Position numbers and translations under genes: made by a program. The notes beneath the pieces are model-generated. The model searched no databases. It was not told the origin of the DNA and saw only the letters and a list, made by a program, of their open reading frames with translations. This document shows, piece by piece, positions 1-64,000 of a stretch of 64,000 nucleotides of DNA (positions within the stretch are counted from its first letter, which is position 1; every line of letters begins with the position of its first letter). The DNA is from a candidate division FCPU426 bacterium (GTDB taxonomy: Bacteria > Oederibacteriota > Muellerivitia > Muellerivitales > Muellerivitaceae): assembly GCA_963719085.1 (NCBI GenBank), contig CAVRAL010000001.1:960001-1024000 (forward strand). The letters run 5' to 3'.

Positions 1-185
1 AGTTTTTTGATTTCGGGGCCTACTAACGGCAAACTCCGCGCGCACTTTAGAAATAAAGAAGCGATAAAGCCCCTTAGGTTTTCCGTTAAAGCGGAATAAA
101 CTCGGCGGGAACATCAACACCCAAACCACCAATTCGCTTAGGGCCGGGTTGACAATTTATTTTAAGCTTACTTTTAAAAGGTAAT

Positions 186-581
186 TTAGAAAGTCCCATA
201 GATGGAAACGGCCGCGGGGAACGCGCCGATGGTGGAAGCTTGATTGAAAATAGCGCCATTTTCCTTGATGGTAACGGTCAAGGCACTGCTCGCGTCCGAA
301 CCATTGTTCTGGGCGTAAAGATAGACATAGGTACCCATATAAGTGCCTTCGGTAATCGTCGCCGGAAGGCTTATGGTCCAAGGCAAACTAACCCCCAGCG
401 TGGCGGCGTTGCTTTGAATCGGTGAGGCATAGGTAATTGAAGCGGAATTAGTGACTCCCCCGCTTCCGGTCACGTCGTATTCGAGCGTCACGTGTTTGGG
501 CCCGCAACTGGAACCGCTCAGCGTCAGGCTCAACCCCAGTACCATGCCCCAAGCCAATAAAAAAAAGAAAGTCCGGTTCAT
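186..581 (-). CDS. Putative lipoprotein, MmpS-like small beta-sandwich domain
   Basis: Hydrophobic signal ending in LSGSSC (lipobox-like); VTLEYDVTG...ASITY...VSLPW pattern resembles MmpS-type proteins. Confidence 0.55.
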   Translation of the reverse strand: MNRTFFFLLAWGMVLGLSLTLSGSSCGPKHVTLEYDVTGSGGVTNSASITYASPIQSNAATLGVSLPWTISLPATITEGTYMGTYVYLYAQNNGSDASSALTVTIKENGAIFNQASTIGAFPAAVSIYGTF

Positions 582-588
582 TCGAATC

Positions 589-1635
589 TTATTTCAAACT
601 CTTGATATCGATGACAAATCGGTACTTCACGTCGCCTTTGACCACTCGATCATAGGCTTCGTTGACTTTATCCACCGAAATGACCTCGACATCCGAACCA
701 ATCTTTTTAAGACCGCAGAAATCCAGCATCTCCTGGGTTTCACGGATTCCGCCGATGAGCGATCCCGCCAAACGATGGCGTTTGCCGATCAAGGCGAAAG
801 CCGTGACCGGTGCCGGCGCCGTGGGCACGCCCACCAAGACCAAGGTGGCGTCCCGCTTTAATAAGTTCAAATACTGATTGAGGTCGATATTGGCCGCCAC
901 CGTGTTGATCATGAAATCAAAAGTGTTGGCGTGCTTTTCGAAAGTTTTCGGGTCTTTCGTGTTGGCAAAATGCTTGGCGCCCAGACGCTCGGCATCGGCC
1001 TGCTTGTTGTCGGAAGTACTCAGAACCGTGACCTCGGCTCCCATCGCCGCCGCCAGTTTGACCGCCATGTGGCCCAAACCGCCCAGTCCCACCACGGCGA
1101 CCTTGTCGCCGGCTTTGACTTTCCATGTCCGCAAGGGCGAATAGGTGGTAATCCCGGCGCACAAAAGCGGCGCGGCGGCTTCCAACGGAATACCCTCAGG
1201 AATGCGGAGGACATATTTCTCATCGACCACGATCTGGGCCGAGTACCCGCCATAGGTCGGGGTTTTGCCGTCTTTCTCAAAGCTGTTGTAGGTAAAGTTA
1301 GAACCCTTTTCGCAATATTGCTCTTCCCCGGCCTTGCAAGCTTCACACTCGCGGCAGGAATCCACGAAACATCCCACACCCACCGTGTCCCCCACTTTGA
1401 ACTTCGAAACAGAGGCTCCGACCTTGGTCACCTTGCCCACGATCTCGTGGCCCGGAACCATCGGGAAGGTTCCCGGTCCCCATTCCTCGCGGACCTGATG
1501 GATGTCCGAGTGGCAGATACCGGCGTAGAGGATGTCAATCACAACGTCCGGCGCGCCCGGTTCCCGGCGTTCAATCGTATGAGGGCCCAAAGGGGCTTTA
1601 GCGGTTTTCGCGGCGTAAGCTTTGACTGTCGGCAT
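589..1635 (-). CDS. Zn-dependent NAD(P)H alcohol dehydrogenase (cinnamyl-ADH / YahK-AdhC type)
   Basis: GICHSD, PGHEIVG, structural Zn Cys cluster, GLGGLG; likely start MPTVKAY at 1635 after a GGAGG RBS. Confidence 0.92.
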
Positions 1636-1684
1636 GAATATCCTCCGGAAGATGGTTGATTTTGGAAGGCTAACACTGAAGCGG

Positions 1685-1969
1685 TTAAAAAAGCAAAGGG
1701 ATACAAAAATAAAACCAATCAATGAGAAATTCGTTCAAAGTGTTTAGATCGAAAACCCCGACCGAATGGCTTTTTAAATACTTTTCAAATTCAACAGCCT
1801 TTAAATCATCGTCGAACCAGACAACCACTTCCAGTTTCCATGGCTTAAATTTTGACGTATGGGGCGACTTGCCGGTGTTGTGTTCCGTCAGCCGTTTCTT
1901 GAAGTCTTGCGAAGAACCTACATAGGTTTGGTCAGGGTGTTGAATACTGCGAATAATATCGACGTACAT
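1685..1969 (-). CDS. Small GIY-YIG nuclease family protein, possibly degenerate
   Basis: YVDII..TYVG...RLTEHN.G...[10 protein letters not shown]...EFEKYLKS; first-motif Tyr appears replaced by Asp and the C-terminal tail is atypical. Confidence 0.7.
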
Positions 1970-2152
1970 GAATGAGTCCTACTATTAACCATAGCCCCTT
2001 TAGGGGCCTAATAAAAAAAGCGAGGCAAAATCGCCCCGCTTCGTTCCCTCACAAGGGAACTACGCCGGGCAGTCTCCGCATAACGCTACCGTTTGGTAAC
2101 GCGAATACCGAAGACTGGCTTGCCAGGCGTAGCCCCCCATAGGGGCGGAGAC

Positions 2153-2495
2153 TGGTGGAGGTGGTGGGAATCGAACCCACGTCCTGAAAAACATCCGTAA
2201 AGGGCCCTACGTGCGTAGCTCCGGAATGAATCTCGCTCTCCGCTCGCTCCCGAGCGGCCGGCGGAGAGCCAGTCCCATTGGTTCTCGTCCGTTCGTCGGT
2301 GGAACAAACCCGTCACGGACCAGCCTACTGCTTACGTTCCATCCCCTTAATAGGCATCAAGGGTGAAACGCTAACCGCTTTAAGCGGCCAGAGCTAACTG
2401 GTTATCGGCAGTTAAACCGTTGCCATGTTTGACGAGCGATGGCGCCTCGACACGCTCCCTAAAGTTCAGTTCCCCAGTCGAAACCGGTCACCCCC
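2153..2495 (-). ncRNA. ssrA: tmRNA; tag reading frame ADNQLALAA* at 2380-2409
   Basis: 5' GGGGGTGACCGGTTTCGAC; 3' T-arm GTGGGTTCGATTCCCAC then CACCTCCACCA with G3:U pair; resume context TTTAACT-GCC. Confidence 0.96.
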
Positions 2496-2722
2496 ATGAA
2501 ATGTTCCACGAAATGTCCAAAACAGACATTTCATGATCCCCTGTTCTGTCTGGCGCAGCGTTAGCGGAGCCGGACGTTTTGAACAGGGGGCACAAAAATT
2601 ATCCTACAGAAGCTTGAAATGTCCCCCGAAGCCCCCACGCAGCGTTAGCGGAGTGGAAATGGGGCGAAGGGGGACACTTTGTCTCTCGAGGAAAACTCAG
2701 TCCTCGAGAGCAGCTGTTCATC

Positions 2723-3019
2723 CTAAGGTTTAATCCCGATTTTCTCAAGGATGGCGGGCACATCTTCCAAAGAAACCTGCTTGAACCAGACATTCTCAGG
2801 ATAAAACAGCACATTCGCCCCTTGCTCGCAGACGTCCAAGCAATAGGTTTTAGACACCCGGATCTTTCCGGCCAGCCCCGCCTTTTTGACAGCGTCCTTA
2901 AAGGCCGCGGCAAGTTCCTTCCCGCAAAAGCTGGATCCACAAGCCACGCGCTCCCCTGCCGGACGCTCATTGACGCAAACCATTAGATACTTTTCAAATT
3001 CGGGTTTTGAGGATTCCAA
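2723..3019 (-). CDS. Thioredoxin-like [2Fe-2S] ferredoxin
   Basis: VCVNER...AC...RVSKTYCLDVCEQG with four Cys ligands; YPENVWF. Confidence 0.85.
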   Translation of the reverse strand: MESSKPEFEKYLMVCVNERPAGERVACGSSFCGKELAAAFKDAVKKAGLAGKIRVSKTYCLDVCEQGANVLFYPENVWFKQVSLEDVPAILEKIGIKP

Positions 3020-3095
3020 TCTTTGCCTCCAATGAAATGATAAGAGGCAAAGATTGCCTGGCGTAGCTCAGCGAAGCCGGGCACATCGAACGACA

Positions 3096-3133
3096 CCCCT
3101 CACCCTAGCCCTCTCCCGCAAGGGGCGAGGGGA
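3096..3133. repeat. BoxC-like palindromic repeat
   Basis: CCCCTCACCCTAGCCCTCTCCCGCAAGGGGCGAGGGGA. Confidence 0.6.
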
Positions 3134-3145
3134 TAAAAAAGCAAC

Positions 3146-3559
3146 CTATTCCCCCATGACCTTAATCAAAAGACGTTTCTTGCGTTGGCCGTCAAACTCG
3201 GCGTAATAGACCTGCTGCCAGGGCCCCAAGTCCAATTTTCCCGCGGTCACGGGCACTACGACCTCATGATGCACCAAAAGGCTTTTCAAATGGGAATCCC
3301 CGTTGGTTTCGCCGGTTTGGTGATGCCGGTAGCCTTCTTTATAAGGAGCCAGCTTTTCCAGCCACTCGTCAATGTCGGCGATGAGCCCGCTTTCGGCGTC
3401 ATTCACGTAAACCCCGGCGGTGATATGCATGGCGGAAACCAAAATCATGCCCTCTTGAATGCCGCTCTTCTTGAGGGCCTTCTCGACTTCACCCGTAATG
3501 TTGATGTATTCGCGGTGGTTTTTGGTGTTGAACCAAAGGTACTCGGTGTGAAATTTCAC
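3146..3559 (-). CDS. yjbQ: YjbQ/UPF0047 family protein
   Basis: HITAG...NDAE...[14 protein letters not shown]...LGPWQ...EFDG.R; GTG start at 3559. Confidence 0.9.
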
Positions 3560-3571
3560 AAAAACCTCAAT

Positions 3572-3669
3572 CAAAGGCATTTTGCATTGATGAACGTAGA
3601 TGGACGCAGATTTTCAAAAGATTCATAATCCATTTTTATCGGCGTTCATCTGCGTTCATCATTGTAAAA
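3572..3669. repeat. Long imperfect inverted-repeat element (GATGAACGCAGAT-type family)
   Basis: Arms 3581-3611 and 3638-3669; 3572-3591 is identical to 6411-6430. Confidence 0.7.
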
Positions 3670-3679
3670 AAAATTTTGC

Positions 3680-4096
3680 TTAAATGCTTGGGGAGATCGG
3701 TTCTTCCTCAAATTGGGACGAAGCGTCCAAGACCCAAGACCGCATGGAAGCGAACTTGCCCTTTTGGATCGACATGATCACATAGGAGAACCCGGGCCAA
3801 GCGGCTTGGCGATCCGTCTCCGACGCCTTGTCCGGATGATCGGGATGCGAATGAAAGATGCCGAGGACATCCAGACCCTTTTGACGAGCCAAGGCTTCCC
3901 CCTTGAGGTAATCCTTCGGGTCCATGTCATAGCGGGTTTCGGGTTTGAGCTTATTCAGGTTTCCGCATTCGAAAACCTCAGTGACAACCCGTTCAGGCGA
4001 GGACTTGCCCAACATTAATCCGCAGATTTCATGCGGGAAACCCCGTTCCCCAATACCCGTCATCTCGGCTTCAGCTTTTTTCTCAAAACGGATCAT
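3680..4096 (-). CDS. JAMM/MPN (M67, Mec-like) metallopeptidase
   Basis: PHEICG and HSHPDHPDKASETD (HxH-x7-S-x2-D); ATGA overlap with the upstream cysteine synthase. Confidence 0.9.
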   Translation of the reverse strand: MIRFEKKAEAEMTGIGERGFPHEICGLMLGKSSPERVVTEVFECGNLNKLKPETRYDMDPKDYLKGEALARQKGLDVLGIFHSHPDHPDKASETDRQAAWPGFSYVIMSIQKGKFASMRSWVLDASSQFEEEPISPSI

Positions 4097-5025
4097 GAAA
4101 CACCCTGTTCCCACACGCGAGTGGAAAGATATTTATCCCCCGAATCCGGGAAAACCGTCACGATACAGCCTTGCTTGATTTCCTTGGCCAATTTTATGCA
4201 GCCGTCCATGGCGCCGCCGCTGGAAAGGCCCACTAAAAGCCCTTCCTTCCGCGCCAAGCGCTGAACCCACTCGTAAGATTCTTCCGTGTCCATGGCGATC
4301 TTAAAGTCAAAACCATGGGTGTCGTAAATGCCGGGCACAATGGAAGAAGCCATGTGTTTCAAACCTTCCAAACCGTGGAAAGGCTCCGCCGGTTCCAATG
4401 CCACAATTTTCACGGAGGGTTTGAGCTCCCTGAGCCGTTTGCCCGTTCCCATCAAGGTTCCGCTGGTTCCGATCCCCGCCGCGAAGTGGGTGATCTCATC
4501 CCCCACGCATTCCATAATTTCCTCAGCCGTGGTCAGGTAATGGGCTTTGGGGTTTTCGGGGTTGTTGTACTGATCGGGAACATAATATTTTTCGGGGCTC
4601 CGCTTATACATTTCACGGGCCAGCCGGATCGCCCCGTCGGAACCGTCCATCGGACTGGAATATTCCACCTGGGCGTTAAAAGATTTGAGAATGCGTTTGC
4701 GCTCATCACTGACATTGGCCGGCATGGCAAGCAATACCTTATAGCCCAGGGCCGCGCCGATCATGGCGTAAGCGATGCCCGTGTTGCCCGAGGTCGCGTC
4801 CAAGATAATTTTATCGTGGGTGAGCAGACCCGAGCGGATACCTTCCTGGATCATGCGGACCGCCGGACGGTCCTTGACCGAACCGCCGGGATTAAACGAT
4901 TCGAGCTTGGCGAAAAGCTTAACGCCGGCGACCCCGTGCGAATGGATCTGAACCAGCGGGGTTCGCCCCACCAATTCGGTGACTCGCTCGTAAATCCTGG
5001 GTGCGGCGGCGGATGCCAAGCTCAA
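4093..5025 (-). CDS. cysM: PLP-dependent cysteine synthase, CysM-like
   Basis: KLESFNPGGSVKDR, ATSGNTG, GIGTSGT, PDSGDKYLS. Confidence 0.85.
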   Translation of the reverse strand: MSLASAAAPRIYERVTELVGRTPLVQIHSHGVAGVKLFAKLESFNPGGSVKDRPAVRMIQEGIRSGLLTHDKIILDATSGNTGIAYAMIGAALGYKVLLAMPANVSDERKRILKSFNAQVEYSSPMDGSDGAIRLAREMYKRSPEKYYVPDQYNNPENPKAHYLTTAEEIMECVGDEITHFAAGIGTSGTLMGTGKRLRELKPSVKIVALEPAEPFHGLEGLKHMASSIVPGIYDTHGFDFKIAMDTEESYEWVQRLARKEGLLVGLSSGGAMDGCIKLAKEIKQGCIVTVFPDSGDKYLSTRVWEQGVS

Positions 5026-5036
5026 TGCGTCCTCGA

Positions 5037-6371
<1,335 letters not shown>

Positions 6372-6411
6372 CTATCCCCCGGCTCCACGGCAAGGACAAC
6401 AACACAAAAAC

Positions 6412-6648
6412 AAAGGCATTTTGCATTGATCAAGGCGGATAAATGCGGATGATACTTTTTGGAACTGCATACTTGGCAAACAAGACTTGTCTTGGCCGTC
6501 ATTGCGGTGAAATTGCTTCATCGCTAAAACCATTGAACGATGTTCCGCCCAATGACGTAGGGACGGTTTACCTATAGCGCTTTCCCCAATGCGTAGTTCT
6601 GTATTTTTTATCGGCTTTCATCCGCCTTGATCAATGCAAAATGCCTTT
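6412..6648. mobile_element. MITE-like element with perfect 29-bp terminal inverted repeats
   Basis: AAAGGCATTTTGCATTGATCAAGGCGGAT (6412-6440) is the exact reverse complement of 6620-6648; the interior is also self-complementary. Confidence 0.6.
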
Positions 6649-6661
6649 TTTGCGGTGAATT

Positions 6662-7972
6662 TTAAAAAGAGTCCAGGTGATTGAAGACCAATCCCGTAAC
6701 GAGCTTGGGATAAAAGTACGTGGATTTTTGGGGCATGCGTTCTTGTTTCATCGCCACATCCCGCAATTGATCGATCCGGGTGGGGTTCAGGAAAAAGACC
6801 AAGCCAAAATCCCGTTTTTTAAGCCTTTGAACCGCTTCCTCGGCTTTGCTGGTGAAAGAAATCTCATGCTCCACCTTTTCCTTGGTGATGCCGAAAAAGG
6901 GTTCCAATACCAGGCGGTGCAAAAGCGTGACATCCAAACCCTTTTGCGCGTCCGACAAGCCCTTCAATAAGTCCGACCCCTTAACCGCCGGTGAAAATTG
7001 AAGCGCGAACAGCTTTTTGCCGTCAAAGGAAAAACCAATCGTCGGGCGCTTAGCGCCCATCTTGGCCAGCCAATTCCAAGGCGCGGAGCCGGCGAGGCTT
7101 TTCCCGTAGGGATGGATCTCCCCCAAGGACGACAATCGGCTCAAAAGAAGCGAAGGCGAATCGGCGAACTTATGCGGCAACATGCGGTGGGTGGGCAGGA
7201 TGACCAAACCCGGATCCCTCATGGCCACAAACATCATCATCACGTGATCGAAAGGACGGCTCCCCAGCTTCCCACCCTTGCCCTTGCCGCGAAAAGCCTG
7301 GTAAGCCAAGGCGGTTTCATAGCGGTGATGGCCATCGGCGATAAAAAGGGTTTCCGATTTCATCTTTTGCCGCAAAGCCGCGATCCATTTGGGATCAGAA
7401 ACTTTCCAGACCTTGTTGACGATCTCTTGCGGATAAGCCACCGTCATGTCAGGCTTGCGGGCCGTCACCTTTTTCAAAAGCGCGCCCACGCCCTTTTGAT
7501 CGGGGTAAAGCGAAAAGATACAGCTGAAATTAGCGTGACAGGCCTTCATCAGTTTAAGGCGATCCGCCTTCGGGCCGCTGAGCGTGTGCTCGTGGGCCAA
7601 GATACCGCCTTTTTTTCCGCCGAAGGGCGTGAGCTGGGACAGCCCCACGAAGCCCGTGCGCTGATAAGTTTTTCCCTCAATCTTAAAAACCTGCTGGTAG
7701 ATGTAAATCGAGGGCGTTTCGTCGCGCTTCAAGGATTCGGATTTTTGCCAGGCTTTAAAATGCCTCTGCGCGGCCGAATAATCGGAAGCCTTGTGTTGTT
7801 CGTGGCTGGGATTGCCGATAATCAACCGGATCACGTTGAGGGGGCTGCTTTTTTGCAGTTCCTTTTTTTGCGCCGTGGAAATGACATCATAGGGGGGCGC
7901 CAAAACCTTGCTCAGATTCGACGATTTTCCTAAAGCGTAACGGACCGCGCGAAAAGGCCTGATTTGTGCCAT
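6662..7972 (-). CDS. DUF1015 family protein
   Basis: APPYDVI, HEHT, IADGHHRYETA, MPQKSTYFYPKL. Confidence 0.92.
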   Translation of the reverse strand: MAQIRPFRAVRYALGKSSNLSKVLAPPYDVISTAQKKELQKSSPLNVIRLIIGNPSHEQHKASDYSAAQRHFKAWQKSESLKRDETPSIYIYQQVFKIEGKTYQRTGFVGLSQLTPFGGKKGGILAHEHTLSGPKADRLKLMKACHANFSCIFSLYPDQKGVGALLKKVTARKPDMTVAYPQEIVNKVWKVSDPKWIAALRQKMKSETLFIADGHHRYETALAYQAFRGKGKGGKLGSRPFDHVMMMFVAMRDPGLVILPTHRMLPHKFADSPSLLLSRLSSLGEIHPYGKSLAGSAPWNWLAKMGAKRPTIGFSFDGKKLFALQFSPAVKGSDLLKGLSDAQKGLDVTLLHRLVLEPFFGITKEKVEHEISFTSKAEEAVQRLKKRDFGLVFFLNPTRIDQLRDVAMKQERMPQKSTYFYPKLVTGLVFNHLDSF

Positions 7973-8010
7973 GGTTTTTCCTTATTTGATTTCCACACAA
8001 GACTTATTTA

Positions 8011-8070
8011 GCATTGATAAACGCAGATGGACGCCGATAAAGATAGATTTTAATCCGCGTTCATCTGCGT
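8011..8070. repeat. Short copy of the GATGAACGCAGAT-type inverted-repeat family
   Basis: GCATTGATAAACGCAGATGGACGCCGAT ... ATCCGCGTTCATCTGCGT. Confidence 0.6.
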
Positions 8071-8176
8071 GCGCGTCGCTTCTCCAAATAATAGTTAAGG
8101 TAAGCGACATTGTCCCGGGCTTTCAGAAAATGATAAGGAGGCCCGGGGCATCATTGCAAATTGCATTGAATGAATC

Positions 8177-8635
8177 TTAGCTTTTTTTGGAGTGCAGCTT
8201 TTTGACCACATCCAGAAACGCGTCGATATTGTTGAATTGAAGGTAAACGCTGGCGAAACGGACATAAGCCACATCGTCCAAATCCTGAAGCCGGCGCACC
8301 ACCATCTCCCCCACTTCGGTGGAGTTGATTTCCTTCGCCGCCCGTTCCATCAGGTTGTTCTCAATGTCATCCACCAGCGACTCAATGCGCTCCGAGGAAA
8401 CCGGGCGCTTCTCAACCGCCTTGCGGATGCCCGCCACGATCTTCAAACGGTCAAAGGGCTCCCGGCGTCCGTCGCGCTTGACCACCATCGGAAGAATTTC
8501 CTCGATCTGCTCGTAGGTGGTAAACCGTTTTTCGCACTTGAGGCATTCCCGGCGGCGGCGGATGGCGGACCCGCCCTTGCTTGGCCTGGAATCCATCACT
8601 TTATCTTCTTGGTGACCACAAAAGGGGCACTTCAT
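8177..8635 (-). CDS. nrdR: Transcriptional repressor NrdR
   Basis: MKCPFC..DSR...IRRRREC..C..RFTTYE Zn ribbon, ATP cone, VAYVRFASVY. Confidence 0.98.
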   Translation of the reverse strand: MKCPFCGHQEDKVMDSRPSKGGSAIRRRRECLKCEKRFTTYEQIEEILPMVVKRDGRREPFDRLKIVAGIRKAVEKRPVSSERIESLVDDIENNLMERAAKEINSTEVGEMVVRRLQDLDDVAYVRFASVYLQFNNIDAFLDVVKKLHSKKS

Positions 8636-8649
8636 GAATGGAACCTCAA

Positions 8650-8690
8650 CCTGTGGTATAGAGTAGCGACGGGCGGAATTATACCACAGG
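8650..8690 (-). promoter_or_regulatory. Putative nrdR promoter (extended -10 TGGTATAAT) inside an 11-bp inverted repeat
   Basis: CCTGTGGTATA (8650-8660) and TATACCACAGG (8680-8690). Confidence 0.45.
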
Positions 8691-8747
8691 CCGCCGAAAA
8701 TCCACGCGGAACAATGCGTAAGACCTTCGGAAGATCGAAAATCTTTA

Positions 8748-9614
8748 TTAAGGAATGATTTCGGTTCCCACGCCGGAAGGCGTGAAAATTTCTAATAGAA
8801 GCGCGTGGGGCTTGGTGCCGTCAATGATATGGGTCTTATGGACGCCCTTTTTGAGGGCCGTCAAACAGGCTTCCACCTTGGGGATCATGCCACCCGAAAT
8901 GACGCCCTTCTTAATCAACTGGGGCACGTCTTTGGCCTTGAGCGACGACAAAAGGCTTTTGGGATCCTCTTTTTTCCCGCAGATACCCGGCACATCGGTT
9001 AAAAAAATCAATTTTTCAGCCTTCACGGCGCCCGCGATGGCGCCCGCCGCCTCATCCGCGTTCACGTTATAAGTCTGTCCTTTGGGCCCCATCCCCAAGG
9101 GAGCGATCACGGGAATAAACTGCTCCCGGTCTAAAATATCCAATATAGAAGTGTTCACCCGGGATACCTTGCCGACAAACCCCAAGTCTTTCCCCGACTT
9201 CGACTTGACCTTGGACGCTTGGAGCATGGCGCCGTCTTTGCCCGACAAACCCACGGCCTGCCCGCCTAATTGATGGATGACGCTGACAAGCTCTTTATTG
9301 ATTTTCCCCCCCAAGACCATTTCCACCACTTCCATGGTAGGAAGATCGGTGACCCGAAGCCCATCCACGAATTGGGACCGGATCCCCAGCTTTTCCGTGA
9401 TCCGGGAAATATCCTTGCCGCCCCCATGGACCACCACGGGTTTCATGCCGACAAACTTCATCAGCACCACGTCTTGCAGGGTATTTTTGAGTTCTTCCGC
9501 GCCGGCCCGGGTACTGCCGCCGTATTTGACCACTACGGTGGCGCCATACCATTTTCGGATATAGGGAAAAGCCTCAATCAGAATCTGGGCTTTCTGTTGG
9601 GAATCGTTGATCAA
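8748..9614 (-). CDS. argB: Acetylglutamate kinase
   Basis: VVKYGG, VVHGGG, GLRVTD, NVNAD, GGMIPKV, HALLLEIFT..GVGT. Confidence 0.97.
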   Translation of the reverse strand: MINDSQQKAQILIEAFPYIRKWYGATVVVKYGGSTRAGAEELKNTLQDVVLMKFVGMKPVVVHGGGKDISRITEKLGIRSQFVDGLRVTDLPTMEVVEMVLGGKINKELVSVIHQLGGQAVGLSGKDGAMLQASKVKSKSGKDLGFVGKVSRVNTSILDILDREQFIPVIAPLGMGPKGQTYNVNADEAAGAIAGAVKAEKLIFLTDVPGICGKKEDPKSLLSSLKAKDVPQLIKKGVISGGMIPKVEACLTALKKGVHKTHIIDGTKPHALLLEIFTPSGVGTEIIP

Positions 9615-9630
9615 GGCGTCGCTCCAGACT

Positions 9631-12012
9631 TTAAGTGGCGGTTGGGGTATCGGCGGGCGCCGCGGGCACGGCAGGCGGCTCAGGAGCCGTGATGATCGCG
9701 CCCGGGGGGGCGGACTCCGCGTTCGGGAATTCCTTATAGTCGCATTCCTTGTTGGGACAGGAGATGTGCGGGCCTAAAGTTTTCGTGTACTTATCCACCA
9801 GGTACAAGCCATGACACGAGGGGCAAGGCCGGTTCACCGGTTTATACCAGGAAATAAATTTACAATCCGGATAGCGGTTGCAGCCGTAAAACACTCCCCG
9901 GCGCGAGCCTCTCGACACCACTTCCCCGCCGCAGCCTAAGGGGCAGGGGATCTTCAGCGAAATCGGCTTGGCGGTCTTGCATTCGGGATACTTGGAACAG
10001 GCCAAAAATTTCCCGAAGCGGCCCATCTTGACCACCATGTCGCTTCCGCACTTCGGGCACTTCTCGTCCGTCGCCGTGTCCGTGTCGATTTGAATGGACC
10101 CGTCCGAGGTTTCCTTCAAGCTTTTGGTGTTTTGGCACTCCGGGTAACTGGCGCAAGCCAAGAACTTTCCATGCCGTCCCCATTTGACGATCATCATCTT
10201 GCCGCATTTTTCACAAGGAATATCGGTGACCTGCTCAATTTTACTTTTTTCCTCGCCAATCAGTTTTTCCGCCTCCGCTAAGGTATCCTTAAAGGGAATA
10301 TAAAAATCGCTGATGACGTTGCGCCATTCCTGTTCCCCGGCTTCCACATGGTCAAGCTCGGTTTCCATCTTGGCGGTAAAGGCGTAATCCAGGATGGTCG
10401 GGAAATTTTTCATCAGGATTTCCAAAACCAAGTTTCCCAATTCGGCCAAAAAGAAACGCCCATTCTCTTTTTTCACGTAATGGCGTGTTTGGATGGTTTC
10501 CAAAGTAGGCGCGTAAGTGGAAGGCCGGCCGATGCCCAATTCTTCCAAAGTCTTCACCATGGAAGCGTCCGTAAACCGGGGTGGCGGCTGGGTAAAATGC
10601 TGCTCGGGGACGGGCACTTGCCATAGCATCGGCTGGCCTTCGGCGATGCCCGAAAGCTTATTGGGGTTCATTTGCTTCTCGTCGCCTTCGCCCTCTTTTT
10701 TGTCCTCATCCGCGGCTTCTTCGTAAACTTTGGTATAGCCCTCAAACAAGGTTTCGGTCCCCGAGGCCCTAAAAACAGCGTCGGCCCCGCTGATTTCCAC
10801 GCTGGTTTCCCGGTACAAGGCGTTGCTCATTTGGCTGGCTAAAAAATCCTCCCAAATCAGCTTATAAAGCTTGAATTGTTCCGGGGTCAAAAAAACCTTC
10901 ATTTGATCGGGGGTGCGGAAAACCGATGTCGGCCGGATCGCCTCGTGGGCGTCCTGGATCTTATTTTTACTGGAAGTGTCCCGGTCCCCGGGGCTCAAAT
11001 ATTTATCCCCGTAGGTCTCGGCGATGAACTTGGCCGCTTCCGCCTTCGCCTCGGGGGAAACGCGCTTGGAATCCGTCCTCATATAAGTAATCAATCCCAT
11101 GGGACCGGAGTCGCCGATCTCCACGCCTTCATAGAGGCCCTGGGCGATCGACATGGTTTTGCGGGCGCCAAAGCGCAGCTGCTTATAGGCTTCCTGTTGT
11201 AATTTGGAAGTCGTGAAAGGCATGGGGGGCTTTTTAGACTTTTCCCGGTGTAAAACCGCCGAAACCTTGAAATCGGCGCTCTTGAGCCGCTCAATGAGGG
11301 CCAGGGTTTCTTCCTGGGTTTTCAAATCGGGCTTTTCGCCGGCCACCTTGGCCAGTTTGGTGCGGATCAGCCGCTTATCCTCGGTCAAGAAATCGGCTTC
11401 CAGGGTCCAATATTCCACCGGCTTGAAACCCTCGATTTCCTTTTCCCGCTCATAGATAAGCCGAAGCGCCACGGATTGAACCCGACCGGCCGAAAGACCC
11501 CGGCGGATATTTTTCCATAATAAAGGACTGATCCCGTAACCCACCAAGCGGTCCAAAACGCGCCGCGCCTGTTGGGCGTTCACCATGTTTAAATCCACTT
11601 CACTGGGCGTCAGGATCGCCTCTTCAATGGCGTTTTTCGTGATTTCATTCAGCCGGAGCCTAAAAAGCGGCGGCGTATTTTCGGTGGCGCTCAAAAAATT
11701 CTTAATATGCCAACCAATGGCCTCCCCTTCCCGGTCCGGGTCGGTCGCCAGATAGACAATGGTTGATTTTTGAGCGGCTTTTTTCAGTTCTTTGATGATC
11801 GAGGCTTTTCCACGGATAGGAATGTATTGGGGCTCAAAATTGGCGTCGACGGCCACGCCTAATTTGCTCTTGGGCAGATCGATCAAGTGCCCCTTGGAGG
11901 CCAGCACGATAAAATCCGAACCCAAATATTTATTAATGGTCTTCGCCTTGGAAGGCGACTCCACGATCACCAGTTTTTTGGTGTTTTCTTTTTTCTTCCT
12001 GGCCTTTGCCAC
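9631..12012 (-). CDS. topA: DNA topoisomerase I with C-terminal Zn ribbons
   Basis: LVIVESPSKAKTI, ATDPDREGE, SAGRVQ, ITYMRTD, GIGRPSTY; GTG start at 12012 inferred. Confidence 0.97.
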   Translation of the reverse strand: MAKARKKKENTKKLVIVESPSKAKTINKYLGSDFIVLASKGHLIDLPKSKLGVAVDANFEPQYIPIRGKASIIKELKKAAQKSTIVYLATDPDREGEAIGWHIKNFLSATENTPPLFRLRLNEITKNAIEEAILTPSEVDLNMVNAQQARRVLDRLVGYGISPLLWKNIRRGLSAGRVQSVALRLIYEREKEIEGFKPVEYWTLEADFLTEDKRLIRTKLAKVAGEKPDLKTQEETLALIERLKSADFKVSAVLHREKSKKPPMPFTTSKLQQEAYKQLRFGARKTMSIAQGLYEGVEIGDSGPMGLITYMRTDSKRVSPEAKAEAAKFIAETYGDKYLSPGDRDTSSKNKIQDAHEAIRPTSVFRTPDQMKVFLTPEQFKLYKLIWEDFLASQMSNALYRETSVEISGADAVFRASGTETLFEGYTKVYEEAADEDKKEGEGDEKQMNPNKLSGIAEGQPMLWQVPVPEQHFTQPPPRFTDASMVKTLEELGIGRPSTYAPTLETIQTRHYVKKENGRFFLAELGNLVLEILMKNFPTILDYAFTAKMETELDHVEAGEQEWRNVISDFYIPFKDTLAEAEKLIGEEKSKIEQVTDIPCEKCGKMMIVKWGRHGKFLACASYPECQNTKSLKETSDGSIQIDTDTATDEKCPKCGSDMVVKMGRFGKFLACSKYPECKTAKPISLKIPCPLGCGGEVVSRGSRRGVFYGCNRYPDCKFISWYKPVNRPCPSCHGLYLVDKYTKTLGPHISCPNKECDYKEFPNAESAPPGAIITAPEPPAVPAAPADTPTAT

Positions 12013-12195
12013 GAAAAACTCCCCGGAGCGGACTTGAGCTGATTCGGACCGCCGATTCGCAAGAATAGGTAGAGGAGATATTTTTGTCAAGTTTTCTCAA
12101 TAAACAGCGTGACACACCCGCGTCCTTTCAGAGGCCGTCTAACGCGGTTATTTCGTTTTAAAGTCAGGGGAAAGTTCAAATTCAGCGGGGGAAAA

Positions 12196-13314
12196 TCACA
12201 ACCTTAAATAACAGTGGCCGGGCGCCTGCTCCACCAATCCCTTGATTTCCAAAACCAGCAATAGCTCGTTCAAACGCCGGGAGGGCAAGCCCACCGATCG
12301 GCTTAAGGCGTCCACGTGCAAGGGATCGTTTCCCATTTGTTCCAAAACAATTTTTTCCTCATCGGTGACTTCCGCCGAAGCCTGCGGCGCCGTTCCCGGA
12401 GCGAGGAAGGGCTGGGAGCGGTAAATTTTCTCGGCCTTGCGGTCCTGCAACTCGTCGAAAATATCCTGCACCCCCACCACCAAACGGGCGCCTTGCTGGA
12501 TCAGCGAATGGGTTCCCTCGGACTGCGTGTGGTTGACGGGCCCGGGAACGGCGAAAACCGGTTTGCCTTGCTCCATAGCGTGGTCCACCGTGATAAAAGA
12601 ACCGCTGTTTTTGTTGGCTTCCACGACCAAAACCCCTTTGGAAGCGCCGCTGATCAGGCGGTTGCGCTGGGGAAAGTGAAGGGCCAGGGGTTTTCCCGCC
12701 AAGGGATACTCGCTGAACAAAGCGCCTTGCTCCGCGATCCGTTCGGCCAATTTTTTGTTTTCCGGCGGATAAAGATTTAAAAGACCGCTGCCCAAAAAAG
12801 CCAGCGTCCGGCCGGCCGAAAAGCGAAGCGCCCCTTGATGCGCCAAGGAATCAATCCCCCGGGCCAATCCGGAAACGACCGTGTACCCGGAGCGGGCCAA
12901 ATCATAAGCCAGGCGTCCCGCCACATCCCTTCCATAAGAACTAGGTTGACGGCATCCGATCACCGCCAGCGCCTTTTCATCCTGGGGCAGGTAGGAGCCT
13001 CTCATCCACAAAACAAAGGGCGGGTCATAAAGCGTCTTTAACGCCTTGGGGAAAGCCTCGTCATTCTCGACTAATAAAGAAATACCGGCCGCCTCAGCCT
13101 TTTCGATTTCCCGGTTACCCCGTTCTTCGGGATTTTCAAGCGCGAGAACCTTGCGGGCCACCGCGATTGTCCAAGTGGGCAGATAGGAAAGTCGGTCTTC
13201 GGCGGCCCCAAAAACATCGCTTAAATTGGGGAAAGAAAGCCTCAAGGCGGCCAGCCGGCGGGGCCCCACCACACCCGTCAAATGAAGGGCCAAAAGGGTT
13301 TGCCGTTCGTTCAT
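12196..13314 (-). CDS. dprA: DNA-processing protein DprA
   Basis: VSGLARGID..AH, FPQRNRLISG, VVEA...SGS..T, C-terminal winged helix; next to topA. Confidence 0.96.
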   Translation of the reverse strand: MNERQTLLALHLTGVVGPRRLAALRLSFPNLSDVFGAAEDRLSYLPTWTIAVARKVLALENPEERGNREIEKAEAAGISLLVENDEAFPKALKTLYDPPFVLWMRGSYLPQDEKALAVIGCRQPSSYGRDVAGRLAYDLARSGYTVVSGLARGIDSLAHQGALRFSAGRTLAFLGSGLLNLYPPENKKLAERIAEQGALFSEYPLAGKPLALHFPQRNRLISGASKGVLVVEANKNSGSFITVDHAMEQGKPVFAVPGPVNHTQSEGTHSLIQQGARLVVGVQDIFDELQDRKAEKIYRSQPFLAPGTAPQASAEVTDEEKIVLEQMGNDPLHVDALSRSVGLPSRRLNELLLVLEIKGLVEQAPGHCYLRL

Positions 13315-13318
13315 ACGC

Positions 13319-14434
13319 TTAATCCGATAAAACCGCTTTGTTGGGACCGGCTTGTTGAGCTTGTTGAAGAAGCGTCATGGCCTTCTCATACAGCCCTTTC
13401 GGATCGGTCGAATTTTCCGGGTACGACGAGGCGCTGAGGTTGATGTAAACCGCGGGGGTGGTCCCAAGAATTTGTTTGAAAAATTTGAACACGCGCTTGG
13501 CGATGATCCCGCAGGTATTGGTAGCGGTATCCGGAAGCACGATGGCGTATTGATTGGGCGATACGCGGCAAAGCACGTCCACCCGCCTTAAACTTTTAAT
13601 GAGCACTTCGGCGATATGGGCCGCCACTAAATTTTCATCGGGCCGGGCTTCGCCTTCGGTGAAGCCCACGCTTAAGATCAGCAGGCACATATTCCGGGAA
13701 TAACGACGGGCCCGTTCCACCTCAATGCCCAGGCTTTCATCAAAATAGCTTCGATTATAAAGCCGGGTCACCGAGTCCACCAAATGCGTCGAACGGTTCG
13801 GAACTCCCGGCAGCAATTGCTGTTCCTCCTCGACGATCTCTTCGAGGGAGCGCGCTTTGGCCGAAGCCGCATTGGACGCGCTGGGCGCGGCCGCGGATGG
13901 AGCGACGGGCGGCGGCGCGGCGGCGGGCGGGGCCATCTTGGCCTTCGCGATTTTTTCCACCGTGCCGCTTAAAAGTTCTTTCCACATGGTCCAAACCTGG
14001 CTCACATCCTGCACCAAGGGCAAGGCGTAAGTCCTGGAATCCACATGGCCGCAGCCCAAAAGCAAATATTCTTTTCCCGGGGTGTTGTAAACCATGAACA
14101 TGGCGCTTTTGGGTTTTTGCATCCTCAGCGAGCCATATTGATTAAAGGTGGGCTTCCCCGTGATATCGGTGTAAACCTTGATCGGCAAACGGGTGAGGGC
14201 CACTTTTTCCTCCGGTCCCAACCGGTATAGGCTGGCGTCCATCACATCAGCGTTGCCCGCGAAAGTGATCGGAATCAGTTCCTCTTCCGGCGTGGCGGCG
14301 GCCGCCACAAAAACCGTATCGAACTGATATTGGGTCATAATTTCAGAGCAGGCGTCTTTTAGATTATCGGCGGAAGGAGGATTTTTTTTACAGGCAAGAA
14401 TGAGTTTGTCTAATAGTTCGGAAGCCGTTGGCAT
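13319..14434 (-). CDS. Degenerate GGDEF-domain protein with N-terminal sensor-like domain and Pro/Ala linker
   Basis: DSVTRLYNRSYF...EVERARRY; RRVD (RxxD) five residues before SPNQY, which occupies the GGDEF position. Confidence 0.8.
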   Translation of the reverse strand: MPTASELLDKLILACKKNPPSADNLKDACSEIMTQYQFDTVFVAAAATPEEELIPITFAGNADVMDASLYRLGPEEKVALTRLPIKVYTDITGKPTFNQYGSLRMQKPKSAMFMVYNTPGKEYLLLGCGHVDSRTYALPLVQDVSQVWTMWKELLSGTVEKIAKAKMAPPAAAPPPVAPSAAAPSASNAASAKARSLEEIVEEEQQLLPGVPNRSTHLVDSVTRLYNRSYFDESLGIEVERARRYSRNMCLLILSVGFTEGEARPDENLVAAHIAEVLIKSLRRVDVLCRVSPNQYAIVLPDTATNTCGIIAKRVFKFFKQILGTTPAVYINLSASSYPENSTDPKGLYEKAMTLLQQAQQAGPNKAVLSD

Positions 14435-14595
14435 AAAATCCCCGCTGATAAAAGTGTCGAAAAGTAAAAGCGCCCAAATGAAGCGACAATCATGTTAACA
14501 CGCGAAGCCCCGGGGACCCTTCGAATTAAGAAGGCTGCCTCCGTTTTCAGCCGGCTTATATCGTTATCACGTTTAAACTGGGGATTGGTAAACCT

Positions 14596-15210
14596 TTACT
14601 TGACCTTGATGGCTTGAAAAATGGCCCGCAGGGAAACCGCGTCCGGCACCAATATGAAATACCCGCCGATCACCTCTTGGGCATCAATGAATTTAGTCTC
14701 AATGCAAATCACCTTGACCCCCTCTTCCATGCCTTGGGTGATGGTGGAAAGCAAAGCTCCCGCCATGTCGAAAACCAGGGTGGGTACCGAGATTAAAAGA
14801 AGCATGCCTAAAAACTCATTAAGGGCGCTCAAATAAGCTCCCGTTAAAATGTTCCCCGCTTCTTTTATCGCCGAGTGGCCCATCTCATTAAGTATTTTGC
14901 TGGTTCCCACCGGCTGTTTTAAAAGCATATCAGCCAAATGCAAAGCCGAGTCCCGGGGAAACAACAGGATAATTTTTCCGGTCGCGTCCCCCAAGATGGA
15001 AAGCGTCAAACCCGCCACCAAGGTATTGGGATCCCCCATCAATAGCGGGATCTCCGAAAGGGGCAAAATGGTCGCGTTGGGCACCGTGATATTGATCCGC
15101 TTTCCTAATAATTGGGAAAGCGCGGTGGCGCCATGGCCCGCCCCGATATTTCCCACTTCTTTGAGCGCGTCAATTTGGGCGGGCGTTAATTCATCGAGAT
15201 TGAGCAACAT
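14596..15210 (-). CDS. cheC: CheC-family CheY-P phosphatase
   Basis: Two ExxN motifs: DALKEVGNI and SAIKEAGNI. Confidence 0.92.
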   Translation of the reverse strand: MLLNLDELTPAQIDALKEVGNIGAGHGATALSQLLGKRINITVPNATILPLSEIPLLMGDPNTLVAGLTLSILGDATGKIILLFPRDSALHLADMLLKQPVGTSKILNEMGHSAIKEAGNILTGAYLSALNEFLGMLLLISVPTLVFDMAGALLSTITQGMEEGVKVICIETKFIDAQEVIGGYFILVPDAVSLRAIFQAIKVK

Positions 15211-17254
15211 GATTCCCTTTCTTAAGGCGTTTGAGATTCTCCAATTGGTTCCGCTTTTCCTTCAAATCCTCAATCAAACTGGAAACGTCCAAAATCAGGG
15301 CGATCCGCCCCGTTCCCAATATGGTCGCGCCCGCGAAACCCCGAATTCCCTTGAGCACCCGATCCAAAGGCTTAATGGCGACTTCCTGCTGGCCCAAAAC
15401 CTCATCCACGATAATCCCGACCCGGGCGTCCCCCACTTCCGCGATCAAGACCGTCTCCACCGAGCGGGAAACCCCCGAAGCGGCCTCCGGCATTTCCAGA
15501 AGCTCGGTTAAATAATATAGAGGAATGACCTCGCCCCTCAACAATAATGCCTCTTGTTGTTGAATATATTTTTTGTCCAAGGGCGTGATGTCCAAAGTTT
15601 CCACGATCCCCACCACCGGAACCGCGAACCGCTCGTCGCCGCTGCGGATCAAAAGCGCCTTAATGATGGCCAAGGTCAGGGGAAACCGAAGTGAAAAGGT
15701 GGTTCCCTGCCCCTTTCGGCTGTGAATCCGAAAGGTTCCGCCCATGGACTCCACTTTCGTTTTCGCCACATCCACGCCCACCCCGCGGCCCGATATCTCA
15801 CTGGCCGATTCCACGGTGGAAAAACCCGGCAAGGCGATCAACCGGACGGCTTCCTCGTCGTTCAACCTTTGAGCCTCATCCCGCGAGATAAGCCCTTTGG
15901 AAACCGCCTTGTTTTTGATGACGTCCGGATCGATCCCCCGCCCGTCATCGGCGACCGAGATGACCACGAAGGACCGCTCGCGCTTGGCTTCCAAACGGAT
16001 CACGCCGTAGGATTCTTTGCCCTCCCGTTCCCGGTCATTGGGGCTCTCGATGCCGTGATCCACCGCGTTTCTCAAAAGATGGACCAAGGGCTCGCCCATT
16101 TCCTCAATAACGGTGCGGTCCAGCTCCACCTCCACGCCGTTCATCTCCAGATCCACATCCTTGCCCAAATTTTTCGCCAGATCCCGCACCATCCTGGGAA
16201 ACCGGTCGAAAATTTGCTTCACCGGCATCAATCGAACCTTGGTGATCTCATCCTGCAGCTCGTCCGTGATGTGATTGAGCTGGGAAAGCGGGTCCGTTAA
16301 ATCTTTCACGTCATTGGAAGCCACCACTTGCTCAAACCGGATCTTGGCGATCACCAGTTCCTGAACCAGGGACATCAATTTGTCGAGCTTGGTCGTATGC
16401 ACCCGCACCGTGGGAAGCACGAATGATTTTTCGTCCGGCATGGGCTCGGCCATGGAACTGAGTGAGCCGCTAGGTTGGGAAGTTTCCGAAACTGCGGCGC
16501 CGGGGTTCCAAACCTCCACTTGGGCCGCCTGGACCTCGGATATTTTCATCAAGCTTTCCCGAATCACCTCGGGTTTTCGATCCGTGATCACCAAAAGCTT
16601 AAACTGGCTCTCAAACTGCCCCTTCTCGATGGCCTCCGGGTCCGGGGCGGCTTTCACGATCTCCCCCTGGTCATTGACCGCGCGCAGGATCATAAAGGCC
16701 CGCACCTCTTTAAAAGCGCTTTGCGGGTCCACCTCCATCAAAATCTCCAAAACGTGAAACCCGCTCATTTTCGCCTGGGAAAGAATGTCCATTTCCTCTT
16801 TTGAAAACGTGAAACCGGACCCGGATATTTTCGCCGCTCCCGGCTCCGCCTTCGACGCCGAATCCGTCTCGGGCGCTTCCGAAACCTTCTTGAGGGTTTC
16901 CAAGATCGCGTCCAGCCCCTCGCCGGATAAATAATCTTGGGACATGAGGGTCCGCACCCAGCTTTCCAGGCGGTCCAAGCAGGCGAACAAAACATCCACC
17001 AAAGAAGACGAGAGCTTTTTTTCCCCCGACCGCACGGGTTCCAACACGCTTTCCATGTGGTGGGTCAAGGTCGCCATAGGCTCATAGCCCATGGTGGCCG
17101 ACATGCCTTTTAACGTGTGGGCTGCCCGGAAAATTTCATTGATGGACTGGGCATGCCCGGGGTTTTTCTCTAACTCCACGAGGGCATTATTGAGGTTGGA
17201 GAGATATTCTTTCGCTTCCGTGAGGAAGGCGTCTTTGTAGTCGCTGTTTTCCAA
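15191..17254 (-). CDS. cheA: Chemotaxis histidine kinase CheA (P1-P5, including P2)
   Basis: IFRAAHTLKGM, HLLRNAVDHGIE, DDGRGID, SGRGVGVDV, C-terminal CheW-like domain. Confidence 0.97.
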   Translation of the reverse strand: MENSDYKDAFLTEAKEYLSNLNNALVELEKNPGHAQSINEIFRAAHTLKGMSATMGYEPMATLTHHMESVLEPVRSGEKKLSSSLVDVLFACLDRLESWVRTLMSQDYLSGEGLDAILETLKKVSEAPETDSASKAEPGAAKISGSGFTFSKEEMDILSQAKMSGFHVLEILMEVDPQSAFKEVRAFMILRAVNDQGEIVKAAPDPEAIEKGQFESQFKLLVITDRKPEVIRESLMKISEVQAAQVEVWNPGAAVSETSQPSGSLSSMAEPMPDEKSFVLPTVRVHTTKLDKLMSLVQELVIAKIRFEQVVASNDVKDLTDPLSQLNHITDELQDEITKVRLMPVKQIFDRFPRMVRDLAKNLGKDVDLEMNGVEVELDRTVIEEMGEPLVHLLRNAVDHGIESPNDREREGKESYGVIRLEAKRERSFVVISVADDGRGIDPDVIKNKAVSKGLISRDEAQRLNDEEAVRLIALPGFSTVESASEISGRGVGVDVAKTKVESMGGTFRIHSRKGQGTTFSLRFPLTLAIIKALLIRSGDERFAVPVVGIVETLDITPLDKKYIQQQEALLLRGEVIPLYYLTELLEMPEAASGVSRSVETVLIAEVGDARVGIIVDEVLGQQEVAIKPLDRVLKGIRGFAGATILGTGRIALILDVSSLIEDLKEKRNQLENLKRLKKGNHVAQSR

Positions 17255-17313
17255 AACTTCCCCCGCGCTCGATCATGGGATGACCCAGGGGATATTTTAG
17301 GGTTTTAAACGAT

Positions 17314-18399
17314 TTAACGGGATAAAAAAGACAGAATCTCGCCGGCGATGTCAGGAATGGGCAGCTGCCGGTCCACCACTCCGCTGTCCACCGCGGCTTT
17401 GGGCATGCCATAGACCACGCAGCTTTCGGCGTCTTGGGCGAAAGTCCTTCCACCGGCTTCGTGGATATTCTTTAAACCGGCGGCGCCATCCCGGCCCATT
17501 CCGGTCAAAATGACCCCCAAACAATGTTTGCCGGACGCTTTGGCGACCGATTGCATCATGACGTCCGCCGAAGGGCGCACCCCCATTCGCGGCGGCGAGT
17601 CATTGAGCGCGATCCGATAATTGCCCGGCCCGCCTTGAACCGTCAAATGACGCCCGGCCGGCGCCACGTAACCGAAACCGGTTAAGACCGACTGACCTTC
17701 CTCGGCTTCCACCACATTCAGGGCGCCGCATTCATCCAACCGGCGGGCCAAGGCCTTGGTGAAACCCGTGGAGATGTGCTGCACAATGACCAAAGCCGCC
17801 GGGAAGCCGGTGGGAATCTTCGTTAAAAGCTCGTGCAGCGCCCGCGGCCCCCCGGTGGAGGAGGCCACCGCCACCAGCGTGTGCGCCGGAGCCGAGACTT
17901 CCAAAAGCTGTCCATGGCTGGGCTTGGGGTCCTTTTTGGGCTCCAACCCGCTCATCTCGCCCTCACTGCGTTTGCGGGGATGGGACAGCGAAGCGACCTT
18001 TACTTTTTCAATTAACTCGTTCTTGATGCTTTCCAAATCCGTGATGGGAATCCCGGAAGGTTTTCCCACGCATTCCACGGCGCCAATTTCCAGGGCGCGG
18101 ATGGTGGTTTCCATCCCCTTGCCCGTGTGGGCCGACAACATGACCACGGGAACCGGATCCTCCACAATGATCCGCCGCAGCGCGGAGAGGCCGTCCATGT
18201 GGGGCATTTCCACATCCATCGTGATGACATCGGGTTTGAGCAGCTTATTCTTCTCAATAGCTTCCAGACCCGTTTTGGCCGTGTCCACGACGGTGATTCC
18301 CTGCTTGGGATCATCCAAAATTTTTACCAGGATTTTGCGCATGAAAAAGGAGTCGTCCACGACGAGAACGCGAATCAGGTGAGGGGGTTGTGCCAACAT
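17314..18399 (-). CDS. cheB: CheB response regulator-methylesterase
   Basis: Receiver DVITMDVEMP; catalytic motifs SSTGG, VQH, GMGRDG. Confidence 0.96.
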   Translation of the reverse strand: MLAQPPHLIRVLVVDDSFFMRKILVKILDDPKQGITVVDTAKTGLEAIEKNKLLKPDVITMDVEMPHMDGLSALRRIIVEDPVPVVMLSAHTGKGMETTIRALEIGAVECVGKPSGIPITDLESIKNELIEKVKVASLSHPRKRSEGEMSGLEPKKDPKPSHGQLLEVSAPAHTLVAVASSTGGPRALHELLTKIPTGFPAALVIVQHISTGFTKALARRLDECGALNVVEAEEGQSVLTGFGYVAPAGRHLTVQGGPGNYRIALNDSPPRMGVRPSADVMMQSVAKASGKHCLGVILTGMGRDGAAGLKNIHEAGGRTFAQDAESCVVYGMPKAAVDSGVVDRQLPIPDIAGEILSFLSR

Positions 18400-18434
18400 A
18401 GCTTAGTTCCGCCAGGCGTCAAATTGAGTTGCGT

Positions 18435-18797
18435 TCAGCCCAAAACCCGCTTGATCGCCTCGTGAACCCGGGGCGTTTGAAAAGGCTTAATGATAAAATC
18501 CCGGGCGCCGGCCTGGATCGCGTCAATCACCATGGCCTGCTGGCCCATGGCGCTGACCATGATGATCTTCGCCTCGGGGTCAAAACCGCGTATCTGTTTG
18601 ACCGCCTCGATTCCGTCCATGTCGGGCATCACAATATCCATGGTCACCAAATCCGGACGCACCTGTTGATATAACGCCGCCGCTTCCGAACCCGTTCCCG
18701 CCTCGCCCGCCAGTTTAAAATCATCCTTGATGATGATGCTTTTCAGGATTGCCCTCATAAAAGGCGAGTCATCCACAATCAAGACATTAACGGGCAT
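18435..18797 (-). CDS. cheY: CheY-like single-domain response regulator
   Basis: IVDD, MDIVMP, SAMGQQ, IKPF. Confidence 0.92.
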   Translation of the reverse strand: MPVNVLIVDDSPFMRAILKSIIIKDDFKLAGEAGTGSEAAALYQQVRPDLVTMDIVMPDMDGIEAVKQIRGFDPEAKIIMVSAMGQQAMVIDAIQAGARDFIIKPFQTPRVHEAIKRVLG

Positions 18798-19314
18798 TCA
18801 CGCGCTCCTCGGTGAGTAACGACCACTCAAAATCGGCCAAATTCTTGATTTCTTCCAGATTAAAGACCCGCTCCAAGTTCAGCATAAGAATAAAACTATT
18901 TTTCGACTCCACCACGCCGGACAAAAATTTCGCGTCGATCGTCAAAAAATTCCGGGACGGCGCCAAACGTCTGCTCAGGGCCACCCTTTGCACTTCCAGC
19001 ACCTTGTCCACCAGCAATCCCACGATTTGGTCGCCGACTTCCACGATCATAATCCGCGCGTCCATCGTCAATTCACAGGCGGGCAGGCCAAAGCGTCTTT
19101 TAAAGTCCAGGACCGAGACAATTTTTCCCCTCAAGTTGATGATGCCGGAGAGAAACCGGGGAGCCTTGGGCATCCGGGTAATCTCAATGACGCGGATGAT
19201 TTCCCGAACCCGCTCAATCTCAATCCCAAACTCGGCGCCCGCCAAATGAAAAACGACCAACTTGAATTCCTTCTCGTTTTCCGGGACCGGCATCGTTTCC
19301 ATGTAAGACGACAT
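18787..19314 (-). CDS. cheW: CheW coupling protein
   Basis: VREII...ITRMP..P....GIINLRGKIV...GLLVDKV. Confidence 0.93.
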   Translation of the reverse strand: MSSYMETMPVPENEKEFKLVVFHLAGAEFGIEIERVREIIRVIEITRMPKAPRFLSGIINLRGKIVSVLDFKRRFGLPACELTMDARIMIVEVGDQIVGLLVDKVLEVQRVALSRRLAPSRNFLTIDAKFLSGVVESKNSFILMLNLERVFNLEEIKNLADFEWSLLTEERVNAR

Positions 19315-19330
19315 ATTGAGGCCCTTTATC

Positions 19331-19816
19331 TCACAACCAAAATTCCGGCTGGTTTAATTTCTTTATTTTAATCCGGCCGTCCGCCAATGAAAATTGGATG
19401 GTCCGCCCGAATTCACCGCCCAAATCCTCGCCCACAATCGGAATGGAGAGAGTCCGCAGCTTTTCCCGGGCCGCCGTCGCGTTCCGGACCCCGATCGGGA
19501 CCGGATGGGAAACAATATGCTTAAACATGTTCGCCCCGCCCACCAGTTTGGCCTGCAGCCGGCCAATGTCGCTGCCCAACCCCTTCAGTTCCCGTACCAA
19601 TTGGTCAATCGCCGTATCCGCGTATTTCCCCGGGATGAAGCCCCGGGTGAAAAGCGCGCTGGAGGGAAGCATCACATGGGCCAGTCCGCCGTTTTTTTTA
19701 TCCCGGTCGAACAAGGTCACTCCCACGCAGGACCCCAGGCCGTAAGCCACAAAAGAATCCGGGAATTGAGCGACTTTCACCTCGGCAATCCCGACCGCCC
19801 ATTCTTTTTCACCCAT
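19331..19816 (-). CDS. cheD: CheD glutamine deamidase
   Basis: GLGSCVG, GGLAHVMLP, GKYAD, KLVGGANMF, EDLGG..GR. Confidence 0.95.
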   Translation of the reverse strand: MGEKEWAVGIAEVKVAQFPDSFVAYGLGSCVGVTLFDRDKKNGGLAHVMLPSSALFTRGFIPGKYADTAIDQLVRELKGLGSDIGRLQAKLVGGANMFKHIVSHPVPIGVRNATAAREKLRTLSIPIVGEDLGGEFGRTIQFSLADGRIKIKKLNQPEFWL

Positions 19817-20441
19817 TGCCGGGGAGTCCCAAGGTATTGGCGAAGGCCTTAAAAAGCCGCTCCAGGCTTCCCGCTTCGGGCAAAAGCAAAAATTTGCTCG
19901 TCATTTTTTTGTTCTGGGCGATGAGTTCGGTCTCGATCACGATGGCCAAATCCTCTTTTTCCTCGAGTTCCACCAGCACGCTGTCCAAAATCGCCTGCGC
20001 CATGTCCATCACCAACTCGGGAACCCCGTGCAAAATTTGAACGTTGATGAAGCGAAAAAGGGCGCTCAAATAAGCCCCGGTCAATATGCTTCCCAGTTCC
20101 CGCAGCGCGGATTTCTCAATGTCCGAAAGTCCGTCGGGTCCGGGAATAGCGGTAAAATTGGGCAGGAGCATCCGGGTCAACTCATTGATCTGATCAAGGG
20201 GGAAAAAAACCAAAACCAATCCGGTGACGTCGCCGTAAACCGGAAGACAAACTGAGGCCACGTTGGAATCGGATCCACCCAGAAATTCCGCGATGGCGTC
20301 CGTGGGCAAAACACAAACTTTCGAAACCGACAAGTCAATCCGCTGGCCCGTCAGCTGGGACAGGGCGGTCGCCGCGTTGCCGGCTCCCACGTTCCCCACT
20401 TCACGGAGTGCGTCCAGTTGAAACTCATTAAGCGATGGCAC
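19809..20441 (-). CDS. cheC: Second CheC-family phosphatase with one degenerate site
   Basis: DALREVGNV intact, SALRELGSI has N>S; GTG start at 20441 inferred. Confidence 0.88.
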   Translation of the reverse strand: MPSLNEFQLDALREVGNVGAGNAATALSQLTGQRIDLSVSKVCVLPTDAIAEFLGGSDSNVASVCLPVYGDVTGLVLVFFPLDQINELTRMLLPNFTAIPGPDGLSDIEKSALRELGSILTGAYLSALFRFINVQILHGVPELVMDMAQAILDSVLVELEEKEDLAIVIETELIAQNKKMTSKFLLLPEAGSLERLFKAFANTLGLPGNG

Positions 20442-20461
20442 AAACCCACTCCAAGTTGTTT

Positions 20462-20824
20462 TTAATTGAGGGTTTTCTTGACCGCTTCCAAGACATTGGA
20501 GGGTTGAAACGGCTTGACGATGAAATCCTTGGCTCCCGCCTGAATGGCCTCCACGACCAAAGACTGCTGGCCCATGGAGCTGCACATAAGAACTTTGGCC
20601 GCCGGGTTCGCCTTCACAATCTCCCGAACCGCGTCGATCCCGCCCATTTCGGGCATGATGATATCCATGATGACCAGATCGGGTTTGAGGGTTTTATAAA
20701 GCTCAATCCCCTTGGCGCCGTTTTCCGCCTCGCCGACGATCTCGTATCCCGCGCCCGCCAAAATATTTTTCAACATCATCCTCATGAAGGATGCGTCATC
20801 GACCAGCAGAACTCGTTGAGCCAC
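20462..20824 (-). CDS. cheY: CheY-like single-domain response regulator
   Basis: LVDDASFMR, MDIIMP, SSMGQQ, VKPF. Confidence 0.92.
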   Translation of the reverse strand: MAQRVLLVDDASFMRMMLKNILAGAGYEIVGEAENGAKGIELYKTLKPDLVIMDIIMPEMGGIDAVREIVKANPAAKVLMCSSMGQQSLVVEAIQAGAKDFIVKPFQPSNVLEAVKKTLN

Positions 20825-20852
20825 GTCTTCCTCCTCGACTTAATGTACCGGC

Positions 20853-21191
20853 TTAGAGAGCGTTTTCACCCTGCTCTCCCGTTCGAACCCGAATGACGTT
20901 ATCTAAAGGCATCAAGAAAAATTTCCCGTCGCCAATCCGACCCGTCCGAACCGTATCTAAAAGCAGCTCAACCACCTTCTCAATTTCATCGTCCAGCAAA
21001 GCGATCTCAATCCGGATACGAGGCTGGTATTGTACCTTATAATCCGCCCCGCGAATGGAATCCACTTGAACTTTTTGATAGCCATAACCCGAGGCCTCCG
21101 AAAGGGTTACCCCTCGGACTCCCGCCTCCCAAAGAACCTTCTTTACTTGTTCCAGTTTCTTGGGAGAAATAACGCAGATTAGTAATTTCAT
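20853..21191 (-). CDS. Divergent P-II family signal transduction protein
   Basis: 112 aa; GYGYQK, RGADY T-loop, RTGRIGDGKFF, IRVRTGE. Confidence 0.9.
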   Translation of the reverse strand: MKLLICVISPKKLEQVKKVLWEAGVRGVTLSEASGYGYQKVQVDSIRGADYKVQYQPRIRIEIALLDDEIEKVVELLLDTVRTGRIGDGKFFLMPLDNVIRVRTGEQGENAL

Positions 21192-21197
21192 TTGGGC

Positions 21198-23414
21198 CTA
21201 TTTAATCAGTTTGGTGTTCCCCGCGCTCGGGGAAGTCTGCAATTGCCGCTTCCAAACCTCGATTTGCTGCATCACGTCCCGCGCCTGACTGGCCTTGTCC
21301 ACATCATCGCCCGGGGAGTCCAAATACTTTTGAAACTGGTCCAACGCCTCATCCCACCAGGATTTGTACCGGTAGACCTGGCCCAAATAAAAATGGACAT
21401 CGGGGTAATTCGGCCGCAAATCATTGGTCTTTTTCAACTCCACCAACGCCTCGTCCCACCATTGACGCTCAATATAAACTTTTCCCAATTGCAGGTGGGC
21501 CTCCGGCGACGAAGGATTCACCGAAACCGCTTTGGCCAGTATTTTAACGGCGTCGTCATAGGATTTTAAATTAATAAAGGTTTCGCCCAGTTGCTCCAGG
21601 GCCTGCTGGTACTTGGGATTCAGCCGGAGGGCTTCCTGGAACTCCCGGGCCCCTTCCTGGTTCTGCCCCGTATTTTTGTAGACCATGCCCAACTCAAAAT
21701 GAAGGGTCGGATTATCCGGATCGGCCATGATTTGTTTGATCAAGGCGTCCGAAGCCTCGGTCAACACCATCCTCTTTTTCAGGGCCACAGCCAAATTGTT
21801 TTGCGCCGTTTTGTACTCCGGCTCAATCTCAACCGACTTTTTAAAAGCGTCGATGGCCTTCTCATATTGGCCTTGCTTAAAATAAACCACACCCATGTTG
21901 TTATAGGCTTTCGCGTATTTGGGATTGTAGGTGATCGCCAACTCATAATGCTGGATCGCCTCTTTGGAAAGTCCGGCGTTTTTGTAGGCCACGCCCAAGC
22001 TGTTATGGATGATGGGATTGCGGGGATCAAACTCCAGGGCTTTTTTATACTCGATCACCGCTTCCTCGAAACGTCCCTTATCGGCCAAGGCCAGCCCCAA
22101 ATAAGTCAAAGCCTCGGCGCTGGAAGCGATCGACACATTCAGCTCGATCGCCTGGTTGATTTCCCGGATCGCCTCGTCGAATAGGTTCACCTTGTAATAA
22201 TAAACGCCCAAATAGTAATGGGCTTCCGCGTTATCCGGGTCAATCTCCAAGGCCTCCCGGACTTCCCGGGTGGCTTTTTCACTTTCCCCCATCTTGAAAA
22301 AAGTCACGCCCAACTCAAAGTGGGCCATGCTGGAATGGGGAACCAACTCGATGGCTTTTTTAAACTGTTGGGCCGCCTCATCCGCCCGTCCCAGTTCCCG
22401 TTGGGCGATCCCCAACTGCATATAGTTCTCCAGATGATCCGGTCCCAAGCTGACGGCTTTTTGATGGGTCATCAAAGCGTCTTCCAGCATCCCCTTTTGC
22501 AGATAAACTTCCCCCAAATGCCGGTAAAGCCGGTCATCGGTGGGCGCCGCCTCAATGGCCCGCTTGTATTCCCGGACCGCCTCCTCCAATAAACCTTTCC
22601 CCCGATAGGCGGCGGCCAAACTCAAATAAGTGTCGATCTGGGGCGTCTCATCCCGGACCTGGTTGGAAGTCCTTTCGGCGATTTTTTCTTCCAAACTTTT
22701 AGAACGCTCAATGGCCAGAAGCGCCTGGGCGCCCTGCCCAAAATTCGGGTTCAGGTCCACGGCCTTCTTAAATTCCCTCTCGGCGTCTTCCAGCATGTTT
22801 TTATCGCCGAAAACAAAGCTCAGGTTATAGTGCGCGATCGCGAAATCCGGACTGAGCGAAATGGCCTTTTTGAACTCAATCATGGCCTCATTCACCATGG
22901 CCTTTTTGTAATAAATCTCCCCCAGATTGTTGTGCAGGTCCGCGAAATAAGGATTTTTTTCGATGGCTTTTTTAAATTCGGTAACGGCCGCGTCCAGATT
23001 GCCCAGGCATTTTTGGGAGACGCCGAGATAATTGCGGGCGAAGGGATGGGCCTCGTTCAGTTCCAAAGTCCGGTTATATTCCCCGATCGCCGACTCATAT
23101 TGGCCGGTGTAGCGATAGGCGTTCGCCAAGTTGTAATGCGCTTCCGGATCCATGGGAAACATTTGGGAGGATTTTTTAAAGGCCTCAATCGAGCGGTCGT
23201 AAAGGCCCGTATGGCGGTTGACCGACTTTAAATTCTCCAGCGCCTGGGTGTTTTCCGGCTCCACTTCCAAGGCGGTTTTAAATTCCTTGATTGATTCGGC
23301 GTACATGCCCTTGGAATAGTAAAAGACGCCCAGATTGTTGTGGGTCGACGCGTCGCCCTGGTCCACGCCATGGGCCATTTCACGGATCATTCGGGTTTCA
23401 GGTTGGGATGGCAT
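21198..23414 (-). CDS. Large soluble TPR-repeat protein
   Basis: Tandem 34-aa repeats (AHYNLA/HNNLG...A...F.KA..L.P) along the whole length; no signal peptide or TM segment seen. Confidence 0.9.
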   Translation of the reverse strand: MPSQPETRMIREMAHGVDQGDASTHNNLGVFYYSKGMYAESIKEFKTALEVEPENTQALENLKSVNRHTGLYDRSIEAFKKSSQMFPMDPEAHYNLANAYRYTGQYESAIGEYNRTLELNEAHPFARNYLGVSQKCLGNLDAAVTEFKKAIEKNPYFADLHNNLGEIYYKKAMVNEAMIEFKKAISLSPDFAIAHYNLSFVFGDKNMLEDAEREFKKAVDLNPNFGQGAQALLAIERSKSLEEKIAERTSNQVRDETPQIDTYLSLAAAYRGKGLLEEAVREYKRAIEAAPTDDRLYRHLGEVYLQKGMLEDALMTHQKAVSLGPDHLENYMQLGIAQRELGRADEAAQQFKKAIELVPHSSMAHFELGVTFFKMGESEKATREVREALEIDPDNAEAHYYLGVYYYKVNLFDEAIREINQAIELNVSIASSAEALTYLGLALADKGRFEEAVIEYKKALEFDPRNPIIHNSLGVAYKNAGLSKEAIQHYELAITYNPKYAKAYNNMGVVYFKQGQYEKAIDAFKKSVEIEPEYKTAQNNLAVALKKRMVLTEASDALIKQIMADPDNPTLHFELGMVYKNTGQNQEGAREFQEALRLNPKYQQALEQLGETFINLKSYDDAVKILAKAVSVNPSSPEAHLQLGKVYIERQWWDEALVELKKTNDLRPNYPDVHFYLGQVYRYKSWWDEALDQFQKYLDSPGDDVDKASQARDVMQQIEVWKRQLQTSPSAGNTKLIK

Positions 23415-24039
23415 CGCGAACCTCAGAAAGCGTTGTTTTTAAATTTTGTTCATCCACCAAAATGTCCGGATTCAAAACCGAATACAGGTCTTCCTTGATT
23501 TTTCCAAGGCAATAATAAATCTCGGTGTTCTTCCCGTAGAGATAAGTCGGAACGGGCTCGATTTGATCCACCTTGAAGCGCCTCACTTCCAAAACCTGAT
23601 CCACCCACAAGATAAAGTAATAGCCCTTTCGCTCCAAAACGATAAACCATCCCTTGGACTCGCTCCCCAAATCTTCCTTGGCCAAAATCTGGCGGAAGGA
23701 CAAAACCGGTAATAGATTGCCGCGCAGCGAAAAAACCCCGGCCCAATGCGGCTGGGACAAGGCCGTTGGGATCAAGGCGCCAAACTTCAAGACTTCCCGG
23801 ACGCGGTAGGTCTCCACCCCGTAAAACTCATTCTCGATCCGAAAGGTCAAAACCAGCATCCCCTCCATGACTTGGAGGATATCCTGTTCCAGCACAAACC
23901 CCAAGCGCACCAAAACTTTCCCGATCGGCTCCCGGGTTTTCTTTTGTTCCACCAGGGCCACTTGGATTTGCCGGGAAGTGATTTTCCCGGCCTGCCGTAA
24001 AAGTTCTCCCAGGGATTTTTCCTGGACCCGCATCGCCAT
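23398..24039 (-). CDS. MshEN-like N-terminal domain fused to a CheW domain
   Basis: SLGELLRQAGKITSRQIQVALVEQ...PIGKVLVRLGFV, then TFRI..E.YGV...RVREV...GVFSLRG.LLPV...VDQV. Confidence 0.78.
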   Translation of the reverse strand: MAMRVQEKSLGELLRQAGKITSRQIQVALVEQKKTREPIGKVLVRLGFVLEQDILQVMEGMLVLTFRIENEFYGVETYRVREVLKFGALIPTALSQPHWAGVFSLRGNLLPVLSFRQILAKEDLGSESKGWFIVLERKGYYFILWVDQVLEVRRFKVDQIEPVPTYLYGKNTEIYYCLGKIKEDLYSVLNPDILVDEQNLKTTLSEVRDAIPT

Positions 24040-25214
24040 CAGACTGTTCCTTTTACAATTTTCAAATTATTTTTCAAAATCTCGTTGGACGCGTCCACTT
24101 CCAAAGCCTTTTCCCAATGCGAGACCGCCTGGGGCTTATCCCCCATTTTCAAATAAATGTTCCCCAGCTTGGACAAAGCGTCCACATGGCGGGGATTCAG
24201 CACGATCAGTTTCCGAAACTCGGTCAAAGCCTCGTCGAATTTTCCAAGCTTGTAGTAAATGGTCCCCAAATTATCCAAGATCAACACGTCATTCGGATCC
24301 AAATCCTGGGCCTGTTTATATTCCTCCAAAGCCCGCTCCATCTCGCCCTGCTTGTCATAGATATATCCCATGACATTATGAATGCTGGCGTCCTGCGGAT
24401 TGAGCTCGATGACCTTTTGATACATCTTCAAAGCTTCCTCGTGCTGAAGCCGGCTGGCGTAAATCATCCCCATCTTGATATAGGTTTCGGAGCTCCCCGG
24501 GTTCTTCTGTTGAGCCACATTTAAAAAAGCCATGGCCTTGTCATAATGGCCCATCGCCATATAAGTCTGGCCCAACTTCAAATCCACTTCCGGCTCATTC
24601 GGATTCAAGGCTAAAGCCTCTTGGTAAGACGCGATGGCCTTCTCATTTTGGCCGTTCTTTTGATAAAGATTGCCTAAAATCGCGTGGACCACCGAATGCC
24701 GGGGATTAATCCCCAGGGACTTCTCATAATATTGAATCGCTTCCTCGTTTTGGCCGCTCTGCTCGTAAACATCCCCCAATTTGAAATAAATCTCGGAGTT
24801 ATTCGCGTTGATCTCAATGGACTTCATGTATTGATCAATCGCATCCTTTAATCGCCCCGCCTTCACCAACACATTTCCCAGTTGGTTGTAAAGGGCCGCG
24901 TCCTTGGGGTTCAGCTCAATGGCCTTTTCCAATTCCGAAATCGAATCCTCAAATCGGTTTAAAAACTCTAATAAAGTCCCCAATTTCAGCCGGGCGTTAA
25001 GATTCATGGGATTCAACTCGAGAGATTTGCGGTAATAACTTTCCGCCTCCGAATATTGCCCCATCTGGCCGTAAAGACTGGCCAAATGAAACAAAACCTC
25101 CCCATCCTGCGGACTTAGCTCCAGCGCCCTTTTAAACTCACCGACCGCATCGGCATACCTTTTAGAAATGGAAAAAGCCATCCCTAAGTTGATATGATCT
25201 TGCGCCTTATCCAA
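24039..25214 (-). CDS. TPR-repeat protein
   Basis: About 11 tandem TPR units; TTG start after GGAGG. Confidence 0.9.
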   Translation of the reverse strand: MDKAQDHINLGMAFSISKRYADAVGEFKRALELSPQDGEVLFHLASLYGQMGQYSEAESYYRKSLELNPMNLNARLKLGTLLEFLNRFEDSISELEKAIELNPKDAALYNQLGNVLVKAGRLKDAIDQYMKSIEINANNSEIYFKLGDVYEQSGQNEEAIQYYEKSLGINPRHSVVHAILGNLYQKNGQNEKAIASYQEALALNPNEPEVDLKLGQTYMAMGHYDKAMAFLNVAQQKNPGSSETYIKMGMIYASRLQHEEALKMYQKVIELNPQDASIHNVMGYIYDKQGEMERALEEYKQAQDLDPNDVLILDNLGTIYYKLGKFDEALTEFRKLIVLNPRHVDALSKLGNIYLKMGDKPQAVSHWEKALEVDASNEILKNNLKIVKGTV

Positions 25215-25249
25215 CGTCCATCCTCCACCGATAAAATTGCGGCTTCAGC

Positions 25250-26077
25250 TCAAACCTTTTTGCCCAGCGCCAGCTGATAAAAGCGGCTGCGGATATCCAC
25301 ACAGCGATAAAGCTCCCGAGCGGGCCCCAATAAAGTCTCCGTCAAACCCAAAACCAAAAAACCGTCCAATCGTAAAACCCGCGAAAAATGCTCATATAGT
25401 TTTTGCTGCTGGGGCGCGGTCAAATAAATCAAAAAATTACGGCACACAATAAGGTCAAAACCCCAATAATCCGAAGGCCATTCCCCCAATAAGTCGTGTT
25501 GAGAAAATCTTATGTTTTTTTGGAGTCCGGGTTGAATCTTAAACTTGGCCCCCTCCACCCGGAACATTTTCCCGATTACTTTTTTCGAAAGCTTCCCGAC
25601 GCTTTCACTCGGATACTCCCCCAACCGCGCGGTCCGAAGGCTGGCCCCGTCCACATCCGTGGCCAATATCTCGTAAGAAAATCCCGGAAAATCCTTTAAG
25701 CCCTCGCTCAAAAGAAAAGCCAAAGAGTAGGGTTCCTCACCCGTACTGCAGGCCGCCGACCAAATTCTTATTCTTTTATCCACCGCCGTCCGGACGATCT
25801 CCGGAATCACTTTTTCCTGCAGGGACTTGTAAATTTCGGCGTCCCGAAAAAACTCCGTCACGTGGATGGTCAATCGGTCCAGAAGATGGGTGGCCTCTTC
25901 CGGATTCTGGGTTATAAAATGAAAGTAATCCCGATAAGTGCCGGCGTGCGTCGCCCTCATCCGAACCGCGACACGCCTTTTAACATAATTGACTTTATAA
26001 TTGAGTCCATCAAAACCCTTGATCTTTAAAACCAACTCAAGAATCTTGGGAAAGTAAGCCTCATCCTCCAGAATCAT
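25250..26077 (-). CDS. cheR: CheR methyltransferase
   Basis: LTIHVTEFFRD, IWSAACSTGEEPYS, ATDVD, DLIVCRNFLIY. Confidence 0.95.
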   Translation of the reverse strand: MILEDEAYFPKILELVLKIKGFDGLNYKVNYVKRRVAVRMRATHAGTYRDYFHFITQNPEEATHLLDRLTIHVTEFFRDAEIYKSLQEKVIPEIVRTAVDKRIRIWSAACSTGEEPYSLAFLLSEGLKDFPGFSYEILATDVDGASLRTARLGEYPSESVGKLSKKVIGKMFRVEGAKFKIQPGLQKNIRFSQHDLLGEWPSDYWGFDLIVCRNFLIYLTAPQQQKLYEHFSRVLRLDGFLVLGLTETLLGPARELYRCVDIRSRFYQLALGKKV

Positions 26078-26123
26078 TCCTCAACCTGTTTTTCTTTCAC
26101 GCGCCGCGGCAAAAAGCTCGATC

Positions 26124-26993
26124 TCAAGGCTGATACCAGGCCTCGAACCCTTTTTGAATCGGCTCCGTGCTGTTTAAAATCTGCGCCATGGAATAGTTGG
26201 GGCCCGCATAAAAGACCTGGGCCAGCCCAAAGGGTTGGTGCACGTCCTCCGCCAACCAGCCGGTTTCACTTTTTTGCCGGAGCCTGAAAGTCTGGCCTTC
26301 CACCACGCCGTCTTTTTGACCCGCGGTCAAAACAATCCAATCATTTTGCGCATAATAGCTCAGTGAGGGTTTTCCCTCGGCGACATAACTATGGATAGGT
26401 TGAGCCGGCAGGGTTTTCCGGCGTTGGGCTTGTTTCCAACGCACAATCTCATCACTGTAGGACTTCACCGAATCCCCCGCTTTAAACGGGGCAAAGCTTT
26501 CCTTGGTTTCCGCCAAGCACCTTGTTTTTTGGATTTCAATCACCTGAAGAATGGCCAAGTTTTCCACCCGGCGGCCCACGAACCCGGCATGATCCTCGTT
26601 AATGTTTCCCGCTATCCGATAAACCACCAAAAAATCCCCGGGCTTCACGATCGCGTTCGAAAGTTCCACATAAGTCTTCTGCGGAGTCGAAAACTCCATT
26701 TTTTCGGAGAAGTCACCGGCGATTTTCCCCAACTGCGGAATTTTCGAGTCGTCCTGCGTTAGATAACCCGCGGAAACAAAATAATAAAATCCCACATTAT
26801 CTGAAATGCGGACGCGTTCCGCCGCCGCGCTTGAACCGTCCCCCGCCGTTTCCACGGCATCGTCATCCGCCGCCGTCGCGGTCGCGGTGGGCGTGTCCGC
26901 CGCCGCGGCTTTGGGGGGCAGGCAACTCCCCAACGCCAAAATCAGGCCGGCGAAAAGAAAAAAATTCCAAGTCTTAGTAAAATCAATGCGCAT
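26124..26993 (-). CDS. Exported protein resembling the C-terminal (FlgT-like) region of TsaP; no LysM evident
   Basis: Signal peptide, acidic linker, two GD-F-VYR/G-V-V-A-I-S-type beta repeats; recognised by pattern only. Confidence 0.5.
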   Translation of the reverse strand: MRIDFTKTWNFFLFAGLILALGSCLPPKAAAADTPTATATAADDDAVETAGDGSSAAAERVRISDNVGFYYFVSAGYLTQDDSKIPQLGKIAGDFSEKMEFSTPQKTYVELSNAIVKPGDFLVVYRIAGNINEDHAGFVGRRVENLAILQVIEIQKTRCLAETKESFAPFKAGDSVKSYSDEIVRWKQAQRRKTLPAQPIHSYVAEGKPSLSYYAQNDWIVLTAGQKDGVVEGQTFRLRQKSETGWLAEDVHQPFGLAQVFYAGPNYSMAQILNSTEPIQKGFEAWYQP

Positions 26994-27381
26994 GGTTCAC
27001 CTCGTCGGAAAGATCTTTCGCTTTCGCGGTCCATTCGGTCTCTGAGGAATAATGGTCAAAGATAATTTGCAGGTAATTATTGGCCAACTTAGGCGCCCCC
27101 GTCGTCTCGTCTTGAATCTCAGCGCAATGATAGAGCCCGGCCGCGCAAAGGTCCCCTTGCTCCGGATAAAGCTCATAAAGCTTCATGTAGGTCACGATCG
27201 CCGTTTGGTTATCCCCTAAAATGTCGCACCAGCGGGCGGCGTAATAAAGGGCCTTCGGCGCGTTCGGATCCTTGGGGTTATCTTGAACCCATTTCTCCGC
27301 TTGATCCGCCAGCATGGAGGAATTCAGCGCCACAAAAAAAACGCCGATCAAAATAATCGCGAAAAAAATCATCTTGCCCAT
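26983..27381 (-). CDS. Small membrane-anchored TPR-like protein
   Basis: N-terminal hydrophobic helix; APKALYYAA...YELYP helical repeats. Confidence 0.6.
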   Translation of the reverse strand: MGKMIFFAIILIGVFFVALNSSMLADQAEKWVQDNPKDPNAPKALYYAARWCDILGDNQTAIVTYMKLYELYPEQGDLCAAGLYHCAEIQDETTGAPKLANNYLQIIFDHYSSETEWTAKAKDLSDEVNHAH

Positions 27382-27404
27382 GACCCAGCCTTTCTAAATT
27401 GAAA

Positions 27405-29708
27405 TCAACTCATTTTCGAGAAAATACCGCTCAACGTGTTTCGTTTAATCTTGGCTTCTTCGAGCTTTTTTTGCGCCCTTTCATTGGACGGTTCCAACTC
27501 CAGGATTTGACTCCACAGCCGAACCGCTTTGTCCAAATCGTTCGAGTCAAAGGCCTCTTTACCTTGCGTATAAAGCGTCTCAATATTTTGGCTGATCTGG
27601 GCCTTCAAGGCCCCCAACTGCCTGACCGCGTCCGGGTGTCCCGGCGAGAGCCGCAAGACCTTCGAGAATTCCCTTTGGGCCGCTAAAAGTTCCCCGGCCT
27701 GCTGGGCGTTGACTCCCTCTTGGAATAAGTCTTGGATCTGCTGCTCAAGCATTTGCTGGGATTTTTGAAGATAAGCGGTCAAATAAGCGTTGGCCTCGGC
27801 TTTCCCCAAGGCTTTCTTGAAAAAATCGATGGCGGTTTGAAAATCACTGCGCACATAACTGCGAACGCCTTGTTCGAACAAAGCCAAAATGGCCGCCTTA
27901 TCGGGATTCGCGTCCACGCCTTCCACGCCGAAGGACAAAAGCTTGGTGAGCCCCTGCTGAAGGTAACGGGCCACATCCTCCATTTCGGAGTTGATCTCAT
28001 AAGCTTGGTTCCAAGAAACCAAGGCCCCCAACAAATCCCCCGCTTTGTACAGCTCAATCGCGGATTGGTTTAAGTTGATGGCTTTGGTTTTGGCCAAGGC
28101 TTTTTGACCCGCGATTTTTATTTCCCGATGTAAAACTTTGGCCGTCTCATTATCCGGATCCAAAACCAGCGCCTGCTCCACTTCGGACAAGGCCTTTTCG
28201 TATTCGCCCTTTTGATTGGCGATCTGGGCTTCCTGGATCACAATACGGGCTTTTTCCCGGTTGGCCATCTCCTCGCCGATCGCCTTAATGTAGGCTTGGG
28301 CCTGCTTATTTTCGGGGTCAATTTCGAGGGCCTTTTGAAACTCAATAATGGCGGATTGATGTTTCTTTTCCCGATAGAGTTGGAGCGCGGCCTTGATATT
28401 GGAAGTCGCGTCCTTTTTCTTCTCGCTCTTATCGTCCATTTCACGAAGCCGGGCCATGAGAACGTTGGCCTCTTTATGGTCGGGTGATTCCTGCAAAATT
28501 CTTTTAAGTTCGCCCCGGCTCTCATCGTATCGTTTGCGGTCGTATAGGTCTTGAGCCCGCTTCAACCAGCCTCCGATACGCTCCTTGGACTGGCTGTTTT
28601 CCATTTGGGAAATCAAGGATTGGGCCGAGGCCCTCGAGGAAGAAATGCCTTTCAATCCCAAATCAAGCTCTCCGGGCGAAGTGGCCTGTTCCATGGCGCT
28701 TTCACGGGTGATCGCCCCGGTCCGCACCAAAGAAATCAAGGACTGGTCGAAGGTTTGCATTCCGTACTGGCTCTGGCCTTCGGCGATAAAGCTCCGGATA
28801 TGGCTGATCTTGTTATCCGCGATCAGCGATTTAATCGTTTGATTGACAATCATGATTTCGCAAGCCGGCACAACCCCTATGCCGTCGGCCTTGCTGACCA
28901 AACGCTGGGAAATGACGGCCTTCAAGGTATTGGAAAGCTGGATTCGAACTTGGTTTTGTTGTTCCGGGGAGAAAAAGTCCAAAATACGTTCCATGGTTTG
29001 GATCGTATCCATCGTATGCAGGGTCGATAAAACCAAATGGCCCGTTTCCGCCGCCGAAATGGCCGCCGACACCGTTTCCACATCCCGCATTTCACCCACC
29101 AGGATGATATCCGGATCCTGGCGCAAAACATATTTCAACGCCGAACGGAAGCTTTCGGTGTCCAAACCGACTTCCCGCTGGGTAATGCTTGATTTTTTAT
29201 CCGGATGGACAAACTCGATCGGGTCTTCCACCGTCACGATATGGGCGTGCCGGTTCTCATTCATTTCGTTGATCATGGCGGCCAGCGTGGTCGACTTCCC
29301 CGAACCCGTGATGCCGGTGACCAGGATAAGCCCCCGCTGTTCCATGGCGATCTGTTTCAAAACCGCCGTGGGCATTCCAATCTCTTCGATTTTCGGAATT
29401 TTTTGCGGGATCACCCGCATGATGATTTCGGGAAGGCCCCTTTGCCACATGGAGTTCGTTCGAAAACGGGCCAACCCCTCGACGGCGTAAGCCAAGTCGA
29501 CTTCGCGGTGATCCTCAAAAAAGAGCTTTTGTTGTTTTTCGTCCATCAGAATGGAAGCGACTTCCGCTATTTCCTGCGCGGCAAGGGGCGTCTCGCCCTG
29601 GGGGGTTAAATCACCATCAATACGAAACAGAGGGACGGAACCGGCCTTTAAATGGACGTCGGAGGCCTTCTTTTCGACCATAGAATAGAGGATTTGTTGT
29701 AGGTCCAT
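27405..29708 (-). CDS. pilT: PilT/PilU-family type IV pilus retraction ATPase with a C-terminal TPR extension of about 400 aa
   Basis: ASDVHL, Walker A GITGSGKST, TVEDPIEF, LRQDPDIILVGEMRD, ETGHLVLSTLHT, GMQTFDQ; then TPR repeats. Confidence 0.9.
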   Translation of the reverse strand: MDLQQILYSMVEKKASDVHLKAGSVPLFRIDGDLTPQGETPLAAQEIAEVASILMDEKQQKLFFEDHREVDLAYAVEGLARFRTNSMWQRGLPEIIMRVIPQKIPKIEEIGMPTAVLKQIAMEQRGLILVTGITGSGKSTTLAAMINEMNENRHAHIVTVEDPIEFVHPDKKSSITQREVGLDTESFRSALKYVLRQDPDIILVGEMRDVETVSAAISAAETGHLVLSTLHTMDTIQTMERILDFFSPEQQNQVRIQLSNTLKAVISQRLVSKADGIGVVPACEIMIVNQTIKSLIADNKISHIRSFIAEGQSQYGMQTFDQSLISLVRTGAITRESAMEQATSPGELDLGLKGISSSRASAQSLISQMENSQSKERIGGWLKRAQDLYDRKRYDESRGELKRILQESPDHKEANVLMARLREMDDKSEKKKDATSNIKAALQLYREKKHQSAIIEFQKALEIDPENKQAQAYIKAIGEEMANREKARIVIQEAQIANQKGEYEKALSEVEQALVLDPDNETAKVLHREIKIAGQKALAKTKAINLNQSAIELYKAGDLLGALVSWNQAYEINSEMEDVARYLQQGLTKLLSFGVEGVDANPDKAAILALFEQGVRSYVRSDFQTAIDFFKKALGKAEANAYLTAYLQKSQQMLEQQIQDLFQEGVNAQQAGELLAAQREFSKVLRLSPGHPDAVRQLGALKAQISQNIETLYTQGKEAFDSNDLDKAVRLWSQILELEPSNERAQKKLEEAKIKRNTLSGIFSKMS

Positions 29709-29807
29709 AGCTATCCGCCCAAGAGTGAGATAACGAATCGCATTATAACAATTCCAGGCCAAGAAACGGCTTTATTTTAAGGAGAAAGGCTTCGCCCGGC
29801 CCAATGG

Positions 29808-32036
29808 TTACAGACCGGCACCCGTGGGGTCTTGTGAAAGAATTTCAGATATTTCAAAGGCTTTTTGCGCTAAATAAGTCAAACCCGCCGCTTCATAACT
29901 TTCGGCTAATTGCGCGTAATAAATCGCGGGACGCGGCGGATGAGGAACAGCGGATGGCTTGAACCCCAAAGACTCCGGATTGACCGCTTTCAAAACATCA
30001 CTTCCGCCCCCCACCAATGAGGATAAAACCCGATAAGAAGCCGCCGCCTGGTTCGCGTAACCTTGCTGTTCGTAAAGCCGGGTTAAATTAAACCAACTGG
30101 AAACTGAACGCGGATTTAATTCCACCGCTTGCTTTAATAGACCCACCGCCAATTCCCAATGGCCTCCCTGGTTGACTAAGTAGGCCAACTCACCGCAAGC
30201 CCGCGTGTCCATCGGGTAAAAACAAAGCCCCTTGTCCAACCAGGCAAGCCCCTCCATCGGACGTCCTTGCTCCCGAAACCAATCCGCGACCTCAAAAAAC
30301 TGTTCTCCGTAGTCGTAAAAAATCCCCGTTGAGGAAAAATCCCGGTCAGCCGAATTCCAGCAGGCGGACAATCCCCGCGTTCTTTCAGCGTTCAACCCGT
30401 GCTCAAGCGCCAGGGGGGCAAATTGGAATCTCCGGCCTTGCGGAATCCACCGAGTGGCCGCCCCGGCCGGCACCCAGTTCCCTGGAATTTGGCCCAGAAC
30501 CGGTTCCAAATCGCGCGTCCCTAACGCGTAATAAACCCCGCCGGCGCCATCCCCTTTTTGAAGCAACCAACCCCATCGGCCCACGAGCGACTTTTCTTTT
30601 TTCCAATCCACACCCCAGTCAGGCCGCGCCTCGGTGATTTGATCCCATCCCCATCCATGAACCAGAAAAATATCAGGCGTCACCAAAATGTCCCGGCGAA
30701 GACCAAGCACAAACTGATCATAAAACAAAGGCATGACATACTGATCCGTACCAGCGGCCAACACCGAGTTTCGAGGGGCGAGCTTTAAGACGTTTTTCCC
30801 AAAATCACCGGCCAAGGTATAAAACCGCTTGTTTTCCAGATGAAAGACCGAAAAACCCCAAAATCCAAGCGTGATTCCAAACAAAATAAAGACCGCCGCC
30901 CCCGCCCGTCTTCCATAAGACCGAAAAAGCTTTTCGAATAAAATCAAAAAACCCCAAAACCCCAACAAGGCCCAAACACCTGAAACCGGAACTAAATAAA
31001 CATTCAATAAATAATCGATGCTTTGCGGCTCATGGACACTGGCAATCGCGGCCACCAGGGGGAAATAAAGCGACAAAAGCGAAAAACCCCAGCCCAACTT
31101 TTCCCGGAAAATAAAATAAATCCCAACACAGGCCAACAGGAAAAAACCCGGACACCAGTAGAACCATAAAACCTTAAGAATTTCCCGGGAGGACTCCAGG
31201 TAAAACGAGAGGAGATGAAAATAGGATTCGGTCCCCTTCACCAATCCGCGAGAGACCACCCAAAAGAATTCTCGAGGCGTTGTGGGATCTCCCCAACAGG
31301 GAAAAGGCGCTTTGCACGCCCGGAGCGGGAGATAAAGATAGGGTGAAATACCGATCCCCAAACTGGTCAAGGCCCATGCCAGTTTTTTGAAGGAAAAGGT
31401 CCAATGGGAGGTCCAAAACCAAAATCCCAAAAAGGGAATAAATAAAATGACCGTCTGCCAATGATTGGTCAGGCCTAACGCCCACAAGAAAAGCAGCAAA
31501 TAGCCTTCCGGTTCGTTTAAGCCTTTTTTTCCATGGCGCACCCGCCACCAAACCCAGAAACTGGCTAAAACTAAAGTCAGGGTATAAACGGCGCCCTTCG
31601 CGCTTAAGGCCTGGGCGAAAAAACCACGGTTAAATACGAGAAGAAGACCGGTGCCCATGGCCAAACCCGGGGCGATCCAAACGGACTTTGAAAACCCCCG
31701 GCGGTCCTGGACCAGCCGGAGCGCGGTCTTAGCGGTTAAAAGAACCGCGCCCAAACCCAACAGGGCGGAAAAAAGGTTATAACGAAAAGCGATGGATCCG
31801 ACCGGAACGAACGAGAACAACCGTCCGAGTAAATCAAAAAGCGGATAACCCGGCGGATGGGGCAATCCCAACGTCCAGGAGCCGGCGATCATTTCCCCGC
31901 TGTCGTCCGACATCAGATCCGGATTTTCCGCCCGCAAAAGGATTTCCCAGAGACACAGGAAAAAAAAGGGCCAAAAAAACCGGCGCCAGGGAAGCTTGGA
32001 TAATGGATTGGGTGAAGGATGGGCCAAAGAGGCCAC
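29808..32036 (-). CDS. DUF2723 (TMEM260-like GT-C glycosyltransferase) membrane protein with TPR
   Basis: DDSGEM...LGLPHPPGYPLF, NHWQT, YLYLPLRA, multiple TM segments. Confidence 0.8.
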   Translation of the reverse strand: MASLAHPSPNPLSKLPWRRFFWPFFFLCLWEILLRAENPDLMSDDSGEMIAGSWTLGLPHPPGYPLFDLLGRLFSFVPVGSIAFRYNLFSALLGLGAVLLTAKTALRLVQDRRGFSKSVWIAPGLAMGTGLLLVFNRGFFAQALSAKGAVYTLTLVLASFWVWWRVRHGKKGLNEPEGYLLLFLWALGLTNHWQTVILFIPFLGFWFWTSHWTFSFKKLAWALTSLGIGISPYLYLPLRACKAPFPCWGDPTTPREFFWVVSRGLVKGTESYFHLLSFYLESSREILKVLWFYWCPGFFLLACVGIYFIFREKLGWGFSLLSLYFPLVAAIASVHEPQSIDYLLNVYLVPVSGVWALLGFWGFLILFEKLFRSYGRRAGAAVFILFGITLGFWGFSVFHLENKRFYTLAGDFGKNVLKLAPRNSVLAAGTDQYVMPLFYDQFVLGLRRDILVTPDIFLVHGWGWDQITEARPDWGVDWKKEKSLVGRWGWLLQKGDGAGGVYYALGTRDLEPVLGQIPGNWVPAGAATRWIPQGRRFQFAPLALEHGLNAERTRGLSACWNSADRDFSSTGIFYDYGEQFFEVADWFREQGRPMEGLAWLDKGLCFYPMDTRACGELAYLVNQGGHWELAVGLLKQAVELNPRSVSSWFNLTRLYEQQGYANQAAASYRVLSSLVGGGSDVLKAVNPESLGFKPSAVPHPPRPAIYYAQLAESYEAAGLTYLAQKAFEISEILSQDPTGAGL

Positions 32037-32042
32037 CTGCTC

Positions 32043-34391
32043 TCAGGGTTTATTCAACAATTTCCACAACTCGGTTTGAGCTTCCTTGTTTTGAGGGTCA
32101 ATTTTAAGAACCCCCCGTAAAGCCTCCTCGGCCTCTTGCCGGTTCCCTGTTTTTTCCATCAAAAGCGCCAAAGCCATTTGGGACTCCAGTCTTTGCGGAT
32201 TCATTCGCACGGCGGATTCCAAAAGATTTTGAGCCGCCTTCACATTTCCATCCTTCTCGTAAAGCTGTCCCAAGTGATATTGGGCGTCCGCCAAGACGCT
32301 GTTGAGCCGGACGGTTTCATTCAACAAGTCCAAAACCGCCGCGTCATTGGCGCCGTTTTTCATTTTATTCTGGTCCATTTCCCCCATGACTTCCTTGATC
32401 CTGGCCGGGTAGGTTTTTACAATTTTCTCAAAATCCATCCTGGCCGCCTCCAATAAATTATCCTGGGTATAAATCAAGGCCAAGGATTGTTTGGAAATGG
32501 TGTCGTTGGGATCCAAACTGAGGGCCCTTTCATAACTGCGGATCGCGGCCGAATATTGCCGCTGTCCCAGAAGCCATTGCCCCAAGCCGTCGAATCCTTC
32601 CACATAGCGGTGGTAGTATCGGGCCGCGGGCCCGTCGCTCGCATCCTTTGCCTGCACCACATCGGTCAAATCGTAACGGGCTTGGACATCCTCCACCTTT
32701 TCCGGGCTCAACGTATTCGGGCTGAATCGTTGGGTGAGCAAGGTCGGAACCGCCGCCGGACCGTCCCAGTTTGCCGGCAGCGAAGCGATATCCCAATCAA
32801 TTTCCCTTCCACTTTCGTTGGATCGGATCAAATCAATCAGGACCGATTCGCTGGAGCCGTTAATTTTGGAGAAAAGCAAAGCCGAGTCCCGGCCGATGAC
32901 TTGGGACAAATACCATTTTTGGTTCAAATCCTGCTCATCCAAAATGAGGATGCCGGGGGTCAGGGGTTCAGAAAGGCGGGCCACCCGGCAGGCGGCCGCC
33001 TCAAATGGATCTTGGCAAATAAGGACACCGTTGGCGTCAAGCCCCCGAATGAGATTAAGCGCGTGCTGCTGCGGGAACAAAAAATCCCCCCGAAGAGAGG
33101 ACTGCCCCGGAAGAAAAGCGGCCGCGCAAGACAAAAGAGCCCCGGCGGCCAATGTTCCCGCCCAGAGACGAAGGGACACTCCGGCGGCCGATTTACGGTC
33201 ATAATGCTTTTCGCCGGTCCGAATTAACAGCTCGGCCAACCCGGCGAAAACCCAAAGTCCGGTCGGCCCCGCCTGCCAGGACGACTCGGACGCGAAACCA
33301 ACCGCCAGGATCAACGCCGCAGCCCAAACGATAAAATCTTTTCCGGCCGAGAAGGCGCCCGTGATCTTCCACCGGTAAATCAGAAGAAACAAAAGCGCGA
33401 GTAAAAATGGAACGAGCGCCCAGCCTAAAAAACCGAACGAATCCAGGAAACCCCAGTCAAAAAGAAAATGCCTTTCCACGAGATCTTTGGCCTGCGTCAT
33501 CCCGACGCTAAAAGGCGAGGCGCCGCCCCAGGAGGGAAAAAATTGAAGGGTTCTAAAAACCACCCATAAAAAAGGGCTAAGCCCCAAGACTAAAAACAAA
33601 AAGGCCCTTTTCGGTCTTTCCACTTCCCGTGAATCGGCCAGCCCCAGGTTAAGAAGTCCTAAGACGCCCCAGGCCGGATGCACGCTCCAAAGCAGTCCCG
33701 TGAGAAGCCCCAAACTTTCCCCTTGGACTTCCCCCGCCTTTAAGGAAAGCCTTTGCCAAACAAAAAGTAAAAGTCCCAGCATGGCCACGGATCCGGAAGC
33801 GATCGTTCCCGCTTCCCAAAAAGGACGGCTGGCCAGCACGGATCCGGATAAAAGGAGAAGAACCACAAACGAACCGGCCGTTTTTTCCCGGACCAGGGTG
33901 AACCACCAAAGCGCTATCAAGACAAAACTAAAACCCGCCAAAACCACAGCCTGCATGGGCAGGGTAAAAAAATCCCCGTGAAAAATATAAATTGAGGCTT
34001 GCCCCAGCAGATAAGTCAGCGGTGACCAAAGCGGCTGGGTGACCGCGCCGGCTTGAACCGCCAAAAAGTAATCCGGATCCCGGCCCCAGTAAAAAGAAGG
34101 CGCCTGGGTCAAACCATATAGCGCCACCGCGCCCACGCCGCTGAGCCCGGCCCCCAGCCACGCGAAAGAGGAAAACGGGTGGAGCCGATGCGCGCCCCAG
34201 CCCGCCAAAAAAGCCGCGAACGACAACAATATCCAAACGGATCCCAAGCCCATGTTGCCTTGGGCAAAAACGAACCATCCTCCCAAACCCATGGCGACGC
34301 CCGCCGCATTGGCGGCTTTTCGGAAAATCCGCCGTTGGTGGCGGCGAACCCGGATCTGCTCTTCGGCGGCGACTTCCTCAATATTACGCAT
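32043..34391 (-). CDS. Polytopic membrane protein with C-terminal TPRs, probable degenerate DUF2723 paralog
   Basis: Many TM segments; RDPDYF...TQPLWSPLTYLLG sits where DSGE...HPPGYPL would be; TPR tail. Confidence 0.6.
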   Translation of the reverse strand: MRNIEEVAAEEQIRVRRHQRRIFRKAANAAGVAMGLGGWFVFAQGNMGLGSVWILLSFAAFLAGWGAHRLHPFSSFAWLGAGLSGVGAVALYGLTQAPSFYWGRDPDYFLAVQAGAVTQPLWSPLTYLLGQASIYIFHGDFFTLPMQAVVLAGFSFVLIALWWFTLVREKTAGSFVVLLLLSGSVLASRPFWEAGTIASGSVAMLGLLLFVWQRLSLKAGEVQGESLGLLTGLLWSVHPAWGVLGLLNLGLADSREVERPKRAFLFLVLGLSPFLWVVFRTLQFFPSWGGASPFSVGMTQAKDLVERHFLFDWGFLDSFGFLGWALVPFLLALLFLLIYRWKITGAFSAGKDFIVWAAALILAVGFASESSWQAGPTGLWVFAGLAELLIRTGEKHYDRKSAAGVSLRLWAGTLAAGALLSCAAAFLPGQSSLRGDFLFPQQHALNLIRGLDANGVLICQDPFEAAACRVARLSEPLTPGILILDEQDLNQKWYLSQVIGRDSALLFSKINGSSESVLIDLIRSNESGREIDWDIASLPANWDGPAAVPTLLTQRFSPNTLSPEKVEDVQARYDLTDVVQAKDASDGPAARYYHRYVEGFDGLGQWLLGQRQYSAAIRSYERALSLDPNDTISKQSLALIYTQDNLLEAARMDFEKIVKTYPARIKEVMGEMDQNKMKNGANDAAVLDLLNETVRLNSVLADAQYHLGQLYEKDGNVKAAQNLLESAVRMNPQRLESQMALALLMEKTGNRQEAEEALRGVLKIDPQNKEAQTELWKLLNKP

Positions 34392-35139
34392 GCATTCTCC
34401 CGGCCGCGAGCGCCAATCCCATTAAAGTCAAATCCGGCTCGATTTCCCGGAACAATCCCGTGTCCTCAAATACATGGCACCAGCCGCCCGTGGCCACCGC
34501 CGGGCAGCGCGCCGCGCCCAGTTCTTTTCGGATCCGCGAGAGAATCTCACGGGTCTCTCCCAAGGTTCCGTAATAGATGCCGGAACGGATGGCTTCGGTC
34601 GTTGTGCGGCCCACGGTTTTTTTCACTTTGGCGAACTTGACCAGAGGCAGTTTAGCCGTTTGGTCGTGCATGGCCTTCAGCGACATGCCGATCCCGGGAA
34701 CAATGACGCCGCCCCGGTAGGCGCCGGCCTTATCCACCACGTCAAAGGTCGTGCCGGTCCCGTAATCCACCACAATGACGGGAGCGCCATAAAGATGTTG
34801 GGCCGCCAGGCTGTTCACGATCCTGTCCGCTCCAACTTCGCGCGGTTTTTTATAACGGATTTCAATGCCAAGCTTGGGATCGCCCGGAACCACAAAATCG
34901 GCTCTTTTCCCAAAAACTTTCAGAACCGCCTTGGCGACGATGGAATCCACCGGCGGAACCACGCTGGAAACAACCACTTGGTCCGCTTCCCCGATCCCGC
35001 CAAGCGCCCGGGCCCATCGCAGGGCGGTCGAAGGGGCATGAAGCGCCTGGGTCTGGGCGGCATGGCGGCGGACGACTTTTAAATGACGCATCAGCCCTGA
35101 AACCACCCGGCTGTTTCCAATATCAATGGCCCAAATCAT
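34384..35139 (-). CDS. coaX: Type III pantothenate kinase
   Basis: IDIGNS, SSVVP, GADR, VDYGTGTTFD, ATGG. Confidence 0.95.
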   Translation of the reverse strand: MIWAIDIGNSRVVSGLMRHLKVVRRHAAQTQALHAPSTALRWARALGGIGEADQVVVSSVVPPVDSIVAKAVLKVFGKRADFVVPGDPKLGIEIRYKKPREVGADRIVNSLAAQHLYGAPVIVVDYGTGTTFDVVDKAGAYRGGVIVPGIGMSLKAMHDQTAKLPLVKFAKVKKTVGRTTTEAIRSGIYYGTLGETREILSRIRKELGAARCPAVATGGWCHVFEDTGLFREIEPDLTLMGLALAAGRMHA

Positions 35140-36188
35140 TTTTTCCTCGTTTTTAACGAACGGTTATGGATTTTTCGCTTCGAGAGGCGCAAAAGTTCCA
35201 CGTCCCCCGCTAAGATTTTTTCCACCATGCCCAAATCATTGCGGACCAAAAGGGCGCCGCCCTCATCCACACCCACCACTTGGGCGTATAAAACCCGGTT
35301 CGATTGATGGATCCGAACCTGGCGCTGATTCAATAAAGAGCGTTTACGCCATTCCGCCAGCACCCGCTGAAACTGCCGCTTGCGGACCCACCCTTCCACT
35401 TTTTGTAAATGAAGAAGCAAATTTTGAAAAAAGGCGACCCGATCGATTTTTTTACCCGTATGCCGGTAATAACTGGTCGCCTGGCTTCGTAAGTCCCGGG
35501 AAAAATCGCCGGATTCCTGGTTCAAATTGACGCCAATGCCTAAAACCGCGAAAGCTATTTTATCCTGTTTTCCCCGGGTTTCCGTCAAAATGCCGCAAGC
35601 TTTACGCCCCCCCAAATAAACGTCATTGGGCCATTTGATCTTCGGCTTCAATTTCCAGTTTTCAAAAGTAAAGGCCACCGCCACCGCCGCCGCCAAGGTG
35701 AGCTCCGAGGCTTCTTGAAAGGACAGCGTCGGCCGCAAAATCACCGAAAAGGCCAAACCTTTGCCCTCGGACGAAATCCAGCTTCGCCCCTGCCGGCCCC
35801 GTCCGCGGGTTTGGTTTTCAGCGACTAAGACCGTTCCGTCCGCCGCCCCTTTTTCGCCCAGGAGCAGGGCCCGGTCATTGGTGGAGGCGATGGTTTCAAA
35901 AGCCTGAAGCGTCTTGCCGAGCCGGTCGGTCTCCAAGCCCCGTAATAATCTTTCAGGAAAAAAACGGTCCGGTTCGGACGCGAGCCTTAATTTTCCATCC
36001 GCTTGCGTCTCAAACCCATAACCATCCCGGGCCATCGACGCCAATTCTTTTTCCAATTCGTGAACGGTGAGTCCCGCCGCCGAAGCCAACTTCCCCGGAA
36101 AAACAGGGCGGCCTTCCCCCTTGGCCAACAAAGTAAGAATCTTGAATTGAGAGGGAGAAAAACGATAAGCCGCCGTCTCGACGCTCAT
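35136..36188 (-). CDS. birA: Biotin--acetyl-CoA-carboxylase ligase with N-terminal HTH
   Basis: STND, QTRGRGRQGRSW, IKWPND, KACGIL.E, GIGVN. Confidence 0.95.
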   Translation of the reverse strand: MSVETAAYRFSPSQFKILTLLAKGEGRPVFPGKLASAAGLTVHELEKELASMARDGYGFETQADGKLRLASEPDRFFPERLLRGLETDRLGKTLQAFETIASTNDRALLLGEKGAADGTVLVAENQTRGRGRQGRSWISSEGKGLAFSVILRPTLSFQEASELTLAAAVAVAFTFENWKLKPKIKWPNDVYLGGRKACGILTETRGKQDKIAFAVLGIGVNLNQESGDFSRDLRSQATSYYRHTGKKIDRVAFFQNLLLHLQKVEGWVRKRQFQRVLAEWRKRSLLNQRQVRIHQSNRVLYAQVVGVDEGGALLVRNDLGMVEKILAGDVELLRLSKRKIHNRSLKTRKK

Positions 36189-36203
36189 GAAGGCTCCCGG
36201 AAA

Positions 36204-37085
36204 TTATTTTGATACGGGAAACAACGCCATGGAAAAATCAATGGAAGGCGCCGAATGGGTGAGCGCTCCGGACGAGAACCGGTCCACCGGCAAGGAAGCG
36301 TAACGCCCGATGTTCTTCAAGGTCAGCCCACCCGAAGTCTCGATTTGGACCCGGCCCTTGGTCTTTTTAATAATCTCGCGGAAAAGCCGGGGCAAGGCGT
36401 TATCGACCAAAATAAGGTCGGCGCCGGCCGCGACGGCCGCCAAAGCGTCCTTTAGATTCTCGACCTCCACCTCAATGAACTCCCGGCGCCCATAGCGCTG
36501 GCGGGCCGCGGTGACCGTTTGGGTGACGCCACCGCCGAGGGACAAGTGGTTGTCCTTGATCAGCACATGGCCGGAAAGATTGAAGCGGTGGTTTTTGCCG
36601 CCACCCACCCGGACCGCGTACCGCTCCAATGGACGCAGGAGCGGTGTGGTCTTGCGGGTATCGTAAATACGAGGGCTACCCAATTCATCCCGGAAACGCC
36701 GGGTCAAGGTGGCCACCCCCGAAAGACGGCTGAGAAAATTCAGCGAGAGACGCTCGCCGGATAAAAGCGCTTGGGCCGGTCCGGAAAGGACCGCCACCTT
36801 AGTTTCTTTTTTGATTTCCCGGCCTTCTTGGCGCAGCGCCAGGACCCGGCAGCGGGAATCCAGCAATCGATAAATGGACGCGACCAAGGGAAGTCCGGCC
36901 AGAACGCCCGGCTGTTTGGCGCGGATCTCGCCCCGGGCCCAAAGGGACCGGGGCACGGTGGCCCGGGTGGTGCGGTCGTTCTGCGCGCCGTCCTCTTCCA
37001 GGGCTTGGTGCAAAATTTTTTGAAGCGAGGCTTTCGAGAAGCCTTCGGCGCTTAAATCCAGGGGTCGGACGGGGATCGGGCTCAA
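36204..37085 (-). CDS. nadC: Quinolinate phosphoribosyltransferase
   Basis: DTRKTTP, NHR..L...VLIKDNH, EVEVE, SGALTHS. Confidence 0.95.
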
Positions 37086-39739
37086 GTTTTTAAAAATTCC
37101 AGGTTCTTTCGGATCCGGGCCGCTTTTTCCCGGGCCTCGGACAGCTTCGCCTTTTCCGCCGCGATGACCTCGGCCGGGGCGCGGCTGACGAACTGCTCGT
37201 TGGAAAGTTTCCCTTCCACCGACTGAACAAATTTTTCCAGTTTTTGCACCTCTTTCTCTTGCCGCGCCGATTCGGCGGCCAAATCGATAAGACCCTCCAA
37301 ATGGACATAAACTTCGCCCCCGCCGACCACGGCGATGGCCGTCTTCGCGGGCCGGGACGCCGCTTGGCCGATCTCGCTCACCTTGCAGAGTTTTTTCATC
37401 AGTTCTTCCGAGCCGGCCAACTTGGACAAAAAGGCCTTCTCCTGGAGAAGGGAAACCCGGATCTCGGTGGCCGGCGGGACGTTCAATTCACTGCGGGCGG
37501 TCCTCACCGCCGTCACCACTTCCTGTAAAAACTCAAAAGCCGCCACCGAGTCGGGCGCTTGGGGATATTCGGAAGCGCTGGGCCATGGGGCCAGCATCAG
37601 ACTCTGTCGTGAACCCGGTAAGCGGTGCCAAAGTTCTTCCGTCACGAAAGGCATGATCGGCTGCAAAAGCCTCAACACCGCGTCCAAAACCGCCACGGCC
37701 AGAGCCGCGGTTTCTTGTTTCACGGGAGAATCCGCCGGCAGATAAAGCCGGGGCTTGATCGATTCCCAATACCAATCACAGACCTCGTTCCAGAGGAAGC
37801 GGTAAAGGGTTTGGGACAGTTCAGCCACCTTGTAACTTTCGTAATAACGGCCCGCCTCCTCGATCACCCGCGACAAACGGGTGACAATCCACTTGTCTTC
37901 CAAGCGGGTCAAAGGGGTCTTTTTAAAATCATAAACCGAGACTTCCTGAGTTCCCACCGCCATCAAAAGAAACCGGGTGGCGTTATAAAGTTTATTCACG
38001 AAATTTCGGGATGATTCCAGCCGATCCGGCGTCAAGGACACGTAGCGTTGGCGGGTCTCAATGGAGGTCAAGGTGAAGCGCAAAGCGTCGGTGCCGTATT
38101 TGTCGATCATGTCCAAAGGATCCACCACGTTCCCCTTGGACTTGCTCATCTTTTTGCCCTCTTCGTCCGCCACCAGGGAATAAATGTAAACCTGCTCAAA
38201 GGGCACCCGGTCCATGAATTTCAGCCCCATCATCATCATGCGGGCGACCCAGAAAAAAAGAATGTCCCAGCTGGTCACCAAAACGGAGGTGGGGTAAAAA
38301 AGCTCCAACTCTTTGGTTTTTTCAGGCCAACCCAAGGTCGAAAAAGGCCAGAGGGCCGACGAGAACCAGGTGTCGAGCACATCGGGATCTTGCTCAAAAA
38401 CCTGTTTGCCGCAATTGGAGCAAACCTTCGGCTCCCCGTCGGAGGCCATTTGATGGGAACAGGCCTTGCAGTTATAAACCGGGATCCGGTGGCCCCACCA
38501 AATTTGGCGGCTGATGCACCAATCCTGGATATTGTTGAGCCAGCGGTCATACTCGGCCCGCCACATCTCGGGAATGAACTGGGTTTTTCCGTCGGCCACA
38601 GCCTTCAAAGCCCGTTCGGCCAGCGGTTTCATTTTGACGAACCATTGTTTGGAGTAGTAGGGTTCCACCACGGTCCCGCATCGGTAGCAATGGCCCACGT
38701 TATGCTCATGGGGCTCGACTTTTAAGAGCAGGCCCGAGGCTGTCAGGTCTTCCACAATTTTTTTACGCGCGGCAAACCGGTCCAACCCCTTATAAACTCC
38801 CGCGTTCTCATTCAGGGTTCCGTCCGGATTGAGGATGTTGATCTGGGGAAGTTTATGCCGGTTGCCGACTTGGAAATCGTTGAAGTCATGGGCGGGGGTA
38901 ATCTTGACCACGCCGGTTCCAAAATCCTTATCCACATAGGTGTCTTGGATGATCGGAATACGCCTTCCCGTCAAAGGCACCGCGACGGATTTCCCCACCA
39001 GCCCGGCGTAACGGTCGTCATCCGGATGGATGGCCACCGCGGTGTCCCCCAAAAGGGTCTCCGGCCGGGTCGTCGCCACTTCCAACCCGTCCTTGGGGTC
39101 ATGCACAAAGGGATAGCGGATATGGTAGAAAAAACCCTGGGTCGGTTTATGTTCCACCTCAATGTCCGAGAGGGCGGTTTGGCAGCTGGGGCACCAATTA
39201 ATTAAATAGTAGTCCTGATAAATTAACTTATCATTGTAAAGCGAGATAAAAACCTGGCGGACGGCCTTGGAAAGACCCTCGTCCAAGGTGAACCGCTCCC
39301 GGCTCCAATCGCAGGAAGCCCCCATTTTGCGGATCTGTTGGGTAATGGCGGTTCCGTATTTTTCTTTCCATTCCCAGGTGCGTTTCACGAAAGCCTCGCG
39401 CCCCAGGTCATAACGGGTTTTGCCTTCCTTGCGCAATTCCCTTTCCACCACGTTTTGGGTGGCGATCCCAGCGTGATCGGTTCCCGGAAGCCAGAGCACG
39501 TTAAAACCATTCATGCGTTTGTAACGGGCGATCAAATCCTGCAGGGTGTGGTTCAAGGCGTGGCCCATATGCAGACGGCCCGTCACGTTCGGCGGCGGGA
39601 TCACCATGGAAAAAGGCGGCTTTTCTTTTGAGGTGGAGGCCGTGAAATAGCCGGATTTTTCCCAAAACTCATACCAGCGGCCCTCCAGATCCTTTGGATC
39701 GTAAGCGGGCGGCATCAAATTGGGGTCATTGTTTTCCAT
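37082..39739 (-). CDS. valS: Valine--tRNA ligase
   Basis: [39 protein letters not shown]-terminal coiled coil. Confidence 0.98.
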
Positions 39740-40337
39740 AAACATCCTCAGTGGAATTCGTGGCGTTGGAAGCCGTCGTCGCGCTTTCCGTGGTTCCCAG
39801 GGCGTAATGCCCGGCTAGGCTGGGCGCGTCCAAACCATTCACCAAAAGCTTGATTTGCTTCACTTCCGAAAAATTCTTAGTCAAGGTCTCAATGAGGCCC
39901 CGAACAAACAAAAGCTCCTCATAAAAACCCATGGAGCCCGCCGTCAAATTGGCGGTGGAAACGTCCACGACCGCTCCTTCTTGCGGCGTAAAATAAACCT
40001 CATTCACCGTGAGCCCCGCGGGAATATCCAGACGATTGCTCTGGGCCACAAAAGCCAGAACGGCTTGTTTCATTTGGTTCAATCGGCTTTTGCTTTGGCG
40101 GATAGTCACGGGGAAATCAGCCCATTTCCCGGTTCGAAGATCCAATCCTTTTAAGTTAATCTTCAGCGGTTTATCCTCGGGCGCGAACAAGGGCAATTCA
40201 ACGCTGCCGGCATCCGTCACCGCCGGCGCGCTGGTTTTCAACGCCCGGTCATGGAGCGCCGCGATGCCGAGTGCCGCCCCCAAAAACAGGGCGCTCGCCG
40301 CCGAAAGAATCCATTTGTTTTTCAGGTTCAATCTCAA
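39726..40337 (-). CDS. GerMN domain-containing membrane-anchored protein
   Basis: TM helix; IP.GL...VY....AVVD...EELL.V..LI.TL..NF.EVK.IKLLVNG.....LAGH; follows an amidase gene; TTG start inferred. Confidence 0.75.
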
Positions 40338-40362
40338 TCCAAGCCTCCGAAATAAAACCGCG

Positions 40363-41088
40363 TCATTCGTTGGGAATCCGAAGATACTCGTCCACACCCT
40401 TGACGGCTTTGGAACAAAAGGAATCGATGGCGGCCGAATCGGAAAATTTCTTGAGATCGGACGCGTTGGTTAAAAACAAAGGAATCACGTCCACCGAAGG
40501 GATCGTCAAGTTCCTCAAGCTTTGCTCCGGCGCGCAAAGAATCCGGCCCGTCGCCGTGCCCGACTCCCCTAAAAGTCCCCGGCTGTCCGAAAGGGCCGAG
40601 AACTCCTGGTTGGTCCCTAACTGAATGGCCAAAGCCCGGGCCAAGCGAAGGCTGGCGCGGTATTGGGTTAAAGTCACAATGCCCCAACGGCTGATTTCGT
40701 CCCCCGGCGCGAAGTCCGGATGATTGGGCGGCTCGACCACTAAAAAAGGCCCCGGAATGATCCCGCTCATTTCCCGATCCGCGTGAATCACCAAAACAGC
40801 GGCCGCGCCCGAAGTGTTGATGAGTTGGGCCCTTTTGTCGGGATCCAGCGCGATATCCCCGTCCCGGGAGAGCGTCACGTCAAATCCCGCGCGCGCGAAA
40901 GCCCCCTTGAGGGCCAGCGCGAACTTCAAATCCCAAACTTTTTCCTGTTCTTTGCCGGCCACACTCCCGCTGTCCGGACCGCCATGGGCCGCGTCGATAA
41001 AAATAAGCGGATTGGCGAAGGCTTTCGGACCCAAACAAAGAAACAGGCCGAAGAGAAATAAAATTTTAAAGCTTAATTTTTTCGCCAC
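40363..41088 (-). CDS. N-acetylmuramoyl-L-alanine amidase (Amidase_3), divergent
   Basis: Signal peptide; IDAAHGG.D.G...EK; SRDGD...R; VIHAD. Confidence 0.75.
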   Translation of the reverse strand: MAKKLSFKILFLFGLFLCLGPKAFANPLIFIDAAHGGPDSGSVAGKEQEKVWDLKFALALKGAFARAGFDVTLSRDGDIALDPDKRAQLINTSGAAAVLVIHADREMSGIIPGPFLVVEPPNHPDFAPGDEISRWGIVTLTQYRASLRLARALAIQLGTNQEFSALSDSRGLLGESGTATGRILCAPEQSLRNLTIPSVDVIPLFLTNASDLKKFSDSAAIDSFCSKAVKGVDEYLRIPNE

Positions 41089-41165
41089 GTCAATTTTCCC
41101 CTCATGGGATGGTTTGAAAACAATCCGGCCGAAATATTCGACTACGAGTTCCGAGCCGTCCGGTC

Positions 41166-42017
41166 TTATTTGTCGCGGAAAACGCCGATTTGTCGGAACT
41201 TCTCGTAGCGTTGCTTTTCAAGGGCTTCAGGCGAGAGTTTAACGAGGGCCTTCAAATTTCGCACCAGCGCGGTCTTCAGATTACGGGCCGATTTGTCCCA
41301 ATCCAAGTGCGCGCCGCCGGCGGGTTCCGGCACAATTTCCTCCACGATCTTGAAGCGAAGGAGGTCTTCCGCCGAGGGCTTCAATACTTCCGCGGCTTGC
41401 TGGACCATTTCGCGGTCATTCCAAAGGATGGCCGCGCAGCCTTCGGGGGAAATCACCGAGTACCAGGCGTTTTCCATCATGAGCACTTTATTGGCCACAC
41501 CAATGCCTAAGGCTCCGCCGCTTCCACCCTCGCCCAAAATGACCGCGACGATGGGCACCCGTAGTTTGGCCATTTCCAAAAGATTACGGGCGATAGCTTC
41601 CGCCTGGCCCCGCTCCTCGGCGCCCAACCCCGGATAAGCGCCCGCCGTGTCGATGAAGGTGATAACGGGCTTGTTAAACTTTTCAGCCAATTTCATAATC
41701 CGAAGGGCCTTGCGGTAGCCCTCGGGATGCGGCATGCCGAAATTACGGCGCAAATTTTCTTTGGTATCGTGGCCCTTTTGTTGGCCGATCACCGCCACCG
41801 GTTGGTTTTCAATAAAAGCGAACCCGCCCAAGGTGGATAAGTCATCACCAAAGGCCCGGTCTCCGTGGATCTCGAGAAAATCGGTGAAAATCAGCCGGGT
41901 ATAGTCGGACGCGTTGGGCCTTTGAGGATGACGGGCCAACTGGACCTTTTCCCAGGGGGTCAGCTTTCCCGGGGTCTTTTTGGGGGCTGGTTTCACGCTA
42001 TTTTTTTGGTCTTTCAT
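41166..42017 (-). CDS. accA: Acetyl-CoA carboxylase carboxyltransferase alpha subunit
   Basis: [44 protein letters not shown]. Confidence 0.97.
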
Positions 42018-42137
42018 GAAAAGCGACGCCTTTCCGGATCAAAAATGAGGGCTCATTATAAGCGGGTTTAAGCGGGTGCCGCAACTCGCAACTTATTGTT
42101 AAGGCCTTTGTGGTTTAGGGATGGAAATTTGAATCGC

Positions 42138-44378
42138 TTAAGCTAGCGGGACATCAAGCCAAATGGACGAGAGGGGTGGCAGTTCAACCACCGCCGAATG
42201 GGACAAACCATGCCAGGGATGCGATTGCGCGTGGACGCCGCCGCCGTTTCCAAAATTACTTCCGCCGTAATGGCTCGAATCGGTATTGAGGATTTCCGGG
42301 TAATAGCCCTCCCGGGGCAATCCCACCCGGTAGCCCGGACGGATGACGGGTGAAAAATTGCAAATACAAATAAGCCGCTTGCCGGAAGCCGGGGCGGTGC
42401 GCATAAAGGCCACCACATTGTCATCGGCGTTGCTCGCGTCAATCCACTGAAAGCCGGCGGGCTCCACATCCGCCTCAAATAATTGCGGGAGGCTTTTGTA
42501 AAGCCGGTTCAAATCCTTCATCAAATCCTGCAGGCGCCAATGATCCGCCCATTGGGTCAGATGCCAATCCAAACTGCGCGAATGCGACCATTCGCTGAAT
42601 TGACCGAACTCACAGCCCATAAACAATAATTTTTTCCCCGGATGGGCCCACATGTAGGCCAATAGCGCGCGCATATTGGCGAACTTTTGCCAACGGTCGC
42701 CCGGCAGTTTGTCGATCAAAGATCCTTTTCCGTGCACCACCTCATCATGGGAAATGGGCAGCACAAAATTCTCGCTCCAAGCGTAGAGGAATCCAAAAGT
42801 TAAATTGTTGTGGTGATAGCGGCGATGGATGGGGTCCCGGCTGAAATAATGCAGGGTGTCATGCATCCATCCCATGTTCCACTTGAAACCAAACCCCAAG
42901 CCACCCGTATAGGTCGGACGGCTGACGCCCGGCCAGGCCGTGGATTCTTCCGCGATCATGAGGGTGCCGGGATATTTGGCGTAAACCACCTCATTCAGTT
43001 TTTTCAGAAATTGAATGGCTTCGAGATTTTCATTGCCGCCATGGATATTGGGAACCCATTCCCCTTCCTTACGGCTGTAGTCCAGGTAAAGCATGGAAGC
43101 CACGGCGTCCAGACGCAACCCGTCGATATGGAACTCCGAGATCCAGTAGAGGGCGTTGGACAAAAGAAAATTTTTCACTTCGTTGCGGCCGAAGTTAAAG
43201 ACATAAGTGCCCCAATCCGGATGCTCGCCTTGGCGGGGGTCCAAATGCTCATAAAGGGCGGTGCCGTCAAAGCGGCCCAGCGCGAACGCGTCTTTGGGAA
43301 AATGGGCGGGCACCCAATCCAAAATGACGCCGATTCCATTTTGATGAAGGGTATCGACCAAATATTTAAAATCGTCAGGGCCCCCAAACCGCGCCGTGGG
43401 GGCAAAATAAGCCGAGACTTGGTATCCCCAGGAGCCGCCAAAAGGATGTTCCATGATGGGCATGAGCTCCACGTGCGTGAAACCCATTTCTTTCACATAC
43501 TCGGTCAATTCGCCGGCCAGCTCCCGATAGGTCAGGGGACGGTCCCCTTCTTCCGGTACATGCCGCCAGGATTCCAAATGCAGTTCGTAAATCGACAAGG
43601 GTGATTTGAGCGCGTCCTGGAATTTTATTTTTTCAGTCCAAGCTTGGTCTTTAAAGTGGTATTGGGTCTGGTAAAGCACCGAAGCGGTCAGGGGCGGGCA
43701 TTCGGTGGCGAAGGCGTAAGGATCGGCTTTTAAAAGATGACCGCCGCCATGGGTGTGGATTTCATATTTATAGCGTTGTCCGGCTTTGAGGCCCGGAATG
43801 AAGATTTCCCAGATGCCCGAGGAGCCCAGGCACCGCATGGGATGGAGCCGGCCGTCCCACGAATTGAAATCCCCCACCACGCTCACGGACCGCGCGCCGG
43901 GCGCCCAAACCGCAAAGGCCGCCCCGTCCACGCCCTGCCATTCCTTCAGATGGGCGCCCATGCGCTCATAAAGATTCTCATGGGTGCCTTCGCCCAAAAG
44001 GTAAAGGTCCATCTCGCCCAAGGTGGGCCAAAATGAGAAAGGATCCCAATAGCGAAACTGGTTTCCATCCGGATATTGGGCTTCCACTTCGTAAGGTTCC
44101 AGCCTTTGGAGCCCCAAGAAAAGCTTCTCGAACAAACCGCTTTCATGGGTCTTCTCCAGTTTTTCCCACTTGGCTTTTCCGATGGAGACCCTAACTTCCA
44201 GAGCGCCGGGCCTAAAAACCCGGATCACCGCGCCCTTGGGCGCCGGGTGGATGCCTAAAAAGGAATGGGGATCGCCGTGGTTCAAGTGAAGGAGTTTTTG
44301 AAGCTCATTCGACACCGAGGGCGCGGGAGCCGATTTTTTAACCGGCGACTTTTTGCGCGGCTGCGACTTAGATGCCAT
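42138..44378 (-). CDS. glgB: 1,4-alpha-glucan branching enzyme (GH13)
   Basis: [42 protein letters not shown]. Confidence 0.97.
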
Positions 44379-44389
44379 GATGCCTCGGT

Positions 44390-46846
44390 TTAAACGGCGG
44401 CGGGAATCGCCTTCCGTCTTTCGTTATTTTTCAACAAGAGCAAGTCCGTCCGCATATCGAGCAAATCGCTCAACTCCGCCATCTTGGGAAAAGCCGCGGA
44501 GTTTTCAGCGGCCCCGTAAACCGCTTCCTGCGCCAAATAAAGGTTGGAGTCCAACCCCAGCTTTTTAGCCAACTGGACGACCGCCAAAGCCGCCTTAATA
44601 TTCTCATCGGTGGGATTGGCCACGGACGATTCCACAATCTCGGTGATCAAATTCCGGAAGGTGTGTTCCGCCACGAAACGGTCAATTTGATAACCATGCT
44701 GGGTCACGTCATCCGCCAAAGCCAAAAGATTTTGATAGGCCAGCGAATCCTTGAACCATTCCTTCTTTTGAATCTCTTCCTCGAAAATCCGTCCGAAGGT
44801 GAACTCGGCCGCGGCCCGGATTTCCCGGGGTAATTCAAACCCGACCGACTGGAGCATTTCCAGGTTCCGTCGGTTGTCCTCATACAAACGCACGTATTGC
44901 TCGGAGAAATGTTCCACCAGGCTGCCGAACACCTTCCGGAATATCTTCTGGCGGCTCTCCGGAAGCAATTGTTCCACACTGAGTTCCTGGGGTCCGAACT
45001 CTTCCTGCATCAACCGAAGCAGCTTGGGCAAAGAAACGGTGTAGAACTGGCCCCAAAGTTTTTTGACCGATTTTTGGAAATTTTCGGCCCGCAAATAAGG
45101 ACGCACGGCCCCGTAAAAATCGATCCCTCCCAAGTGGAGCCCGGCGAAAGCGTACCGAAAATGCTGGCGGGTCATGGTTTGCTCCAATAAGACATGGCCC
45201 GTGACGAGCGCGAACCGGCCATGTTCTTCCCGGCGCACATCCGCCAATTCGTATAGAAACCCCCCGGCCTCGGCCCTTTCGGGCAAATGTTCCTCCACCA
45301 AATAGGACATGGCCAAATGGGCCACCACGCCCTCGGGCGCGACCCGGCTGGGTTCGGCGAATTTATGGAAAATATCGGCCGCGTTGCCAAACTCCGGAAT
45401 GTTGCTCTGGGCCTGGGAAAGGATTTCCAAAAACTCGGATTCGGGCGATTCGTAGCCAAGCGACTCCAAAAGGTCGAATATTTGAGCCGCGTATTTCAAA
45501 ACCTGGACCGTCTCAATTCCGGAAACCTCGGTGAAAAACCATCCGCAGCTGGTGTACATCAGCATGGCGCTTCGTTGGATTTCAAGTTGGGTCAGGGCCC
45601 GCACGATTTCCAAGTCGGTCAAGGTTTTTCCCGCGTGCTTTTCCAAAAATTCTTTTCGGGAAAGCGCGGGGTCTAGCAGAAGGTCGATATAGTCGTCGCG
45701 GGTTTTCCAAGGATCGATAAAAAGCTTCCCTTTTTCATCCTCAAAGTAGCCTGAAACCTTGTCCCGCAATAAATCAAAAGCTTTGCGCAAAGGTCCCCGC
45801 CAGGCCTGCTGCCAGCCTTCCCGGCCCCCGGTTTGACAGCCGCAATCCCTGAACCAGCGGCCCACCCCATGGGCGCAACTCCAGGATGTGCCCAGACCGT
45901 CCTCACCGAGCTTAATTTCCACTTCCATCGTGGGAGGGTGCTTTTCCAGGAACGCGCCGTAGTTGGTGACCCAATAATCCCGGCGGGGCGCCTCGACCGC
46001 CAAAGCATAGGCCAAGCTTCGATCGCCGAACTTGGTGTGATGTCCGTAAGACTCCCCGTCGGTAGCGGCCTGGATGACCCGGCCTTCCCCGCCTCCGGCG
46101 CGGGAAATCCGGTCAATGAGGGTTTGGCTTGAGATCAGGGCCCCCTCAAAGGCGATGGAGCGGGCGATGGCCATGTCATAAAAGAAAATATCGATATGAC
46201 GGCCTGAGCCGTCCCGGTGGAAATAACGATAAGCCATTCCCGGATCGATCGATCCATTGGAAACATTGTGCCAATCCCCACCGCTTAAGGGACGGACCCG
46301 CTCGGCTTGATCCGGGGATAAAAGGACATAGGAAAGCCCCTCATCGATCAAAGTGCTTAAGGTGGCGTCATTGCAGGCGGTTTCCGGAAGCCAAAGCGAT
46401 TCCGGATCGCGCTTAAAGCGGGACTTAAAATCCGCGATGCCCCACTTCACCTGGGTCACCCGGTCCTTTTCATTACAAAGCGGCAGGATGGTGTGGTTGT
46501 AGCCTTGGGCGATGGCGTTGCCGTGGCCGTTATTTTTGACCAGACTTTCCCGGTCCGCTTCCAAAATACGGCGGTAGGTGTTGGGATGGTACTTTTCCAC
46601 CCAACTCATCAGCGTCGGCCCCATATTGAAGCTGATCTGGCTGTAATTATCGATGATGCTCTCAATCCGCCCGCTCTTGAGGTCGATAACCCGGGCAAAA
46701 GCGTTGGGACGGTAGCATTCGTAATAAATGCGCTCATTCCAATTGGGAAAGGGTTGGGCGCTGGGCTGGTCGTCAATGAGGCCGGTCCAGGGATTTTCCC
46801 GGGGCGGCTGATAAAAATGTCCATGAATAATAAGGGCGGTTGCCAT
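44390..46846 (-). CDS. GH57-family glycoside hydrolase with DUF3536 domain
   Basis: [53 protein letters not shown]. Confidence 0.9.
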
Positions 46847-46927
46847 TCAAGCCTCGAAAAGCGGGAGTGAAGAAGGCCCTATTCTGCCGGGTGGGACCCG
46901 CTAATTCAAACCGAAAATAGGCGTTTT

Positions 46928-48226
46928 TTAGGCCAAGTCCTGGATCATGCCGGCGGCGACCGTGTTATTGGTCAATTCGTCAATCAAAATGAAACTTCCC
47001 GTTCCCCGGTTTCGGGAATAAGGATCGAAACAAATGGGCTTCAAGGTTTGAATTTCCACCTCAGCGATGTCATTGAGATTCAATTGTTCGGCCGTGTTTT
47101 TGTTCATCGTCTTCATATCCCGAACCCAGCGAATGCCGTCAATCATGGCTTTCACCTCGCCGGTCCCCAATTTTAAAAGATACTTTTTCCTCAAAGCCAT
47201 CTGTTCCTTCACCATCCAACAAAGCTTGGCGGAAAAATGTTTACCGGTCTTCGGCTCATTCCCCGGGTAAACCAGCATATCCCCGCGGGAAATGTCGATT
47301 TCAGTTTCAAGCCGCAGGGTCACGCAAGAAGGCGGCCAGGCCTCCTCGAGCTCGCCGTCAAAAGTATCGATCGATTTAATGGTCGAAACCGCTCCCGAAG
47401 GAAGCGCCATGATCTTCTGTCCCTTTTTCGCCACGCCCGAAACCACTTTCCCGGCGAAACCCCGGTAATCCAAATTAGGCCTCAAAACAATTTGCACCGG
47501 GAAACGGAAATCCTCAAGATTGCGGTCTTTGGAAATTTCAACCGTTTCCAAATACTCCAGCAATGACTTCCCCTGGTACCAGGGCATGGCGGCGCTTTTC
47601 ACCGTCACGTTGTCCCCTTTCAAGGCCGACAAAGGAATAAACTCAAGATTCTTCATCGACGGGGGAGCCGGGTTCTCATCCGCCAATTGTTTAAAAAACG
47701 CGGTGTATTCTTTTTTAATCTCCTCAAACTTCGCCTCGCTGAATTCAACCAAATCCATTTTGTTGACCGCCACCACGATATGGGGAATGCCCAAAAGTTT
47801 GGCGATATAGCCATGGCGTTTGGACTGGATCATGACCCCGTTGCGGGCGTCAATCAAGATGATGGCTAAATCCGCGGTCGAGGCCCCCGTCACCATGTTG
47901 CGGGTGTACTGCTCGTGGCCCGGGGTGTCGGCGATGATGAACTTGCGCTTGGCCGTGACGAAATAACGGTAGGCCACGTCAATGGTGATCCCTTGCTCGC
48001 GCTCCGCGGAAAGCCCATCGGTGATCAAGGCGAAATCGATGTCTTCGCCTCCCTTTTTTTCCGTGGTGCGGCGGATCGCCTCCAATTGGTCCTCAAAGAC
48101 TCCCTTGGAATCATAAAGAAGACGTCCGATGAGGGTTGACTTGCCGTCGTCCACGCTGCCCGCAGTGGTAAACCGGAGCAAATCCATCTTTTCGTAATTG
48201 AGGAGGGTTTTGGCTTCGAGGGTCAA
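46928..48226 (-). CDS. cysN: Sulfate adenylyltransferase subunit 1 (GTPase), no CysC domain
   Basis: [39 protein letters not shown] start at 48226 inferred (overlaps the natural cysD stop; AAGGAAGG upstream). Confidence 0.92.
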
Positions 48227-49147
48227 AAGTAACCTTCCTTTTTCTTTTGTTCCATCGAGTCTGTCGGAGCCGTGGTCGATGATCCGGTTTTCCCGTTCGC
48301 TTTTGCGGGTGGTGATCAGATCCTCGATAATCCCCCTAAGGTCCGTCACTTCCTTATCCGACTGCACCGCGCCCGTACAGGACATACAGCCTAAAGACCT
48401 AAAACGCACCCGCATGTCTTTGACTTCATCCCCGGGCAAAATCGGGATGTGGGAAACAAAAGGAATCAGCAGGTTTTTGCGTTGGATAATCTTACGGGTG
48501 TGGGTGAAATAAATCGGGACCACGGGAATATTTTCCATCTCGATATAAAGCCAAATATCCAGTTCGGTCCAATTGGACAAGGGGAATACCCGGATCGACT
48601 CGCTCTCGTTGATCTTGGAGTTGTAAAGGTCCCATAATTCGGGTCTTTGGTTTTTAGGATCCCATTGTCCAAAGGCGTCCCGGAAGGAGTAAACCCGTTC
48701 CTTGGCCCGCGATTTTTCCTCTTCCCGCCGCGCCCCGCCGAAAGCCGCGTCAAAACCATGCTTCCCCAGCCCGTCCAATAATCCTTGGGTTTTTAAAAGT
48801 CCGCAGCATTTTTGAACGCCATATTTAAAGGGGCTGGATCCGCCGGCAATGGCTTCCTCGTTACGTTCCACAAGGAGTTTGGCCCCGATTTCCTTGACCA
48901 GCTTGTCCCGGAACTCGTACATTTCGGGGAATTTATAGCCTGTGTCCACGTGGAGCAGCGGAAAAGGGATCTTGCCGGGGAAAAAGGCCTTTTGGGCCAG
49001 CCGCAGCATGACACTGGAGTCCTTGCCGACCGAATAAAGCATGACCGGGTTTTTAAATTCCGCCACGACTTCACGGATAATGAAGATACTTTCCGCTTCC
49101 AACTGACGAAGATGGGATAGGGTTTGAGATTGGGCGGCCGTTGACAT
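48223..49147 (-). CDS. cysD: Sulfate adenylyltransferase subunit 2; a single extra base near 48260 runs the frame into cysN as sequenced
   Basis: [40 protein letters not shown]; canonical [11 protein letters not shown] lies in the shifted frame. Confidence 0.9.
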
Positions 49148-49369
49148 TTTTTCCTCAAAAGCGATTTGAGCTCATTGTTGGACTTTCAGCTAAAAACGTC
49201 CAGGGGGCGGCCAAAAGCCCAACAAAAATACTATGTTTCGGGGTCAAACTCAATGCCAAAGAAGCCACCAAGACATTTGCCACAGATGTCCCGTGGCTCC
49301 CTATAAGTGTCAAGGATGCCCGGGACGATGCCGCTCCCCCTTAACTTTGATATGGAGGAGCGGCGCGCA

Positions 49370-49506
49370 CACAGATCAATACTGATGAACACAGATGAGG
49401 AAAATCTTTAATTTAAAGGCTCGGACGGCGAAAAACGACTTTTGAGGAAAAACTTTCTTTGCGTCCTTAGAAAATCTTCATCCGTGTTCATCAGTGTGCA
49501 TCTGTG
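49370..49506. repeat. Inverted-repeat element related to the GATGAAC.CAGAT family
   Basis: CACAGATCAATACTGATGAACACAGATGA versus the reverse complement of TCATCCGTGTTCATCAGTGTGCATCTGTG. Confidence 0.7.
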
Positions 49507-49538
49507 GATAAAAAAGGTTTCGGCTTTTAGCTTTGGTT

Positions 49539-50579
49539 TTAAAGCGGAAAAACGTGGAAGGCGGTGATAGCGGCGTAGACTTCCTGGTTTTCCTTGAAGC
49601 CGCTGGCCAGGGCCACGCCCTTGGGCAGTTGGGCCGAGATGATCTTATCCTCACCGATATCGAGTTTGTACTCGATGACGGTCCCCTTGAAACGGGTTTG
49701 GACAATCTTTGCCTTGACCTGCAGGGTCTCAAAGGACTCGGTCACATAAACATCGTTGGGCCTGAAATAGATCCGGATTTTTTGCTTCACTTGAAATCCC
49801 CGGCTGATGGGGAACCGGAAAGGCCCCCAGATGGCCAAACCCGGCTCGGCGATTTCGGTGTCGATAAAATTGGTTTCCCCCACGAATTGGGCGATGAAAT
49901 GGGTCGCGGGCTCATCAAAAATTTGAATCGGTGTTCCGTCCTGCTCGATCTCGCCGTGATTCATAATGAGGATCCGGCTGGCCACTTCCAACGCCTCGTG
50001 CTGGTCATGGGTCACGAAAAGGGTGGTCACCCGGCTTTGCTCATGCAGTTTTAAAAGCCAGTCCCGCAATTCTTCTCTCACCTTGGCGTCCAACGCGCCG
50101 AAGGGTTCATCCAACAAAAGCACCTCGGGCCGGGGCGCCAGAGCCCGTGCCACGGCCACCCTTTGGCGCTGTCCCCCCGACAATTGGGAAGGATAACGCC
50201 TCTCGTATCCGGTCAATTGAATGAGGTTTAAAAGCTCATAAACCCGGTTTTTCACCTCGGCCTCCGGCGTCTTGCGCACCCGAAGACCGAAGGCGATGTT
50301 CTCGAAAATGCTCATGTGTTTAAACAACGCGTAATGCTGGAACACAAAACCCACATTCCGTTCTTTGGCCGAAACGTAAGTGGCTTCCCGTCCCGTCAAA
50401 TGGATCTCACCCGAATCCGGCACCTCAAGCCCGGCGATCATGCGCAGTAAGGTGCTTTTGCCCGAACCCGAAGGGCCCAGCAAGGCGACCAGCGACCCGG
50501 TCTCCAGCTTCAGGCTGATGTCCTTCACCGCCTGAAACTTGTTGAAGGTTTTGCTTAAGTTCCGGACCTCAATACTCAT
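49539..50579 (-). CDS. cysA: Sulfate/thiosulfate ABC transporter ATP-binding protein
   Basis: GPSGSGKST, VFQHYALF, LSGGQRQR, DEPFGALD, TOBE-like tail. Confidence 0.95.
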   Translation of the reverse strand: MSIEVRNLSKTFNKFQAVKDISLKLETGSLVALLGPSGSGKSTLLRMIAGLEVPDSGEIHLTGREATYVSAKERNVGFVFQHYALFKHMSIFENIAFGLRVRKTPEAEVKNRVYELLNLIQLTGYERRYPSQLSGGQRQRVAVARALAPRPEVLLLDEPFGALDAKVREELRDWLLKLHEQSRVTTLFVTHDQHEALEVASRILIMNHGEIEQDGTPIQIFDEPATHFIAQFVGETNFIDTEIAEPGLAIWGPFRFPISRGFQVKQKIRIYFRPNDVYVTESFETLQVKAKIVQTRFKGTVIEYKLDIGEDKIISAQLPKGVALASGFKENQEVYAAITAFHVFPL

Positions 50580-51490
50580 AAGATGCCCTCTTGTGTTATG
50601 GATAAATTGGACAGCTCACGTTCCCGATCGACCCGGGCTTCCACAAAGCTTTTGGCGACCAAGGTCACCAGCGCGAGAAAAGCCAAAAGCGACGCGGCGG
50701 CGAAGGCCGCGGTAAAGTCATACTCGTTATAGAGAATCTCCACGTGCAAGGGCAGGGTATTGGTCAAACCCCGGATATGGCCCGACACCACCGATACGGC
50801 GCCAAACTCGCCCATGGCCCTGGCGTTACAAAGAATGACTCCATAGAGAAGCCCCCATTGAATATTAGGAACCGTGATAAGGCGGAATATTTGCCAACCG
50901 CTGGCCCCCAGCACCATGCCGGCTTCTTCCTCATCCGAGCCTTGTTCTTCCATGAGCGGAATCAATTCCCGGGAAACGAAAGGAAAGGTCACGAAAATCG
51001 TGGCCAGAATGATCCCCAGCGGCGCGAAAATGATCTGAATGTTGTGGTCCTTGAGCCAATGGCCCATCAAACCCTGGAGCCCGAATAACAGCACAAAAAC
51101 CAAACCCGAGATGACCGGGGATACCGTGAAGGGGATGTCCACCAGGGTAATCAGGAGGTTTTTTCCCGGAAAACGAAAGCGGGTAATGGCCCAAGCCGCG
51201 GCCAACCCGAACAAAGTATTTAGAAGCACCGAAAAGAAGGCCGTGATCAGCGTCAAGCGGATGGCCGAAATGGCGGCCGGGTCGGTAACCGCTTGAAAGT
51301 AGTAGCCAATTCCCTTTTCAAAGGCCGTGCAAAAAACCACCCCCAGCGGCAAAAGCAAAAAAAGTCCCAGAAATAAAAGGGAGATCCCAATCAAAATAAA
51401 CCGGACCCACTTGGGTTCGGTCAGGGCCGCCGCCGGATCGGCGACTTGCCCTTCCCTTCTTAAACTAACCAAAAGCACTTCCCGTTCCAT
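50576..51490 (-). CDS. cysW: Sulfate ABC transporter permease CysW
   Basis: VSPVISGL, FVTFPFVSRELIP, LCNARAMGEFGAVSVVSGHIRG. Confidence 0.95.
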   Translation of the reverse strand: MEREVLLVSLRREGQVADPAAALTEPKWVRFILIGISLLFLGLFLLLPLGVVFCTAFEKGIGYYFQAVTDPAAISAIRLTLITAFFSVLLNTLFGLAAAWAITRFRFPGKNLLITLVDIPFTVSPVISGLVFVLLFGLQGLMGHWLKDHNIQIIFAPLGIILATIFVTFPFVSRELIPLMEEQGSDEEEAGMVLGASGWQIFRLITVPNIQWGLLYGVILCNARAMGEFGAVSVVSGHIRGLTNTLPLHVEILYNEYDFTAAFAAASLLAFLALVTLVAKSFVEARVDRERELSNLSITQEGIL

Positions 51491-51497
51491 AAATCCC

Positions 51498-52340
51498 TCA
51501 GTGAATAACGCGGTGCTGGCCGATTTTCGATTGCAGCCAGTTAATCAGTAAAAGCAAACCAAAAGAAATCGTCAGCATCACCACGGCGATCGAAGTGGCC
51601 CCGGCGTAGTCATATTGTTCCAGCTTGGTCATGATCAGGAGCGGCGCGATCTCGGTTTTCATGGGCATATTGCCTGAGATGAAAACCACCGAGCCGTATT
51701 CCCCCACCGCCCGGGCGAAAGCCAAGGAGAAACCCGTGATCCAAGCCGGGGCCAAGGAAGGCAAAATCACCCGGCTCAAGGTTTGCCAGCGGGTCGCGCC
51801 CAGACTGACCGCGGCCTTTTCAATTTCCGGATCCAAAGATTCCAATACGGGTTGAAGCGTGCGTACCACAAAAGGCAGTCCAATAAAGGTCAGCGCCACT
51901 AAAATGCCCAAGGGCGTGTAATCCACCTGGATCCCGAGAGGAACCAGAAAGCGGCCGATCCAACCGTTCGGCGCGTAAACCGCGGTTAAGGCGATGCCCG
52001 CGACCGCCGTGGGAAGCGCGAAGGGAAGGTCCACCATGGCATCCACGATCCGCTTGCCCGGAAAGGAATAGCGCACCAATACCCAAGCCACCACCACCCC
52101 GAAAACGGAGTTGATCAAGGCCCCCAAAAAAGACACACCAAAGCTTAATTTATAAGAAGCCAATACCCGCGGGCTGGATACCTCTTGGACAAATTGGGCC
52201 CAGGTAATGGTGGTCGTCTTTAATATCAGCGCCCCGATCGGAATTAAAACAATGAGGCTTAAATAAGTGAGGGTGTAACCCATCGACAGCCCAAAGCCGG
52301 GCAAAACGCCGGTGGATTTGAAAATCGGTTTGGAGTTCAC
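51498..52340 (-). CDS. cysT: Sulfate ABC transporter permease CysT
   Basis: VLPGFGLS, VDLPFALPTAVAGI, GEYGSVVFISGNMP, KLEQYDY. Confidence 0.95.
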   Translation of the reverse strand: MNSKPIFKSTGVLPGFGLSMGYTLTYLSLIVLIPIGALILKTTTITWAQFVQEVSSPRVLASYKLSFGVSFLGALINSVFGVVVAWVLVRYSFPGKRIVDAMVDLPFALPTAVAGIALTAVYAPNGWIGRFLVPLGIQVDYTPLGILVALTFIGLPFVVRTLQPVLESLDPEIEKAAVSLGATRWQTLSRVILPSLAPAWITGFSLAFARAVGEYGSVVFISGNMPMKTEIAPLLIMTKLEQYDYAGATSIAVVMLTISFGLLLLINWLQSKIGQHRVIH

Positions 52341-52371
52341 GGATTAAAATTCCTCTTAATACTGCGGGGTT

Positions 52372-52653
52372 CTAAATCTCGCCGCTTTTGTCTTTCCACT
52401 CTTTGAGCAATTGCCGGATCGCCTCAACGGCCTCGGAGGCGTCCTCTCCCTCGGCCGAAAACTCCAGCACACTACCATAAATCGCCCCAATCGTTAATAA
52501 GTCGATCAAGTTCTTGGCGTTCACCGCGTAGCCGCTACCGTTCGAAACCAGTATTTTGCTTTTAAAACGGCTAACTACCTTCACGAGTTGCGCCCCGGCC
52601 CGCAAATGAATGCCCAGTTGATGGAGTACGGGTATCTTTAATTTCTTTTTCAT
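52372..52653 (-). CDS. HPr-family phosphocarrier protein (alternative in-frame start at 52794 adds 47 aa)
   Basis: GIHLRAGAQLVK...F.SKI (His15 region), VNAKNLIDLL (Ser46 position is Asn), AEGEDA.EA. Confidence 0.8.
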   Translation of the reverse strand: MKKKLKIPVLHQLGIHLRAGAQLVKVVSRFKSKILVSNGSGYAVNAKNLIDLLTIGAIYGSVLEFSAEGEDASEAVEAIRQLLKEWKDKSGEI

Positions 52654-52834
52654 GGCCTCATCCCCATTTAAGCCGCTCAAGACGACTAGTTTCGCCTTCT
52701 TGTCCCAATGTCCGCCTTTTTTCAACTTGTCCGGGCGCCAGCCCTGTTTCGGGATCTCAAAAAGAGGGTTGATGGTCGAATATTTAATCAACATCGTTTC
52801 CCCCTTCCTCAAATCCAGACTTTGGTTTTTCCAC

Positions 52835-53015
52835 AAAATAAAAACGCGGGAAAGCGTCCCTGTCCACTTCCCCGCGCCAGGCCTTTAGCCCTTACAGCCA
52901 CCAGGCATAAGCAGCTGTCTCATGCCTTGAACAAAAACTCGTCTCTCAATCGACGGCGGGACAGGCCCTCCGTCAAACACTCAGGACTAACGCTCAATCC
53001 GATCTGGCATGAGAC
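52835..53015 (-). promoter_or_regulatory. Unidentified structured leader RNA ending in an intrinsic terminator
   Basis: 10-bp stem GTCTCATGCC/GGCATGAGAC enclosing three hairpins; 12-bp terminator stem (52845-52876) followed by TTTTTATTTT. Confidence 0.55.
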
Positions 53016-53041
53016 GCTTTGACTCCTATTACACTCCAGTC

Positions 53042-54067
53042 CTACTTAGGCTGATAAATCTGGTCAAACACCCCGCCATCACCGAAGAAAGCCGGTTGGG
53101 CTTTGCTCCAGCCGCCGAACACCTTGTTGATGGTGAAAAGGTTGATCTTCGGGAAAGTTTTGGCGTATTCCGCCGCCACTTTCTTGTCCCTCGGCCGGTA
53201 GTAATTCCGAGCGACCACTTCCTGGCCTTCGGGCGAGTACAAATAGGTCAAGTAGGCTTGCGCCAAGTCGGTTGTGCCGTGCTTCTGGGTATTTTGATCC
53301 ACCCAGGCCACCGGCGGCTCGGCCAAAATGCTGACCGAAGGGACCACGATCTCAAACTTGTCCTTGCCCAATTCATTGACCGCGAGAAACGCGTCGTTTT
53401 CCCAGGCGATTTCCACGTCCCCCACGCCCCGTTCCACGAAAGTCGTGGTCGATCCGCGCGCGCCCGAATCCAAGACCGGCACATTCTTGTAAAGCTTGGT
53501 CACGAATTCCCGCGCCTTGTCCTCGCTGCCGTATTTTTTCAAGGCGTAACCCCAGGCCGCCAAAAAGTTCCAGCGGGCCCCCCCGGAAGTCTTCGGGTTC
53601 GGCGTAATCACCGAAACATCCGGCCGGACCAAGTCATCCCAGTCGCGGATGTTTTTGGGGTTGCCCTTGCGCACCAACAACACGATGGTGGACGTATAAG
53701 GCGTGCTGTGCTGGGGCAAACGGCTTTGCCAGCTGTCCGGCAAAAGCTGGGCCTTGCTGGCGATGGCGTCGATATCCCCCGCCAGGGCCAATGTCACCAC
53801 GTCGGCTTCCAAACCGTCGATGACCGCCCGGGCTTGCTTGCCCGATCCTCCGTTGGACAAGTCAATCGTCACATCCTGTCCGGTCTTCTTTTTCCAATAA
53901 TCGGCGAAGACCTTGTCGTAATCAGCGTAAAGCTCACGCGTCGGGTCATACGACACATTCAGCAAATGCGCCGCGCCCGCCGGGGCGCCATCCGCCCGGA
54001 CAACCGAGACGGAAGTCGCGGTCAGCGCGAAACTTAAGATTCCCGCTATCCATTTTTTCTTATTCAT
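53042..54067 (-). CDS. sbp: Sulfate-binding periplasmic protein
   Basis: [43 protein letters not shown]. Confidence 0.95.
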
Positions 54068-54141
54068 TTTTCTCTCCTTGAGAATGTTCGGCCAATTAGA
54101 TCCTTCCGGAAGCCCTCGGGGCTCCCGGAAGAAATCCCGAA

Positions 54142-55455
54142 TTAAAGGTTGATTTCAGCCTGTCCGATAACCGCCTGGTATTGCTTGAAATGGTCCTCGA
54201 CATTGAGCGAGAGCTTAAAGCGGTCCTTGGCTTGGTACCAATCAATGCCGGCGGTCGCCACATCGTTGTTCCAATGGGCGGGTCCGTTATAGACGTTGGC
54301 GATATAAGACTCGCCACGCACCCCGAAACGCACGTCGCCGATCCGGTACTGCGCCGTCAAGTAATAACCTTGGGGCCAAGATTCCTTCGTGGTGCTCGGA
54401 TTGTAGTAGTTGCCCGGTTCCAGCTTGCCCTGGATATATTCTCCTTGCAGTTTGAATCCGTTGTAAACCCAGCGAAGCTCAAACCCCGTGTTGCTGCGTT
54501 CCCCGGCTGGGGCGTAAACCGTGCTGGTTTTGCCCGCGGCGGAAGTGACCGAAAACAAAGCGTCCTGTTCCCAGCCGCCGTAGAAAGACAATCCGGTCCA
54601 GAGGCCGGTCGCGCCCAATCCGGTCCAATCCACGCCGCCCCGGAAAGCCGCGTCCTTGTTGTCATTGCTATCGGCGATATTTTGCCCCGCGCCCGAAACC
54701 AAGGCCAAGGCGTAATCCACCGCCACCGGTCCAACCGGAATCTTGGAAGCCGAAGCCTGCAAAGCCAAATCGCGCCGGGCTTCGAAGGCCGTCGTCACGA
54801 GGGCCGTGTTGATGAAGTCCAATTCACCCGAGGGTGTACGGCCTTCCAAGGCTTGGGCGTATTTATACTGTCCAAACTGAAGGTCCGCGAAGGGGATATA
54901 GGACGCCTTCACGTAGTAATCCTTCAATTGTTCCCCGTTGGAAACACCCGGCTTCGAGACCGCCGCCGCCGTCACCGGCGTGGCGAACGGACTCGTAAAG
55001 GAAGGACTCACCGCCGCAGTGGCGGCCGCCGGGTCATACTTCACTTGGTACGAAAGCTGTCCCGGGATGAGATCCCCGAAAAGGCCGATTTCCACCCGCT
55101 TGACCGAAAATTGGTCGTAAATGTCGTTGAATCCGGCGGCGGCCGGCGCCACCGGCGCCTTAATCCCGGGAGCCACCGTGCCGAACTGGCTGGCATTGGT
55201 GTATTGACCCTGGACCAAAAGGCTCACCTTGGCGTACTTGGCCAAGTCCGAAATTTTCTTGTTGATGAGCTCCAGGTCCGAAACCGAAATGGCCGACGGA
55301 TCATCGGCGTCCGCCGCGTCCTGAGAATCGGTCACATCGGACGTGGTGGCGGCGGTCGTATCCGTGGCCGGCGCCTTATCCTTGGCCCAAACCTTGGCGT
55401 TGCCAAAAGACAGGGACGTCAGCAAAACCAAAAAAGCAGCTAAAAACCGTTTCAT
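54142..55455 (-). CDS. Outer-membrane porin, OprO/OprP-like
   Basis: Signal peptide, beta-rich; F.VKRV.I.L.G, LKDYYV, GQYK, RDL, DSNDNKD..FR. Confidence 0.7.
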
Positions 55456-55521
55456 GATCTACCCCTTTAAATATAAATTTGTCCTCATTTAACGGCGCGG
55501 ACTTTCGCCGAAAAGGGACCC

Positions 55522-55757
55522 AAACAAAAAATCCCGGGTCCCGCTGGCTTCAGCGGACTCGGGATTAGGAAAAATTCCATAATCACTAAGACCGCTTTAG
55601 CGCCCAGTTCGCCTTTGCAGGCACGGTCGGGGCAAGTTGGTGGCGGATACGGACAAAGTCCGCAACCGCCCCGGGTGTGGTCCCATTCTTTCCGGGTCCA
55701 CGGGTATTCCGTATCTTTTTGGGATTCGGAATAACGCCGGTTAAAGCCTCACCGTTT
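55522..55757 (-). promoter_or_regulatory. SAM-II-like riboswitch candidate plus terminator (third of three, about 100-nt insertion)
   Basis: ACGGTGAGG-CTTTAA-[insert]-CCAACTTGC-CCCGACCGT-hairpin-GGGCGCTAAAGCGG; terminator 55522-55566. Confidence 0.72.
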
Positions 55758-55790
55758 CATCGATTGTTCAGAGGGGATTTTTGTTGGATG

Positions 55791-55988
55791 AAAACAAAAA
55801 TCCCGAACCACTTGGCTTAGAGCGGTTCGGGATTCGGGAAATTCTCGAATTCTTCACCGCTTTAGCCCCCAGTTTTTTTCGACCCCAATGACGGGCCAAA
55901 AACGGTCGGGGCAAGTTGGTCAATCCTCTTTCAAGGACCGTTGGAAAAGCCTTGTTCAGACTTTTCGCCAATTAAAGCCACACCGCTT
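55791..55988 (-). promoter_or_regulatory. SAM-II-like riboswitch candidate plus terminator (second of three)
   Basis: AAGCGGTGTGG-CTTTAA-[two hairpins]-CCAACTTGC-CCCGACCGTTT-hairpin-GGGGGCTAAAGCGG; terminator 55791-55834. Confidence 0.72.
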
Positions 55989-56012
55989 GAAGCGAATGAC
56001 AAATCCAGGGTT

Positions 56013-56145
56013 AAAACAAAAAACCCGGGCCGCTTTAAAAGCGGTCCGGGTTTAGGGATTTCTCTCTAAATCGTCATTTCCGCTTTAGCTCGCTGTTCGG
56101 CTCTTTCGAGCCACGCCGGAGCAAGTTGAAACTTAAAGCCCGCGC
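56013..56145 (-). promoter_or_regulatory. SAM-II-like riboswitch candidate plus terminator (first of three, compact)
   Basis: GCGCGGG-CTTTAAG-TTTCAACTTGC-TCCGGCGT-GAAA hairpin-GCGAGCTAAAGCGG; terminator 56013-56053. Confidence 0.75.
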
Positions 56146-56156
56146 TTGATGTTGGA

Positions 56157-56185
56157 AATATAGCTCGCCACCGATTTCCTGTCAA
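56157..56185 (-). promoter_or_regulatory. Sigma70-type promoter for the triple-riboswitch/sulfate operon
   Basis: TTGACA-N17-TATATT with an AT-rich upstream tract. Confidence 0.75.
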
Positions 56186-56202
56186 CCGAAATTATTTTTT
56201 TA

Positions 56203-56370
56203 TTATCCACCTACCGTTAAATCAAATCGCTTCTTTTTCAATCGGTTCAGGTGTCCCTCAAGCAGCTTTCGAATCCTCGAAAGTTCTTTCACCCATCGAA
56301 GCAGTGTCTCGCGGGAGAAGCCGCGATCCGATTTTCTTCCCAGCCGTTTAAAATTTTTCCTTTTCGGCAT
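56203..56370 (-). CDS. Possible small basic protein (55 aa)
   Basis: ATG after GGGAGAAG just downstream of the desulfurase; no recognisable motif. Confidence 0.25.
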   Translation of the reverse strand: MPKRKNFKRLGRKSDRGFSRETLLRWVKELSRIRKLLEGHLNRLKKKRFDLTVGG

Positions 56371-56401
56371 CTGGCTTCTCCCGACATCCGTATCCAAAAA
56401 A

Positions 56402-58324
56402 TCACCGAGCCGACGGAACCCTTCCCCCCACCAACCGACAAAGAGCGGACTCCAAGGCGTCCAAATCCTCGAAGGTGTTATAAAAGGCCAACGAAGCCCG
56501 AACGGTTCCCTCCAGCCCAAAACGACGCAGGATTGGCTGGGCGCAATGGTGCCCTGACCTGACCGCGATCCCTTCCTTATCCAACGCCTGTCCAATCTCC
56601 TCGTTCTTAAACCCATCGATCACAAACGATAGCACCCCGGCCTTTTCCGCGGCGTTGCCAATAATCCGCAATCCCGGGATGGCCTTTAGCTTTTGAGTCC
56701 CATAAACCAGCAGTTCATGCTCATGACGGGCCACATTCTCCAGCCCGACCCGATCCAGATAATCGAGCGCCGCGCCCAAACCCACCGCGTCGGCGATATT
56801 GCCGGTCCCGGCCTCAAATCGTCCGGGAGCAGGCTGGTAAAGGGTCTTCTCGAAAGTCACATCGGCGATCATGTTTCCCCCTCCCTGCCAGGGCTGGAAG
56901 GAATTTAAAAGAGCTTCCTTGCCGTGCAAAACCCCGATTCCCGTCGGCCCAAAAACCTTGTGACCCGAAAAAACATAAAAATCACTATCCAGCTCCGCCA
57001 CATTCACCCGGAGATGGGAAACCGCCTGGGCCCCATCCACCAATATTTTCGCACCATGGCGGTGGGCGATTTCAATCAACTGCTTCACCGGCGTCAACGT
57101 TCCCAAGGCGTTGGAAACTTGCGTCACCGAAACCAACTTCGTCTTGTCCGTTAAAAGTTTCTCGTACTCGTCGAGTAGGACCTGTCCCGAATCATCCACA
57201 GGAATGACCCGCAGTTTCGCGCCCTTGGCGGAGGCGAGATGCTGCCATGGAACGATATTGGCGTGGTGTTCGAGCCAGCTGACGATAATCTCGTCGCCCG
57301 CCCCGATGTTCTGCTCTCCCCAGGCCTTGGCCACCAGATTGATGGCCTCGGTGGCGCCCCGAACGAAAACAATTTCTTTCGCCGAAGAAGCCCCCAAAAA
57401 TCGCCGCGCTTTTTCTCGGGCCCCCTCGTAAGCGTCCGTAGCCCGGGCGGCCAGGGTATGGGCGGCGCGGTGAACGTTGGAATTCTCGTTGGCGTAAAAA
57501 TAATCCAACCGGTCAATGACGGTTTGGGGTTTTTGCGTGGTGGCCGCGTTGTCCAACCAAACCAAGGGCTTCCCGTTGATCTTCTGCCGCAGGATGGGAA
57601 AATCTTTTTTATACCAGGCCGCGTCAAAGACCGGACGCGGACCGCCCGAACTCAGGGGAGCCACCACTGGCGTAAAAGCATAAGGATCCGCCAAGACGGC
57701 CCCCGGTTCATTTCCGCCCTCCAAAAGAACCGATCCCGGCACGCCGCTCGTTCCCGCCGAAAAAATTTCAGAGGATGGCTGGGTCGACGCGGGGACGCTG
57801 TTTATCTGATCGGACACTTTGGATGGCGCCTCAGCCGGGGACTTCGCTTTTGGATTTTCCTCAAGTTTCAAATCCTCGGGAAAAACCGCCGGAAATGAAA
57901 AAGCCCTGCCATCCGTTCCGATCGGCAGCGCGGAACCGGAAAAAGGGTTCACCGTTTCCGAATGGGAACTGGGGGCGGAAAAAAAAGCCGACAACCCTAA
58001 ACCCGCCGGAATCCCGGCCAAAACCCCCGAGTCCAAGGGTTCGGTCAACAGTCCGGCCGGCGATGAAATCGGCGTGAAGGGCTGGAACGAGGCCAAACTG
58101 CCGGTGGGTCCTCCCGGAACCGGTGAGGGCGCCGCGATGGCCGGTGAAGGGCTTGAAACCACCGAGGGCAACGGCGGCTGCCCCGACAAAACAGAGCCCG
58201 CGGACGGCGTCGCCGGATGTCCCGGAACGGCCCTGAAAAACTCGTTGGCCAACTCGGTCAACAAGGCCGGATCCGGAGCCAAGGTCCCCCAAGAGGATTC
58301 AGGATTGGGGTTACTTGTAGTCAT
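56402..58324 (-). CDS. Family 2A encapsulin cargo cysteine desulfurase (SufS-like) with disordered N-terminal extension
   Basis: About 230 aa Pro/Ser/Gly-rich N-terminus with LTELANEFF; WLDNAATTQKP, EHHANIVPW, FSGHK, RSGHHCAQP. Confidence 0.93.
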   Translation of the reverse strand: MTTSNPNPESSWGTLAPDPALLTELANEFFRAVPGHPATPSAGSVLSGQPPLPSVVSSPSPAIAAPSPVPGGPTGSLASFQPFTPISSPAGLLTEPLDSGVLAGIPAGLGLSAFFSAPSSHSETVNPFSGSALPIGTDGRAFSFPAVFPEDLKLEENPKAKSPAEAPSKVSDQINSVPASTQPSSEIFSAGTSGVPGSVLLEGGNEPGAVLADPYAFTPVVAPLSSGGPRPVFDAAWYKKDFPILRQKINGKPLVWLDNAATTQKPQTVIDRLDYFYANENSNVHRAAHTLAARATDAYEGAREKARRFLGASSAKEIVFVRGATEAINLVAKAWGEQNIGAGDEIIVSWLEHHANIVPWQHLASAKGAKLRVIPVDDSGQVLLDEYEKLLTDKTKLVSVTQVSNALGTLTPVKQLIEIAHRHGAKILVDGAQAVSHLRVNVAELDSDFYVFSGHKVFGPTGIGVLHGKEALLNSFQPWQGGGNMIADVTFEKTLYQPAPGRFEAGTGNIADAVGLGAALDYLDRVGLENVARHEHELLVYGTQKLKAIPGLRIIGNAAEKAGVLSFVIDGFKNEEIGQALDKEGIAVRSGHHCAQPILRRFGLEGTVRASLAFYNTFEDLDALESALCRLVGGRVPSAR

Positions 58325-59234
58325 AGTATTGCGCCACATCGACGTCCTCGAGCACCGCCACCGCGTCATCGGTCAAAACAGCCAAGGAGCAGTAGAGGGA
58401 AATCAAATAAGACGCGATCGCTTTGCTGTCGATGCCCATGAACCGCACGGACAAACTGGGGCTGACTTCCCCCGGCAGTCCGGGCTGAAAAAGACCGATG
58501 ACCCCCTGTTTTTTCTCCCCGGTTCGGATGAGGAGAATATTCGTCTTGTTCTTTTCGTCGATCTTGACCTTATCGCTCGACACGATCGGGATTCCGCGCC
58601 AAGTCAAAAAGGGCGATCCAAACAAAGTCGTCGTCGGAGGCGGAACACCCCGGCGGGTGCATTCCCGCCCAAAGGCCGCCACGGCTTTGGGGTGGGCCAA
58701 AAAGAAAGAAGGCTCTTTCCAGACCTTCGTGATCAATTCGTCTAAATCGTCAGGCGTTGGGCGGCCCTGGCGGGTCTTGATCTTTTGCGAATCCAAGGCC
58801 GAATGGATCAGGCCGTATTCCTTGTTGTTGATCAACTCGCCTTCCTGGCGTTCCTTAACCCGTTCGATCAAAAGCCGCAATTGCTCCTGTATCTGGTCGA
58901 TCGGCTTGCTGTAAAGGTCGGAAACGCGGGTCTGCACATGCAGGACCGAGGTCACCGCGTTCAACCATAATTCTTTCGGGAACTCGTCGTAATTGACGAA
59001 GGTCTGGGGCAAATCGGCGTCTCCCCGCGGGCTGCATTCCACATCCGGTCCGTTGCTTTTATCTTTTACTTTATTCAGCCGGAAAATCCCCGATTCCACC
59101 GGCACCCATTGAAGAAATGGCACCAGCCACCGCGGCGTGATCCCCTCCCATTGGGCGTGTGTCTTCGTGACATTCGCCAACTGCGTGGCCGCGTTTTCTC
59201 CCAGCGTTCTGCGCACTTCTATTGATTCCGCCAT
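58311..59234 (-). CDS. Family 2A encapsulin shell protein (SrpI-like)
   Basis: AATQLANVTKT, ITPRWL...WVPVESG, LPQTFV.Y, RVSDLYS.P.DQI.EQLRL, PTPDDLDEL, FGRECTRRGVPP. Confidence 0.93.
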   Translation of the reverse strand: MAESIEVRRTLGENAATQLANVTKTHAQWEGITPRWLVPFLQWVPVESGIFRLNKVKDKSNGPDVECSPRGDADLPQTFVNYDEFPKELWLNAVTSVLHVQTRVSDLYSKPIDQIQEQLRLLIERVKERQEGELINNKEYGLIHSALDSQKIKTRQGRPTPDDLDELITKVWKEPSFFLAHPKAVAAFGRECTRRGVPPPTTTLFGSPFLTWRGIPIVSSDKVKIDEKNKTNILLIRTGEKKQGVIGLFQPGLPGEVSPSLSVRFMGIDSKAIASYLISLYCSLAVLTDDAVAVLEDVDVAQYYDYK

Positions 59235-59290
59235 GACCGCCTCCCTGAATGAAATAGTTCGTCCACTACCGGCTCAACGTTTCATAAGAC

Positions 59291-59551
59291 TCAAAAACCG
59301 CTCCGACCGGCGCTTGGAAGATGGGTCGTGGTTTTAGCCCTGTTGACGGACCAATCCAATTCCGACTTCCCGGCCTTCCTGAAGCCATTCCTGAAATAGG
59401 CCCGCCAAACAATCCCCAGGCTTCCCAAAAACAGAATGGGACCGCTTTTAAAGCTCGAGGCCAAAAACCAAAGGGTCAGTCGCTTGGAAGCGACCAAGTC
59501 CCGCTCAATTTCCCGCCTCCACAAAATCAATTGCTTCGTTTCTGAATTCAT
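59291..59551 (-). CDS. Possible small protein (86 aa) with one hydrophobic stretch
   Basis: GGGAGG RBS then ATG directly after the riboswitch terminator; first ORF of the encapsulin transcript. Confidence 0.4.
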   Translation of the reverse strand: MNSETKQLILWRREIERDLVASKRLTLWFLASSFKSGPILFLGSLGIVWRAYFRNGFRKAGKSELDWSVNRAKTTTHLPSAGRSGF

Positions 59552-59572
59552 CTTTTCCTCCCGCGGCGGGAT

Positions 59573-59708
59573 AAAAAAAAATCCCAAACCGCCTGATACT
59601 CGCGGTTTGGGATTAGGGGAAAAACCCGATAATCTTCTTTCCGCTTTAGCGCCCTGTTGACCCCTCGCGGGGCACGGCCGGGGCAATTAGGTCAACAAAG
59701 CCTCGCCG
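59573..59708 (-). promoter_or_regulatory. SAM-II-like riboswitch candidate plus terminator (second of two)
   Basis: CGGCGAGG-CTTTGTT-GACCTAATTGC-CCCGGCCG-GCGA hairpin-GGGCGCTAAAGCGG; terminator 59573-59614. Confidence 0.7.
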
Positions 59709-59767
59709 GTATCCCGATTCTTGTGAAATCGGGAAAAAAGCATTGAATTTAAGGGTTTTTTGCCCAT

Positions 59768-59898
59768 AAACAAAAAACCCGGGCCGCTTTAAAAGCGGTC
59801 CGGGTTTAGGGATTTCTCTCTAACACGATCTTCGCCGCTTTAGCTCGCTGTTCGACCCGAAGGTCACGCCGGAGCAAGTTGGAACTTAAAGCCCGCGT
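59768..59898 (-). promoter_or_regulatory. SAM-II-like riboswitch candidate plus terminator (first of two, compact)
   Basis: ACGCGGG-CTTTAAG-TTCCAACTTGC-TCCGGCGT-UUCG hairpin-GCGAGCTAAAGCGG; terminator 59772-59807. Confidence 0.75.
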
Positions 59899-59911
59899 TT
59901 GAATCTTTTAA

Positions 59912-59939
59912 ATCCTACCACTCCCTTTCGGCATGTCAA
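59912..59939 (-). promoter_or_regulatory. Sigma70-type promoter for the encapsulin operon
   Basis: TTGACA-N16-TAGGAT with a TG extension and an AT-rich upstream tract. Confidence 0.65.
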
Positions 59940-60121
59940 CCGGAATTTTATTTTTATTTGATAATCTCTCCCGGCGAAGACAAGATGCTTTTTTCCGCGG
60001 TCCATAGACAAACGCCATTCCAAAATAAAAAACCGAGACTCCTGTAAATACAATGAAGTCCCGGTTTTCCAATTGCCTCGGCCATAGTTATTCGACGGAG
60101 GCCTATAGAATTTTAACCTGA

Positions 60122-61522
60122 TTAAAACAGCCAAAACCTTTTGTGACTGGAAGCCTTCAGCTTGTTCGAGTCCAATTCTTCCACCGGATTTTCCGAATGG
60201 GGCGTCCCGGCGGGAACCCAGTCATAAGGAACAGGCTGGGCCCGATAAACCCAGTTCACAATGATCCCCTGCCCGCTTTGGTCCCAACCATCATGGGCTT
60301 GGTTAACGTAGGGGTTGACATATTCCCAGACGATCTCCCCAGTCGGAGTCACTTGGAAAAACCGTCCATCCCGTCCCTCGTCGATCAGCGTATTACCATT
60401 GGGAAGCCTGCGGGCGCTGCTGATGAAATGGCTCTGGAAAGACCAAATGGGCCGACCGGAGTTCTCGCCCGTGTACTGCCAAACGATCTGCTTGGTCACC
60501 GGATTAATTTCCAAAACCCGGGATCCGCCAATCAAAGAAACCGGCGGCCATCCCGCGCTGCCCTGGTTGTCGAACACCAACAGGTCACCCGCGCCCGGCA
60601 AGCCTTCGGGAATGATATGGGCGTCATGTTGGCCGGAGATCTGGTCCACGGGCCGCGGCACTTTGGATCCCTTAACCGGCGGATAATCCGGTCCTTGGCG
60701 CCAAACGACCTTGCCTGTGTGCCGATCGATGATCACGATGAAATTAGCGTTGCGGGAATCAAGAAGGATATTATCCGGATTGAAGCGCTTGTCTCCCGCG
60801 TCAAACCAATGGTTCGGACCCACTACGTTGAACTTATTAATGGTCAAGAAGCCGCTGCCTTTTTGCGGCGCGTTGTCCCCTTGGTGAATTTGTTTTTTCA
60901 GGTAGGCGATCCCCGCCGGTGAAATGCCAAACTCGCTTAAGTGGTCTCCCGCCACCCATTTCCAGACGATTTTACCGTCCGGCGTCACTTCATAAATGGC
61001 TTGGTCGGCGATGTCTTGGTCGCCCAATTCCTTGATTTTGTGGACCACGGTGACATCCAGCAGCGTATTGCCGTTGGGCAGTCGGTGCCAGTCATGGTTC
61101 TGGCGGGCCGCCCCGCCCGGCGCTTGTTCGCCCCACTCCCAAACGGTTTTTCCGTCCCAGTCCAATTCCCCAACGGTTTTATTGTGGAAAATCCCGCCCC
61201 AAGTATCTTTGCCGTCCGAAGAAAGTTGGACCAGCACATGACCCAGCTTTCCGCCGGTGATTTTGGGATCCAGCAATTCACTGGGAAAACCCCAATGGTT
61301 CCATCGGTGGACCTCATTTCCATCCAAGTCAATCAGATGGGTATTTCCATCCGGGGCCCCGAAGAGTACATAGCTGTTATAGGCTTTGGCCGGATCGTAG
61401 ATCGTGGTTCCCGTCAGGTAAACCCGGGGTGCCGCCGACAATTCCCCCGTTCCGATGGCGGTCAAAAGAACGGCCGCCGGCAATATCAGATTCTTTTTTG
61501 AAAAAAATTGACACAGTCTCAT
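60122..61522 (-). CDS. Exported arylsulfotransferase (ASST)-like beta-propeller protein, distal paralog
   Basis: Signal peptide; QNHDW.RLPNGNTL, GQHDAH, LVFDN, SARRLPNGNTLI.EG, WEY.NP. Confidence 0.8.
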   Translation of the reverse strand: MRLCQFFSKKNLILPAAVLLTAIGTGELSAAPRVYLTGTTIYDPAKAYNSYVLFGAPDGNTHLIDLDGNEVHRWNHWGFPSELLDPKITGGKLGHVLVQLSSDGKDTWGGIFHNKTVGELDWDGKTVWEWGEQAPGGAARQNHDWHRLPNGNTLLDVTVVHKIKELGDQDIADQAIYEVTPDGKIVWKWVAGDHLSEFGISPAGIAYLKKQIHQGDNAPQKGSGFLTINKFNVVGPNHWFDAGDKRFNPDNILLDSRNANFIVIIDRHTGKVVWRQGPDYPPVKGSKVPRPVDQISGQHDAHIIPEGLPGAGDLLVFDNQGSAGWPPVSLIGGSRVLEINPVTKQIVWQYTGENSGRPIWSFQSHFISSARRLPNGNTLIDEGRDGRFFQVTPTGEIVWEYVNPYVNQAHDGWDQSGQGIIVNWVYRAQPVPYDWVPAGTPHSENPVEELDSNKLKASSHKRFWLF

Positions 61523-61545
61523 TTTCTTATCCTTTTCTTAAAATT

Positions 61546-62994
61546 TTATTTCTGTGCGGTCGGAGGTGGATTAAAAATCTCAGGCTCCGCCACCGGCTTT
61601 TCCGAATGGGGCGTTCCCGTCGGCACCCATTCGTACGGCACCGGGATAGCCCGGTAAACGTAATTACTGATCACCTGAGCGTTTCCCGTGGGCGCCCAAA
61701 CCTTGTCGCCGGGTTGGTTCACGTAGGGATTAACGTATTCCCAGACGATCTTGCCGGTTGGGGTGATCTGGAAGAATCTTCCGTCACTTCCCTCATCGAT
61801 AAAAGTATTGCCGTTGGGAAGACGCCTGGCATCGCTGACGAAATGACTGCGGAAGGTCCAAGCCGTGCGACCCGAATCCTCACCCGTGTATTGCCAAATG
61901 ATCTGTTTGGTCACCGGGTTGATTTCCAACACCCGGGAGCCGCCCAACAAGGAAACCGGGGGATAGCCCGCGCTTCCCTGGTTGTCAAATACCAAAAGAT
62001 TGCCGGCGCCCGGCAAGCCCTCGGGAATAATCTGGGCGTCATGCTGGCCCGAGATTTGATCCACCGGACGGGGCAATTGGCTCTGCGGATTGTCCACGAA
62101 TTGGCTGGTCACCTTCACTTTGACGCGGGGAAAATCCGGACCCAGGCGCCAAACGACCTTCCCCGTTTTTTTGTCGATGATGATGATGAAGTTGGCGTTG
62201 CGGGAATCCGTGATGATGTTGTCCGGATTAAACCGCTGGTCACCTTCGTCAAACCAATGGTTGGGCCCTATGGGTTTCATGTTGTTGAAATGAAGATACT
62301 CGACATTCTTGCCCCGCCCCACGACCTCACGCAGATATTGCAGGTCGCTCGGGGTAAAACCGAACTCGGCCAAATGGTCCCCTGCGGTCCAAGTCCAGGC
62401 GATTTTCCCATCGGGCGTGACTTCATAAAAGACTTGGTCATGCACCGGCGCCTTTACCAATCCCTTTACCGGATGGGTGACATTCGAGAGGATCAGGGTA
62501 TTGCCGTTGGGCAGGCGCGCCCAATCATGGTGCTGGTCCGCGGCCCCGCCGGGGGCATTCTGGCCCCATTCCCAAACGGTTTTGCCGTCCCAATCCAGCT
62601 CACCGAATATCTGGTTGTTGAAAAAGCCCCGTTCCCGTCCCGGCGCGTTCTTGAGTTGTAGCAGAACATGCCCCAACTGTCCGCCCGCCAGCTTCGGGTC
62701 GAGCAACCCCGCCGGGAAACCCACATGAGGCCAGGAATGGACTTCATTCCCGTCCAAATCGATCAAGTGGGTTTTTCCGTCCGGCGCGGAAAAAATCACG
62801 TAGCTATTGTAGGCCTGGGTCGGATCGTAAATCGTGGTGCCCGTCTCAAAAATCCGGGGATTGGCCGAAAGAGTCGAAATCCCCGCCAACCCAATTCCCG
62901 CCGCCAAGGACAAAATCTTTAACGAACCCCAAAAAATTCCTGGCGGGGACGCGATGGGTCCCCGCCATTTCGATAGTTTGTCGGATTTATTCAT
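61546..62994 (-). CDS. Exported arylsulfotransferase (ASST)-like protein, middle paralog
   Basis: QHHDW, YLHFN, GQHDA, LVFDN, RRLPNGNTFI.EG. Confidence 0.82.
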   Translation of the reverse strand: MNKSDKLSKWRGPIASPPGIFWGSLKILSLAAGIGLAGISTLSANPRIFETGTTIYDPTQAYNSYVIFSAPDGKTHLIDLDGNEVHSWPHVGFPAGLLDPKLAGGQLGHVLLQLKNAPGRERGFFNNQIFGELDWDGKTVWEWGQNAPGGAADQHHDWARLPNGNTLILSNVTHPVKGLVKAPVHDQVFYEVTPDGKIAWTWTAGDHLAEFGFTPSDLQYLREVVGRGKNVEYLHFNNMKPIGPNHWFDEGDQRFNPDNIITDSRNANFIIIIDKKTGKVVWRLGPDFPRVKVKVTSQFVDNPQSQLPRPVDQISGQHDAQIIPEGLPGAGNLLVFDNQGSAGYPPVSLLGGSRVLEINPVTKQIIWQYTGEDSGRTAWTFRSHFVSDARRLPNGNTFIDEGSDGRFFQITPTGKIVWEYVNPYVNQPGDKVWAPTGNAQVISNYVYRAIPVPYEWVPTGTPHSEKPVAEPEIFNPPPTAQK

Positions 62995-64000
62995 GGCTCA
63001 CCGCGTTCAATCCAAAGACATCCGGCTTGACGACGGCCTTTTCCGAATGGGGTGTTCCAACCGGAACCCATTCATAGGGCACCGGGATGGCCCGGTAAAC
63101 GTCATTGCTAATGATCGCGCTGCCGGTGGCGGAAAGCCTATTGACGTAGGGACTCACATATTCCCAAACAATCTCGCCCGTCGGCGTCACCTGGAAAAAC
63201 CGTCCATTCATACCTTCATCAATGAAGGTATTTCCATTGGGAAGACGCCTGGCATCGCTGATGAAATGGCTGCGGAAAGTCCAGGCCGGACGGCCCGAAT
63301 TTTCGGCCGTATATTGCCAAACGATTTCTTTTTTCACCGGGTCGATTTCCAGCACCCGGGAACCCGGGCCCGTCGCGACGGGCGGGTAACCGGCGCTTCC
63401 CTGGTTATCGAACACCAGCAAATCGCCCGCGCCTTGCAGTCCCTCCGGAATAATCTGGGCGTCATGCTGGCCCGAGATTTGGTCCACGGGCCGGGGCAAT
63501 TCGTCCTTCGGACTTACGGACAAACCCGCGGCTATTTTCAAGCGGGGATAATCTGGGCCTAATCCCCAAACCACCTTCCCGGATGGCTTGTCGATAATGA
63601 CGATGAAATTGGCGTTACGTGAATCCACGATGATGTTGTCAGGATTGAAACGTTGGTCTCCCGCCTCAAACCAATGGTTTTTTCCAACGACCTTCATGTC
63701 GTTGATGTGCAGGTAATCCACGTTCTTGCCGCGCGCGACGACCCCGCGCAGGTAGGCCAAGTCCGATGGGCTGAAACCAAACTCACTTAAATGATCTCCC
63801 GCCACCCAGGTCCAGGCGATCTTGCCGCCCGGCGTCACTTCGTAAATGACATCGTCCAAGACGTCCTGATCGGACAAAGCCTTAACCTTGTGGGTGAGGT
63901 GGGACAAAACCAGGGTGTCGCCATTGGGCAGACGGCCCCAGTCATGGTGCTGTTTGGCGGCCCCGCCGGGCGCCTCCGTTCCCCATTGCCAAACGGTTTT
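62987..64000 (-). CDS. Arylsulfotransferase (ASST)-like protein, 5' end outside the window
   Basis: Frame stays open to the window edge (KTVWQWGTEAPGGAAKQHHDWGRLPNGD); YLHIN, GQHDA. Confidence 0.82.
   Translation of the reverse strand, partial: KTVWQWGTEAPGGAAKQHHDWGRLPNGDTLVLSHLTHKVKALSDQDVLDDVIYEVTPGGKIAWTWVAGDHLSEFGFSPSDLAYLRGVVARGKNVDYLHINDMKVVGKNHWFEAGDQRFNPDNIIVDSRNANFIVIIDKPSGKVVWGLGPDYPRLKIAAGLSVSPKDELPRPVDQISGQHDAQIIPEGLQGAGDLLVFDNQGSAGYPPVATGPGSRVLEIDPVKKEIVWQYTAENSGRPAWTFRSHFISDARRLPNGNTFIDEGMNGRFFQVTPTGEIVWEYVSPYVNRLSATGSAIISNDVYRAIPVPYEWVPVGTPHSEKAVVKPDVFGLNAVSHE

Follow-up and report, generated by a model that had tools for sequence, protein, structure and literature searches.

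Candidate SAM-II/SAM-V-like riboswitches in tandem, each with its own terminator, upstream of a sulfate uptake/activation operon and an encapsulin operon in a candidate division FCPU426 bacterium

The window, that is the whole 64-kb stretch of DNA analysed from a candidate division FCPU426 bacterium, carries on its minus strand two operons whose leaders contain repeated copies of one RNA motif. The leader of a sulfate uptake/activation operon (leader A) includes three units of aptamer plus terminator at 56145-56013 (A1), 55986-55788 (A2), and 55755-55522 (A3), and that of an encapsulin operon (leader B) includes two, at 59898-59768 (B1) and 59708-59573 (B2). The features of the two regions are as follows, with genes assigned by Pfam:

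56157..56185, minus strand: promoter of leader A (TTGACA, 17-nt spacer, TATATT; 11/12 consensus matches)
56080..56145, minus strand: aptamer of unit A1 (P1 GCGC/GCGU; model 67.7 bits, E 4.1e-17), made in order of the third strand GGGCUUUAA, CAACUUGCUCC, the hairpin GGCUC-GAAA-GAGCC, GAACA, and GCGAGCUAAAGCGG
56013..56051, minus strand: A1 intrinsic terminator (ACCCGGACCGC-UUUUAAA-GCGGCCCGGGU, then a U-tract; hairpin -22.7 kcal/mol)
55857..55986, minus strand: aptamer of unit A2 (P1 GCGGU/ACCGU; pseudoknot helix GCCCC/GGGGC; 36.7 bits, E 1.6e-8)
55788..55835, minus strand: A2 intrinsic terminator (15-pair stem plus U-tract; -24.3 kcal/mol; also flagged by a stricter terminator scan)
55592..55755, minus strand: aptamer of unit A3 (P1 ACGGU/ACCGU; pseudoknot helix GCCCC/GGGCGC; 40.3 bits, E 1.6e-9)
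55522..55565, minus strand: A3 intrinsic terminator with U-tract (-23.9 kcal/mol)
46928..55455, minus strand: operon A, putatively regulated (porin-Sbp-CysTWA-CysDN)
54142-55455, minus strand: operon A, Porin_O_P-like porin
53042-54067, minus strand: operon A, sulfate-binding protein (Sbp)
52372-52836, minus strand: operon A, HPr-domain protein
51498-52340 and 50576-51490, minus strand: operon A, CysT-like and CysW-like permeases
49539-50579, minus strand: operon A, CysA-like ATPase
46928-49147, minus strand: operon A, fused CysD-CysN
59912..59939, minus strand: promoter of leader B (TTGACA, 16-nt spacer, TAGGAT, TG before the -10; 10/12 consensus matches)
59835..59898, minus strand: aptamer of unit B1 (A1 subtype; 69.4 bits, E 1.3e-17)
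59768..59805, minus strand: B1 intrinsic terminator (tail/arm duplex -10.1 kcal/mol, reached by 4/100 shuffles)
59641..59708, minus strand: aptamer of unit B2 (P1 CGGC/GCCG; variant letters UUUGU and CUAAUUGC; 62.0 bits, E 1.6e-15)
59573..59614, minus strand: B2 intrinsic terminator (tail/arm duplex -7.9 kcal/mol, reached by 5/100 shuffles)
56402..59551, minus strand: operon B, putatively regulated
59291-59551, minus strand: operon B, 86-aa ORF with no Pfam family match
58311-59234, minus strand: operon B, SrpI-like family 2A encapsulin shell protein (PF19307, 3.9e-102)
56402-58369, minus strand: operon B, 655-aa class-V aminotransferase of the cysteine desulfurase type with a long N-terminal extension (PF00266, 9.3e-147)

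The promoter of leader A is the sole strong promoter-like site on the minus strand as far as the porin gene, whose start codon at 55455 lies after the A3 terminator. Units A1-A3 share a common order of blocks consisting of the P1 5' arm, GGCUUUAA, an optional insert, CAACUUGC, the P1 3' arm, a variable hairpin, GCUAAAGCGG, a small hairpin, and a GC-rich stem with a U-tract. The insert of A2 is about 60 nt long, contains two hairpins and lies between UUUAA and CCAACUUGC, and that of A3, at the identical site, is about 100 nt long. The original prediction of a TTGACA-N17-TATATT promoter, three units with the same block order, and a sulfate uptake/activation operon downstream is therefore borne out, the last point by the Pfam annotation of the genes. 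One promoter-like site followed by three aptamers, each with its own terminator, is the layout of a tandem complete ("pseudo-cooperative") array.

A covariance model of the copies, which had been proposed as a check, was built with homologues and recovers the five units of the window with E values of 1.3e-17, 4.1e-17, 1.6e-15, 1.6e-9, and 1.6e-8, only the portion 3' of the insert being aligned in A2; no sixth copy is found in the window by this model, whose next matches (E 0.085 and 0.33) were taken as noise. The 64 kb contain exactly five occurrences of the 10-mer GCTAAAGCGG, all on the minus strand and within the units. A scan of genome contigs gave at least 80 stretches, and the model, run on the window and 79 loci, returned at least 127 matches, of which at least 99 are unique and at least 96 were kept. 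At least 91 copies besides those of the window are located on at least 44 contigs, in MAGs labelled as Elusimicrobia, Firestonebacteria, Acidobacteria, Gemmatimonadota, Caldisericales, Persephonella, Obscuribacterium, and others, and conservation spans MAGs of at least seven phylum-level labels. The invariant letters are the UUU of the third strand, CUUGC, and GCUAAA; since 64 of the 96 copies were found by an exact pattern fixing CAACTTGCYCC and GCTAAAGCG, the invariance of the fixed letters is partly built in, and the approximately 20 copies found by the model alone keep UUGC and UAAAG too.

The aptamer of each unit is an H-type pseudoknot supported by covariation. It is composed of a 4-bp P1; a third strand, GAGGCUUUAA, which presumably occupies the P2 major groove; a turn, where up to about 100 nt can be inserted; a P2a of 2-3 bp formed by the CC of the linker and the GG of the tail; a descending strand, AACUUGCCCCG; a P3 hairpin that varies between copies, with GAACA after it; and an ascending strand, CAGGGnGCUAAAGCGG. 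Nearly every copy has the P3-type hairpin after the P1 3' arm, and two A residues of the GAACA are at least 90% conserved in the alignment. P1, the pseudoknot helix, and the short P2a all covary over 98 distinct copies, the covariation among homologues on which the original prediction was staked being found in each of these helices. In particular, in the model alignment (alignment A2, distinct from the unit of that name) 89.0% of the cells are paired versus 81.9% in shuffles, a level attained by none of the 500; the covariation score amounts to 0.190 versus 0.086 in the shuffled sets, and slid controls are 30-58% paired. The pair types in this alignment are CG 53/AU 30/UA 4, GC 66/CG 11, and CG 54/UA 16 for P1, GC 76/AU 3/UA 2/GU 3/UG 1 for the closing pair of P2, and CG 78/UG 9/GC 3/UA 2 for P2a, whose columns 44-201 and 45-200 are paired (CG, UG, GC, UA) in 92/95 and 94/95 copies; a third P2a pair (columns 43-202) is formed in only 41/94. 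The same covariation picture is given by a MAFFT alignment (alignment A1) fitted to no structure. When P1 is parsed with three registers, 76 of 86 copies are fully paired, compared with a mean of 29.3 and a maximum of 40 upon permutation of the 3' arms, and nine different combinations of arms occur among the copies.

The P1 pairs first quoted for the window, ACGGU/ACCGU (A3), GCGGU/ACCGU (A2), and CGGC/GCCG (B2), had been read correctly, as had the pseudoknot extensions GCUC/GAGC (A1, B1) versus GCCCC/GGGGC (A2); the pairing of ACGC or GCGC with GCGU in A1 and B1 is to be added to that list. In the lower P2, a register without the bulge, in which position 3 pairs with a variable N (UA 19, CG 17, unpaired in 57 copies), is available only in some subtypes, so that both registers may be in use side by side. 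In a handful of copies (L075, L021, Gemmatimonadota), visual inspection suggests that P1 may be prolonged by pairing of the GG of GAGG with the CC of GCCCC.

For unit A2, the fold of minimum free energy computed by ViennaRNA is a nested three-way junction instead of a pseudoknot, with GCUUUA/UAAAGC as the outer helix and the insert hairpin and the GCCCC/GGGGC helix inside. It is very improbable that this is the functional fold: 91.8% of its cells are able to pair, but compensatory changes are absent, 174 of 500 shuffles equal the observed pairing, and substitutions in GCUUUA affect the C (mostly to A) in 27/92 copies and its first U in 11, the partner being unchanged, whereas the P1 pairing of the pseudoknot covaries strongly. 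The nested junction was rejected as the functional fold on account of this missing covariation, and it may represent a ligand-free alternative to the pseudoknot.

All five units of the window end in a hairpin with a U-tract, and every terminator 5' arm contains CCGC, complementary to the 3' GCGG of the aptamer, exactly as first described; a stricter terminator scan flagged just one of the five. In A1 the complementary stretches are AAAGCGG in the aptamer tail and CCGCUUU in the arm, and the tail/arm duplex has an energy of -10.0 kcal/mol versus a shuffled mean of -5.3 (reached by 3/100 shuffles); the corresponding duplexes are of -12.2 kcal/mol in A2 (1/100) and -12.5 kcal/mol in A3 (2/100). 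The values in the window range from -7.9 to -12.5 kcal/mol, and in each unit at most 5/100 mononucleotide shuffles of the arm reach them. Within 130 nt, a hairpin plus U-tract follows 81 of 93 copies, with CCGC in the 5' arm of 70 of the 81 and a mean tail/arm duplex of -10.0 kcal/mol versus -5.9 in shuffles; at 12/93 copies no recognisable terminator is found in this range.

The terminators and the complementarity between tail and terminator arm fit the transcriptional OFF control originally proposed, and each unit is quite probably a complete riboswitch of SAM-II/SAM-V fold that turns transcription off. By homology with SAM-II and SAM-V, SAM would insert beside the bulged U of GC-U-AAA, with its sulfonium facing two U-A.U triples and its amino-acid end contacting the third A. 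Binding would lock the tail AAAGCGG into P2b and P2a and leave the CCGC-containing arm free to form the terminator, with the consequent stop of transcription; without SAM, the tail would pair with the CCGC arm as an antiterminator and the polymerase would read through. The three independent stops of leader A being in series, their read-through probabilities would multiply, giving a steeper and less leaky SAM response of the sulfate-uptake/activation operon, and the encapsulin/cysteine desulfurase operon would be controlled alike by its two-unit array.

The term "SAM-II-like" used in the original prediction is appropriate for the core letters, the fold, and the regulon, but no Rfam SAM model detects the motif. 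The suggested search with the SAM-II, SAM-II long-loop, and SAM-V models was run with Rfam 15 on the whole window and on 20 loci at the gathering score, and on the leader, unit A1 alone, and the five L025 copies at E<=10. The SAM families give no match on the window copies even at E<=10, none at the gathering score on the copies in the 20 loci, and none at E<=10 on the five L025 copies; every scanned copy is below the gathering cut-off of RF00521 (36 bits), and none is detected by the covariance models RF01826 (SAM-V) and RF01726 (SAM-II long loops). As a positive control, the canonical SAM-II switches of loci L079 and L064 score 43.6 and 42.1 bits with RF00521; the sole RF01726 match seen (17.4 bits) belongs to the canonical L079 SAM-II rather than to the new motif, whose own covariance model gives that SAM-II just 2.8 bits. 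Weak Rfam matches (ncr982, microRNAs, snoRNAs, Thr leader) concern terminators only and were taken as chance. Since no model of SAM-II, SAM-V, or SAM-II long loops detects it, the motif is considered a relative and not a member of these families as currently modelled, and it is read as a new variant of SAM-II/SAM-V kind with transcriptional OFF control. The same lack of an Rfam match could suggest that the repeats are not sensors at all but leader elements bound by proteins or small RNAs, or plain serial attenuators. However, the invariant letters of a known aptamer core are kept across at least seven phylum-level labels, and a covarying pseudoknot with competition between tail and terminator is typical of riboswitches, which makes such an explanation extremely unlikely.

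The new variant shares with SAM-II (RF00521) the H-type pseudoknot, the GAUUU third strand, the descending CUUGC, the ascending GCUAAA with a bulged U, and the spacing to a GC-rich P2a. The Rfam SAM_alpha consensus is in fact ..GAUUUG..CUUGCA..CGCUAAAgAGGCC and the motif GAGGCUUUAA..CUUGCCCCG..GCUAAAGCGG, with a spacing of 2 nt by 1 nt from P2a to CUUGC/GCUAAAG in both. The SAM-II core indicated at the outset, UUU plus UUGC and GC-U-AA-A, is thus recognised in the U-rich third strand, CUUGC, and GC-U-AAA of the motif, its invariance being partly forced by the search pattern. In contrast, P1 is of 6 bp in SAM-II and 4 bp in the motif, whose lower P2 comprises about 6 bp interrupted by two bulges and whose P2a has just 2-3 bp; the motif has a P3 hairpin in L3, a plain loop in SAM-II (PMC6061858), can host large inserts at the turn, and belongs to different phyla. 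The statement that characterised SAM-II switches mostly hide the RBS needs correction: SAM-II members mostly switch met genes off at the level of transcription, translational control being confined to the metX example whose structure has been characterised (PMC6061858), so control by termination is no departure from SAM-II.

In the SAM-V structure (RF01826; 6FZ0) a 4-bp P1 is followed by the third strand U8 U9 U10, a turn, a 2-bp P2a, U19 U20 G21, a P3 hairpin, conserved A residues engaged in A-minor contacts, and U47 A48 A49 A50 (PMC6061858). Judging from sequence, every one of these elements has its counterpart in the motif, one for one and in matching order, including the three-U third strand, the UUG/UAAA core, and the P3 stem-loop with conserved adenines and short P2a. 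SAM-V, known from marine bacteria of the Pelagibacter type, controls translation and has the Shine-Dalgarno sequence inside its P2a, whereas intrinsic terminators follow 81/93 copies of the motif and 5/5 window units; moreover, the motif has a C at the position of A18 of SAM-V and a longer lower P2 and third strand. SAM-II long loops (RF01726) are likewise SAM-II relatives with extra loop sequence, whose members, according to PMC2864571, are AT-rich and come from Bacteroidetes and marine samples, unlike the motif. In the open-access literature searched, nothing was found on SAM-II variants or SAM-II-like motifs, SAM-V variants, SAM-VII, SAM-VIII, or SAM-II in Elusimicrobia, and SAM-II is unmentioned in the main text of Weinberg 2017 (PMC5737381).

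The genes downstream are sulfur and methionine genes, which supports the SAM-II-like reading. Among the matches listed, the first one to three ORFs downstream encode a porin, Sbp, or CysT at 13/64 arrays, a 1-Cys peroxiredoxin at 7/64, MetY, with or without MetX and MetW, at 5/64, DsrE or TusA at 3/64, DUF3034 at 3/64, CysK with a hexapeptide transferase at 1/64 (cysE being included in the regulon), and the encapsulin operon at 1/64; no relevant report linking riboswitch, encapsulin, and cysteine desulfurase was found in the open-access literature searched. The metY-metX-metW genes are a classic target of SAM switches. Two Caldisericales MAGs have the motif and canonical SAM-I and/or SAM-II switches within one leader, the order being canonical SAM-I (79.1 bits), motif, and canonical SAM-II (43.6 bits) in L079, and motif then canonical SAM-II (42.1 bits) in L064.

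The same fold could recognise another sulfur-status ligand, e.g., SAH, methionine, a cysteine-pathway intermediate, or APS/PAPS, and the motif would then form a two-input gate with the canonical SAM switches that flank it in L079 and L064. The prevalence of the sulfate-uptake/cysteine side in the regulon (porin/Sbp/CysT at 13/64 arrays versus MetY at 5, among the matches listed) is in line with this possibility, as is the variable first U of the third strand, replaced by G in several copies (GGCGUUAA in L015, L047, and L062) and equivalent to SAM-V U8, a residue that contacts U47 (PMC6061858); in addition, when a tandem combines different classes, their ligands often differ too, according to PMC9481103. 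Nevertheless, the counterparts of the SAM contacts U9, U10, U19, U20, U47, and A48-A50 are all kept, also in the copies found by the model alone, metY-metX-metW is among the targets, and two-class tandems for one ligand are documented in PMC9481103 as well (149 SAM-II/SAM-V, 7+2 SAM-II with SAM-I/IV). A different ligand appears quite improbable, and SAM is proposed by analogy.

Among the matches listed, 24 of 64 arrays are double and 4 of 64 triple, all four triple arrays being upstream of Sbp-containing sulfate-uptake operons. For units in multi-unit arrays, the nearest relative is on another contig in 60/60 cases and at the same ordinal position of its own array in 45/60, and the best unit identity averages 66% within an array versus 85% across contigs. 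Judged by these comparisons, the arrays are old and under selection, and their units are conserved by position. The remark that three switches in tandem are unusual is fair for triples in general, but triples recur in 4/64 arrays of the new family. According to PMC9481103, SAM-II tandems are doublets only, 44 in all, SAM-I has one triple, and "pseudo-cooperative" arrays for one ligand have, like those described here, units in series with a terminator per aptamer; in contrast to the known SAM-II and SAM-I arrays, the motif has triples in 4/64 arrays among the matches listed and units conserved by position across genomes. A natural triple c-di-GMP riboswitch array is also reported (PMC4759541).

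The units of an array are not alike: unit 1 has ACGC/GCGU, GCUC/GAGC, and no insert, and later units differ by inserts 60-100 nt long or by variant letters in the core. Since ordinal positions are conserved across genomes and neighbours differ, the array could consist of differentiated sensors, with other affinities or kinetics, or with a different sulfur ligand at some positions or for the whole class; this is considered rather unlikely, and, if true, the array would control the sulfur-starvation regulon at several thresholds or from several inputs, and would not be one SAM switch repeated.

As a series of SAM-responsive OFF switches, the recurrent, position-conserved double and triple arrays would offer a natural test case for sharper, less leaky serial control. 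The motif would add to the SAM-II/SAM-V superfamily a distinct subclass that is wholly missed by current Rfam models and occurs in poorly studied lineages, and would permit annotation of the sulfur regulon of these organisms from sequence only. Sulfate uptake would share its presumed SAM control with a family 2A encapsulin, whose cargo is a cysteine desulfurase, and with a 1-Cys peroxiredoxin.

Two leaders in the window are built from the same SAM-II-like unit, an aptamer followed by a terminator: leader A, with three units (A1-A3), lies before the sulfate operon, and leader B, with two (B1 and B2), before the encapsulin operon.

Leader elements and operons in the window
56185..56157, minus strand: promoter-like TTGACA-17-TATATT of leader A (sequence scan)
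56145-56080, minus strand: aptamer of A1 (common block order)
56051-56013, minus strand: GC-rich hairpin and U-tract terminator of A1
55986-55857, minus strand: aptamer of A2 (common block order)
55835-55788, minus strand: GC-rich hairpin and U-tract terminator of A2
55755-55592, minus strand: aptamer of A3 (common block order)
55565-55522, minus strand: GC-rich hairpin and U-tract terminator of A3
55455, minus strand: first start codon 3' of leader A, opening the sulfate operon
59939..59912, minus strand: promoter of leader B
59898-59768, minus strand: first unit of leader B
59708-59573, minus strand: second unit of leader B
56402-59551, minus strand: encapsulin operon, behind the two-unit array

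In each unit of leader A a small hairpin stands between the aptamer and the GC-rich U-tract hairpin. Each of the five units holds one copy of the 10-mer GCTAAAGCGG, which has no other occurrence in the window, and a covariance model of the motif (R1) recovers all five with E-values from 1.3e-17 to 1.6e-8, far beyond chance, which bears out the three-unit array and two further copies of the original prediction; the next-best window matches (E 0.085 and 0.33) are probably noise. The sole Rfam family at gathering score in the window is a tmRNA gene (RF00023, 175.2 bits; 2153-2495, minus strand).

Genome contigs were scanned with the pattern CAACTTGCYCC-N(18-48)-GCTAAAGCG, which gave at least 80 stretches, stored as 79 loci (L001-L079); chance intragenic matches are numerous among them (e.g., L009, L012, L016, L020, L028, and L030-L032), and the full motif, including blocks absent from the search pattern, is present in most. 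R1 was built, with P1 alone annotated, from a MAFFT alignment of 64 scanned copies and three window units; on the window and all loci it gives 127 matches at E<=0.01, 99 of them unique by contig coordinates, and about 20 copies were recovered by R1 only and not by the pattern. With L045, L048, and L074 dropped before counting (E 0.0007-0.003; upstream blocks absent), the kept set comprises at least 96 units in at least 64 arrays on at least 44 contigs and the window, the copy and array counts being lower bounds skewed toward copies that fit the search pattern. Among the labels of the records are Elusimicrobia/Elusimicrobiota, Candidatus Firestonebacteria, Acidobacteria, Gemmatimonadota, Caldisericales, Persephonella, Candidatus Obscuribacterium, and 'uncultured bacterium/proteobacterium'. 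None of the 79 stored loci is identical to the window, whose Sbp shares about 80% identity with its counterparts on CAWIIP010000002.1, JAJPJW010000049.1, and CAZGKT010000010.1.

The motif consensus is ACGGYGAGGCUUUAA-nnnCC-AACUUGCCCCG-RCCG-[hairpin]-GAACAGGGnGCUAAAGCGG. The covariation originally claimed for P1 and for the pseudoknot helix holds across this larger set: P1 (CGGY/RCCG) covaries over nine arm combinations (CGGC/GCCG, ACGC/GCGU, CGGU/ACCG, UGGC/GCCA, AGGC/GCCU, GCGC/GCGU, CGGU/GCCG, AGGU/ACCU, and AGGU/GCCU) and is fully paired in 76 of 86 parsed copies, against a mean of 29.3 and a maximum of 40 when 3' arms are permuted among copies, and the pseudoknot helix, GCCCCG with C-a-GGG-n-GC, has compensated subtype changes such as GCUC/GAGC and GCCUC/GAGGC, its closing pair being GC in 76 copies, AU in 3, UA in 2, GU in 3, and UG in 1. 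Most copies form the short linker-tail helix P2a from CC..GG; nine have U.G, L053 has UU..AA, and the Gemmatimonadota copies (L011, L029, and L052) have GG..CC. In the alignment produced by R1, 89.0% of cells are paired versus 81.9% after shuffling (0/500 shuffles reach the observed value; covariation score 0.190 versus 0.086), with 30-58% paired in slid controls, and in the unfitted MAFFT alignment the values are 85.8% versus 79.7% (0/500; 0.179 versus 0.094), figures to be read with the former alignment fitted to P1 only, the copies mutually related, and several columns fixed by the search pattern. A nested fold pairing GCUUUA with UAAAGC, predicted by ViennaRNA for unit A2, was rejected, as it has zero compensatory change; because changes in GCUUUA leave its UAAAGC partner constant, a third strand suits this segment better than a Watson-Crick partner.

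SAM-II was reportedly treated by Corbino in 2005, its structure by Gilbert in 2008, and SAM-V by Poiata in 2009. No motif copy matched an Rfam 15 family, including the SAM-II, SAM-II long-loop, and SAM-V models, in the whole window and 20 loci at gathering score, or in the leader, unit A1, and five L025 copies at E<=10. In the same 20-locus scan, canonical SAM-II (SAM_alpha, RF00521) was found, as a positive control, immediately 3' of the motif in two Caldisericales MAGs.

Canonical SAM-II and motif in two loci
L079, plus strand: SAM_alpha 4110-4185 (43.6 bits); motif 3969-4050
L064, minus strand: SAM_alpha 3832-3907 (42.1 bits); motif 3999-4078

A SAM-I element (79.1 bits) lies upstream of the motif in L079, so that one leader (3815-4210, plus strand) carries SAM-I, the motif, and canonical SAM-II, each with its own terminator; in L064 (3820-4080, minus strand) the motif and SAM-II are arranged likewise. 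A leader that combines three SAM-type switches of different structure is absent from the lists in the available part of PMC9481103.

The SAM-II consensus of the Rfam alignment is CCGUGGuGAUUUGacCGGCCGGCUUGCAgCCACGUUAAAcAAgUCGCUAAAgAGGCC, and its core recurs in the motif's three best-conserved blocks as a GA..UUU third strand, CUUGC, and GCUAAA then G, with equal 2-nt by 1-nt spacing to the GC-rich P2a and C where SAM-V has A18; R1 scores the canonical SAM-II of L079 at just 2.8 bits. In SAM-V, according to the available part of PMC6061858, a 4-bp P1 and a third strand G5-G11 with U8-U10 are followed by a three-nucleotide turn, nucleotides 14-15 that pair with the 3' tail as a 2-bp P2a, A18, U19, U20, G21, and the P3 hairpin; A40-A42 make A-minor contacts, the SAM adenine pairs with U47, the U20:A48.U9 triple faces the sulfonium, U19:A49.U10 forms a further triple, and A50 holds the amino-acid end. 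Every one of these elements has a counterpart in the motif, in matching order, whereas its lower P2 is longer, with two bulges, its third strand is longer (GAGGC before UUU), the turn has optional 60-100 nt inserts, and terminators serve as expression platform. Nor does the motif belong to the SAM-II long loops (RF01726), an AT-rich group of Bacteroidetes and marine samples in the available part of PMC2864571. The SAM-II-like interpretation is thus supported by shared blocks, spacing, and ordered counterparts: the motif appears to work like SAM-II and SAM-V, yet it lies outside both families as currently modelled, and it is best described as a putative new variant or subclass of the SAM-II/SAM-V kind, invisible to Rfam 15.

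A hairpin with a U-tract follows within 130 nt in 81 of 93 copies, and the predicted complementarity between aptamer tail and terminator arm is confirmed, since 70 of these 81 have CCGC in the 5' arm and the duplex of the 12-nt tail with the terminator 5' half averages -10.0 kcal/mol versus -5.9 for shuffled arms; at most 5/100 shuffles reach the observed duplex in 40 of the 81, including all five window units. Therefore, tail and terminator 3' arm compete for one CCGC(UUU) segment. SAM would lock the tail into P2b and P2a, allowing the terminator to form, and the motif would act as a transcriptional OFF switch with SAM as presumed ligand. The earlier statement that SAM-II mostly hides the RBS is true of the characterised metX example only, most SAM-II switches being transcriptional in the available part of PMC6061858. 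The U-tract is absent in 12 copies, several of which are last units before porin genes; five of these (L039:3880-3999, L042:3890-3999, L070:1500-1611, L001:3312-3420, and L036:5175-5290) share a conserved, more complex downstream structure, GGUCUUCGAGA...CCCGRCCCGC...GCGGGGUC...CGAAGACCCCGAGCGG...CCGCGAUA, which may be a different expression platform.

Tandem TPP switches were reportedly described by Welz and Breaker in 2007. The 64 arrays found comprise 36 with one unit, 24 with two, and 4 with three (window, L025, L001, and L017), the last all with an Sbp-containing operon downstream. Among the copies found, the nearest relative of all 60 units in multi-unit arrays is on another contig, at equal ordinal position in 45, with best identity averaging 66% within an array versus 85% between contigs; the nearest relatives of window units 1 and 3 stand in the L025 triple, at positions 1 and 3, respectively. 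The array architecture is therefore old and maintained, and the units are not recent duplicates. Overall, the motif is widespread in uncultivated lineages, typically in position-conserved tandem arrays. Independent stops in series would make the response steeper and less leaky. The available part of PMC9481103 calls such arrays pseudo-cooperative and counts 44 doublets of SAM-II, 164 doublets and a single triplet of SAM-I, and 149 SAM-II/SAM-V tandems; a triple c-di-GMP array is known from the available part of PMC4759541.

The regulon was read from crude ORF calls and a Pfam scan of the first one to three downstream ORFs.

Genes behind the 64 arrays found
Porin_O_P, Sbp, or CysT: 13 arrays
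1-Cys peroxiredoxin: 7 arrays
MetY-type Cys_Met_Meta_PP enzyme: 5 arrays (with MetX and MetW in L008 and L035, MetX in L013, CysK and MetX in L062; alone in L023)
DsrE or TusA: 3 arrays
DUF3034: 3 arrays
ExbB-ExbD (with TonB in one): 2 arrays
CysK and hexapeptide transferase: 1 array
SsuA-like binding protein after porin: 1 array
Encapsulin operon: 1 array
Other arrays: no Pfam match downstream, or contig end reached

The peroxiredoxin, unexpected inside a SAM or sulfur regulon, follows two-unit arrays in seven loci (L019, L021, L036, L039, L042, L070, and L071). In L019 and L071 the contig stops at this gene; in the five others, all with sequence read beyond it, a further single unit precedes porin or porin-like and Sbp-type genes (L036, L039, L042, and L070) or CysK and a CysE-like hexapeptide transferase (L021). 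Contig CAZUXW010000001.1 (L021, L022, L025, L026, and L069) packs 10 copies, grouped into six arrays, into about 18 kb, before porin-Sbp, DsrE-ExbBD, CysK-CysE-like, and peroxiredoxin genes, a dense sulfur island under one RNA element.

By Pfam, a Porin_O_P-like porin gene opens the window's sulfate operon, which further encodes a binding protein of the sulfate type, an HPr-domain protein, a pair of permeases, an ABC ATPase, and CysD-CysN, the final ORF (46928-49147, minus strand; 739 aa) being CysD (PAPS_reduct domain) fused to CysN (GTP_EFTU domains). A PTS HPr-domain gene lies in or beside riboswitch-controlled sulfate-uptake operons in three genomes (window 52372-52836, minus strand; L015:5492-5770; L025:975-1340). 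Behind leader B are an 86-aa ORF without family match, an SrpI-like encapsulin of family 2A, and a cysteine desulfurase-type enzyme of 655 aa with a long N-terminal extension, probably the encapsulin cargo. Two adjacent arylsulfotransferase-like (ASST) paralogues (60122-61522 and 61546-62994, minus strand), directly upstream of the encapsulin leader, extend the sulfur theme of the neighbourhood. Nichols, in 2021, is said to have dealt with the SrpI encapsulin and sulfur starvation. The regulon is sulfur assimilation and methionine, and it fits SAM as a signal of sulfur sufficiency, for which the Firmicutes S-box regulon offers a precedent; the encapsulin nanocompartment shares this presumed SAM control with sulfate uptake.
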